From Squalus acanthias (taxonomy: Eukaryota): a stretch of DNA of 64,000 nt. Below the pieces are notes generated by a model, which saw only the letters and a list, made by a program, of their open reading frames with translations, did not search any database and was not told the origin of the DNA. Within the stretch, counting starts at the first letter, position 1. The number at the start of each line of letters is the position of its first letter. The DNA lies in contig CM059425.1 in the NCBI GenBank assembly GCA_030390025.1, positions 226,858,001 to 226,922,000 on the forward strand, in the 5' to 3' direction. Shown here piece by piece: positions 1 to 64,000 of the stretch. A program made the translations under genes and the position numbers.

Positions 1-195
1 GGATTCTGAGGACCAAGGTGAAAGAGTATAAAGGGCTGATGTAATAGATGGCAGGTGAAGTAGAGATGACAGAAGCGATCTGTCAATGGTGAGAGAGGTA
101 ATGAGGTCAGACTGGATGGAGACTTGTGTAAAGACTTGCAGCATGGTGAATCTGTGGTGGAAATGCAGTGAGGAAGAGCTTGTGGCTGAGGGAAG

Positions 196-430
196 ATGTC
201 TGAGGGTAGAGAAGTTATGCTGAACCTTTATAAAGGGTTGGTTAGGTCACAACTGGAGTATTGCGTCCAGTTCTGGTCACCACACTTTAGGAAGGATATG
301 AAGGCACTTGAGAGAGTGCAGAGGAGATTTACCAGAATGGTTCCGGGGATGGGGGATCTTATCTACAAGGACAAGTTGCAGAAGCTAGATTTGTTTTCAT
401 TAGAGCAAAGGAGGTTGCGGGGTGATTTGG
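196..430 (+). mobile_element. CR1 LINE 3' ORF2 fragment
   Basis: LYKGLVRSQLEYCVQFWSPH...LERVQRRFTRM motif. Confidence 0.9.
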
Positions 431-1465
431 GAACTTGGAGGTGGTGGTGTTCCCAAGCGCCTGCTGCCCTTGTCCTTCTAGGTGGTCGAGGTCAGGGGTT
501 TGGGAGGTGCTGTTGAGAAGCCTTGGCGAGTTGCTGCAGTTCATCTTGTAGATGGTACACACTGCAGGCACGGTGGGCTGGTGGCAGTGTTTCCTCTAAG
601 CTGCGCGTCTGCGCAGCTCTCTGCCTGGTCCCGCGCAGCCGGGTCCAGCTTTTCCAATGTTAAGTTTTGCATATGCGCGAAATTGTGAATGGGCCATGCA
701 CCCAAAAAAAAATTAGGAGGAACATTGGCCGGCGGTGGAGGGAATTATTGTTCAAGACGGTGGACAGGGTGCCAATCAAGCGGGCTGCTTTGTCCTGGAT
801 GGTGTTGAGCTTTTTGAGTGTTGTTGGAGCTGCACTCATCCAGGCAAGTGGAGAGTTTTCCATCACACTCCTTACTTGTGCCTCATAGATGGTGGAAAGG
901 CTTTGGGGAGTCAGGAGGTGAGCCACAGAATACCCAGCCTTTGACCTGCTCTTGTAGCCACAGTATTTATGTGGCTGGTCCAGTTAAGTTTCTGGTCAAT
1001 GGTTAACCCCAGGATGTTGATGGTGGGGGATTCGACGATGGTAATGCCATTGAATGTCATGGGGAGGTGGTTAGATTTTCTCTTGTTGAAGGTAGTCATT
1101 GGCTGGCACTTGTGTGGTGCGAATGTTACTTGCCACTTATCAGCCCAAGCCTGAATGTTGTCCCGGACTTGCTGCATGCGGGAAAAAGACTGCTTCATTA
1201 TCTGAGGAGTTGTGAATGGAACTGAGCACTGTGCAATCATCAGCGAACATCCCCACTTTTGACCTTATGATGGAGTGAAGGTCATTGATGAAGCAACTGA
1301 AGATGGTTGGGCCTAGGAGACTGCCCTGAGAAACTCCTGCATCCTGGGGCTGAGATGATTGGCCTCCAACAACCACCTTCCTTTGTGCTAGGTATGACTC
1401 CAGCCAGTGTAAAGTCTTTCCTCCTGATTCCCACAGGCTTCAATTTTACTAGGGCTCCTTGGTGT
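431..1465 (-). mobile_element. LINE family B (CR1/L2-group) reverse transcriptase (RT) fragment
   Basis: QGSLLGPTIF, FADD and VCTIYKMNCSNSPRL motifs. Same family as the copy at 7815-10925. Confidence 0.85.
585..727. mobile_element. hAT-type MITE inserted in LINE family B
   Basis: TIRs CAGTGTTTCCTCTAA / TTAGGAGGAACATTG. 8-bp TSD gctggtgg / gccggcgg (2 mismatches). Confidence 0.75.
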
Positions 1466-1711
1466 GACACTCATGGACAAGATGAGCTTGCATAGGGAAT
1501 GAGGTGAGATAGGAGATAAAATAGAGAAAGGGATCAGGGCTAGGGCGGGGTGGTAGTTTATCGGTGCACAAGAGGAGGTGGGAGGAGGCAGTAGAGGCAG
1601 CTGAATGGATGGTCTCAATCTTAATGATGAAGTCCATGAGTTCCTTGCACTTGTTGGAGGTGAGGGTGGAGAGGGAAGGGGAGAGGGGTTTAAGGAGATG
1701 GCTTGTAGTGG

Positions 1712-3214
1712 AGAACATAGAAATACAGGAGGCCCTCGAGCCTGTTCCGCCATTCAAAGAGATCATGGCTGATCTGTGACCTAACTCCATATACCCACCT
1801 TTGGCCCATATTCTTTAATACCTTTGGTTAACAAAAAGCTATAAATCTCAGATTTAAAATTAACAATTGATCTAGCATTAATTGCCATCTGCGGAAGAGA
1901 ATTCCAAACTTCTACCACCCTGAAAGGTCTGGCTCTAATTTTTAGATTATGCCCCTAGTCCTAGAATCCCCAACCAGCAGAAATAGTTTCTCTCTATCTA
2001 CCCTATCAGTTCCCCTTAATATCCTGAAACCTTCGATCAGATCACCCCTTAACCTTCTAAATTCTAGGGAATACAACCCTAACTTGTGTAATCTCTCCTC
2101 GTAACTTAACCCTTGGAGTCCGGGTATCATTCTCGTAAACCTACGCTGCACTCCGTCCAAGGCCAATATATCCTTCCTAAGGTGTGGTGCCCAGAGCTGC
2201 TCACAGTACTCCAGGTGTGGTCTAACCAGGGTTTTGTATAGCTGCAGCATAACTTCTACCCCCTTGTATTCTAGTCTTCGAGATATAAAGGCCAGCATTC
2301 CATTAGCCGTTTTGATTATTTTCTGTACCTGTTCATGACATTTTAATGATCGATGTACCTGGACCCCCAGGTCTTTTTGGACCTTCACTGTTTTTAGTTT
2401 TTCACCATTTAGAAAGTACCCTGTTCTATCCTTTTTTAGGTCCAAAGTGGATAACCTTGCCTACACTGAAATCCATTTGCCACAGTTTTGCCCATTCACT
2501 GAATCTATTGCTATCCCTTTGTAATTTTATGCTTCCATCTGCACTGCCTACAATGCCGCTTATCTTTGTGTCATCGGCAAATTTGGATATATGACTTTCT
2601 ATGCCATCATCTAAGTCGTTAATACTGTGAATAGTTGAGGCCCCAACCCAGATCTCTGTGGGACACCACTAGTCACATCCTGCCAATTAGAGTACCTGCC
2701 CATTATCCCTACTGTCTGTCTCCTGCCGCTCTGCCAATTTCCTAACCAGGTCAATAATTTGCCTTCAATTCCATGGGCTTCTGCCTTAGTTAACAGTCTC
2801 TTATGTGGGACTTTATCAACTGTCTTCTGGAAGTCCATATAAATGATATCCATAGATATGCCCCTGTCCACTGCTTTAGTCACCGCCTCATAAAATTCAA
2901 TCAGGTTTGTCAGGCTTTCACAGATCCATGCTGGCTCTCTCTGATCAACTGAAAATTTTCGAGGTGTTCAGTCACCCTATCCTTAATTATAGACTCTAGT
3001 AATTTCCCAACAACAGATGTTAGGCTAACTGGTCTATAATCCCCTGGTTTCCTGCTCTTTTCATTCTTAAATCGCGGAGTGACATGCGCAATGTTCCAAT
3101 CTAAAGGAACAGTTCCTGAATCAAGAGAACTTTGGAAGATTATAGTTAGGGCATCTGCAATGTGCTCACCTATTTCCTTTAAATCCCTGGGATGGAAACC
3201 ATCTGGTCCTGGGG
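1712..3214 (-). mobile_element. CR1 LINE, 5'-truncated, inserted in an L2-like relic (about 1466-1711 and 3215-3650)
   Basis: RT motifs (YMDFQK, VPQ.SGLGPQLF, LVRPHLEYC) and a CR1 3' UTR. Confidence 0.88.
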
Positions 3215-3941
3215 AAGCCGGGAGTCATCATTGCTTTTTAGGGTGATCCTGAAGTAGGGGGCAGCTGTGACAGAGGAGAGCAGGGCCCGATAGTGCCTGA
3301 TGTGGTCCAGCCAGATCTGGTGATGGATGGGTAAACGAATTATGTGCCAGATACGCTTAAGTCTGTGCCCTTTGAATTTGAGGGAGTAAAGATGGGGTCA
3401 TACCAAGGGGAATGATTGGGTGGGAGAGAGAAAAGGTTTTACTGGGGATAAGGGCATCAAAGGTGGAAATGAGGGTGTTTTTGAGAAAATCGACAGCTGC
3501 AGACGTATTGTGGTTAATGGAGAACCAAAGGCTAGTTGGGAGTCTGAAAGTATAGTTAAGAGTAGGTGTGGATGTAGAATGAAGTAGGGTTGGAAGGGGG
3601 TTGCTGCTCTCAGAAGCTGTGGGTTTATTCAAGGCGGCTTCAAACTTTTGGACAATGGCAGAAGAGTAGGAATGCAGAGAAGTGATGGGCTGGGGTAAAG
3701 ATTGGGGGAAGCAAAGTACCGAAGAGGGGAGAAATGAAAGTTGGCATAACTGGGTGACAGGAAAGGGAATGGGCAGGAAAGAAGGTCTTGAGAGGGGTTA
3801 AGCAAAAGAAAAGAGATGGAAGTAATGGGCTTGGGTTCGGAGCGGCAGCCAAATACACGTGAGTGGATACACAGGGAATTTGGGTTACAACCTAGAGCGC
3901 TATCACTGAGCCAAGGCTGACGCCTCAAAGCCCCGCTGCAG

Positions 3942-4330
3942 AGGCTTGAGCACATAATCCAGGCTGACACTCCAGTGCAGTACTGAGGGAGCGCTGCACT
4001 ATCGGAATTGCCATCTTTTGGATGAAATGTTAAACTGAGGCCCCGTCTGCCCTCTCAGATGGCTGTAAAAGATCCTATAGCAGTATTCAAAGAAGAGCAG
4101 GTGATTGTCCCGGTGTCCTGGCCAATATTTATCCCTCAACCAACATCACCTAAAAAATGATGACCTGGTCGTTTATTTCATTGCTGTTTGTGGGAGCTTG
4201 CTGGGTGAAAATTGTCTGCCGCGTTTCCCTACAACAGTGGCTACACGTCAAAAGTACTTCATTTGCTGTGAAGCACTTTTGGATATCCTGAGGTTATGAA
4301 CGACACCAAATAAAGGCTAGTCCTTTCCTT
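3942..4330 (+). mobile_element. DeuSINE/SacSINE1-like SINE
   Basis: Shares the central GGATGA..TTAAAC.GAGGCCCCGTCTG..GTAAAAGATCC..GTGTCCTGGCCAATATTTATCCCTC domain with the copy at 51368. Confidence 0.8.
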
Positions 4331-5814
4331 ACAAAGGCTTGGCAGAGATTAGAAGAGGGATTTCCTGTTTGTAAATGCAGGACCTTCTCCCTTACTCTAG
4401 GTGGCTTGTATCGCATCGAACAAAAATTGTTACACTCAGTACCTTAATGTTACAAAGATGTCACAATATCTAGGCAACCAACTGTCAGCCCCCAGGTGTC
4501 AAACTTCACTCGATCAACAACCTCACCAAATACTAAAGCACTCCACGAAACTAGGCTCACAAATTCAACAGAATTCTCTTTCTCCTCTCTCAGCTTAAAC
4601 CAGGCTGAAAGGCCCGAGAATCTCCAGTCTTTCTCCCCTGACACTGGGGAAAAGCCTCATGGCTTTTTTTCTGCACTGCACTGCCTCCAGCATCTCCCCC
4701 ATTTCTTGGTGACCAGAACCGGACACAGTGCTTAAGGTGCAGTCTGACCAGAGCACTGTACAGTTGGATCACTAACTCCTCTGACTTGCACGCTACTGTT
4801 TTATGATGTAGTTCAGCATCCTATTGGCTTTGTTGATTGCTGCTCTGCACTGGTTGGGCATGTTTCCTTGGACTCCTGGGTCTCTTTCACTCTGCAGGGG
4901 GGGCAAGCTGCACCCATGAATAGGGGGAATCTAAACATTCATAACAAATGAGTGCAATGTTCTCAGAGGCTCATTGTTCAAACTAGTAATTAAATTCATG
5001 AAAGAATTTTTTTTTTAAAATCCCAGCTTTGTCCTTTAAGGTCTTGCCATTGTCAACTGCAGTGAGTTTTAAATTAACAGTAAACATAGGAGGTGTCCCT
5101 GTCTTTATGGGTGGATCTGCAAGAAGACACTTTAGCATTTGAAGTGAATTACATGAAGGAAGTTTTCAAAGTTTTTTTTTTACCTTGGCTGCTATTTGTT
5201 AGGGTTAACTGTAGGCTGCAGGTGGGTAGGAAACCTGCCGCCCTTACCCAGTCTGGCCTATATCTGACTCCAGTCCCACAACAATGTGGTTAACTCTTAG
5301 CTACCACTCTGAAGTGGCCTAGCAAATCACTCAGTTGTGGCAACTGGGAATGGGCAATAAATGCCGGCCTAACCAGGAACGCCCACATCCCGAGAATGAA
5401 TTAGAATTAAAACTGGAAAAAGGAGCTAGAGTCCAACTGGGACCTGGAGTATTTGTCACTGTAATCGATGCAATTTATTCATTTAAGATGAAGGTACACT
5501 CCAGTACAGAGGCAGAGGTATACCTCCATGCTGGTGTAAGAGGAAGCTTTAATGAAAAGTAGCGACAGAGATTGTCTGTTTAACTCCACAAAATATGGAA
5601 GGAGCCTTTGGCTTAACGGTAGTATTAACTCGGAGTCAGAAGTTGCTGGGTTCAAACCCCACTCCAGACACTCCCAGCAAGTAACCGGAACTCCGGCTCT
5701 GAATGCTAGGTGATAACCAGCAGGATACTCGGGTCTGGTGGGTGTGGGTGGCCCTCCTTCATCATATGGGTTGTGCTATATAAAATGCAATTTGCAGTTT
5801 ATAATGAACAAAAA

Positions 5815-6005
5815 AAACTGCAAATGGTGGAAATCTGAAACAAAAGATGCTGGAAACACTTAGCAGGTCAGTCAGTAGCTGTGAAGAGATGAGACCTGTT
5901 ATTGTATCGAGTGTGGACCCATGTTTCAGTTTTGAAGAAGGACCCATATCCAAAACAAAGATGCTGCCTGACCTGTTGAGTGTTTCCGGCTTTTTCTGAT
6001 TTTGT
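5815..6005. mobile_element. Inverted dimer of a Penelope-like element terminus
   Basis: gatgctggaaacacttagcaggtcag...gctgcctgacctgttgagtgtttccggc are inverted copies of the sequence at 53810-53860. Confidence 0.6.
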
Positions 6006-6805
6006 TTGTGTTTTTTAAACGCTGCGCCTGTTCCAGTAACAACTTAAATGCCTCAGAGAGTTGGCGGAACTATCCAGCTCCTTTAAATATGAGCAAACTA
6101 TGCAGTGCGCTAGAATTCGACTGCAGGTTCTGTAGATTCGAGCGCTAACATCAGACTGGGGACAGCAGCCAATGCTTCAGCTTCTCCCGTTAGTAAAGTG
6201 CCCCACCTACTGGTTTGGTTGAGTACTCACAGAATGACTTCAAATAATCCAGCGCCATCTGCGCTCAGCTACTTAACAACTGAACTCAGGCACAATTCAG
6301 CAAAGAAGGGGACCTACTCCTAATTTACCCCAACCACCTCCAACGATCGTTAACAATCCAACCAATGGATGACTGATGAGTTTTATATGTTTTGTTTAAG
6401 CTATTAAGCATTACTGCCCTATAAATATGAGTTATTACAAGTTGAACCAAGCATAGCAAGATAAAGTTTTATTGATGCCAAGTCATCATCAGTCACTCGA
6501 TTGGTGACCATCACTGGGAGGGGACAGGCAGGCCCAGTAATTAAATAGCCCAGAATATATTGACGCACAGTCCTCTTTAGTTTCGGGGAATCCAAGCTTT
6601 TTGCTTCTGTGGCCTGTATAGTACATTCCACGATGCTTTCAGGACCTTATATAAAGTTTGTAATGGTCTATAATTAAGTTATGCAATGTTCCCATTAATT
6701 GGCATATATTGGGACAAAATTAATAGTCAGCTAGAAAGACATGGGTAAGTTGTGTCTGACAAATTTATTTGAGGAAATAATTAAGTATATTGATAAAGGA
6801 CAGCA

Positions 6806-7810
6806 TCATAGAATCATAGAACGATATAGCACGGAAGGAGCCATTCGGCTCTTTGTGCCCATGCCAGCTCTTTGAAAGAGCTATACCCTGCTCTTTCCCC
6901 ATAGCCCAGCAATTTTTTTCCTTTTGAAGTATATATATCCAATTCCCTTTTGAAATTTACTATTGAATCTGCTTCCACCACCCTTGAAGGCATTCCAGAT
7001 CATAACAACTCGTTGCCTAAAAAAATGTTTCTGGTTCTTTTGCCAATTACCGTAAATCTGTGTCCTCTGGCTACTGACCCTTCTGCCACTGGAAACGGTT
7101 TCTCCTTATTTACTCTACCATAACCCTTCATGATTTTGAACACCTCAATCAAATCTCCCCTTGCAGTATATGAATATGAATTTGCAAACATGTCCGCCCA
7201 TTTCACCAGCCTGTCTATGTCTTCCTGAACTCTATCACTATCCTCCTCACTGTTCACTATACTTCCAAGTTTTGTATCAACTGCAAATTTTGAAATTGTG
7301 CCCAGTACACCCAAGCCCAAGTTATTAATATATATCAAGAAAAGCAGTGGTCCTAGTACCGACCCCTGGGGGAACACCACTGTATACTTTCCTCCAGTCC
7401 AATAAACAACCGCTCACCACTACTCTGTTTCCTGTCACTTAGCCAATTTTGTATCCATGCTGCCACTGTTCCTTTTATTCCGTGGGCTTCAACTTTGTTG
7501 GCAAGCCTAATATGTGGCACTTTATCAAACGCCTTTTGTAAATCCATGTACACCACGCCAACCGCATTGCCCTCATCAACCCTCTCTGTTACCTCATCAA
7601 AAAACTCGATCAAGTTAGTTAAACACAATTTGCCTTTAACAAATCCATGCTGGCTTTCCTTAATTAATCCACACTTAATTTCTAAAAGCTTCCCGACTAC
7701 CAAGGTTAAACTGACTGGCCTGTAATTGCTGGGTTTATCCTTGCACCCTTTTTTGAACAAGGGTGTAACATTTGCAATTCTCCAGTCCTCTGGCACCACC
7801 CCTGTATTTA
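6806..7810 (-). mobile_element. CR1 LINE fragment, continuing at about 10930-11125 after the nested LINE
   Basis: PEDWRIANVTPLFKKG, QHGFVKGK and QGSVLGPLLF motifs. The sequence resumes at about 10935 (ggaagattatggcc). Confidence 0.88.
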
Positions 7811-7814
7811 AAAA

Positions 7815-10800
7815 AATTCCTTTTATGGGTTGTGGGCGTCGCTGGCAAGGCCAGCATGTATTGCCCACCCCTAATTGCCCTCGAGAAGGTGGTGGTGAGC
7901 CGCCTTCTTGAACCACTGCAGTCCGTGTGGTGAAGGTACTCCCACAGTGCTGTTAGGGAGGGAGTTCCAGGATTTTCACCAAGCGATGATGAAGGATCGG
8001 CGATATACTTCCAAGTCAGGATGGTGTGTGACTTGGAGGGGAAGTTGGAGGTGGTGGTGTTCCCATGCGCCTGCTGCCTTTGTCCTTTTAGGTGGAAGAG
8101 GTCGAGGGTTTGGGAGGTGCTGCTGAAGAAGCCTTGGCGAGTTGCTGCAGTGCATCTTGTAGATGGTACACACTGCAGCCACGGTACGCCGGTGGTGGAG
8201 GGAGTGAATGTTTAAGGTGGTGGATGGGGTGCCAATCAAGCGGGCTGCTTTGTCTTGGATGGTGTCTAGCTTCTTGAGTGTTGTTGGAGCTGCAGTCATC
8301 CAGGCAAGTGGAGAGTATTCCATCACACTCCTTACTTGTGCCTTGTAGATGGCGGAAAGGCTTTGGGGAGTCAGGAGGTGAGACACTCGCCACAGAATGC
8401 CTAGCCTCTGACCTGCTCTTGTATTTACGTGGCTGGTCCAGTTAAGTTTCTGGTCAATGGTGACCCCCAGGATGTTGATGGTGGGGGATTCGGCGATGAT
8501 AATGCCGTTGAATGTCAAGGGGAGGTGGTTAGATTCTCGCTTGTTGGAGATAGTCATTGCCTGGCATTTCTGTGGCGTGAATGTTACCTGCCACTTATCA
8601 GCCAAGCCTGAACGTCGTCCAGGTCTTGTTGCATGCGGGCATGGACTGCTTCATTATCTGAGGAGTTGTGAATGGCGCTGAACACTGTGCAGTCATCAGC
8701 GAACATCCCCATTTCTGACCTTATGTTGGAGGGAAAGACATTGATGAAGCAGCTGAAGATGGTTGGGCCTAGGACACTGCCCTGAGGAACCCCTGCAGCA
8801 ATGTCCTGGGGCTGTGATGATTGACCTTCAACCACCACAACCATCTTCCTTTGTGCTAGGTATGACTCCAGCCAGTGGAGTGTTTTCCCCCCGATTCCCA
8901 TTGACTTCAGTTTTACTAGGGCTCCTTGATGCCACAGTCGGTCAAATGCTGCCTTGATGTCAAGGGCAGTCACTCTCAACTCACCTCTGGAATTCAGCTC
9001 CTTTGTCCATGTTTGGACCAAGGCTGTAATGAGGTCGGGAGCCGAGTGGTCTTGGCGGAACCCAAACTGGGCATCAGTGAGCAGGTTATTGGTGAGTAAG
9101 TGTCGCTTGATAGCACAGTAGATGACACCTTCATATCTTTATGCTGATGATTGAGAGTAGACTGATGGGGCGGTAATTGGCTGGGTTGAATTTGTCCTGC
9201 TTTTTGTGGACAGGACATACCTGGGCAGTTTTCCACATTGTCGGATAGATGCCAGTGTTGTAGCTGTACTGGAACAGCTTGGCTAGGGGCGCGGCTAGTT
9301 CTGGAGCACAAGTCTTCAGCATGATAACCGGGATGTTGGTGGGACCCATAGCCTTTGCTGTGTCCAGTGTGCTCAGCCGTTTCTTGATATCACGTGGAGT
9401 GAATCAAATTGGCTGAAGACTGGATTCTGTGATGGTGGGGACCTCAGGAGTAGGCCAATATGGATCATCCACTCGGCACTTCTGGCTGAAGATGGTTGCA
9501 AACGCTTCAGCCTTGTCTTTTGCACTCACATGCTGGGCTCCACCATCATTGAGGATGGGGATATTCTTGGAGCCTCCTCCTCCCCCCGTTAGTTGTTTAA
9601 TGGTCCAGCACCATTCACGACTGGATGCGGCAGGACTGCAGAGCTTTGATCTGATCCGTTCGTTGATTGTGGGATCGCTTAGCCCTGTCTATAGCATGCT
9701 GCTTCCGCTTTTTAGCATGCAAGTAGTCCTATGTTGCAGCTTCCCCAGGTTGGCACCTAATTTTTAGGTATGCCTGGTGCCGCTCATGGCATGCTCTTCT
9801 ACACTCCTTATTGAACCAGGGTTGGTCCTCTGGCTTGATGGTAATGGTAGAGTGAGGGATATGCCGGGCCATGAGGTTACAGATTGTGGTGGAATACAAT
9901 TCTGCTGCTGCTGATGGCCCACAGCGCCTCATGGATGCCCAGTTTTGAGCTGCTAGATCTGTTCTGAATCTATCCCATTTAGCACAGTGGTTGTGCCACA
10001 CAACACGATGGAGGATGTCAATAGTGTGAAGACTTCGTCTCCACAATGACTGTGCGGTGGTCACTGCTACCAATACTGTCATGGACAGATGCATCTGTGA
10101 CAGGTAGATTGGTGAGGACGAGGTCAAGTAGGTTTTTCCCTCGTGTTGGTTCTCTCACCACCTGTCGCAGGCCCAGACTGACAGTTATGTCCTTCAGGAC
10201 TCGGCCAGCTCAGGCAGTAGTGGTTCTACCGAGCCACTCTTGGTGATGGACATTGAAGTCCCCCACCCAGAGTACATTCTGTGCCCTTGCTACTCTCAGT
10301 GCTTCTTCCAAGTGGTGTTCAACATGGAGGAGGACTGATTCATCAGCTGAGGGAGGGCAGTAGGTGGTAATCAGCAGGAGGTTTCCTTGCCCATGCTTGA
10401 CCTGAAGCCATGAGACTTCATGGGGTCCGGAGCCAATGTTGAGGACTCCCAGGGACACTCCTTCCCGACTGTATACCACTGTGCCGCCACCCCTGGTGGG
10501 TCTGTCCTGCCGGTGGGACAGGACATACCCAAGGATGGTGATGGAGGAGTTTGGGACATTGGCTGAAAGGTATGATACTGTGAGTATGACTATGTCAGGC
10601 TGTTGCTTGACTAGTCTGTGGGACAGCTCTCCCAATTTTGGCACAAGTCCCCAGATGAGGACTTTGCAGTGTCGTGTCCATAGCCGGTGCCGAGGTCGAT
10701 GCTGGGTGGTCGATACCGGGTGGTCCGTCCGGTTTCATTCTTATTATTGTGTTTTGTAGCGGTTTGTTACAACTGAGTGGCTTGCTAGGCCATTTCAGAG

Positions 10801-10925
10801 GGCAGTTAAGAGTCAACCACATTGCTGTGGGTTTGGAGTCACATAAAAGCCAGACCAGGTAAGGACGGCAGATTTCCTTCCCTAAAGGACATTAGTGAAC
10901 CAGATGTGTTTTTACGACAATCTGA
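7815..10925 (-). mobile_element. LINE family B, near full length (APE endonuclease + RT, frameshifted), with a SINE-like 5' region
   Basis: Endonuclease motifs (QDRPTRGGG, VGDFNVHH), RT motifs (VPQGSVLGP, FADD), 3' tail GGGCAAT..ATGCTGGCCTTGCCAGCGACGCCCAC. 10770-10925 matches the SINE body. Confidence 0.9.
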
Positions 10926-11149
10926 AAGTTTCAAGGTTTGGAAGATTATGGCCAGTACCTCCGCGATTTCCACATTAACTTCCCTCAGCATCTTAGGATG
11001 CATCCCATCCAGTCCTGGTGACTTATCAACTTTAAGTACAGCCAGCCTTTCTGGTACCTCCTCTTTATCAATTTGTATCCCATCCAGTACCTCAACTACC
11101 TCCTCTTTCAACATCTTCTTCCTTGGTAAAGAGCTTACCACAGTCCCTC

Positions 11150-11425
11150 TCTACCACCCCAGCCCTTTACCGCACTCCCTCTCCCGGACCCCCTTACCTG
11201 GGTCACGGCTCTCCCCCTCTCTCCCCCCGCCCCCCCCCAATACCCGGGTTACCGCTCTCCCTCTTCCCCCTTATCGGGGTTACCGCATTCGCTCTCCCCC
11301 TCCCCCCCCCCCCCACTTTACCTGGATTAACACGCTCCCCCCCCACACCCAGTTACCCAGGTTACCGCGCTCTCCCCCAGCCCCCCTCCGTTACCGCGCT
11401 CCCTTTCCCCCCCTCCCGTTACCCA
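11150..11425. repeat. C-rich degenerate tandem repeat (core ccc.ggttaccgcgctctcccc)
   Basis: Recurrent ttacc(g/c) cores separated by C-runs. Confidence 0.75.
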
Positions 11426-11569
11426 GTTAGGGCACAGTTAGAATATTGAGGGTGAATTTCTACTCGTCTATCGTAACTTCAACAGAATTACTGTGAAAAT
11501 CCAGGAGAAATTGTGAAAACGCAGTTCTACTGCCTGTTACTGCAGACGATCAGGAGAACATCCGCAGAA

Positions 11570-12405
11570 CACGGAGTCCAGTTCTGGACGCCTTACTTTA
11601 GGAAGGATGTCACAGCTGTGGAGAGGTGCAGGAGAGATTCACGAAGATGATCCCAGGGTGAGAACAAGGAAGTTATACTAAACCTTTATAAAACACAGGT
11701 TAGGCCCCAGCTGGAGTATTGTGGCCAATTCTGGACACCAGACTTTAGAAGGATGTCAAGGCCTTAGAGAGGGTGCAGAGGAGACTTACTAGAATGGTAT
11801 CAGGGATGAAAGACTTCAGTTACGTGGACAGACTAGAGAAACTGGGGTTATTCTCCTTAAAGCAGATAAGTTTAAGGGGAGATTTGATAGAGATGTTCCA
11901 AAATATTGAAGAGTAAGTAAGGAGAAACTGTTTCCAGTGACAAAAGGGTTGGTAACCAACATTCCCGCTAAGCTGTGTAGCCCCGTAGCAGTCTTAAGGT
12001 CCCACGCAGGCCGCTCACTGGCTTTTCAATGCAAGAAACCACGCATGCGCGAAAATTTGAATGGGCCGTGCAGCCTGTTAAAGGGACCATGCACCAAAAT
12101 AAAATTACAGGGAACATTGTTGTTAACCAGAGGACATAGATTTACGGTAATTGGCAAAAGAACCTGAAGCGACATGAGGAAAAAAATTTACACAGCAAGT
12201 TGTTAGGATCTGGAATGCACTGCCTGAATGGGTGGTGGAAGCAGATTCAATAATAACTTACAAAAGGGAATTGGATAAATACTTGAAAAGCAATAATTTA
12301 CAGGCCTATTGGGGAAGAACTGGGCGTGGGACGAATTGTATAGCTCTTTCAATGAGCTGGCACAGGTACGATGGGCCCAATGGGCTTCTGTGCTGTATCA
12401 TTTTA
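11570..12405 (+). mobile_element. CR1 3' end fragments
   Basis: CCAATTCTGG..TTTAGAAGGATGTC..AGAGGGTGCAG motif and a CR1 3' UTR. Confidence 0.8.
11957..12119. mobile_element. hAT-type MITE (same family as 585-727)
   Basis: TIRs CAACATTCCCGCTAA / TTACAGGGAACATTG. 8-bp TSD ttggtaac / ttgttaac. Confidence 0.8.
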
Positions 12406-12407
12406 TA

Positions 12408-15400
12408 TACATAAGACGTAGGAGCAGGACTAGGTCATTTGGCCCCTCGAGCCTGCTCCGCCATTCAATAAGATCATGGCTGATCTGATCTTGGCCTCAA
12501 CTCCACTTCCCTGCCCGCTCCCCATAACCCTTGACTCCCTTATCGTTCAAAAATCTGTCTCTCTCCACCTTAAATATATTCAATGACCCAGCCACCACAG
12601 CTCTCTGGGGAAGAGAATTCCAAAGATTCATGACCCTCTGAGAGAAGAAATTCCTCCTCATTTCTGATTTAAAAGGGTTTCCCCCTTATTCTGAAATTAT
12701 ACCCCCTAGTTCTAGATTCCCCCACGAGGGGAAACATCCTCTCTGCATCTACCCTGTCAAGCCCCTTCAGAATCTTATATATTTCAATAAGATCCCCTCT
12801 CATTCTTCTAAACTCCAATGAGTATAGGCCTAACCTGCTCAATCTTTCTTCATAAGACAACCCCTTCATCTCTGGAATCAACCTCGCGACCCTTCTCTGA
12901 ACTGCCTCCAATGCAAGTATATCCTTCCTTAAATAAGGAGACCAAAACTGTACACAGTACTCCAGGTGTGGTCTCACCAGCGCCCTGTACAGTTGTAACA
13001 GGACTTCCCTACTTTTATACTCCATTCCCTTTACAATAAAGGCTAACATTCCATTTGCCTTCCTAATTACTTACTGTACCTTCATGCTAACTTTTTGTGA
13101 TTCATGTACAAGGACCCCCAGATCCCTCTGTACCTCTGCATTTTGTAATCTGTCCCCATTTAAATAATAATTTGCTTTTTTATTTTTCCTACCAAATTTG
13201 ACCTCGCATTTTCCCACATTAAATTCCATCTGCCGGATTTTTGCCCACTCACTTAGCCTATCTATATCCCTTTGGAGATTCTTTGCGTCCTCCACACAAT
13301 TTGCTTTCCCACCTATCTGTGCATCATCAGCAAACTTGGCTACATTACACTCAGTCCCTTCATCCAAGTCATTAATATAGATTGTAAATAGTTGAGGCCC
13401 CAGCACTGATCCCTGCGGCACTCCACTAGTTACAGTTTGCCAACCTGAAAATGACCCATTTATCCCGACTCTCTGTTTTCTGTTAGTTAGCCAATCCTCT
13501 ATCCATGCTAATATATTACCCCCACCCTGTGAGCTCTTATCTTGTGTAGTAACCTTTTATGTAGCACCTTATCGAATGCCTTCTGGAAATCCAAATACAC
13601 TACATCTACTGGTTCCCCTTTATCCACCCTGCTCGTTACATCCTCAAAGAACTCCAGCAAATTTGTCAAACATGATTTCCCTTTCATAAAACCATGCTGA
13701 CTCTGCTTGACTATATTATGATTTTCTAAATGTCCTGCTACCACTTCCTTAATGATAGACTCTAGCATTTTCCCAATGACAGATGTTAGGCTAACTGGTC
13801 TATAGTTGCCTGCTTTGTCTCCCTCCTTTCTTAAATAGGGGCGTTATATTTGCGGTTTTCCAGTCCGCTGGGATCTCTCCAGAATCCAGGGAATTTTGGT
13901 AGATTACAACCAATGCATCCACTATCTCTGCAGCCACCTCTTTTAAGACCCTAGGATGCAGGCCATCGGGTCCAGGGGACTTGTCCACCTTTAGTCCCAT
14001 TAGTTTGCCTAGTACTTTTTCTCTAGTGATAATGATTGTTTTAAATTCCCCCCCCCCCCCACCACCCCAATAGCCCCTTGATTATCCATTATTGGGATGC
14101 TTTTAGTGTCTTCTACCGTGAAGACCGATACAAAATATTTGTTCAAAGTCTCCGCCATTTCCCTGTTTCCCATTATTAATTCCCCAGACTCATCCTCTAG
14201 GGGACCAACGTTTACTTTAGCTACTTGCTTCCTTTTAATATACCTGTAGAAGCTCATACTGTCTGTTTTTATATTTCTTGCTAGCTGACTCTCATAAGCT
14301 ATCTTCTCTCTCTTTATCATTTTTTTAGTCATCCTTTGCTGGTTTTTTAAATTTTCCCAATCCTCTGGCCTTTCACTATTCTTCGCAGCATTGTATGCTT
14401 TTGTTTTCAATTTGATACCATCCTTTACTTCCTTAGTTAGCCATGGATGGTTCATCCTTCTCTTAAGGTCTTTCTTTCTCACTGGAATATATCTTTGCTG
14501 AGAGTTATGAAATATCTCCTTAAATGTTTGCCACTGCTTTTCTATAGTCTTATCCTGTAATATATTTTCCCAGTCCACTTTAACCAAGTCTGCCTTCATA
14601 CCTTTGTAATTACCTTTGTTTAAGTTCAGGACACTAGTTTGAGACCTAGCTTTCTCAACCTCAAAATGAATTTGAAATTCTACCATGCTATGATCACTCT
14701 TCCCAAGCGGATCCTTCACTTTGAGATCATTAATTAATCCAGCCTCGTTACACATTACCAGATCTAAAATAGTCTGCTCCCTGGTTGGTTCCACAACATA
14801 CTGTTCCAAGAAACCATCCTGCATACACTCTAAGAACTCTTCCTCAAGTCTACCTTTGCCAATTTACTTTGTCCAATCAATATGAAGATTAAAATCTCCC
14901 ATGATTATAGCCGTACCTTTCTTACAAGCCTCCTATTATTTCTTGATTTATACTCTGTCCTACAGTGTGGCTACTGTTTGAGGGCCTGTAGACACTCCCA
15001 CCAGTGACTTCTTACCCTTATTATTTCTTATCTCCACCCAAACTGATTCTACGTCTTGATCTTCTAGGCCAATATCATTTCTCATTACTGCACTGATCTC
15101 ATCCCTTATTAACAGAGCTACACCACCTCCTTTTCCTTTCTGCCTATCCTTACGAAATGGCAAATATCCCTGAATATTCAGTTCCCAGCCTTGGTCACCT
15201 CGCAACCACGTCTCTGTAATGGCTATCAGATCATACCCATTTATTTCTATTTGTGCTGTCAACTTATCTATCTTGTTACGAATGCTGCGTGCGTTCAGAT
15301 ATAGAGCTTTTAATTTTGTCTTTTTACCATTTTACCCTACTCTGACTCCCTCATTCTGATGCACTCTTATGTGTTTACGCTCTGTCCCTTCCTGTCACAC

Positions 15401-15960
15401 TCTGGTTATCATTACCCCTATCACTACCCTGCACTTTTGCCTTCTCATTTTTCTTTGACTTTTTAATTTCCGTTCAGCGTATCCCTCCCCCCCCCCCCAC
15501 TATTTAGTTTAAAGCCCTAGTTATTTGATTCGCCAGGACACTGGTCCCAGCCTGGTTCAAATGAAGCCCGTCCCGACGGAACAGCTCCTTCTTAGCCCAG
15601 TACTGGTGCCAGTGCCCCAGGAATCGAAACCCATTTCTCCCACACCAATCTTTGAGCCACTCGTTCATCTCTCTGATCTTATTTACCCTATGCCAATTTG
15701 CACGTGGCTCAGGTAGTAATCCAGAGATTATTACCTTTGTGGTTCTGCTTTTTAATTTAGCCCCTAGCTGCTCATACTCCCTCAGCAGAACCTCTTTCTT
15801 TGTCCTACCTATGTTGTTGGTACATACATGGACCACGACAACTGGATCTTTCCCCTCCCACTCTAAGTTCCTCTCCAGCCCAGAGGAGATGTCCTTTACC
15901 CTGGCACCGAGCGGGCAACACAGCCTTCGGGACTCACGCTGCAGAGAACAGTGTCTATAC
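12408..15960 (-). mobile_element. CR1 LINE with the SGNH-esterase end of ORF1 and a fragmented ORF2
   Basis: ORF1 VVVHVCTNNI...DGLHLN (15504-15962). Endonuclease AITETW; RT QHGFMKGKSCLTNL, QGSVLGPQLF and FADD. Confidence 0.93.
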
Positions 15961-15969
15961 ACAGTACAT

Positions 15970-16392
15970 TACCTAGGATTGTTCTCCTTAGAGCAGAGAA
16001 GGTTAAGGGCAAATTTAATAAAAGGTGTTCAAAATTAAGAGGGGTTTTGATTGAGTAAATGAGAAAATATTTCCACTAGCAGGAGGGTCGGTAACCAGAT
16101 GACACATAATTAAGATGATTGGCAAAAAATTCCAGGGGGGGGGAAGATGAGGACAACTTTTTTTTTTTTAAAACACATGTTATGATCTGGAATGCACTGC
16201 CTGAAAAAGTGGTAGAAGCAGATTCAATAATAACTTCAAAAGGGAATTGGAAATATACTTGAAAAGGAAAATTTGTAGGGCTATGGGGAAAGAGAAGGGG
16301 AGTGGGACTAATTGGATAGCTCAAAGAGTCAGTACAAGCACGATGGGTCGAATGGCCTCCTGCTGTGCTATACAATTCTAAGATTCTATGAT
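15970..16392 (+). mobile_element. CR1 3' end
   Basis: LGLFSLEQRRLR motif, 3' UTR and attcta-type tail. Confidence 0.8.
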
Positions 16393-16596
16393 TATTGCTG
16401 AACTACAACGCATTGGCTGTGGGTTCATTACTAGTCGAGTCCCAAAAAAGAGAGCTTTCAAATTCTCAATTGGTTGCATTTTCCAGAAGACCTTCTATGT
16501 TAAATGAAAATATTAAAATGTACATTAAATGGCAATGGGTAAGACAACATCTCACATTATACTAAACACTCAGCAGGCCCTTTCTTTCCTTGCTAG

Positions 16597-16651
16597 GTAT
16601 TTAGACACCCATTCGATCGCAGGAAGGAGATGGATTGTTGGCAATGAGTTG
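16597..16651 (+). CDS. Internal exon of an unidentified gene (xYLDTHSIAGRRWIVGNEL)
   Basis: Polypyrimidine tract tttctttccttgctag, perfect G|GTAAGT donor, 55 nt, phase 2 in and phase 0 out, open frame. Confidence 0.7.
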
Positions 16652-17029
16652 GTAAGTGATTTGCTGGATGCTGTCAGTCACCCTGATGGGAACTCACCCT
16701 TCTGAAAAAATTATATATATTTTTTTTTTTTACACTGCATTCCTATTTAATTCTAAAGTAATTTGCACTGATTCACAATGTCTTCCCCTGCTCAGGAAGG
16801 TGATCTAGCCTGGAGATGCCAACACAGAGACTTTCAATGTAGCTCTGCAGTTAGGCCACCTAAAGCAATCATTACCTGGGAGGGGAAGGCCTTTCTGGTC
16901 CCTTGGCTGATTATTTTGTCAATCATTGCCCTGAGCAACTTCGCTGGGACTGGCCAACCTGTGATAATCAGTGAAGACTGGGACTTGAATCTGGGAAAAG
17001 TCCAATCGCTGTTTACTGCAACTACTGTT

Positions 17030-17640
17030 CGACTCGTGTAAAAATATTAATCTCTTGGCATTTCTTTTCGGTTATTGAGTATTTAACTGTATTGTTCACA
17101 ATCTTTATTCGCTCTCTCCCACACCATGAGTAAGGGCAAGTAATCTGTTTTTTGGTCTCTGCTTATGCTGCAGTTGTGCCAGCTATTAGAGAAGTGTGAA
17201 GTGTGGGTTGACTCAGCTCAGCTTCATTTCCTTCCTCCCTGTGAGGATATGCCTCCCTAGGCGACTCGGCTGAGATTAGGAACTCAAGTGATGTTACTGC
17301 TCCCTTCCCTCAAGTATGCATGCGTACTACTGCTATTCTCTGGTTATTGTTCTCTCTACACGAGTGACCATGGCTTTCTGACGTAGCCTTCACTTACCTT
17401 TCTCTCTTCGATATTTATTACAGTACTACAGAGAGAGCTAATCACCCCTTAGACTCCCCTTCTACACCCAGACTAGCCGACACCATTCCTTTCTTACATC
17501 TTCCCACAGCCCTTTGCTGATTCCTGATTGTCGCAACACTCAGAGGCTGATGTCACTCTTATTAACCCCTACACCTACTACAGAGATAGTTTTGTATATA
17601 TATTTATTACCTATTTTACCTAGTTTGTCTTCTCTTATAG
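17030..17640 (-). mobile_element. Diverged LTR-like repeat related to 50166-50890
   Basis: Co-linear shared blocks (gcatgcgta, tacacgagtgacca, actccccttct..acccagacta, cactcagag, attaac, acctagt, tctta). The left boundary is uncertain. Confidence 0.6.
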
Positions 17641-17734
17641 CCGGTCATTCATATTTAGAGTTCTCTCAACAATTTAGGATTTTCTTGTATTGTTGCTTTA
17701 GAACTGTGGGTTTTCTTGTTCCCTTTTGGTACAG

Positions 17735-17837
17735 AAAATAACACCAGAGAAATATTCAACAGGATCCGCGAGCATCCCAGCAGCAGCATTTAAAATAAAG
17801 GGGAACACAAACAGCAGCGAACAAAAGATAAATGAAG
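17735..17837 (+). CDS. Internal exon of an unidentified gene (KITPEKYSTGSASIPAAAFKIKGNTNSSEQKINE)
   Basis: ttttcttgttcccttttggtacag acceptor, AAG|GTATGA donor, 103 nt, phase 0 in and phase 1 out, open frame. Confidence 0.72.
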
Positions 17838-18084
17838 GTATGAGGCAGAGACTCAGTGCGTTAAATGTCAATCTGTGAGGGCTGCACACTGCTCATTGGT
17901 TTATCACAGTCTCTGGTTTTCTGTACACTGCCTCGTTATTTTATGACTTTTATTCAGGAATTTAATCATAAAAGTCACACATATGGGATCGTAGAGAATA
18001 TCATATGGGCTGTGATGACCCCTGGAGATTTGTTTACTTCCTGATCTTCAGAAATGTGTCATGGAATCTTTTATGTGCATTCAT

Positions 18085-18485
18085 ATTGCAACTTTCACAA
18101 CCTCAGGATGTCCCAAAGTGCTTTGGTCAATTAGTATTTTGGAAGTGTAGTTACTGTTGTAATGTAGGAAAACATGGCATCTGATTAGTGCACATCCCAC
18201 AAATCCAAATAATCTGTTTTTAGTGATGTTGGTTGAGAGGCAAATATTGGCCAGGAGACTGGAGAGAATTCCCCTGCAATTCCTTTACAGTACAGTGGGA
18301 TCTTTTATGTCCATCTAAAAGGGCAGGCAAGGTCTTGGTTTAAAAGTTTCATCTGAAAGACTGCACTTCCGACAGTGTAGCACTCGCTCAGTACTGCAGT
18401 GGAGTGTCAGCCTAGATTATGGGATCAAGTCTCTTTAATAAAGCTTGACCCCACAACCTACTGACTTGGAGGCGAGAGTGCTACA
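18085..18485 (-). mobile_element. DeuSINE/SacSINE1-like SINE
   Basis: Reverse complement of the 51368 family. Confidence 0.78.
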
Positions 18486-19184
18486 AATGAGGGACTTGAA
18501 GATGAACCAATCCTCTAGGTCAGATGACATTATCCCAGGGTGCTGAAGGAGATGAGTAAAGAGATTGTCAGGGTAATGACTACAATCACCACTCACTGGA
18601 GGAGTTCCACAGTGTCTATGTTTGAAAAGTGTGACAAATCTTCAGTACCACATAAAATAATGGAAACCATTCAAAGGTCAAGTCAATGAACAAATATCTT
18701 ATTTTGTGAGGGTTACAAGGAGAAAATTCAGTGAGGCTATGCTCCTGGAGAAGAGTCATGTTAGACAGGAGTACGAGGCGGAGATAGATCTTGATTAACG
18801 AATCTCCGCTCCGGAACTGCAGCCTCACTAAATTTGCCATAAATATCTTTGTTTTTGGCTCATTACAAAAGTTGTGAATCAGCATTTGTTAATCTGCAAA
18901 CTCTAAAATGAAATGAACTTGATATACTGGGGACCGAATATTACACTACCACTTTAAGGTTTTATCAATTTCTGGATTAACCCAACAAAGCAAGCATGCT
19001 CGAGGTCACTGCTGTCTCACACAACTAACCTTTCTAAAAAGGAGTCATTACATTGACTGCAGTTTCTATGCCTGCTGATAATGATGATCCTATGTTGACT
19101 GAATGGGTGCAACAAGGGTTTAATATTAACTTCTGTGTTTACATCTGTTAACAGATAGTTGATCTTTTATTTTCTTTCACTTAG

Positions 19185-19306
19185 GTGAAAATTCCAATTG
19201 CCTTGAAGTCCAGGATAAAACTGGGTCAGTCAGTCGCCCCACAGCAGTGAACAAAAGCAGCTCCCAAAACAGACTCGAACACTCGTCTCTCTGCACAGTC
19301 CTGTAG
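19185..19306 (+). CDS. Terminal exon of an unidentified gene ending in CaaX (GENSNCLEVQDKTGSVSRPTAVNKSSSQNRLEHSSLCTVL*)
   Basis: cttttattttctttcacttag acceptor, phase 1 matches the previous exon, TAG at 19304-19306 directly after CTVL. ATTAAA at 19339-19344. Confidence 0.72.
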
Positions 19307-19804
19307 ACTGTTGGAGCCTCTTGGGTTAAGAGCCGAGCATTAAATGGTTTTCACTTCAACTCACTCCAGAGAAAAAAAACTGCTGGCATCTTTACGTGTT
19401 GATCAGATTTTAAAATGGTGGTTCTTATATGAACACGTTACACAACGGAAGCTCGGAGAACTGAGTGAACCTTGGCGCCTGGGATGACAGCTGTATTCAA
19501 TCCATTGCAGTATTTTATCAGCAAAAGGCAGTAATAGAACTATACACGTCAAATGGGACAATACAACACACACAATAGGAATATTCAACAGTGAATGAAT
19601 CCTAGATCGAATGATTTTTAGTTGAGGGCGATGGAGTCTGAGATGCCAAGAACAAGCTAGTGACAAACTATATCCAGCACATGGCCTACGTTGCAGGGGG
19701 CAGCCAAGGGGCATTCATAATATTGTTCTCACCTCTCTTCCTGTCTCTTTCTCTCTTTAGAGCTGGTCCGAAGTTTTCTCCTGCTTTCCCTCACTGGGCC
19801 TAAA

Positions 19805-19962
19805 GGGGTAGAAATTCACCTTGGGCAGTTGCGAATCGGCAGCCCATTATACACGCCAACCAATTCGTTTTCAATGGAAAAGGAAACCGGGTGGGACGTA
19901 AAATGGGCTGCTGACTCGCTATCACCCGTTTTCTGCTACCGCCCGAAACTAATTTCTATCCC
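19805..19962. mobile_element. Palindromic MITE, probably PIF/Harbinger
   Basis: TIRs GGGGTAGAAATT / AATTTCTATCCC, with internal inverted arms gcagcccatt / aatgggctgc. Confidence 0.7.
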
Positions 19963-20149
19963 GTAGTTTTAAGACTGGGATAGCCATGTCACCATACCAT
20001 TAGGGATGGGCAATAAATGCTAGCCTTGCCAGCGGCGCCCACATCCCAGGAACAAATTTAAAAAAATGTTGCTTCCCAGCGGGTGAAAGCAAACCAAATG
20101 GCGGAAGAACCTACAGAATTAGAACCTGTGAGGTTGGGGGTCACAGAAA

Positions 20150-20262
20150 GGGTTAGAACTAGAATTAGAGCCTACAGGGCTGGAGTTAGGATTAAAGTTA
20201 GGGTTAGGGCTGGAGTTAGAATTAGAACCTAGGGATAGGGTTAGAGGTAGAGTTAGGGTTAA
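20150..20262 (+). repeat. Degenerate TTAGGG/TTAGAA hexamer repeat
   Basis: ttagggttagggc, ttagaattagaa and ttagggtt units. Confidence 0.6.
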
Positions 20263-20609
20263 TTAACTTACCCACTGAGCAACTAAGGAATGAAATCCAG
20301 TGTTCATTGTACTTTAAACAAGAAAAAGTTACTAGTCTGTCAGGGGGAAAAAAGAAATGTTAAAATCTATTTATAAACAATTGAGTAAAACATCTTCAGT
20401 GAAACTCTCGAGAAACTAAAGGTCCAACTGGAACTGAGACCTCAATGGAATGCAGCACCTGTAGTTGGGTGTAATTTATTGGGTCTGTTGTAATAGCAGG
20501 TGGTGTTGTAAAAACATTCAAAGAGCAAAGAGACCTGCAATGATTCTATTTATACTCATCTGATGCCATTACTGCAACATGCTCTTCGTGGCAAGTTCAA
20601 TAAAAGGGA

Positions 20610-21052
20610 GAAAGAACTTGCATTTATTTAGCGCCTTTCACAACCTCAGGAGTCAGGACATCCCAAAGCACTTTACAGCCAATTAAGTACTTTTGAAGTG
20701 TAGTCACTGTTGTAATGTGGGGAAACGCAGCAGCCAATTTGTGTACAGCAAGATCCCACTAACAACAATGAGATAAATGACCAGATAATCTGTTTTTTGG
20801 TGTTGGTTGTGGGAAAAATGTTGGCCAGGACACCTCCCCAATCCTTCTTCGAATAGTATCATGGCATCTTTATCCACCTAAACAGGCAGCTCAGTTTAAC
20901 ATCACATCTGAAAGACGGCACCCCCAACAATGCAGCACTCCCTCAGTACTGCACTGAAGTGTCAGCCTACATTATTTACTCAAGACATCAGAGTGGGGCT
21001 TGAACCCACAGCATTTTAACTTAGTAGTGAAGAGTGCTACCACTGAGCCAAA
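20610..21052 (-). mobile_element. DeuSINE/SacSINE1-like SINE, near full length (further copies at about 21500-21900 -, 22550-22710 -, 23040-23400 +, 37955-38100 -, 44650-45040 -, 49250-49650 -, 63215-63575 +)
   Basis: tRNA-like head plus Deu-like domain and TAAATGCAAG tail. Confidence 0.8.
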
Positions 21053-23409
21053 CACATCTAGTTGGATATAATGGCCCAGATTTTGCGATAGGAATAATGG
21101 ATAGATGCCAAATCACCGTAATAGGTGCAAAACTATTGGAACAGGTGCCAGCCACACCACTGGGATAGTTGCCAAATCACCGGGATAGGTGCCACAACAC
21201 CATAACAAGTGGCAGCCACACCACTGGGATAGGTGCCAGGGCAGGCCAGACCAATGGGGCAGATACAAGACTAATGGGGGAGGTGCACTACCTCCAATAA
21301 GAACCAAATACAGCGACTCTCACTCAAGCAGCTCCCATCAGATGATTACAAAGCAGCAACGGCAAAGGCCTAGGACCAGTGCACCTCCAACCCACAGAAT
21401 GTGGTGAAATAAAAATGCAATTTAGAAATGGGAAATTCTGCAGAATGCATGCTGTACAATACTATACATACTCATTATACTATAAACTTTTAAAGACAGA
21501 CTTGTATTTATATAGCACCTTATCACATCTCTAAGAAACATTCGAAAGTGCTTCACAGCTAATGAATTACTTCTGAAGTTCAATCACTGTTGTTATGTCA
21601 ACAAATGCAGCAGTCAAAGAGGAAGATCTACAAGTAGCAAATGAGATGAATACCCTTCTATTCTGTTTTTCTTGATGTTGGTTAAGGGAGGAATGTTCGC
21701 CAGGACACTGCGTGAACCCCCTATTTTATTTCAAAATTGCACCACAAAGATCTTGTTTTCCACCCGAACAGGTAGACAAGGTCTCGGTTTCGGTTTGACG
21801 TCTCACCCAACAGACAGCACCTCTAACAGTGCAGCACTCCGAGTACGGTACTGGCATGTCAACCCATATTATGAGCTCAAGTCCTGGAGTGAGATTTGTC
21901 CCCACCACCAAAGGTGCTACCAAATAAACCAAACTGACACTCAATGATCAACACAGAAAAAGACTGCGCTTCCCAAACATACAGCAAAGGCCAGAATCAT
22001 TTTAATTTCTTGCCTATGCAATTAACATAAAAGACGTTAAGAGATAAATACTCCCAATTCTAACTTGCTACAACCTCATCACCAGTGATGTCTTGGCAGG
22101 GACACTGCAGCTTGTTTAGAAGTAGCTTTAGTGTACATCACTGGTTCACAACATACTGAGCTGGCTCAAATCTTCTCTCGGTCTTTCCCCCAGCAAAAAT
22201 AAGTTTAATTGGCATATTCAAATATCATCTAGTCCGAGTAATTAGCTCATTGTTTTTAACCAGTATATAGTAAATTATGGACGAGTGATCTTAAGATGGT
22301 GAAAGAATATAGATAATATGTTGGTGGCATATGCAATGAGTGGGGATTTGCTGGAAGCATTCAAAGGAAAGCTGGACGAGTTCTTGAGAGAGGCAAACGT
22401 GTTGCTTGAGGCTTTCTTTGGAACTGCTGCATATATTATAATACATCAATGGTTACACGGTGTCCTTTCTTACAACATGAATGTTTGCTGTAGAGTGGAA
22501 AATGGACCGTTGCCAGTGATGATGGATTACTGCATACTAAACATTAAGAAAGACTTGCATTTATATAGTGCCATTCACAACTTCAAGACGCCCCAAAGCA
22601 CTTTATAGCCAATGAAGTACTTTTGAAATTGTCACTGTTGTAGATGTCTTGTCTAGATGTTATGCTCAAGTCACTGGAGTGGGACTTGACCCACAACCTT
22701 ATGACTCAGGCAACTGATTTTGAAATCCATGAGCTGCTCACGAGCAGAATCAGATTAAACTGTTGACTGTTAATGGTCAGTTGCAGAGCAGGCAGTGGAA
22801 CCAGTGCTGGCTCTAAATCTGGAGAAAGCATATTACAGATTACAGTTACTGCCTCTCAGGTGGGGAGATCCCATTGTGGACACAGCTCCTCTGATAAATC
22901 CAAGAAATTTATCCTTTGCTTGTAGAGCAGTGGCCTGGCCTCAGCTGCATCAAACCTGCTCCAAATCACAGTTACACCATTTTGCAAAATAGAAATTGTA
23001 AAAAAAATTGGCTTATTCAAATGGCCTCTAATCCCCATAATTGACTTGAGCACAAAATCCAGTACTGAGGGAATGCTGCACTGTCTTTCGGATGAGACGT
23101 TAAACCGAGGCCCCGTCTGCTCTCAGGTGGACGTAAAAGATCCACTGCCACTCTTTCGAAGAGCAGGGGACTTTTCCCAGTGTCTTGGTCATTATTTACC
23201 CCTCAACCAACATCACAAACAGATTATCTAGTCAGTATCACTTTGCTGTTCGTGGGACCTTGTTGTGCAAAATTGGCTGCTGCATATCCTACATTACAAC
23301 AATGACTGCACTTCTAAAGTACTTCATTGGCTGTAAAGTGCTTTGTGATGTCCGGAGGTCGTGAAAGATGCTAAATAAATGCAAGTCTGTCTTTCTTTCT
23401 GCCTAAGGT

Positions 23410-24880
23410 CTCCTCCAGATCCTCCATCCTCCCCAATCACCCCCAACTGTAGCTGACCTCTTAACATTTTTCGACCCCAACCCTCATCAGATTTATCTCC
23501 TCCACAAAGACCAAACTTAATTGACCCCTTAACTAATTCAGTTCCTAACTATTCAACTGCACCCCCCTTCCACTCAGCCCAATGCTTGCTTTTATCTTCA
23601 ATTACTCCCTCTCTTGAAAAATCACCTCATTCCTTAAAGAGCCTGCCTTTGAATCCTTCATACTCTGCAACTACTGAACTATCTCAAATCTCGCTCAGGC
23701 TCTGGAATTATGTCACCATAATCCAAATTCATAGCTACGCCCACTTCTCCCTGTTAAAATCCATTCAGTCTGGCTTCCAACCTGGTCAGGGTTCCATCAA
23801 CATTGTATTACTGTGACTGCGGCGGATGCCTTATCCCTCCTCAACCTCTCTCTTTTATTGACATGGTTGACCACATCATCTCATCTGGCACCTCTCCTCT
23901 TTGCTCCACCTCTTAGTTATTACCCTTACACAGTTCCATCCCTACTGGAGCCAGCAGCCAGCACATCTCCTGCAATGGCTTCTCCTCCCATGTCTCTTTG
24001 ACCCCTCCAATTCTTCCTCTGTATGCTAACCCCAACGGCCCCAAGCAAAATTATCCGTGAGTATGGGAGTCAGCTTCTATATGCATATTGAAAATAACCA
24101 GCTTTACTTCACCAGCACCAACCTTGACTAGTTTTGTTGTCTGAAATCAAGTCATGGAGGAGCCACAACATTCTGCAGTGCATCACTGTTAGGACAGAAG
24201 CCATCGTGTTCAGCCCCCACCTGATTCCAATCCCTGCTTGTATTCCCACTTAAACGCTAACCTCAGCATGCAACCTCAATGTCCTTATGATTAACTTCAA
24301 ACTCCACATCCAATCCATCACAAAGACTTCTTACTTCCACCTCCAAAATATTCTGTCTCCATCCCCAATTCACCTCTACTACTGCTGAAACCTTCATTCA
24401 TATCTTGATCACCTGCGGACACTTTCCCAATACGCTCCTCCTGAGCTCCACCCTACAGAAACTGCAACTCATCCAGAACTCCAATACCTGCATCATATTC
24501 TGCATAGTCACACTCCAGTATCACCCTCTCCTTACCAACTTCCAATAGTTTTCCATTTCTCAGAGCAAGTTCATGATCCTCACTTTTATTTGTAAATCTC
24601 TCCATGGCTTTGTTCCTCTCTTATCTCTAAACACACCCCTGCTCGCACCTTTCAACTCTAGTCCACTGTGTGCTCCCCTATCTCACTCCTACATTGTGGA
24701 ACTACCTTCCTAAACCCCTCCACTTTGCTTCATCGTGCCTCACCTTCAAAAGCCTCCCTAAAACCTACCTCCAAGTCCAACTTCAGGAACCTCACCAGTT
24801 CCCCTACTACTCTAGTCTTTTCTCCTGAAGCGTGATGCAACTTGGACCTTTTTGCTACATTAAAGGCCCTGTGTAAACCC
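23410..24880 (+). mobile_element. Old L2 LINE relic
   Basis: C/T-rich. Remnants of QSGF and KLQLIQNS, and an L2-like 3' UTR. Confidence 0.65.
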
Positions 24881-24889
24881 ACGTTGCAA

Positions 24890-25450
24890 ATGTGATTGGT
24901 CTGTTGCTGAAAGTCGATTATAGCAGCATCACACAGTCGAACATACGGGTGACTGATGCCCTGAACGGAGGGCCACAAGTTTATCCACTATTCATTCCCA
25001 AAGTACCGGGAGTGGTCAACTTACCCTCAACTTATATACAGGCACTGGCACACAGTCAGATAATATACATCAATAGAAAGGGCATTTATTCCCTCAGCTT
25101 GCAAGGGAGGGGCAATGCTTGAAAATTCATCCTTCAGGGGAAATATGCTAGGTCAATGCAGGACTATTTTATCCTTAACCAAACCACAACAGATTGGCTA
25201 TGAAAAGGTAGTTATAACAAGTACTGACATGAGAAAAATTTAAATAGGGTCAGGATGGGGCTTGGTACTTGACAAGGGGCATCTCCTCCTTGGGGCAGTC
25301 ACTTTGGAGTTGAGGTGACTCCAAGACAACAATTCTGGCAGGGGCAGTTCAAAACCTATCCAACACTCTATGGTAGATTCAGTAATTTGATACCTGACCC
25401 AGGCAAGTTCATAGTAGAGCACTGGGCGACCAGCCTAGCTCACTAGTAGA
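24890..25450 (+). pseudogene. Highly degraded PIF/Harbinger (DDE_Tnp_4) transposase relic
   Basis: FIPKVPGVVN...YINRKGIYSLSLQ, YARSMQDYFIL and LVLDKGH, in the order expected for GFP.V.G.ID / NRKG.HS / YPGS.HD / GDKGY. Confidence 0.6.
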
Positions 25451-26262
25451 ACATGGAGGGGTAGGACTATCACAGGGTGCAGAGATTCTTCCTATTCTGC
25501 TCTTGGTTGCCCTACGAGTCAACGCCCTATCAGGTAAGGTGCTCCTAGCAGGACAAGCAACAGGAAGCTTACCAGAGCTTTGCATTGGTGAACTGCATGG
25601 TTAAACTTCAGCAGGAACCCTGTGCATAGTTGGGACTCAGCCAGCCTGCAACCTAAGCTCTCTGGATTTGGGTAGGTGGACTGTGTTCCCACACTCTGTA
25701 TTGGGCAAACAAATTCTACCAGTGTAGGTTTCTCAGTAGCTTCATGTGTATCAGGTACCCAGCTGACCAAAAAAAAGGGATAGTGAGCAATAGCACCTGA
25801 CCAAAATTAAGCCCATAAAAGGAAAAGTACTCATGGATATTGTTCCTATTGGACCATGAAGAACTGCAAATTCCACCCCCGCACCCTCCAAATTGATCTC
25901 TTATAACCCTGCACATCTGCAGTGTCTCTGAACTGTGCAAAAATATACATTATTCTAAGCACCATGGATTATTTTGCCAGTTTGCATTGGTCCAAAAATG
26001 ACATTCCATGAAACACTAGTAGGTGATGAGAGGAGCTCAGTCCTGCTTGGGTTGTCCCGACAAAAATTTCTGACAACAGTACAATGTTACAAGGTTAAGC
26101 TCCAGCCAGTCACACCAGAAGAGCTGGTGGCAGATGAGAACCACCATTTTATATCAGCTATCCGGTTCTTTATAACTACCGAATATGAAAAGTGTTCACC
26201 AGAGGCCGAAGTAAAGTACACACAGTGAGTTAAAAAAAAAAGTGTTGTTTTAAAAATGAGCC

Positions 26263-26268
26263 TTTAAT
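26263..26268 (-). terminator. Candidate ERI1 polyadenylation signal (ATTAAA)
   Basis: Minus-strand ATTAAA followed by T-rich and GT-rich sequence, about 1.5 kb past the stop, at the end of a repeat-free UTR-like stretch. Other sites are possible. Confidence 0.35.
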
Positions 26269-27750
26269 TAACAAAACCAAACAAAGGCACTGAACAGGTG
26301 TAACAAGTTCTAATCTATTCAAACTTTCACATGGAGAAATGAGTCAACATTAAAGGGTAAATTCTGCACTCCCAGCAGGGAGGCATGCTTAGACAGTGTG
26401 GATTGGAGAAACAGTGCTACAGTGTTGTTGTGCGCCTTATCTCTGACCCTGCTCCCTTTGTGTATGGCTCTCTTTGAGAATGAGGAATAGCTGAATTTAC
26501 CTTTATAGTTAATGCAGCTAACGCAGGCACAAGTGAAGTGATTTGCATTTGCAGCACAGTGCAGACTCTCTCCTGTGAGCTTCTGCTCTCAGACACGATA
26601 ACTGAAGGACGGGAAAGGTCGAAAGGCGTGTCAACCTACACTGCTCTTGTGCAAGTGCGGAGTGGCTTTGTCACAGGAAATTTACTCGCTTTTTCAGTCA
26701 GTCAGTGGAGATCTATAGAAGTTGGGTAAAATATTAAAATGTGGCAAAGGATGTGTGAAGGAAAAATAAATATTAAGTGTGCGAGTAATAAAAAACGTAA
26801 ACTAATATCTAAAGCATCTTTAGTCTAAATCTCTCCAACACTTGCAGTATTAATGTGCCAGTCAGGTGTACATGTTCAAACAATTGGCATAAAATTGTAT
26901 CAAAGATTTTAGGATATAATTTATACCAGAAGCATTCAATTTGTAGCAAACAAAGTGTATTACAGGTGTGGGAGAGAAGAGAGTATGTTCCTTTGTGGCG
27001 GGGAGTAAGCAAAATGACCATGCAATGTGCAGGTTGCCGTCACATCTTTGATAGAGATGGTTACCACATTGAAGCTTTCTGTCCCATTAAACTGACCAAA
27101 TCCCACAAGGTTGGGCCGTATAGTATTTTGGTAAATTGGCCACAACTATGCTGGGGTCATCTGCCCAATGCGAGGCGAACAAGAATACCCCTGTTCAAGA
27201 TAAAACTCAATACTGCGTAAAACTGGTACCTGACTTCCTTTAGGTTATAGAGACTTCTTGTGGCATAAGGATGCGCGAGTCAAACTGTTCACTAAGGGAC
27301 ACAAAGTGTTTTTCTTTAAAAAAAAAATCACATAAGCATTTGATTAAAGGTCCCAGTTTCACATTATTTTCAACAACTCCAGAGATGCAAAAAGGCAAAG
27401 CTGGGCTATTCTATAACAATGCTTTTGTAGGGTTTTTTTTAAACTAAAAAACCCCACAGATGTGTGGTTCAAAAGGATTAAGCTGAACTTGGCCAATTCT
27501 CACCTTCCCCCACCTTCCAGCATTTAACACTGTATAGTAAGCATTATAGCACAAGTTGGAAGAAAACAGGCAATCTTGTGACTCAGAATTGAAAAATACA
27601 GCACAAAATCCTGCTGGTGCTCCTGAACGAGACAATTTCTAAAAAAACAACGAAGTTTTGCAGCTGCCAGCAAATAGTCAGAATGCCGTGCTCCCTCAAA
27701 CCAACTGGAGCTCACTGGAATCCAGTTCGCCCCCAGGATTCTGTTGGTGC

Positions 27751-27993
27751 CTAGATTTTCTGCCATGGTGAATAGGGAGGAGGAGCACTCTCCAGTGGGG
27801 AGGTATTGGGCACGTTCATCAGCTGCCCTGCATGCAGCCGCTCGTTGACTCGCAGCTCACATCCATCCTGGAGCATCCGTATAGCAATCCGAGCAATATT
27901 TCGGGAATCATCCAGCCCGGAGTGAGGTCGGCCTTCGTACTTCATTCCGAGCTTTTCCAGCATGGAAGTGAGTTTGGTCTGAGTCCTGGGAAC
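27751..27993 (-). CDS. ERI1: ERI1 last coding exon (VPRTQTKLTSMLEKLGMKYEGRPHSGLDDSRNIARI...PWQKI*)
   Basis: ctgcag|GTT acceptor, H-x4-D motif III (HSGLDD), TAG stop. The seven exons total 1038 nt, i.e. 345 aa plus stop. Confidence 0.97.
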   Translation of the reverse strand, partial: VPRTQTKLTSMLEKLGMKYEGRPHSGLDDSRNIARIAIRMLQDGCELRVNERLHAGQLMNVPNTSPLESAPPPYSPWQKI

Positions 27994-28899
27994 CTGCAGG
28001 CAGATGGTCACAGCGTCTGTCAAAACCAGGACAAGTTAAACGGCCAAAAACAAATTTGTACAAAATGAAGCCCAGACCAGGGTCGCTCAAACTTGACCAA
28101 GTGTCTGTTGGGGGAAATGATGCAGTTGAGGTCAAGTAGAATTGTTTTGTGGAATCAAACCAAATGCTTGAAAAATGTAACCCGCAAGAATGAGTTGTGT
28201 AGCAACAATCAGCCCAACTCAGTGTAATGTGACAGGAGCACTTTATGCACAAACAGCACTGAGGTATGTTAAAGTCTGAGATTGCAAAATACGAAGTTTG
28301 TTTGCTGGAAGCTTGTGCAATGCTTCAAAAAGTTGATTAAAACCCATGGATAGTTGCTAGATTTCAACAAACATTGCGGCGACAGCATCAACCCGACTAT
28401 TAAGGCATTTTCGAAATGTGTCAACTACATAGATTATCTGTAATAAAACATCTTGCTGGTAATAAGTGACCCACAATAATATGGGACTGCCAGAATTTTA
28501 TTCTGTTTCAGAGCAGCACTCTGCCAGCAAGATCAGCCGATATGCTTTCTCACTACTTCCTACATAGCTGTGGGTGAGAGAGAGTGAGGGAAGTGGTGAG
28601 AAAACACTGGACCCACACACTGAACCTCATGAAACATCGATTGGCCTTGGAGGGGGTACAGTGTAGATTCACCAGAATAATACAAGGGCTACAAGGTGAT
28701 CTAATCAAGGTTTTTAAAATGATAAAGGGATTCTACAGGGTAGATACAGATAAACTATTTCCTTTGGTGGGGGAAATAGAGAACAAGGGGACACAATCTT
28801 AAAATTAGTGCTCTAGGCCATTCACAAGTGAAATCAGGAAGCACTATTTTAACACAAAGGGTAGTGAAAATCTGAAATTCCCATCCCCAAAACTAGAAG

Positions 28900-31800
28900 G
28901 GAACGGTAGCATAGTGGTTATGTTACTGGACTAGTAATCCAGAGGCCTGGACTAATGATCCGGAGGACGTGAGTTCAAATCCCATCACAGCAGCTGGGGA
29001 ATTTAAATTCAGTTAAATAAATCTGGAATAAAAAGCTAGTATCAGTAATGGTGACCATGAAACTATCAGATTGTCGTAAAAACCCATCTGGTTCACTAAT
29101 TTCCTTTAGGGAAGGAAATCTGCCATTCTCACCTGGTCTGGCCGATATGTGACCCACAGCAATGTGGTTAGCCTCTGAAATGTCGTAACAAAAAGCAATA
29201 AGAAGAATAAAACCGGACAGACCACCCGGCATCGACCTAGGCACCAGCTTCAAACAGGTAAATGGCACATCCAGCCCAGTCGACCCTGTAAAGTCCTCTA
29301 AACTAGTATCTGGGGACGTGTGCCGAAATTGTCCCAACAGCCTGACATAGTCACCCTCACAGAATTATATCTTTCAGCCAAAGTCCCAGACCCCTCCATC
29401 ACCATCCCTAGGTATGTCCTGTCCCACCGGCATGACAGACCCACCAGAGGTGTTGGCACTCAACATTGACTCCAGACCCCATGAAGTCTCATGGCTTCAG
29501 GTCAAGCATGGGTAAGGAAACCTCCTGCTGATTGCCACCTACCGCCCTCCCTCAGCTGATGAAACAGTACTCCTCCATGTTGAAGAAGCACTGAAGGGGC
29601 ACTCTGGGTGGGGGACTTCAATGTCCATCACCAAGAGTGGCTCGGTAGCACCACTACTGGCCGAACCCTGAATGATTAGCTGCCAGACTGGGCCTGTGGC
29701 AGGTAGTGAGAGAACCAACACGCGGGAAAAACATACATGACCTCATCCTCACCAATTTACCGGTCGCAGATGCATCTGTCCATGACAGCATTGGTAGCAG
29801 TGACCACCGCACAGTCCTTCTGGAGTTGAGTCCCGTCTTTACACTGAGGACACCCTCCATCGTGTTGTGTGGCACTACCACCATGGGATAGATTCAGAAC
29901 AGATCTAGCAGCTCTAAACTGGGCACCCATGAGGCGCTGTGGGCCATCAGCAGCAGCAGAATTGTATTCCACCACAATCTGTAACCTCATGGCCTGGCAT
30001 ATCCCTCACTCTACCATTACCATCAAGCCAGGGAACCAACCCTGGTTCAATGAGGAGTGCAGAAGAGCATGCCAGGAGCAGCACCAGGCGTACCTAAAAA
30101 TGAGGTGCCAACCTGGGGAAGCTGCAACACAGGACTACATGCATGTTAAACAACAGAATTGGCATGCTAAAGACAGAGCTAAGCAATCCCACAATCAATG
30201 GATCAGATCAAAGTCCTGCCACATCCAGTCGTGAATCGTGACGGACAATTAAACTAATGGGAGGAGGAGTCTCCATGAATATCCCTATCCTCAATGATGG
30301 CAGAGCCCAGCACGCGAGCGCAAAAGACAAGGCTGAAGCATTTGCAACCATCTATTGCCGAGTGGACGATCCATATCGGCCTCCTCCTGAGATCCCCACC
30401 ATTACAGAAGCCAGTCTTCAGCCTATTCGATTTACTCCACATATCATCAAGAAACGGTTGAGCGCACTGTACACAGCAAAGGCTAACCCCGACAACATTC
30501 CGGCTGTGGTGCTGAAGACTTGTGCTCCAGAACTAGCCGCGCCTCTAGCCAAGCTGTTCCAGTACAGCTACAACACTGGCATCTACCAGACAATGTGGAA
30601 AACTGCCCAGGCATGTCCTATCCACAAAAAGCAGGACAAATCCATTTGGGCCAATTACCGCCCCCATCAGTCTACTCTCAATCATCAGCAAAGTGATGGA
30701 AGGTGTTGTTGACAGAGCTATCAAGCAGTACTTACTCACCAACAACCTTCTCACCGATGCTCAGTTTGGGTTCCGGACCTCATTACAACTTTGGTCCAAA
30801 CATGGACAAAAGAGATGAATTCCAAAGGTGAGGTGAGAGTGACTGCCCTTGACATCAAGGCAGCACTTGACCGAGTATGGCATCAAGGAGCCCTAGTAAA
30901 ATTGAGCTTGAGATTTTCAGGATAACTGCTGCCCTTTCATCGAAACAGCCTGTGGTGTCATGTGTCAAGAAAACTCTTAAACTCTCCTTACAATCCAACT
31001 GCTAAAACACCAGCACTTTCAGTAACAGAATTTTCTCCTATTCTGTGCGCGCCTTTTTTCTGAAGGACTTTGCCTCATTGATTCCAAGTATGAGAGGGTT
31101 GTCCTATGAGAAGAGATTGAGTAGATTGGGCCTATACTCTCTGGAGTTTGGAAGAATGAGAGGTGATCTCATTGAAACATATAAAATTCTGAGGGGGATT
31201 GACAGGGTAGATGCTGAGAGGTTGTTTCCTCTGGCTGGAGAATCTAGAACTAGAGGGCAAAGTCGCAGGTTAAGGGGTCAGCCATTTAGGACTGAGATGA
31301 GGAACAATGTCTTCACTCAGACGGTTGTGAATCTTTGGAATTCTCTACCCAAAGGGCTGTGGATGCTCAGTCCTTGAGTATATTCAAGGCTGAGATAGAT
31401 AGATTTTTGGACTCTAGGGGAAATCAAGGGATATGGGGATCGGGCGGGAAAGTGGAGCTGAGGTCGAAGATCAGCCATGATCTTATTGAATGGCAGAGCA
31501 GGCTCGAGGGCCCGCATGGCCTACTCCTGCTCCTAAATCTTCTGTTCTTATGAAGTCAATGGGAATCAGGGGGAAAACTCTCCACTGGCTGGAGTCATAC
31601 CTCGCACAAAGGAAGATGGTTGTGGTTGTTGGAGGTCAATCATCTCAGCCCTGGGACATCGCTGCAGGAGTTCCTCAGGAAAGTGTCCTAGGCCCAACCA
31701 TCTTCAGCTGTTTCATCAATGTCCTTCCCTCCATCATAAGGTCAGAAGTGGGGATATCGCTGATGATTGCACAGTGTTCAATTCTATTCACAACTCCTCA

Positions 31801-32640
31801 GATAATGAAGCAGTCCATGCCCGCATGCAGCAAGAGCTGGATGACATTCGGGGTTGGGCTGATAAGTGGCAAGTAACATTCGCACCACACAAGTGCCAGG
31901 CAATGACTATCTCCAACAAGCGAGAGTCTAACCACCGTCCCTTGACATTCAACGGCGTTGTCATTGCCGAATCCCCCACCATTAACATCCTGGGGGTAAC
32001 CAGACCAGCCACATAAATACTGTGGCTACAAGAGCAGGTCAGAGGCTGGGTTTTCTGCGGTGAGTGTCTCACCTCCTGACTCCCCAAAGCCTTTCTACCA
32101 TCTTCAAGGCACAAGTCAGGAGTGTGATGAAATACTCTCCACTTGTCTGGATGAGTGCAGCTCCAACAACACTCAAGAAGCTCGACACCATCCAGGACAA
32201 AGCTGCCCACTTGATTGGCACCTCATCCACCACCTTAAACATTCACTCCCTCCACCACCAGCGCACCGTGGCTGCAGTGTCTACCATCTACAAGATGCAC
32301 TGCAGCAACTCGCCAAGGCTTCTTCGACAGCACCTCCCAAACCCACGACCTCTACCACCTAGAAGGACAAGGGCAGCAGACACATGGGAACACCATCACC
32401 TGCAAGTTCCCCTCCAAGTTACACACCATCCTGACTTGGAAATATATCGCCGTTCCTTCATCGTTGCTGGGTCAAAATCCTGGAACTCCCTCCCTAACAG
32501 CACTGAGGGAGTACCTTCACCACACGGACTGCAGCAGTTCAAGGCGGCGGCTCACCACCACCTTCTCAAGGGCAATTAGGGATGGGCAATAAATGCTGGC
32601 CTTGCCAGCGACGCCCACATCCCATGAACGAATTAAAAAA
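28900..32640 (+). mobile_element. LINE family B, full length with a tRNA-derived 5' head; carries an internal insert (about 30906-31550, including a CR1 3' end) and is itself nested in a CR1 3' end (28640-28890 / 32990-33150)
   Basis: A box GGTAGCATAGTGG at 28905-28917, B box GTTCAAATCC at 28973-28982, then the SINE body, endonuclease and RT motifs, and the 3' tail with A-run at about 32640. Confidence 0.88.
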
Positions 32641-32644
32641 AAAG

Positions 32645-32990
32645 AAAGACAGTAGTATAGAGATTGCTGGCCTAATAATCCAGAAACACAAGCTCAAATC
32701 CCATCATGGCAGTGAGAATTTGAATTCAATTAAAATAAAATCAGTAAAAGTGACCATGAAGCTGTCAGATTGTCGCAAAAATCCAACTGGTTCACTAATA
32801 TCCTTTTGGAAGGGAAATCTGTCGCACTTACCCTTGGCCTACACGTGACTCCAGTCCCACACCGACGTGGTTGACTCTTAACTGCCTTCTGAAATGGTCT
32901 GGCGAGCCACTCGGTCATCAGGACCACTAGGAATGGTCAATAAATGCTGACCTTGCCAGCGATGCTCACAGCCGAGAATGAAAATAAAGG
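32645..32990 (+). mobile_element. tRNA-derived SINE sharing its head with the LINE B 5' end and its tail with the LINE B 3' end (SlmI/MetaSINE-like)
   Basis: CTGGTTCACTAAT.TCCTTT.GGAAGG.AAATCTG body and AATAAATGCTG.CCTTGCCAGCGA tail. The family name is from recall. Confidence 0.75.
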
Positions 32991-33919
32991 GCTGTGGCTG
33001 CTGGGTCAATTGAAATATTCAAGACTGAGATTGTTGGGTAAGGGTATCAAGGGACATGGATCAAAGGCTGGTAAATGGAGTGGAGGTACAGATCAGCCCT
33101 GATCTGATCGGAACAGGCTCGAGGGACTGAATGGTTTACTCCTGCTCCTACAGACTCGAGACAGCTGGATAACAATGGCCATTCCAGCTACACAGGTGAG
33201 CATCATAAGCAGTAAACACTTAACGCCAGTGATCCCATCAACAGTACTGATCTCAGCAAAGCTGTAAACCTTAAAATCAATACAGAGCCTTAATGCTTAA
33301 AGACCCTCCTGTGTTTTTGAGAGTGGGGAGTGGCCCAGCAATCAGCAGTGCACAGTAATTTAGGTTTCACTGCAGTTTCTCAACAATCAGCCCTTTCCAT
33401 GTACTGCAGAATTAATTTTATTAAACTATTTCTTCACATTTTAGAGTATTAAAAAGTAACAGTAAGAAAGGCTTGAACAGCTACCAATTACAGAAGTGAA
33501 AATAATTCACTGTTGTATTTGTAATTACAGCTCAAATATGAAGTAACTGGTCAAGGTAAGCCCAGTTGTGTCCACACAGGCTCATTAGGCCCATCATTGT
33601 AGACCACAGATACCACTGCTGTCGAATCACAGGCCCAAACTTTTCCAGATCCACACCCCACATTCCATCAATCCAGTCAGGATTCATGGCATTTCAGCAC
33701 AGAACTGGAAATGTAAACAATCCTTGGGAAAGCCAGTCCACCAGAAGAATTGATTGAAATGCGACAATTTTCTCTACAATGGGCAGCCAGTCGAGGCTGC
33801 ACGGTGCAGCTGGTGTTGTATTGGAGGGAAAGAGAAAGAGCAGAGCTGGATAGCCTGTATGCACATGTTCTTTGTCTTCCAATCGGGTTGGTGATACTTG
33901 TTCTCTCAGTAGGATTTAT

Positions 33920-34316
33920 GGCCTAGAAATTTGTTTTCAGGCGCCAAACTGCCTCTGAGCCTCCAATAGGGCCGGAAGTGCGCTACCCACCATATTGGTA
34001 AAGAACAAAAAGATCTGTCCTTAAAGGAACCTCTGCAGGCCGCAACCAACAAAGCTAAGTTTTAAAAAAATATATACTTAGCTGAATGTGGAGCCGGCAA
34101 GAGCAGGAGTGATGGACACCAATCCACCCTATCGTCGCCGCTCCCTTCACCCTGATGGCCACCACTATCTCCCAACCTGGGCGCTCTCACCAGCTCCACG
34201 TAAATGAGGCCCGAGGCCCAATATCGGGGGCACCTCAGGCCTCATTATTCAGACACAGGGATTGGTCGCTGCGTAGTCCCGCGTGCCCAAAACTGGGCAT
34301 ACCCGAATTTCTAGGT
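33920..34316. mobile_element. MITE, probably PIF/Harbinger
   Basis: TIRs CCTAGAAATT (33922-33931) / AATTTCTAGG (34306-34315). Confidence 0.6.
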
Positions 34317-35195
34317 TAGTGTCTTTAGATTGGACCATTATAGTTTACAGAGCATCCTGGTATATGGAAACTTACTGATGGCCCCCAGCAAAACCGGCAG
34401 CATAAGTACAGACCAGCGGTCAGCACACTGCTCCGCGCAACACACCTGTGATTCAGGCCAATGATTGCATGGCTCAGATTCAGTATCTTTCCCAATATTG
34501 AGTACAAAGTTCCTATTGTACTTGGTTTAAGCACACAAAGTGGACTCTCGGCAATTCTCTTCCAATACATTCGTCCTTCCCATTTGCTTTAAGTGCTCAC
34601 CGTTTAATGATGAAAGTGCCATGTTCATAGAGTGTAAAATACACAGTGAGATCATCGCAAAATTGATCTCATTCCATCCAAAGTTTTATCTTCCAATAAC
34701 TAGTTCTGACAACATGCTTTAAATTAGTGACAATGGATTAGTTCAGTATCAGTATCCATTTTCTGGATACCCAAATAATATACAGCAGGAGTGCCCAAGT
34801 GTTCAATGTCAATGGTCTCACAGGTATGCACTACCATGGAGCATCAAGTTTAAATCCCTGTTCCCGCTAACTTGCAGATCTATCCAGTTGCTGATATCAA
34901 CAGATCTCGGGGTTCTGATTTAGGATTTATCTACCAATGAGATAACAATAAGAACAGCCCTTACCAAACCTCCAGGCCTACAAATTTTTTTTTAAAAGAG
35001 TCAAACCAGCGAGTAGGAAATACAAGCGTAAATAGGGCTGAGCTGTCTGGGCTTCGAAGGCTGGAACGTCAGGGCTCGGGGGCCACATGTAGTCCGTAGG
35101 TTACATTTTGGATACGCCTGATGTACAATATAATGAAAATTTGGACTCTTTATTTTTCTACTGCACTGTAACACCAGGCAAAACAAATCACAAAC

Positions 35196-35310
35196 CTTGT
35201 AGAAGTTGCCATAACTTTTTCGGATGTTAATCCATTTCTTTGCAAACCGTGGATATTCGATGCTGCTGAGGTGGCACTGAACATTCAGGAACTTACACAT
35301 GTCCCAGGAG
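35196..35310 (-). CDS. ERI1: ERI1 coding exon 6 (SWDMCKFLNVQCHLSSIEYPRFAKKWINIRKSYGNFYK)
   Basis: ctcttag|C acceptor, AAG|GTTTGT donor, 115 nt. Contains the motif II Asp (TDGSWD). Confidence 0.96.
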
Positions 35311-35960
35311 CTAAGAGTGGGGGAAAAAATAAGTTTCTATATTGAATTAGTCACAGCCACACAGAAAGGCAGAACTCGAATGCTTCACACTGAACAGATG
35401 CAAGACAGAGCATGCAACTTTAAAACCATATCTAAATGAATTTCTGAAACTCAATTATGAATTTAAGATGCATATCAAAGGTAGGAGGTCACCTCCACAG
35501 CTCTGGATATCAGACCAGCAGAAGTGTTCTGATGAAGGGTCCATACTCAGTCATAAGTTGTCTTTACCCTTTACATATGCTGACAGAAATTGTACGGCAT
35601 TAGTTGTGCATTAATGAAATCCATGATCGGGTATTTATTCAATATTGAAAAAGATGTGATTCTGGTGAAGCTCTGATAATATCAAAGGTCGATATGGTGT
35701 TCGGTTGGAGGTGAATTTGTATACCTAGTACAGGAACAGTGTACACAGGGTAACCGGCTGAGCTGCACTGTATTGTACATTAGCTGGCACTGCTAGTTGA
35801 AGTTTCTTCTTTAAAGCACAATTTCTATGCCAGGCCAAAATTACAAGCTAGTCAAGCTAACTTAATCTTGCATTCCTCACATTTATCCATTCCGTTTCTT
35901 CCATGATGAAAATCAGCACGATTGTTTGATTTATATGTTTTATGAGGGTGTACTACATAC

Positions 35961-36070
35961 CCGTCAGTTAGCACTGCATATCTGCACTTGGTTCCGAGTT
36001 CCTTCTCTCTCATCCAGTCAACTACTCGTTGAAGAACATCTGGGAAACTCCCTGCCTTATCAACCATATC
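35961..36070 (-). CDS. ERI1: ERI1 coding exon 5 (DMVDKAGSFPDVLQRVVDWMREKELGTKCRYAVLTDG)
   Basis: ttctag|GAT acceptor, GG|GTATGT donor, 110 nt. Confidence 0.96.
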
Positions 36071-36454
36071 CTAGAATAAACATAACACGCACACTTAAGA
36101 GGGGTGAAAGAATTACCTTCGCCTACTAAACAAAATCTTGTCACTCTAGTCTCCGCAGCTCCCATTATTTGTTTAGTCTCTCCCTTATATGTTTAGTTAA
36201 TGCTAGCAGATTTCCCATGGTGTTGTTCATGTTAAGTCAGAGGACACACTGTTTTCTAACAATTGGAAGTGGGGGGCAAATCAACAAAGTGTGACAAGGC
36301 AAGTGTGACACCTACAAAAGTGCACACTACATGCAAGACTTTTAATATATTAATATTCAATCTTCTGTAGTGCTATACACAGGAAGTCAAGACCAAGTAC
36401 AGTTTTCAGGTGAATTGGAGTCAGAGAGTGCGTGGAGTGGGGTTTTTTTTTTAA

Positions 36455-36935
36455 TTAATTCACGGGATGTGGATGTCACCGGCAAGCATTTATTGCCCAT
36501 CCCTAATTAGGATGGGAAGGTGGTAGTGAGCCACCTTGGTGGTGGCTTGCTTGGCCATTTCAGAGGGAAGTTAAGAGTCAACCACATTGCTGTGGGTCTG
36601 GAGTCACATATAGGCCAGACCGGGTAAGGACAGCAGATTTCCTTCCCTAAAGGACATTAGTGAACCAGATGGGTTTTTACGACAATCCGATAGTTTCATG
36701 GTCACCATTACTGACACTTTATTCCAGATTTATTTAATTTGCATAATTTAAATATTTAATTAGTTAAATTTTAAATTTCAGTCCCCATTTGAAAGTTATA
36801 CAATCTATGGTTATTTTTATACAATGTTTTGATTTTATATATTATTATAGTGGGATTTGAACTCACGTCTCCGGATCATTAGTCCAGGCCTCTAAATTAC
36901 TAGTCCAATAACATAACCACTATGCTACCGTACCC
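36455..36935 (-). mobile_element. tRNA-derived SINE (same family as 32645-32990) in ERI1 intron 4
   Basis: Head 36853-36935 is near-identical to 28900-28985. Tail 36460-36510 matches the LINE B 3' end. Confidence 0.85.
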
Positions 36936-37775
36936 TCTAATTGAACAGGGCATGCAGTCATATTTCAGTCCCCATTTGAAAGTTATACAATCTATGGTTA
37001 TTTTTATACTATGTTTTGATTTTATATATTATTATAGTTAGATAGAAAAACTTATAGCAATTTCAAAAGCAGGAAAGACAGCTGCTTGGAGCGTAGCAAT
37101 TCCTATGCGGAAAAGCTGGGAGACGTCAATCCAAGGTGCTACAGTGCCACCAGTGGGTGGGAAGTGTAATTACATCATGACATGTTTACATAGGCAATTT
37201 CTATTATAATTGTGGCCACAGGAATATATAATGGGGGAAAAATTACACAAGTGTGACAGAAACTTGACAACTGGAAGTATGATTTAGTAGACAAGAAGTA
37301 GGTGTAGATTTAAGGCTTTTTAAAAATAAAATATAGCCCAATTTTGTTAATCTACCAATGTGCAATAGAAGAATTTTGCCAACACTAAACAATGTAGTAA
37401 GCCTTTGAGAAATGCATTACTCAATATCTTAGTTTATAAGGCTGAGACTATCACTTAAGTTTTGTGCTCCGGCAAGTGTATGTTTTAATTTAATATACTA
37501 CATTGAAATTAAAGGGAATTGTTGCAGACTACACAACAGCAATTTAAAAGCTGTGGTTTTCATTCTGTTTAATTACTGCAGTTTCAAATCTCAATTGGCT
37601 GCACTCATTATGCCACTTTTAGACAATAAACACAATGTCCGTCCGATCTCCTGACACACGGGGGGAAATGTTGAAGCGAAAATCTGACACTCGGGATTTC
37701 TACTTTAAAAATAAAAATCACAATTTCAAATCATACCTGAGCAAATTAAAACTGCACTTAAATGAATAAGATTAC

Positions 37776-37859
37776 CTGTGTGATGCCTGTGAGTTTGGTA
37801 CAAAATTCTGTAAGCTTGGGCTTCAGTTCTGGTTTGACATATTCCTGGAATGTATCCTC
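37776..37859 (-). CDS. ERI1: ERI1 coding exon 4 (EDTFQEYVKPELKPKLTEFCTKLTGITQ)
   Basis: ttttcaag|GAG acceptor, CAG|GTAATC donor, 84 nt, phase 0/0. Contains the ERI1 FC..LTGITQ motif. Confidence 0.95.
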
Positions 37860-38741
37860 CTTGAAAACAGCGCAGAAAGTTATTTTTCGTTAGTACTTTT
37901 CCCAGTTCTGTGGCCCTGGGAAATCTTTCCTCCCACAGCCTGACCATTAAATGAAAGAAATGTTTGTATTTATATAGCACCTTTCGCATCTCAGGATGTC
38001 CCAAAGCGTTTCACAGCTACTGAGTTATTTTTTGTTGTGACGTAGACAAACACAGCAGCTAATTTGTGCACAGCAAAGATCCCACAAAGAACAAATGAGA
38101 AGGATGATGAGAAACAAGAGGGAATCATCTTAAAATTAGAGCTGGGCCATTTAGGTGTGAAATCAGGAAGAACCTTTTCAAATAAAGGGTAGTGGAAATC
38201 TGGAACTCGTCCCCAAAAGGCTGTGGCTACAGCTTTCAATGCTGCTGTTAACTCTACAGCGATTCGGCTCCATTTCCTACACTGATTAAAAAAGGAGATT
38301 TCACTGGCAAGCTGTCATTAAGCAGACCCAGCTGGAAAGCAGCTGCATTTTTAGTAAACTAAACATGGTATTAACCAGGCACACCTTATAGAAAAGTAAT
38401 ACTATGCATTGGAAACTGCCTGGAAAAATAAAATGACCTTGCAGTAAGATCTCAATTTCTTTAAACAGATTAAGTGTCACCTTGGCTTGTTTGGTAACAC
38501 TCTTGCCTCTTTAGTCAGAAGATTGATAGTTCAAGCCCAAGAAATTGAGCACATTATCTTGGTTTCTCTCCAGTACTGAGGGAGTGTTGCATCAGAGGTA
38601 CTGTCTTTCACTTGTGGAATCTTGCTGCCACATTTTCCTACATAACATTGACTGCATTTCACTGGATATGGACCACTTTGGTTTGGGATAAGATGCGAGT
38701 ACTATACTCATGCGAGGTGTATAAAGCACACAATTACTCAC

Positions 38742-38961
38742 AATTTCCAGCGTCCGAGTATTAATGAGGGCAATGGGGAATTCAATAATTTCGTGCAAGT
38801 ACTCCGGTGGGTTGTTCTCTTCACACGTTGCTTCAAAGTCAATGACACAGATGTAATCGTAGTACGTGTCTGAACACTCTGGCTTGATTAGCGATGTCTG
38901 AGTCAATTTCTGCTTCTTGTAGTAATTTTTTAATCGCTTTCTCAGCACATCCTTCACTCCC
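38742..38961 (-). CDS. ERI1: ERI1 coding exon 3 (end of SAP domain, exonuclease motif I: YDYICVIDFEATCEE...HEIIEFP)
   Basis: ctttag|G acceptor, ATT|GTGAGT donor, 220 nt. Contains the DxE catalytic residues of the DEDDh family. Confidence 0.97.
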
Positions 38962-38974
38962 CTAAAGTATATCA

Positions 38975-39180
38975 ACAAGAGAGCGACGCAAAGAGAGAAT
39001 GTGGGCGAGAGACAGAGCAAAAGTGAGTAAGAAACACACAGAGAAAGTGAGAGACAAACACAGAAAGTGAGTGAGACAGAGGCAGTGAGAGAGGGACAGA
39101 TGGGGTGCGAGACACAGACAGAAAAAGTGAAAGATTGTCAAGCACAAGGAGAGAGTGACACACAGAATTAGAGAAAGACA
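38975..39180. repeat. GA/GACA-rich low-complexity tract at the 3' end of ERI1 intron 2
   Basis: gagagacagag-type repeats. Confidence 0.8.
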
Positions 39181-39923
39181 AAAAAAATACATTTAATTAA
39201 TAATGTGCGTCATCTATTCACACCTATACTTTGCATCAATATCAATTTAAGTATTTTTCCTTGTACATCATTTTCTCCAAAACAGTTAATATAATGTATT
39301 TGCACAAGTATTTAATATGCATAACTCAACCAAAATCAGTATGATATAGGCAAGTAGGAGGAATTTTGGTAGGGGGAATATTAAATTAATGGGAACAAGA
39401 TTAAACAATATATGAGCTTCCGCCCTGAGGCTCTGTGACAAGAACAAAATGCATGGACACCCTTAGATTATGGACTGTAATTTTCTACAAATAAAATATA
39501 CTAGCTAAAAATCTTAGCCAATCCTAGATACATTGGACTGGACTGAAAAAGGGGAGGCGAAGGAGACTTATAGGAGCCACAGTTTACTACTGTTAGTAAT
39601 TTGCTGCTATGGAAACAAGCAAGGAAAATCCGTGCATGGATTTAGTCTGGGCATAACAGCAAATGTTCACTTGCTTATTTTCAAAAGCACCAATTTTGGA
39701 TTTCAGACCTGCCCCCCCGCTAGCAGATTAACTTGCAACAATAACAACTTGCATTTATATAGCACCTTCAACATAGTAAAACTTTCCTTTAACATAGTAG
39801 AATTTTAATAATTTCACAGGAGCACGATTCGAATGGGGCCAGGCTGTAATAGTTCTCTTCAGGGCTTCACTCGCTTGTGTTTTATTTCTCCCTTCGTTCA
39901 TCGCTGGCCAGAATGACGCCCAC

Positions 39924-40102
39924 CTGGTTTCCAGATGGAGCTCTGCTAGCTTTGTGCGGAGCTCGTCGCGAGTCATCCTGTTGATATGGCCATTTGTGAC
40001 AGCAATTTCTTTGTAGACTGGGTCACTGAAGTCTTTAACGTAGGCAGCAGGGGTAGCTTTCATTGGCTGCTCTTGTCCATCAAGTCTGCTGCGCTGCTTC
40101 AC
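39924..40102 (-). CDS. ERI1: ERI1 coding exon 2 (start of SAP domain: DFSDPVYKEIAVTNGHINRMTRDELRTKLAELHLETR)
   Basis: tttcag|GTG acceptor, AG|GTGGGC donor, 179 nt. Closely matches the vertebrate ERI1 segment DFSDPVYKEIA. Confidence 0.96.
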
Positions 40103-40528
40103 CTGAAATAAAGGCAAACGGACTTCAGAACAAATCAGTGACAGGTGCCAACGGCTTACGCTACGTGACACGGTGCAGTACTGCCTCCTTAACAGACTTC
40201 AGGCCAGCTTCATTCACACAATACACAGACAGCTTATACAGCAAAGAATAGCCCAAACTGCACAGTACATGGAAATTGTGATACCAATTACACAAGCATT
40301 ACTCAGAAATAGGAACAAAAAGGCTGGTAGGAGATGGTTGCAAAGTGACCTTTTTTCCCCCCACCAGGCATATGCTGCTGTCAGTGTGGCAGCAGTCGAG
40401 CAAGAAAATTAACACTTCCACAGTTCCACTGCTTTCGCACAAGTTACCTGTTTGGTAATTTTTCAATACGATAAAACAGCCTCACAACTAAATCTTAATG
40501 ATATGGTCAGGCACTTCATTCTCTCCCA

Positions 40529-41157
40529 NNNNNNNNNNNNNNNNNNNNNNNNNNNNNNNNNNNNNNNNNNNNNNNNNNNNNNNNNNNNNNNNNNNNNNNN
40601 NNNNNNNNNNNNNNNNNNNNNNNNNNNNNNNNNNNNNNNNNNNNNNNNNNNNNNNNNNNNNNNNNNNNNNNNNNNNNNNNNNNNNNNNNNNNNNNNNNNN
40701 NNNNNNNNNNNNNNNNNNNNNNNNNNNNNNNNNNNNNNNNNNNNNNNNNNNNNNNNNNNNNNNNNNNNNNNNNNNNNNNNNNNNNNNNNNNNNNNNNNNN
40801 NNNNNNNNNNNNNNNNNNNNNNNNNNNNNNNNNNNNNNNNNNNNNNNNNNNNNNNNNNNNNNNNNNNNNNNNNNNNNNNNNNNNNNNNNNNNNNNNNNNN
40901 NNNNNNNNNNNNNNNNNNNNNNNNNNNNNNNNNNNNNNNNNNNNNNNNNNNNNNNNNNNNNNNNNNNNNNNNNNNNNNNNNNNNNNNNNNNNNNNNNNNN
41001 NNNNNNNNNNNNNNNNNNNNNNNNNNNNNNNNNNNNNNNNNNNNNNNNNNNNNNNNNNNNNNNNNNNNNNNNNNNNNNNNNNNNNNNNNNNNNNNNNNNN
41101 NNNNNNNNNNNNNNNNNNNNNNNNNNNNNNNNNNNNNNNNNNNNNNNNNNNNNNNNN
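40529..41157. other. Assembly gap (629 N) in ERI1 intron 1
   Basis: Run of N. Confidence 1.
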
Positions 41158-41262
41158 TTTCCAGTTCTGATGAAAGGTCATCAACCTGAAACGCTAACTC
41201 TATTTTACTCGCCACAGATGCTGCCTGATCTGCTGAGTATTTCCAGCATTTTCTGTTTTTAA
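41158..41262 (+). mobile_element. Penelope-like element terminus with a minimal hammerhead motif
   Basis: GTT-CTGATGA-AAGGTCATCAACCT-GAAAC...GATGCTGCCTGATCTGCTGAGTATTTCCAGC. Matches 53802-53905. Confidence 0.7.
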
Positions 41263-41356
41263 TTTGGCACCTGCTCAGTGGGCCAAGTTATGTATTACAC
41301 ATTTAAAGTTATAGTGCTCCACACTTGAAAAGTTGTTTACACTGACAGGGAAAGTA

Positions 41357-44300
41357 TAGAACATAGAACATAGAACAGTACAGCACAGTACAGGCCCTTC
41401 GGCCCTCGATGTTGTGCCGAGCACTGTCCGAGACCAAGATCAAGCTATCACACTCCCTATCACTCTGGTGTGCTCCATGTGCTTATCCAATAACCGCTTG
41501 AAAGTTCCTAAAGTGTCCGACTCCACTATCACAGCAGGCAGTCCATTCCACACACCAACCACTCTCTGAGTAAAGAATCTACCTCGGACATCCCTTCTAT
41601 ATCTCCCCCCATGCACCTTATAGTTATGCCCCCTTGTAACAGCTGCCTCTACCCGAGGAAATAGTCTCTGAACATCCACTCTATCTATCCCCCTCATCAT
41701 CTTATAAACCTCTATTAAGTCGCCTCTCATCCTCCTCCGCTCTAAAGAGAAAAGCCCCAACTCCCTCAATCTTTCCTCATAAGACCTCCCCCCCAAACCA
41801 GGCAGCATCCTGGTAAATCTCCTTTGCACTCTTTCCAATGCTTCCACGTCCTTCCTATAGTGAGGTGACCAGAACTGCACACAATATTCCAAATGTGGTC
41901 TCACCAAGGTCCTGTACAGTTGCAGCATAACCTCACGGTTCTTAAACTCAAACCCTCTGTTAATAAACGCCAACACACCATAGGCCTTCTTTACTGCTCT
42001 ATCCACTTGAGTGGCAACCTTCAGAGATCTGTGGATATGAACCCCCAGATCCCTCTGCTCCTCCACGTTCCTCAGAACCCTGCCGTTGACCCTGTAATCC
42101 TTATTCAAATTTGCCCTACCAAAATGAATCACCTCGCACTTATCAGGGTTAAATTCCATCTGCCATTTTTCGGCCCAGCTCTGCATCCTATCAATGTCTC
42201 TTTGCAGCCTACAACTGCCCTCCACCTCATCCACTGCTCCACCAATCTTGGTGTCATCAGCAAATTTACTGATCCACCCTTCAGTCCCCTCCTCCAAGTC
42301 ATTGATAAAAATCACGAACAGCAAAGGACCCAGCCCTGTGGCACACCGCTGGTAACTGGTCTCCAGTCCGAAAATGTTCCATCCACCACCACCCTCTGCC
42401 TTCTATGAGATAGCCAGTTACTTATCCAATCGGCCAAATTTCCCTCTATCCCACAACTCCTTACTTTCTTCATGAGACGACCATGGGGAACCTTATCAAA
42501 CGCCTTACTAAAATCCATGTATACGACATCAACTGCTCTACCTTCATCTACACACTTAGTTACCTCCTCAAAGAATTCAATCAAATTTGTTAGGCAAGAC
42601 TTACCCTTCACGAATCCGTGTTGACTATCCCTGATTAAGTTGCCCCTTTCCAAATGGTCATAAATCCTATCCCTCAGGACCTTTTCCATTATCTTACCAA
42701 CCACCGAAGTAAGACTAACCGGCCTATAATTACCAGGGTCATTCCTATTTCCTTTCTTGAGAGACGAACAACATTCGCCACTCTCCAGTCCTCTGGCACC
42801 ATCCCCGTGGACAGTGAGGACCCAAAGATCAAAGCCAGAGGCTCTGCAATCTCCTCCCTTGCCTCCCAAAGAATCCTAGGATATATCCCATCTGGCCCAG
42901 GGGACTTATCGACCCTCAGGTTCTTCAAAATTGCTAAAACATCTTCCCTCAGAACATCTACCACCTCCAGCCTATCCACCTTTATCACACTCTCATCCTC
43001 AAGAACATGGCCCCTCTCCTCGGTGAACACTGACGAAAAGTATTCATTCATCACCTCTCCTATCTCTTCTGACTCCATGCACAAGTTCCCACTACTGTCC
43101 TTGACCGGCCCTACCCTCACCCTGGTCATTCTTTTATTTCTCACATAAGAGTAAAAAGCCTTGGGATTTTTCTTGATCCGACCCGCCAAGGACTTCTCAT
43201 GCCCCCTCCTAGCTCTCCTAAGCTCTTTTTTTAGCTCATTCCTTGCTACCTTGTACCCCTCAATCGACCCAACTGAACCTTGTTTTCTCATCCTTACATA
43301 CGCTTCCTTTTTCCTCTTGACTAGACATTCAACCTCTTTTGTGAACCATGGTTCTCTCACTCGGCCATTTCCTCCCTGCCTGACAGGGACATACCTATCA
43401 AGGACACGCAGTAATTGCTCCATGAAAAAGCTCCACTTTTCGTTTGTGCCTTTCCCTGATAGTTTCTGTTCCCATCTTATACTCCCTAATTCTTGCCTAA
43501 TCGCATCATAATTACCCCTCCCCCAATTATAAACCCTGCCCTGCCGTATGGCCCTATCCCTCTCCATTGCAATAGTGAAAGTTACCGAATTGTGGTCACT
43601 ATCTCCAAAGTGCTCTCCCACATACAAATCAAACACTTGGCCCGGTTCATTACCCAGTACCAAATCCAACGTGGCCCCACCTCTTGTCGGCCTATCCACA
43701 TATTGTGTCAGGAAGCCCTCCTGCACACACTGTGCAAAAACTATCCCATCCGAACTGTTTGACCTATAAAGGTTCCAATCAATATTTGGAAAGTTGAAGT
43801 CACCCATGACAACTACTCTGTGACCTCCACACCTATTCATAATCTGCTTTGCAATTTCTTCCTCCACATCTTTATTACTATTTGGGGGCCTGTAGAAAAC
43901 TCCTAACAACGTGACCGCTCCTTTCCTGTTTCTAACTTCAGCCCATATTACCTCAGACGGCAGATCCCCCTCGAACTGCCTTTCTGCCACTGTTAAACTA
44001 TCCTTGATTAACAATGCTACTCCTCCACCTTTCTTACCAACTTCCCTACTCTTACTGAAACATCTATACCCCGGAACTTCCAACAGCCATTCCTGTCCCT
44101 GTTCTAACCATGTCTCCGTAATGGCCACCACATCGTAGTCCCAAGTACCAATCCACGCTCCAAGTTCTCCTACCTTATTCCGGATGCTCCTTGCATTGAA
44201 GTAGACACACTTCAAGCCATCTTCCTGTCTGCCGGTACATTCCTGCGACCTTGATACCCTCCTCAGTACCTCCCTACACTCACCACTGGCTCGTGGACTA

Positions 44301-44372
44301 CAGCCCTTTTTCCCATCCCCCTGACAAATTAGTTTAAACCCCCCCGAAGAGCTGTAGCAAATTTCCCTCCCA
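41357..44372 (-). mobile_element. Young CR1 LINE with near-intact ORF2 (endonuclease + RT), 5'-truncated in ORF1
   Basis: Three overlapping ORFs (42689-44215, 42312-42869, 41440-42324) join into one ORF2 across two frame changes. (TTCTATG)n tail. ORF1 end GGKFATALRGGLN*. Confidence 0.95.
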
Positions 44373-45077
44373 AGTAAAAGGTTGAAATATCTTTGAAATG
44401 TACTAACCTAGCTACCAGAGTTCCCCTCCCCCCACTTTAAAAACTGTGGACTCATCATAAATGGACAATATCAGTTGTGGCTCAATGATGGCACTCTTGC
44501 CTCTCCATCAGAAGGTTGTCGGTTAAAGTCCCACTTCAGGGACTGGAGCACATAATCCAGGCTGACCCACCAGTGCAGTACTGCAAGTTCTTTCTTTAAT
44601 AACAAACTCCCCATTGTGATGTAAGAAATTAGGTGCTAATTAAAAAGAAAGAACTCGCAGTTATATAGCATATTTCACAACATCAGGACGTCCCAAAGCA
44701 CTTTACTACTAATCAAGTACTTTTGAAGTGCCATTGTTGTAATGTAGGAAACACGGCAGCCAATTTACGCACAGCAATGTCCCACAAACAGCAATGAGAT
44801 AAATTACTAGATAATCTGTTTTAAGTGTTGGTTGAGGGATAAACGTTGGCCAGGACACTGGGGAGAACTCCGCTGCTCTTCTTCAACTGGTGACGTGAGA
44901 TCTTTTGTGTCTGCCAGAGAGGGCAGACAGGGGTCTCTGTTTAATGTTTCATCCGAAAGGCAGCAGCTCAGACGGTGCAGTACTGAGAGAGTGCTGCCTG
45001 GATTATGCGCTGGAGTCTCGGGAGCGGGACTTGAATTATAATTTAGGAGGGGGGGGGCGTCTCCGCATCTAAAGAGG

Positions 45078-46892
45078 AGAGGGGGATGTCTCCACATTTG
45101 AAGGGCAAGGGGGATGTCTCCACATTTGAAGGGGAAGGGGGATGGGGGATGTCTCCACATTTGAAGGGGAGGGGGGATGTCTCCACATTTGAAGGGGAGG
45201 GGGGATGTCTCCACATTTGAAGGGGAGGGGGATGTCTCCACATTTGAAGGGGAGGGGGGATGTCTCCACATTTGAAGGGGAGGGGGATGTCTCCACATTT
45301 GAAGGGGAGGGGGGATGTCTCCACATTTGAAGGGGGGGGGGGATGTCTCCACATTTGAAGGGAGGGGGGATGTCTCCACATTTGAAGGGGAGGGGGGATG
45401 TCTCCACATTTGATGGGGAGGGGGAATGTCTCCACATTTGATGGGGAGGGGGAATGTCTCCACATTTGATGGGGAGGGGGGATGTCTCCACATTTGAAGT
45501 GAGGGGGAATGTCTCCACATTTGAAGGGGAAGGGGGATGTCTCCACATTTGAAGGGGAGGGGGATGTCTCCACATTTGATGGGGAGGGGGGATGTCTCCA
45601 CATTTGAAGGGGGGGGGGATGTCTCCACATTTGAAGGGGAGGGGGGATGTCTCCACATTTGATGGGGAGGGGGGATGTCTCCACATTTGAAGGGGGGGAA
45701 TGTCTCCACATTTGAAGGGGAGGGGGATGTCTCCACATTTGATGGGGGGGGGATGTCTCCACATTTGAAGGGGGGGATGTCTCCACATTTGATGGGGGGG
45801 GGGATGTCTCCACATTTGAAGGGGAGGGGGAATGTCTCCACATTTGAAGGGGGGGGATGTCTCCACATTTGATGGGGGGGGGGATGTCTCCACATTTGAA
45901 GGGGAGGGGGAATGTCTCCACATTTGAAGGGGGGGGGATGTCTCCATATTTGATGGGGGGGGGGATGTCTCCACATTTGAAGGGGAGGGGGGATGTCTCC
46001 ACATTTGATGGGGAGGGGGGATGTCTCCACATTTGATGGGGAGGGGGGATGTCTCCACATTTGAAGGGGAGGGGGAATGTCTCCACATTTGAAGGGGGGG
46101 GATGTCCCCACATTTGATGGGGGGGGGGGATGTCTCCACATTTGATGGGGAGGGGGGATGTCTCCACATTTGATGGGGAGGGGGGATGTCTCCACATTTG
46201 AAGGGAGGGGGGATGTCTCCACATTTGATGGGGAGGGGGGATGTCTCCACATTTGAAGGGGAGGGGGATGTCTCCACATTTGATGGGGAGGGGGGATGTC
46301 GCCACATTTGAAGGAGAGGGGGAATGTCTCCACATTTGATGGGGAGGGGGGATGTCTCCACATTTGATGGGGAGGGGGGATGTCTCCACATTTGATGGGG
46401 AGGGGGGATGTCTCCACATTTGAAGGGCAAGGGGGATGTCTCCACATTTGAAGGGCAAGGGGGATGTCTCCACATTTGAAGGGGAGGGGGGATGTCTCCA
46501 CATTTGAAGGGGGGGGGATGTCTCCACATTTGATGGGGAGGGGGGATGTCTCCACATTTGATGGGGAAGGGGGATGTCTCCACATTTGAAGGGGGGGGAT
46601 GTCTCCACATTTGATGGGGAGGGGGATGTCTCCATATTTGATGGGGAAGGGGGATGTCTCCACATTTGAAGGGGAGGGGGATGTCTCCACATTTGATGGG
46701 GAGGGGGGATGTCTCCACATTTGAAGGGGAGGGGGATGTCTCCATATTTGATGGGGAAGGGGGATGTCTCCACATTTGATGAGAAGTCGCACAACACCAG
46801 GTTATAGTCCAACAGTTTTATTTGAAATCACAAGCTTTCGGAGCTGCTGGGGGATGTCTCCACATTTGAAGGGGAGGGGGGATATCTCCACT
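45078..46892. repeat. G-rich minisatellite, unit about 23-27 bp GGGGATGTCTCCACATTTGA(A/T)GGGGAG, roughly 65-70 copies
   Basis: Near-invariant ATGTCTCCACATTTGA core with variable G-runs. Confidence 0.97.
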
Positions 46893-46894
46893 AG

Positions 46895-47200
46895 CCCCGA
46901 TCCAGGCCGTGTCTGGGCTCCGATGAAGTAACGCCACTATCTCACCTGATCCTGGCCCTGCACCGGACCCGAGCCGGGCCCCAGGCCGCTCTCAGCGGCG
47001 CGCGGGAGATTCTCCTTCTGTTCCTCCTCCATCTCCACTCCAACGGCCGCGCAAGGAACTTTCGTCACTTCCGCTTCCCCACAACAACAAACGCAAGCCC
47101 GCGGGAAAGGTTCTCTGACCTCACTTCTGGTCCGCGCCCCGGCGCCTGCGCCTCGAGGACAGGAGGCGAGCAGTGCGGAGTCTGCGCAGTGAGAACTTTC
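46895..47200 (-). promoter_or_regulatory. CpG-rich ERI1 promoter / exon 1 region
   Basis: Locally dense CpG in an otherwise CpG-poor window. ETS-type CGGAAGTG (plus-strand cacttccg 47066-47073) and NRF1-like GCGCCTGCGC (47142-47151), typical of housekeeping promoters. Confidence 0.7.
46946..47032 (-). CDS. ERI1: ERI1 coding exon 1 (MEEEQKENLPRAAESGLGPGSGPVQGQDQ)
   Basis: ATG at 47032 in a strong Kozak context (GAGATGG) inside a CpG-rich patch. 87 nt, ends CAG|GTGAGA, phase 0 matches exon 2. The N-terminus is poorly conserved, so the assignment rests on position, phase and CpG context. Confidence 0.8.
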
Positions 47201-47244
47201 AGAGCGGGGCAACGACAGGAGGACAGATTGGCAATAGTGTGTGG

Positions 47245-47985
47245 AGAGATTGAGAGAGTATGGAGAGGGATCGAGAGAGGAATGGAGTGATTGAGAGAAT
47301 CTGGAGAGATGGAGGGAGAGATTGAGAGAATCTGGAGAGGGAGGGAAAGATTGAGAGAATCTGGAGAGATGGAGGGAAAGATTGAGAGAATCTGGAGAGA
47401 GATTGAGAGAATCTGGAGAGAGGGGGAGAGATTGAGAGAATCTGGAGAGAGGGAGAGATTGAGAGAGTCTGGAGAGATTGAGAGAATCTGGAGAGGGGGA
47501 GATTGAGAGAGTCTGGAGAGGGAGGGAGCGATTGAGAGTCTGGAGAAGGAGGGGTGGAGAGGGAGAGGGAGGGGCAGAGATTGAGCGAGGGTGGAGAGGG
47601 AGGGGCAGAGATTGAGAGAGTCTGGAGAGGGAGGGGCAGAGATTGAGAGAGTCTGGAGAGGGAGGGCAGAGATTGAGAGTGTCTGGAGAGGGAGGGGCAG
47701 AGATTGAGAGTGTCTGGAGAGGGAGGGGCAGAGATTGAGAGAGTCTGGAGAGGGAGGGCAGAGATTGAGAGTGTCTGGAGAGGGAGGGCAGAGATTGAGA
47801 GTGTCTGGAGAGGGAGGGGCAGAGATTGAGAGTGTCTGGAGAGGGAGGGCAGAGATTGAGAGTGTCTGGAGAGGGAGGGCAGAGATTGAGAGTGTCTGGA
47901 GAGGGAGGGGCAGAGATTGAGAGTGTCTGGAGAGGGAGGGGCAGAGATTGAGAGTGTCTGGAGAGGGAGGGGCAGAATTTTGAGT
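47245..47985. repeat. Purine-rich minisatellite, unit about 20-30 bp GAGATTGAGAG(A/T)(A/G)TCTGGAGAGGGAGGG(G)CA; degenerate units continue to about 48730
   Basis: Directly visible tandem units upstream of ERI1 exon 1. Confidence 0.95.
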
Positions 47986-50165
47986 GGAGGGGCAGATTGG
48001 GAGAGGAGGTGTTTGGAGAAGGGGTGGCGATTGGGAGCAACTAAGGGGGAGGGGGAAATTCTACAGGGGACAAGAAGAGATGGGAAGGGACAACAACAAG
48101 TGGGAGATACTGGGGGGAAGAATCTATACAGATTGAGAGAATCTGGAAAGGGAGAGGTAGAGATGCCACAGTCTGGATGGGGAGGGGCAGGCAGTGCAGT
48201 GGAAAAGATTGGCAGAGTCTGGGTGGGGAGGGGCAGACAGGGCAGTGGAAGAGATTGGCAAACTCTGGGTGGGGAGGGGCAGAGTCTAGAGGGGGAGGCA
48301 TGGGCAGAGAATTCATGTTGGCGCTCTCTAATCTCTCAAATTTCTCCCAAGTGCTCAGTCAGTTTGTCCTTAATTATAGATTCCAATAACTTTGCCGCAG
48401 CAGATGTTAGACTAACATCTATAACTTCCTGGTTTCTCTCTCTCTCACCTTTCTTAAATAATGGAGTTACATTTGTTTGGGAGATTCTGAAGAAGGGTCA
48501 GATTCGGAGTCTGAAGGAGATGGGGCAGAGACATAGCCTGGTGAGGGAGGGGAAGAGACAGGGCAGAGTCTGGAGGGGGGTGGGGGGGGGGATGAGAGTT
48601 TAAGAGAGTCTAAGGAAGGGGCAGAAATAGAGCAGATTCTGGAGAGGAAGGGGCAGAGATCAGGAGAGTATATGGGTAGTGGCAGAGTCTGGAGTGGAAG
48701 GTGCAGAAACCGGGCAGAGTCTGTAGACAGCCTACAACACAGACCCATCCCCACCCTCAAGTAACATTGTCCATTTAACTATAGTATAGCTAACTACTAT
48801 TCCAGTAGCACCCTACAATAGCCAACTAATTGGATCCAACTCAGGCAGAGGAGCAAAAGGAATGCATGTATGAAACCACATCAGAGACACACCACATGAA
48901 TTCACAAGACTAAAGGATTAAAGGTGATACAGCGCTGACATAACACTCGCATCGTTATACATACTCCTTTACAAGATCAGAGATAGGGATTTTTAGATAA
49001 ATTAGCATTTTGCACTCTTCCAAGAGATTAAATCACAGCGATGTGACTTCAAGCTGATCTGCCAAATCTTAACTATATCTGTACTGGAGTTTTCATACAC
49101 CAATACCTTTAATTTTGTGGGTTATTAAAATCAGAAATTACAAAAATTATCAATCTATTCTGTCCAAAATGGAAGATTAGGGTTTGGATCATGTATGTGC
49201 TTTATGGGGTAATGATTATGTACAACCCACTTTTTTAAAAAACAAGAAAGAAAAACTTGCATTTATACAGCCCCTTTCATGACCTCGGGATGTCCCAAAG
49301 CACTTTACGGTCAATGAAGTACTTTGGAAGTGTAGTCACTGTTGTAATGTAGGAAATGCTACAGCCAATTTGCGCAGGGAAAGCTCCCACAGACAGCAAT
49401 GAGATAATGACCATATAATCTGTTTTTTGGCGTTGGTTGATGGATAAATATTGGCCAGAATACTGGGCAAACTCCCTTGCTCTTTTTCAAATAGTGCCAT
49501 GGGGTCTTTTATGTCCACCTGAGAGAACAGATGGGGTATTGGTTTAACGTCTCAACTGAAAGACAGCACCTCCGACAGTGTAGTACTCCCTCAGTACTGC
49601 AATGAATTGTCAGCCTAAATTATGTCCCCAAATCTCTGGAGTGGGCACATGTATTGATAATTCTGTACTAATTCTTCAAAGATTGCAATCTCCAAACTCC
49701 AATATAGTTCCGTTGGGAAGACCTTAGTAGACAGGTTTTAATTTTGGAGAAAGGCTCGAAAATTCAGCAATTTATTCACTGGAACAGAAAAGTTTAAGTG
49801 GGATCAAACACGATATTCAAGATTATGGGAGATTTTGAGAAGATAAATAGTGGAAAAAATTGTCTCCAGTTGTTGGGAAATCGATAACAAGGGAGCAGAG
49901 ACTCAGGATTATCACTAGAGGAACAAGGGAAATTTAGAAGAAATGTATTCACTCGGAAATGTATTCACTTATTAGAACATGGATTGCCTTACCACACGCA
50001 GCTTTTGAAGAAGAGACTATCATTTATAACGGAACTGGATAATTATTTGAAAAGGAGAGCTATTGAAGGTTCTGAGGAAATGGCAGTGAAATGGGACGGG
50101 GGTTGATTGCTGCAGTTGAAGAGTGCTGTGATGGGACGAATGGCCTTCTGTGTTGTAATTTCTAT

Positions 50166-50890
50166 TGTTGGGTTTAAAGGACAGTCATTCATCATTTCCC
50201 TAATACCAGTTCAAGGACCAGGAAACATTAAGATGTCTGATTAATACCTTTTATTGATTAATACGTTGATATAACCCATTACATGCAGTGCCCATGAGAT
50301 TGGTACCGATAAATACTCCTGAGCAACGGACTCTTCGGATTCCGTAAATGTGTCATCTTGATTACTTACGTTCATCTTAGCAGACTAGGTAAAAGTCTCT
50401 CAGGGGCTCCGGTGTGCTGTATCTTTATAGGGTTAACTACGTCTCACTAGCGTGACGTTACTATGCAAGCACGTTTCATCTACTTGCAGTTAATGCGTGG
50501 TGTTGCCTTATACGTCATCACACCAAGTGATGTTTCTACTTTCCCCCCAAGCGCGCATGCGTATAACTACTATTCTCTGTTCATTATTCACTGTACACGA
50601 GTGACCACGGCTGTCAGGCATCCCCTTCATTTACTTATCTCCTTTCTTTTTTTTATAACAGAGAAATCTATTCATCCCTGACACTCCCCTTCTTAACCCA
50701 GACTATCTGGCAACATTCCTGCTCGTTAATATTTCTTTCTTACACCTCCCCCCCGCCCAGTCTGGTATTGATCCTGCTTGTCTCAGCACTCAGAGACTGT
50801 ATCCTTCTCATTAACTCTTACAATACAAGAGTTAGTTCATTTTTTATATATATGTGTGTGGCTATTCTACCTAGTATATCTATTCTTACA
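50166..50890 (-). mobile_element. Solo LTR
   Basis: TG...CA termini (tgttgg...cttaca). Perfect 5-bp TSD TCTAT (50161-50165 / 50891-50895). Minus-strand TATAAA at about 50424-50429 and AATAAA at 50250-50255. Inserted in a CR1 tail. Confidence 0.8.
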
Positions 50891-51367
50891 TCTATGATTT
50901 GCGTTGTTACATTGTGATAATAGCATTAAATAAAAATCAAATGAATGCTACATCGCATGGGATTTTATTCAGTGTCATCTCTCAGCCAACCTAGGTGCAA
51001 ACGACAAAGCGACAAAACGTTTTGACTCAAGAATAAGAATTGGTGGAAACACTTAGCGTCCAGTCAGCATCTGTGGAGAGAGCAGAGGAGTTCAGTTCTG
51101 ACTTTCCTATCTCTGTAACTTCCTCCAGTCCTACAATCCTCCAAGAACTCTGTTCCTCTAGTCTATTGTGCATCCCCACTCCCCACCATTGGCGGTCGTG
51201 CCTTCAGCCGTGTACGCCCCAAGCTCTGGAATTCCTTCCCTAAACCTCCCTGTCTCTCTACCTCCCTCTCCTACTAAACAACCAACATAAATAGAATCAC
51301 AGGAAATACACTGGCACGCCCCACTAAAAATTAGATTTTGGTGGACTGTGGTAAATTTCACGTAGAT

Positions 51368-51790
51368 GGCAGCTATGGCTCAATAGTAGCACACTCGCCT
51401 CTGAGTCAGAAGGTTGTGGGTTCAAGTCCCACTCCAGGGACTTGAGCACATAAATCTAGGCTGACACTCCAGTGCAGTGCTGAGGGTGTGCTGCACTGTC
51501 GGAGGTGCCATCTTTCGGATGAGACGGTAAACCGAGGCCCCGTCTGCTCTCTCAGGTGGACGTAAAAGATCCCATGGCACTATTTCGAAGAAGAGCAGGG
51601 GAGTTATCCCCGGTGTCCTGGCCAATATTTATCCCTCAATCGACATAACAAAAACAGATTATCTGGTCATTATCACATTGCTGCTTGTGGGAGCTTGCTG
51701 TGTGCAAATTGGCTACCACATTACAACAGTGACTCCAAAAGTGCTTCATTGGCTGTAAAGTGCTTTGAGACGTCCAGTGGTCCTGTAGCA
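51368..51790 (+). mobile_element. DeuSINE/SacSINE1-like SINE, full length
   Basis: tRNA head (TGGCTCAATAGT...GGTTCAAGTCCC) followed by the Deu-like central domain. Confidence 0.85.
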
Positions 51791-51800
51791 TAGAGGCACT

Positions 51801-52661
51801 GGGCTAGAATCTGCTGTCAATGGCACTCGCTGTTATTTATACGTAATTGGTACAGCAACTTCAGGCGAGGAGCAGATGCGTGGTTAAATGCAGATATCCA
51901 AAAGTTGCTTTGCAGAAAAGGCATTTCGCTATCTGCCTCACCATTGACCTGCATTGAATGTCATGAGGTTGCTGTGTTTGCACGGTAGATATGAATTGAA
52001 CTCGCTGTAGATATTTAGGGCTAGTAATTAGTGGCGTAAGCAATGTTCTCGTTAATTTTTTGGGTGCGCGGCCCCTTTAAGGGGCTGCGCTGCCCATTCA
52101 AAATACCGTGTGTGCGCGGTTTTTCGCATTGAAAAGATGGTGAGCTGGCTGCGTGGGAAGTCCAGAGAGCTGCGCGGCCGCACAGCGTAAAAGGAACATT
52201 GAGCATAAATACCCTTTTGCTGACGTGATAGTTGTTAATTGCTGCCAATTAACCTCTCTGGCACTGAAAATTAACTATTACAAGTGTGGAGTCTCATTCC
52301 TTCAGATTTTGAATTTTTCAGAGAGATTTTTAAAATGTCAAATTTAAATGAAAACATTTTTTTCTTACTTTTCCTTTGTTTCTTTTTTCTCTCTTAATCC
52401 AATCTTTCTTTCCCTCCCTTTATTTCTCTTTCTGTAGCTGATTTGACATTGAATTCGCCCACTTCAATTCACCCCCCTTCTCAGTCCCTCTCCTGTTTAT
52501 TTCCAAATCCTTGGTTGCCCTGTTCACTCAGGTCTCAGATGCCCTGTTACCCTCGCTGCGCTGTTATCAGCTCGCACTTTCAGCAACTTTGTGGGCAAAA
52601 CTTTTTTGAGCTAACTAACGGCAGACGCCATTAGATGTCCCGTGACAGCAAAATCTGGTCC
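51801..52661. mobile_element. Non-autonomous Harbinger-type element with a nested hAT MITE (52041-52201)
   Basis: TIRs GGGCTAGAATCTGCTGTC / GACAGCAAAATCTGGTCC with a 3-bp TSD ACT. The nested MITE has CAATGTTC...GAACATTG ends. Confidence 0.75.
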
Positions 52662-53801
52662 ACTATCTTTTCCAAGCAGCATGACTTTGAAAGGAGGTCT
52701 TGAAGCAGGGTTAGAGGGGCCAACAATCTGCGAGGCAGTGTTCGCAGCACTTACACTGGGACCAGGTCCGCGGGGGACCTCCATCAGTGACACTAGCGGA
52801 TCTTCTGGATTCAGGGGAAGTTTCCCTCGTTATCATGCCCCTAGTGGGCACCCACGTCACTAAGGAAAATTTTGGAGTGCCCTCAATGCTGGGGAGGCTG
52901 GAAAGTCCAGAACAAGACTGGTGGGTCAGGGAAGGAGTGTCCGTTACCAACTCCCCTGCCCAGAAATATTACAGCTTCCCCCAGGCCTCCTTGGCAAGTA
53001 GGCCAGCTAAAAATGACAATGCCATAGAATAGGCCTTCCTTCCGCTACCCCACCAGACCTTTGAGAGACTGGGTTCACGGGAACACTTGACCTAGCGAGT
53101 CCTTCCCCCACATCCCACAGCCTCCTGCCTCAGTAGCCATGTTGGGATGAGCAGAGGATCTGCCCCCACATTGCGCAGACGGAAACTCGGGGGCAAGATC
53201 AGGACCTAATTATTTGCGATCCTTTTGTTGCACTCCCTTCGGTAGGAGTGCGCCGCAAGGACCGTGGATTATCAGCCCCAGAATTTCACAGCACAGAAAG
53301 AGGCCATTCAGCCCATCATGCTGGGCCATTAACTGAAAGCTCTCCACTTAGTACCATTCCCCTGTCCTTTTCCTATGACCTTTTAATTTCTTCTTTTTCA
53401 AATATTTATCCACTTCCCTTTTAAAAAAGCAATTATAGATTCTGTTTCCACCACTGTTTCTGGTAAGGCATTCCATGTCTTAACAACCCTCTGAGTGAAA
53501 AAAAAATCCTTTACCCTCGCAATTTGTTCTTTTGATGATCTTAAATTTATGTTTTCTCACTGACCAGTAGAAATATTTTTTTCTCATTTATCTCCTCAAA
53601 CCCCCTCAATTGTTGAACACCTCTATCCAATCTCCTGTTAATTTTCTTTGTTCTAATCAAAGAATCCCCATTTTCTCTAATCTCGCCTCATAACTAAGGC
53701 CTCTCATCCCTGGTATCATCTCAGTAAATCTCTTCTGCAATCATCCATGGCCTTGGCATCCCTCTTAGTATAAGGCACCCAAAACAGGACATATTCTAAC
53801 T

Positions 53802-55805
53802 AAAATAAAAACAGAAAATGCTGGAAATACCCAGCAGGTCAGGCAGCATCTGCGGAGAGAGAAACAGAGTTAACATTTCAGGTCAATGACCTTTCATCAG
53901 AACTAGAAAAAATTAGAGATGTAACAGATTTTAAGCAAGTGCAGGGGCAGGGAAAGGGGGGGGCAGGAAAGAACAAAAGGGAAGGTCTGTGATAGGGTGG
54001 AAGGCAGGAGAGATTACATGACAAAAAGTATGATAGTACAAAGCAAAAAGAAATGGTAATGGGACAAGTAAAGAAACAAAAGATGAGCCTAGAAGAGGAG
54101 TAAATGGGAATGGCAGAACCATCAACAGTTGCCATCTGAATAATTAGGGGTAGAGGTTATGGTCTGAAATTGTTGAACTCGATGTTGAGTCCAGAAGGCT
54201 GTCAAGTGCCTAATCAAGAGATGAGGTGCTGTTCCTCGCGCTTACATTGAGCTTCATTGGAACAGTGTAAGAGGCCAAGAACAGAGAGGTCAGAGTGGGA
54301 GTGGAGTCGAGAATTAAAGTGACAGGCGACCGGAAGCTTGGTGTCATGCCTACCGACTGAACGGAGGTGTTCTACAAAGCAGTCACCCAATCTGCGTTTG
54401 GTCTCCTCAATGTAGAGGAGACCGCATCATGAACAGCGAATACAGTATACTAAATTGAAAGTAGTACAAGTAAGTCGCTGTTTCACCTGGAAGGAGTGTT
54501 TGGGGCCCTGGACAGTGGGAAGGGAGGAGGTAAAAGGGCAGGTGTTGCATCTCCTGCGCTTGCACGGGAAGGTGCCGTGGGGAGGGGAAGGGATGTTGGG
54601 GGTGATTGAGGAGTGGACCAGGATGTTGTGGAGGGAGCAGTCCCTTCGGAATGCTGAAAGGGGAGGGGAAGGGAAGATGTGTTTAGTGGTGGGATCACAC
54701 TGGAGGTGGCGGAAATGGCGGAGGATGATCCGTTGACTGTAGAGGCTGGTAGGGTGAAAGGTGAGGACAAGAGGAACCCTATCGTGGTTCTGGGAGGGAG
54801 GGGAAGGGGTGAGAGCAAAAGTGTGGGAAATGGAACAGACACAGTCGAGTGCCATGTCAACCATGGTAGAGGGGAATCCTTGGTTGAGAAAAAAGGAAGA
54901 CACTATTATGGAAGGTGGCATCGTTAGAACAGATGCGACGGAGATGGAGAAACTGGGAGAATGGGAAAGAGTCCTTATAGGAAGCGAGATGGGAGGAAGT
55001 GTAGTCCCGGTAGCTGTGGGAGTCAGTGGGCTTATAGTGGATGTTTGTAGATAGCCTATCCCCAGAAATGGAGATAGAGAAGTCGAGGAAGGGAAGGGAA
55101 GAGTTGGAGATGGACCATGTGAAGGTGAGAGAAGGGTGGAAATTGGAAGCAAAGTGAATGTAATTTTCTAGTTCAGGGCGAGAGCAGGAAACAGCACCGA
55201 TACAGTCATCAATGTACCGGAAATAGAGGTGAGGGAGGGGGCCTGAGTAGGACTGGAACAAAGAATGTTCCACATATCCCACAAAAAGGCAGGCATAGCT
55301 CGGACCCATGCGGGTTCCCATAGCAACACCTTTAGTTTGAAGGAAGTGAGTGGAGTCAAAGGAGAAGTTGTTCAATGTGAGAACAAGTTCAGCCAGGTGG
55401 AGGAGGGTGGTGGTGGATGGTGACTGGTTGGGTCTCTGTTCAAGGAAGAAGCGGAGCGCCCTCAGGCCGTCCTGGTGGGCGATGGAGGTGTAGAGGGATT
55501 GGACGTCCATAGTGAAAAGGAGACGGTTGGGGCCAGGAAACTGTAAACTGTTAAAGTGGCAGAGGGCGTCGGAAAAGTCGTGGATGTAGGTGGGAAGAGG
55601 CTGGACAAGGGGTGAAAAAATAGAGTTGAGATAGGAAGAAATCAGTTCCATGGGGCAAGAACAGGCTGAAACGATGGGCCTACCAGGGCAGTCCTGTTTG
55701 TGGATCTTGGAAAGGAGGTAGAAGCGGGCTGTGCGTGGTTGGGGGACTATGAGGTTGGCGGCCGTGGAAGGAAGATCTCCAGAGGAGGTGAGGTCAGTGA
55801 CAGTC
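53802..55805 (-). mobile_element. Penelope-like retroelement (RT + GIY-YIG), 5'-truncated, inserted in a CR1 3' fragment
   Basis: MDVQSLYTSI, GVAMGTRMGPSYA, FRYIDD and NLVYCIRC motifs. 10-bp TSD tattctaact (53792-53801 / 55806-55815). Confidence 0.92.
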
Positions 55806-56056
55806 TATTCTAACTTTCTAACTGTCGTCTAACCAGTGATTTGTATAACCAGCTGGTACGAGAAAACTACAGTAGAGAGCATCTCTTCTGTATATAAACA
55901 GCACTGGAGGCTAGCAGTTCATCATAGGCTTTACTGCAAAGTGTTTGCAGCCACTGCAGGCAACTACCCTGTTCCAAAGTTCTTATAGAGTCACAAGCAT
56001 TGCACAGATCAGGCACCATAGAGAGACTGTTCGTTCTTAATCTTTTCTATTAATGA

Positions 56057-56142
56057 GAAGTCGCACAACACCAGGTTATAGTCCAACAGTTTTATTTGAA
56101 ATCACAAGCTTTCGGAGCGCTGCTCCTTCGTCAGGTGAAGTG
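56057..56142 (-). mobile_element. Short Penelope-type terminal repeat with a minimal hammerhead ribozyme motif
   Basis: Minus strand TCAC-CTGACGA-AGGAGCAGCGCTCC-GAAAGCTT-GTGA. 14-bp flanking direct repeat ttttctattaatga. Confidence 0.75.
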
Positions 56143-56349
56143 TTTCTATTTTCTATTTTCTATTAATGAAACACTGTAGAATGAATTAGTGCATGATAGC
56201 ATGTTCTTCTGATAAAGATGCCACAAAGGGCTGCAGTGGTAGCAGTCTTGCCTGTGAGTCAGAAGGTCGTGGGTTCAAGTCCCATACTGGAGATTTGACG
56301 TTAAGCCGAGGCTCCATTTGCCCTCTTGGATGGACATAAAAGACCCTTT

Positions 56350-57390
56350 GGACGTTCATGTACACTACATCAACCGCATTGCCCTCATAAACCTTCTCTG
56401 TTACCTCATCAAAAAACTCAATCAAGTTAGTTAAACATGATTTGCCTTTAACAGATCCATGCTGGCTTTCCTTAATGAAGCCACACTTGTCCAAGTGACT
56501 GTTAATTTTGTCCCGGATTATCGTTTCTAAAAGCTTTCCCGCTACCGAGGTTAAACTGACTGGCCTGTAGTTGCTGGGTTTATCCTTACACTTACAATTC
56601 TCCAGTCCTCTGGCACCACCCCCGTATCTAAGGAGGATTGGAAGATTATGGCCAGTACCTATGCAATTTCCACCTTTACTTCCCTCAGCATCCTAGGATG
56701 CATCCCTTCCGGTCCTGGTGACTTATCCACTTTAATTACAGCCAGCCTTTCTAGTACCTCCTCTTTATCAATTTTTATCCCATCCATTATCTCAACTACC
56801 TCCTCTTTCACAATGACTTTGGCAGCATCTTCTTTCTTGGTAAAGTCAGATGCAAAGTACTCATTTAGCCGTCTGCCTCCATGCGTAGGTCTCCATTTTG
56901 GTCCCTAATCGGCCCCACCCTCCTCTTATTACCCGTTTACTATTCATATGCCTATAGAAGACTTTTGGATTCCCTTTTATGTTAGCTGCCAATCTATTCT
57001 CATACTCTCTCTTTGCCCCTCTTATTTCCTTTTTCACTTCCCCTCTCAACTTTCTATCTTCAGCCTGGTTCACACTTGTATTCTCAACGTGACATCTGTC
57101 ATACGCCCCCTTTTTTTGCTTCATCTTACTCTCTATCTCTTTCATCATCCAGGGAGCTCTGACTTTGGTTGCCCTACCATTCCCGCACATGGGAATGTAC
57201 CTCGACTGTACCCGAACCATCTCCTCTTTAAAGGCCGCCCATTGTTCAATTACAGTTTCTTAGTTAAAGTCTTAATTCAAACGATTATTTATAGTTATAT
57301 TAATTAGTTTATCTAGTTACATTAGAGAGAAAAGAAAAACGCTAATACTCACCCAGCAATCACCTACCTGCCGTCCTGTGACGTCACTCC
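56350..57390 (-). mobile_element. Internally deleted CR1 (ORF2 middle joined to a probable 5' UTR segment)
   Basis: QHGSVKGKSCLTNL, SPGP.GMHPRML and NIKGNPKVFY motifs. 57260-57390 is non-coding and ends in gtgacgtcac. Confidence 0.75.
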
Positions 57391-57893
57391 TTGCAGGAGA
57401 AAGAGCACAGAACAGCAGGGAGAGGCAGAGAACCGGAGGTAGCCCTCCAGCCATCTTGATACTGACAGCTGCAGAGGAGGAGGCTCTGGAGATCAGCGGA
57501 GTCTTGGCATGCCTGGACGTCGGAGATGGGGACCTCTCAGCTACCTGGCGACACAATTAAATATTAACCAGCCACATGTCAGACGGCAATTTGTCATGTT
57601 GACTTAATGTCAACAGCGAGTGAAATATTATCATGTTCATAATGATAACTTCCAACATTCTTACCTTGCCAGTACTCATTCATGTCTTTTTACCTCCCAC
57701 AGGGCCTTCATTGTGTGCAGCAGCAGTCGGTGGAGGTCGCGGATGACGATTCCTCAGAGGAGCTGAGTCCTTCTGAGGGTGCACCATCACAGGACTCATG
57801 CAGACCATGCACCAGCTCAGATACTCGCACTCTGGTGGGACCAGTAAGAGAGATAGTTGGGTTTTCACCTGGTGACTCACACTTCACAAGTAT
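57390..57893 (+). pseudogene. Probable remnant of the Harbinger Myb/SANT-like accessory gene
   Basis: RQRTGGSPPAILILTAAEEEALEISG resembles the TGGG-P..LT..EE segment of NAIF1/MSANTD-like Harbinger proteins. A second exon-like piece follows cctcccacag at about 57701. Confidence 0.6.
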
Positions 57894-58169
57894 TACTCAT
57901 CATTTAGAAAGGCACGGATTAATCAAGGACAGTCAGCATGGATTTGTTAACGGAAGTTCGTGTCTGACTAACTTGATTGAATTTTTTGTGGAGGTAACAA
58001 GGAGGGTTGATGAGGGTAGTGCATTTGATGTAGTCTACGTGGATTTTAGCAAGGCTTTTGACAAGGTCCCACATGGCAGACTGGTCAGAAAAGTAAAAGC
58101 CCTTGGGACCCAAGGGAAAGTGGCAAGTTGCATGTGGTTGTGAGATGGGTGCACTGGTGGAACCTAAGT

Positions 58170-59460
58170 GAACCTCAGTAATCAGGGCATCCCTGGCAGC
58201 AATGTGCGCAGCTGGTGGTGCATTGCCCTCATCACCTTCCACCCCCTTGTCTTCCTCTGAAGAGACTCTGAGCTCTGCAGCTTGTTCCTCCTGCAGGATC
58301 AAACCTCGCTGCTGTGCAATGTTGTGCAGAGCACAGCACACCACGACCATTCTGGAGACCCTGGCAGGTGCGTACTGAAGGGCGTCTCCATATCTGCCAA
58401 GGCACCTGAAGCGCATCTTCAGCATGCCAATGGCTTGCTCGGTGACACAATTGGTGGTGACAATGGCACAGATTATAACGCTCCTGGGCCTCATTCCTCG
58501 GGTTTCTGAGAGGTGTCATCAGCCACGTTTCAAGTGGGTATCCCTTGTCTCTGAGCAGCCAGCTGGTAACTCTAATTCCAGGTGCGAAGACGTCATAGGT
58601 TGGACTGCCGCAGGACAAAAGCATCATGGCAGCCGCCCGGGAATCTTGTGCAAATCTGCATAAAGATCTTTTTGTGGTTGCACACCAGCTGCACATTGAT
58701 GGAGTGCAAGCCCTTGCGGTTGACGAATACACCTGGTTAATCTGGAGGTGCCTGGATTGCCACGGGCGTGCAGTCGATGACGCCCTGCACCTGTGGGAAG
58801 CCAGCCAGAGCCGCAAAGCCGAGTGTCCGCTCATTCTGACTGGGGCCATCGCAGACAAAGTTGACATAATTGCCGGCTCTGGCGAACAAGACACCAGTCA
58901 CCTGTCTTATGCGTTTCTAGGCCGCTGACTGGGAGATCCTGCAAATGTCTCCAGCATAGCCCTCGAAGGAACCAGAGGCAAAAAAGTTGAGGGCAGTGGG
59001 GACTTTGACAGCCACTGGTACAGCATGGCCACCAGGTCCAGCTGGCAGCAGGTTCTTCCAGCAGGCTTCAGATTTCTGCCACCAATGTTCCTGTTAAGTT
59101 GTGTGACCGCACAGCGATATGCAGGTCCCACGCAGGCTGCTCAACGGCCTCGTAATGGGGCTGCGCACCCAAAAATAATTAACAGGAACATTGTCTGCCA
59201 CCAACTGACATGAAACCCTGAGCCTCCGGAGACACTGGTGTTCAGACATGTCGATGAAGCTGATCCTCTACCTGTACACTGTGCAGTGGGTATGGCCTCC
59301 TGCGAGCTGCAGCTCCAGCTCCCTGCCCTGCTGCTCCCCTTTGTCCTGTGCAGCTACAGGTCTGTGACCAGCAGGCTGCTGCTGGTCATCTTGGTCCTCA
59401 TCTAAGGTCCAATCTAAGGCAGCATAAGCGGCACCCATCCTGATGTAATAGATCAAATCT
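58170..59460 (-). mobile_element. PIF/Harbinger transposase (HARBI1-like DDE_Tnp_4), frameshifted
   Basis: [37 protein letters not shown] and CCALHNIA motifs. Confidence 0.9.
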
Positions 59461-59734
59461 CCAAAGTGTATAAGAAACCTCCAAAGTGTAGAAAGGCAGC
59501 TCTCAGCAAACGTACTGTGAACACCCTTTTCCCCTAGCAGGTAACAAAGCAGCTGATTAAGGTAAGGGCCCTTAATGCAATTATATAGGGCCCTGGTGAG
59601 ACTACAACTGTGTACAATTTTGGTCTCCTTACCTAAGGAAGGATGTACTTGCCATAGAGGGAATGCAAAGAAGGTTCACCAGACTGGTTCCTGGGATGGG
59701 GTATTGTCCAATGAGGAGAGATTTTTTTTTTTTT

Positions 59735-62725
59735 TCGTTCATGGGATGTGGGCATTGCTGGCAAGGCCAGCATTTATTGCCCATCCCTAATTGCCCTTGA
59801 GAAGGTGGTGGTGAGCCGCCTTCTTGAACCACTGCAGTCCGTGCGTTGAAGGTACTCCCACAGTGCTGTTAGGGAGGGAGTTGCAGGATTTTGACCCAGT
59901 GATGATGAAGGAACGGCGATATACTTCCAAGTCAGGATGATGTGTGACTTGGAGGGGAACTTGCAGGTGGTGATGTTCCCATGCACCTGCTGCCCTTGTC
60001 CTTCTAAGTGGTAGAGGTCGGGGGTTTGGGAGGTGCTGCCGAAGGAGCCTTGGCGAGTTGCTGCAGTGCATCTTGTAGATGGTACACACTGCAGCCATGG
60101 TACGCCGGTGGTGGAGGGAGTGAATGTTTAAGGTGGTGGATGAGGTGCCAATCAAGCAGGCAGCTTTGTCCTGGATGGTGCCAAGCTTCTTGAGTGTTGT
60201 TGGAGCTGCACTCATCCAGGCAAGTGGAGAGTTTTCCATCAAACTCCTTACTTGTGCCTTGTAGATGGTGGAAAGGCTTTGGGGAGTCAGGAGGTGAGAC
60301 ACTTGCTGCAGAATACCTAGCCTCTGACCTGCTCTTGTTGCCATAGTATTTATGTGGCTGGTCCAATTAAGTTTCTGGTCAATGGTGACCCCCCAGGATG
60401 TTGATGGTGAGGGATTCGGCAATGGTAATGCCGTTGAATGTCAAGGGGCGGTGGTTAGACTCTCGCTTGTTGGAGATAGTCATTGCCTGGCACTTGTGTG
60501 GTGCCAATGTTACCTGCCACTTATCAGCCCAAGCCTGAACGTCGTCCAGGTCTTGTTGCATGCGGGCATGGACTGTTTCATGATCTAAGGAGTTGTGATT
60601 GGCATTGAACACTGTGCAGTCATCAGCGAACATCCCCATTTCTGACCTTATGTTGGAGGGAAGGTCATTGATGAAGCAGCTGAAGATGGTTGGACCTAGG
60701 ACACTGCCCTGAGGAACTCCTGCAGCGATGTCCTGGGGCTGTGATGATTGACCACCAACCACCACAACCATCTTCCTTTGTGCTAGGTATGACTCCAGCC
60801 AGTAGCGAGTTCCCCCCCCACCCCCCGATTCCCATTGACTTCAGTTTTACTAGGGCTCCTTGATGCCACACTCGGTCAAATGCAGCCTTGATGTCAAGGG
60901 CAGTTACTCTCAGCTCCTTTAAGAACATAAGAAATAGGAGCAGGGGTAGGCCATCCGGCTCTTCGAGCCTGCTCCGCCATTCAATGAGATCATGGCTGAT
61001 CTTCTGCCTCAACTCCATTCACCGGCCCTATCGCCATATCCCTTGATGCCCTTACTAGTCAGAAATCTATCGACTTCTGTTTTGAATATACCCAATGACT
61101 GAGCCTCCACAGCCCTCTGGGGTAGAGAATTCCAAAGATTCACCACCCTCTGTGTGAAGAAATTTCTTCTCATCTCAGTCCTGAATGGCCTACCCTTTAT
61201 CTTGAGGCTGTGGCCCCTGGTTCCAGACTCCCCAGCCAAGGGAAACATTCTCCCAGCATCCATCCTATCAAGCCCTCTAATAATTTTGTATGCTTCAATG
61301 AGATCCCCTCTCATTCTTCCGAATTCAAGACAATACAGGCCTAGTTTACTCAATCTCTTCTCATATGACAGTCCCGCCATCCCAGGAATCAATCTCGTGA
61401 ACCTTCATTGCACTCCCTCTATGGCAAGTATATCCTTCCTTTGTCCATGTTTGGACCAAGGCTGTAATGAGGTCTGGAGATGAGTGGTCCTGGCGGAACC
61501 CAAACTGGGCATCAGTGAGCAGGTTATTAGTGAATAAGTGCCGCTTGATAGCACTGTCGACGACACCTTCCATCACTTTGCTGATGATTGTGAGTAGACT
61601 GATGGGCGCGTAATTGGTCGTGTTGGATTTGTCCTGCTTTTTGTGGACAGGACATATCTGGGCAGTTTTCCACATTGTCTGGTAGATGCCAGTGTTGTAG
61701 CTGTACTGGAACAGCTTGACTAGAGGCACGGCTAGTTCTGGAGCACAAGTCTTCAGCACGACAGCCAGGATGTATCCAGTGCGCTCAGCCGTTTCTTGAT
61801 ATCACGTGGAGTGAATCAAATTGGCTGAAGACTGGCTTCTGTGATGGTGGGGACCTCAGGAGTAGGCTGATATGGATCATCCACTCGGCACTTCTGGCTG
61901 AAGATGATTGCAAACGCCTCAGCCTTGTCTTTTGCACTCACGTGCTGGGCTCCACCATCATTGAGGATGGGGATATTCATGGAGTCTCCTCCTCCCGTTA
62001 GTTGTTTAATGGTCCACCACCATTCACGACTGGATGTGGCAGGACTGCAGGGCTTTGATCTGATCTGTTAATTGTGGGATTGCTTAGCTCTGTCTATAGC
62101 ATGCTGCTTCTGCTGTTTAGCATGCATGTAGTCCTGCGTTGCAGCTTCCCCAGGTTGGCACATCATTTTTAGGTACGCCTGGTGCTGCTCCTGGCATGCT
62201 CTTCTACACTATTGAACCAGGGTTGGTCCTCTGGCTTGATGGTAATGGTGGAGTGAGGGATATGCTGGGCCATGAAGTTACAGATTGTGGTGGAATGCAA
62301 TTCTGCTGCTGCTGTTGGCCTGCAGCGCCTCATGGATGCCCAGTTTTGAGCTGCTAGATCTGTTCTGAATTTATCCCATTTAGCACGGTGGTAGTGCCAC
62401 ACACGATGGAGGGTGTTCTCAGTGTGAAGACGGGACTTTGTCTCTACAATGACTGGATGAGGACGAGGTCAAGTAGGTTCTTCGCTAGTGTTGGTTCTCT
62501 CACCACCTATCGCAATCAGCTATGTCCTTCAGGACTCGGCCATCTTGGTGATGGACATTGAAGTCCCCCACCCAGAGTACATCCTGTGCCCTTGCTACTC
62601 TCAGTGCTTCTTCCAAGTGGTGTTCAACATGGAGGAGTATTGATTCATCAGCTGAGGGAGGGCAGTAGGTGGTAATCAGCAGGAGGTTTCCTTGCCTATG
62701 CTTGATCTGAAGCCATGAGACTGAG
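59735..62725 (-). mobile_element. LINE family B copy with a nested CR1 3' end (about 60920-61436)
   Basis: Same endonuclease, RT and tail motifs as 7815-10925. The nested CR1 is flanked by tccttt. Confidence 0.9.
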
Positions 62726-64000
62726 ATGAGGAGAAATTTCTTCACACAGATGGTGGTGAATCTTTGGAATTCTCTACGCCAGAGGCCTGTGGTGGCTCAG
62801 TCGTGAGCATATTCAAGACAGAGATCGATAGATTTTTGAATATTAAGGGAATCAAGGGATATGGGGATAGTTCAGGAAAGTGGAGATGAGGTAGAAGATC
62901 AGCCATGATCTTATTGAATGGCAGAGCAGGCTCAAAGGGCCGAATGGCCTACTCCTACTTCTTATGTTCTGAGAGTAGTGAGTATGTAGTGCCATATTTC
63001 CGAGATTGATTGACCCCCCTCAATTGCCGCCGTGTTCTCGGCTTGTTTCAGGAAGCCCCGAAGCCCGTGGATCACACGTTAAACTGAAAAATCTGTGTCA
63101 ATATCGTGCTTTGGAGCCGGCTTCTCCACGCACTGTCAATTTCATCGGCTTTAACCCCCCCCCACTCCCAAACCCACGTGCACCTCCATATTAAAATTCA
63201 GCCCCTAATATCTGCCGACACTTCATTGCAGTACTACGAGAGTGCTGTATTGTCGGATGTGCTATCTTTTGGATGAGTTGACGGAGTCTGCCTGTTCGGG
63301 TAGATGTGAAAGATCTCACAGCACTCGTTAAAGAAGAGCATGGAGGTCTCCCAGTGTCCTGGCCAATATTTGTCCCTCAACCAACATCACTAAAACAAAT
63401 GATCAGGTCATTTATCTCATTTGCTGTTTGTGGAATCTTGCTGTGCACAAATTGGCTGTCTTGTTTGCCTACAACAGTAACTGTAATTCAGAATGTACTA
63501 CATTGGCTATTAAGTGCTCTGGGGCATCCTGAAGGTATATGGAAGGCACTATATAAATGCAAATCCTGTCTTTCGGTCATAAAACTTCTGAGGGAGGATT
63601 TGAAATTAATATTTAAATCAATATATAAACTAGCATGGCACAGATGGAGTAGAAGTAAGTAAGTACTGAATATATTTAAGGAGATAGATTTCTAGACACA
63701 AAAGGCATCAAGGGGTATGGGGAGAGAGCAGGAATATGGTATTGAGATAGAGGATCAGCCATGATCGTGTTGAATGGCAGAGCAGGCTCGAAGGGCCTAC
63801 TCCTGTTCCTATTTTTCTATGTTTCTAATTAACAGATCAGATTAAAAGTATACTCTGTGACCATCTTAGACTCATCACATCTCAACCAACTTTGGTTACC
63901 TATTTACTGAGACTTCTGGCCACTCAACACACCCATTCACCTCATTAAATTTCAATGCTTGCTCTGTAGAACTGAAACCAATTTACACCCATAGTTCATA

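Follow-up and report, generated by a model that had tools for sequence, protein, structure and literature searches.

The plus-strand exons lying between 16597 and 19306 of the window, by which we mean the whole stretch of 64,000 nucleotides of Squalus acanthias DNA analysed here, belong to a real spliced gene and form the 3' portion of a small gene of jawed vertebrates that is apparently single-copy, already present in databases as automatic models and undescribed as a named family or in papers (open-licence full texts). Its product ends in a CaaX tail predicted to be a geranylgeranylation site. Judging from its relatives, the whole protein may be a geranylgeranylated polypeptide of about 135 aa that is carried by PDE6D to the ciliary membrane, where a head of 41-43 aa would regulate a partner, a tentative reading that we place just short of evenly balanced.

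The earlier note, made from the letters alone, had drawn three short exons with GT-AG sites on the plus strand and had chained them in frame; coordinates, splice sites and the resulting 92-aa peptide all proved correct. The features that we refer to are as follows (X followed by a number denotes a sequencing run; tail positions are counted from the CaaX Cys).

16597..16651, plus strand: internal coding exon of 55 nt, AG before and GT after, with a tblastn match and a contig junction to 17735
16652..17734, plus strand: GT-AG intron, phase 0, spliced out in contigs of X4, X6 and X7
17735..17837, plus strand: coding exon of 103 nt for the disordered linker, AG before and GT after, covered by contigs and tblastn
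17838..19184, plus strand: GT-AG intron, phase 1, spliced out in contigs of four of four runs
19185..19306, plus strand: last coding exon of 122 nt, AG before, with the remaining linker, the tail and the stop codon (19304-19306)
19283..19303, plus strand: tail motif S-S-L-C-T-V-L, with the Ser at -3 (19283-19285), the CaaX Cys (19292-19294) and the terminal Leu
19307..20030, plus strand: 3' UTR, end approximate, AATAAA at 20012, contigs reaching 19763 (X4) and 20028 (X1, X3)
27751..27996, minus strand: last coding exon of the neighbour ERI1, stop codon 27751-27753, 5' edge approximate

Once joined, the three exons read through in a single frame that ends in SLCTVL and a stop. Their polypyrimidine tracts are strong, as had been claimed: the acceptors, with 13-14 pyrimidines per 16 nt, are among the best 1-3% of AG sites on the plus strand, and the donors fit the consensus at seven of nine positions, placing them in the best 4% of GT sites. 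CaaL-like endings close 15 of the 3391 stop-ended frames of the window, two of them with a Ser at -3. The exon at 16597 codes only for the end of the head helix and the start of the linker, its first base finishing the Arg codon of the S-Y-L-Q-R-Y-L helix found in the family. At the other end of the gene the 3' UTR overlaps a repeat, and contigs may end there for that reason.

Seven sequencing runs (X1, X2, X3, X4, X6, X7, X14), presumed to be RNA and none of them recorded as such, were searched for transcripts. Both junctions that the earlier note had predicted were found: 17837>19185 is present in contigs of four of four runs (X1, X3, X4, X7; three studies), and 16651>17735 in three of seven (X4, X6, X7; two studies), contigs of X1, X2, X3 and X14 not showing the latter. 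The last exon with its UTR has 77-88% of its words in six runs, again presumed RNA; X14, which shares its study with X4 and X6, contains almost none of these words and is uninformative on tissue pattern. Outside repeats, the majority of intron bins show no coverage, which fits what is expected of RNA. We regard transcription and splicing of the three exons as virtually certain.

Some contigs depart from the simple three-exon pattern. One from X1 retains the last 51 nt of the intron before 17735 while being spliced to 19185, small contigs from X1 and X2 (both of study P1) lie inside that intron (window 17162-17734), and exon 16597 is uncovered in X1 and X3. Since the frame in the retained stretch before 17735 is without a Met, the X1 and X2 contigs look like partly spliced RNA; those at 17162-17734 may reflect slow splicing or a non-coding form that starts in the intron. 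In X7, a run from another species, the five listed coding-exon differences all change a residue (11 differences in total, on a single contig with depth 4.2), consistent with a linker that drifts freely. Both X1 and X4 carry a 5-nt insertion relative to the window at 19542, in the 3' UTR.

When the last exon alone was used in a word-index protein search, it returned a single match, the 133-aa protein chiPu_0008237 of the bamboo shark Chiloscyllium punctatum (GCC29795.1, P0001 here; E 1.5e-9). The exons are conserved there, all three matching P0001 with tblastn identities of 52%, 65% and 78%; over the window peptide 59 of 92 columns are identical, including the last 12 residues without exception. 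With P0001 as phmmer query against 1.84 billion representative proteins, 15 matches were obtained at E of 0.001 or below, namely the query itself, one repeat protein and 13 proteins with the head of the query. The repeat protein (P0002, 1355 aa, E 4e-22) has neither head nor tail and was dropped as a member. The family so defined consists of 14 clusters at 50% identity, all with the same head, and spans sharks, sturgeon, teleosts, coelacanth, frogs, turtle and snake. Its named members come from Latimeria (LOC135360345), Acipenser, Conger (COCON_G00151180), Umbra (UPYG_G00181340), Coryphaenoides, Xenopus (X. tropicalis XENTR_v10001092), Discoglossus, Lithobates (LOC143974644), Ranitomeya (LOC143768604), Mauremys (LOC120406456) and Protobothrops (LOC107285625), all labelled 'uncharacterized' or 'hypothetical', and two clusters are without a name. 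By sequence comparison and by the head tree, the annotated models from shark to snake are orthologues of the window gene. The idea that the gene might be restricted to one lineage is thus at odds with relatives found by phmmer across jawed vertebrates, while the suspicion that it is uncharacterised holds, as no name, family or paper was found: open-licence full texts searched by ten member identifiers, two motifs, the locus and the family type gave nothing relevant.

In a tree of the head, each named species contributes a single member, and teleosts, frogs and reptiles form groups that agree with species phylogeny; support is moderate and no branch passes both support bars. None of the names attached to the 14 clusters belongs to a bird, a mammal, a jawless fish or an invertebrate, in a single-sequence search of limited reach against representatives that hide members; this suggests gene loss, short of proving it. 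For the unnamed members, the complete frame fits on contigs 1.2-1.5 kb in length, which makes them likely to be spliced mRNAs. Counts given below refer to 13 complete members (P0001, P0003-P0013, P0018), with P0016 and P0017 excluded as near-copies; left out of the tail counts are P0014, which is without a CaaX, and the fragment P0015, whose complete cluster mate is P0018. At 70 aa, P0014 does carry the head; it may be a faulty model or may indicate that the tail can be lost. The RefSeq models from turtle and snake (P0007, P0018) carry extensions of 58 and 76 residues ahead of the invariant Met; since all other members begin at that Met, these are likely upstream in-frame AUGs chosen by annotation.

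The head itself is very probably encoded by an exon upstream of the window that is spliced onto 16597. A head profile run on the six frames of the window scores -0.2 bits at best versus 78-92 for family members, and among the joints listed none leads into 16597 from inside the window. A 509-nt contig of X4 has 293 nt 5' of 16595 that the listed joints place nowhere in the window, which is room for the 128 nt of the head plus UTR, and its match runs 2 nt beyond the acceptor of exon 16597, in keeping with an upstream exon whose final AG would form the Arg codon together with the first base of 16597. From this unplaced 5' sequence, combined with the lack of a head in the window, the first intron is likely to exceed 16 kb and the protein to be of about 135 aa. 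That head and exons go together in sharks is seen in P0001, which carries the head joined to these very exons. The snake fragment P0015 ends at the residue where exon 16597 starts, which points to an intron shared with the window gene.

Complete members are 117-207 aa long and are built from head, linker and tail. The head (41-43 aa) has a mean identity of 66% (range 51-84) over the 78 pairs of the 13 members, with residues 1-6, Gly9, Gly14, Asp16, Trp21 and Pro23 invariant and a second conserved block, S-Y-L-x-R-Y-L. Over the same pairs the linker, 64-156 aa in length, is 24% identical versus 20% for shuffles, and its FoldIndex is negative in all 13 members, so that it is predicted to be disordered. 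The disordered linker of the earlier note is borne out by these figures; the folded part that was said to precede it is not, as two AlphaFold2 runs on 14 sequences gave no fold (pTM 0.21 and 0.23, by a method that could miss a small fold) and the conserved part is a head lying mostly outside the window. The models show one short helix, starting at residue 40. Neither a hydrophobic 19-mer above 0.70 nor a conserved second Cys occurs in the 13 members. Pfam and NCBIfam hold no family common to two members, PDB chains gave no match at E up to 10 beyond a weak partial one to ribosomal protein bS16, the ESM Atlas returned nothing usable and Rfam has no match within window 15000-28000. The bS16 match covers the second half only (E 0.011-0.16), comes with neither a Pfam S16 match nor a predicted fold, and is taken as chance. 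Protein phosphatase PP1 (RVxF), tankyrase and eIF4E each have a defined docking motif, and comparing these by eye with the alignment columns we found that the basic or hydrophobic residue each one needs is not conserved.

At the C-terminus, the family tail reads [K/R]-S-[S/K]-x-C-x-aliphatic-L/F in the 13 complete members, which are related by descent, so that a count of 13 of 13 does not stand for 13 independent events. The CaaX Cys is fourth from the true C-terminus in the window protein and in all 13 relatives; the a2 position is always aliphatic (Leu in seven, Val in three, Ile in three; Val in the window) and X is Leu in 12 and Phe in one (Leu in the window). What the earlier note overlooked is a Ser at -3, which is present in the window protein and in 13 of 13 relatives against a Ser background of 0.15. 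Position -4 is Lys or Arg and position -2 is Ser in 11 of 13 members each, whereas -1 varies, being Leu in the window and Leu, Val, Ile or Phe in six members, Thr in five and Ala in two. Plasma-membrane CaaX tails of the K-Ras4B type have about six basic residues beside the Cys; the window protein has two Lys/Arg in the 15 residues before it, and its relatives 1-7, scattered over 20 residues. A CaaX of the GGTase-I type had been proposed, and the spliced last exon with its stop and its conservation in 13 of 13 complete relatives uphold this. In PMC9857354, X = Leu, Phe or Ile specifies geranylgeranyl. By the established CaaX rule, GGTase-I would very likely geranylgeranylate the Cys, after which the last three residues would be clipped and the Cys methylated; since all 13 members have such a CaaX, the whole family is predicted to carry a geranylgeranyl anchor.

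It is the Ser at -3, in combination with the Leu at -1 of the shark tail, that leads us to read the protein as PDE6D cargo, likely delivered to the ciliary membrane. According to PMC5512577, a Ser at -3 bonds Glu88 of PDE6D; paired with a hydrophobic -1 residue it increases affinity about 100-fold and directs cargo into cilia, and such high-affinity cargo is released only by ARL3, inside cilia; the affinities there were measured with farnesylated rather than geranylgeranylated peptides. PMC9857354 reports a -3 Ser in seven geranylgeranylated PDE6D interactors, and the rule is restated in PMC12703448. PMC9857354 also finds this Ser in only 12 of 25 prenylated PDE6D interactors, notes that FAM219A has it yet was not observed inside cilia, and describes Ser-to-Lys mutants of NIM1K and UBL3 that still reached cilia. 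Also speaking against this reading, no more than six of the 13 members have a large hydrophobic -1, and the Ser at -2, though conserved, plays no role in the rule. In the Umbra member, the six residues up to the Cys equal the PDE6C peptide printed in PMC3690454. On the strength of these parallels we think it rather probable that, in this species, -3 Ser and -1 Leu would confer high PDE6D affinity and make the protein PDE6D cargo, whereas release by ARL3-GTP inside the cilium and residence there are possible at slightly less than an even chance. Photoreceptor outer segment, sensory cilium and sperm tail would be the candidate cilia.

The conserved head and the drifting linker suggest a docking motif on a spacer. 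Too short and too poorly predicted for a free-standing domain, the head would fold on a partner instead, and sequence conservation makes it likely that it is a disordered motif which does so with a partner on the same membrane and works as an adaptor or an inhibitor, the linker being no more than a spacer.

The main rival to a ciliary cargo, and in our judgement an unlikely one, keeps the docking head and the geranylgeranyl anchor and sees the protein as a tether at the plasma membrane or endomembranes outside the cilium, whose membrane binding a kinase would shut off by acting on the basic-Ser-Ser stretch of the tail, for instance via 14-3-3. The residues at -4 (Lys/Arg, 11 of 13), -3 (Ser, 13 of 13) and -2 (Ser, 11 of 13) do resemble an AGC-kinase site, the terminal exon is present in runs from at least six samples, and 14-3-3 is described in PMC3690454 as pulling phosphorylated, prenylated proteins off membranes. 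However, the 14-3-3 motif given in PMC3690454 for Rnd3, Rap1A and PDE6C, [RK]-X-K-[ST]-C-X3, demands Lys at -2 and Ser or Thr at -1; it is absent from the window protein and occurs in one of 13 members (Umbra). A tether to the plasma membrane is further opposed by the missing polybasic patch. The head could alternatively be a small fold or self-assembly module forming a dimer, an oligomer or a coat on membranes, which would make the protein a structural spacer between two membranes or between membrane and axoneme. That it is Gly-rich and strand-like with an invariant Trp and Pro, that its helix is moderately amphipathic (hydrophobic moment 0.15-0.56) and that its FoldIndex is about zero or slightly positive would suit such a module; but the two AlphaFold2 runs show neither strands nor a fold, and a structural spacer should hold its length, which a linker of such variable extent does not, making this option improbable.

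Less probable still, indeed decidedly so, is that the N-terminal Met-Pro-Ile-Ser-Ser-Gly mainly serves as a Pro/N-degron and the protein as a short-lived membrane signal or decoy, its abundance controlled by the GID/CTLH ligase. GID4 reads an N-terminal Pro, which becomes exposed once the Met ahead of it has been cleaved off, and the six residues, invariant in 13 of 13 members, begin the protein in 11 of 13 models. Such a degron takes up four residues, however, whereas conservation reaches residue 25 and resumes in the helix at about 39-45, and the turtle and snake models have in-frame upstream extensions. As for doubts over the gene itself, we consider it barely credible, and largely refuted, that the exons are either an alternatively used 3' terminus of some larger, known gene or part of a non-coding RNA whose CaaX arose by chance. 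One may argue for this from the 5' exon not found in the window and from the study P1 runs, in which exon 16597 lacks coverage and one contig begins 51 nt inside the intron; yet 13 complete short proteins share head and tail, and 209 candidates include no relative of 234-2000 aa (a weak point), and frame, splice sites and tail are conserved in the bamboo shark. Our preferred reading stays that of a prenylated ciliary cargo with a docking head, at the reserve expressed above.

How does such a protein compare with known systems? A CaaX with Ser at -3 is shared with INPP5E and GRK1 (PMC5512577), with NIM1K, UBL3 and FAM219A (PMC9857354) and with the PDE6C and RPGR tails (PMC3690454); Leu stands at -1 of the window protein, and its X = Leu is as in geranylgeranylated PDE6D cargo. 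In known PDE6D cargoes, however, the tail is appended to an enzyme or a folded protein that has no sequence relation to the window protein beyond the last few residues, whereas the window protein shows no catalytic or folded domain and is a short motif on a disordered leash. In overall design, it resembles small disordered regulators held at membranes. Complexin 3/4, paralemmin and the PDE6 gamma subunit combine a short conserved binding segment with a low-complexity body, and complexin 3/4 and paralemmin also have a CaaX anchor. The likeness is one of design only: the window protein has no match to any of these in Pfam or, at E up to 10, among PDB chains.

As had been proposed, the gene is convergent with ERI1, which matches the minus strand (E 2e-35 to human ERI1; E 1e-19 in another search) with its stop 8.4 kb from that of the window gene and a likely start codon, placed by eye, near 47032 (minus strand). 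PPP1R3B, which we take to be the mammalian neighbour of ERI1 and which is named together with it in literature on human 8p23.1, has a similar convergent position; the earlier note rightly set the gene apart from PPP1R3B, as the window protein has neither CBM21 nor any other Pfam domain (no Pfam family is common to members), is half as long and ends in a CaaX tail. A 28-bp G-rich tandem array of about 63 copies (90% match) occupies 45051-46781, barely within what is likely to be intron 1 of ERI1; immediately upstream of ERI1, 47242-47976 holds 31-bp purine-rich arrays, and ERI1 itself contains a 629-nt run of N at 40529-41157. MFHAS1 is presumably the head-to-head neighbour of ERI1 in mammals, and among the frames listed for 47400-64000, a stretch made up mostly of LINE remnants, none is long and MFHAS1-like. 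Further along, a 29-codon frame on the minus strand (57368-57454) resembles a signal peptide and ends at a good donor site, possibly by chance, and adjoins a transposase-like remnant (57922-58897), presumably of Harbinger type, for which terminal inverted repeats were sought and none found.

Conserved vertebrate genes without a name, domain or paper are now uncommon, and the design of this one, an invariant motif for which no match is known, followed by a spacer and by a lipid tail that bears a signature for sorting to cilia, is simple and testable in Xenopus, where the orthologue is annotated. Were the protein ciliary, it would represent a new type of PDE6D cargo without an enzyme domain, plus a new binding motif. 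At its boldest, the proposal sees an undescribed jawed-vertebrate 'motif on a leash' family which PDE6D would sort to the sensory cilium or outer segment, where a 43-residue motif would control a signalling enzyme or channel, and which would have been kept for more than 400 million years and lost in mammals and perhaps birds; in this full form we find it rather doubtful. If the absence from mammals holds, the gene may point to a role in sensing or reproduction that has disappeared from mammals.
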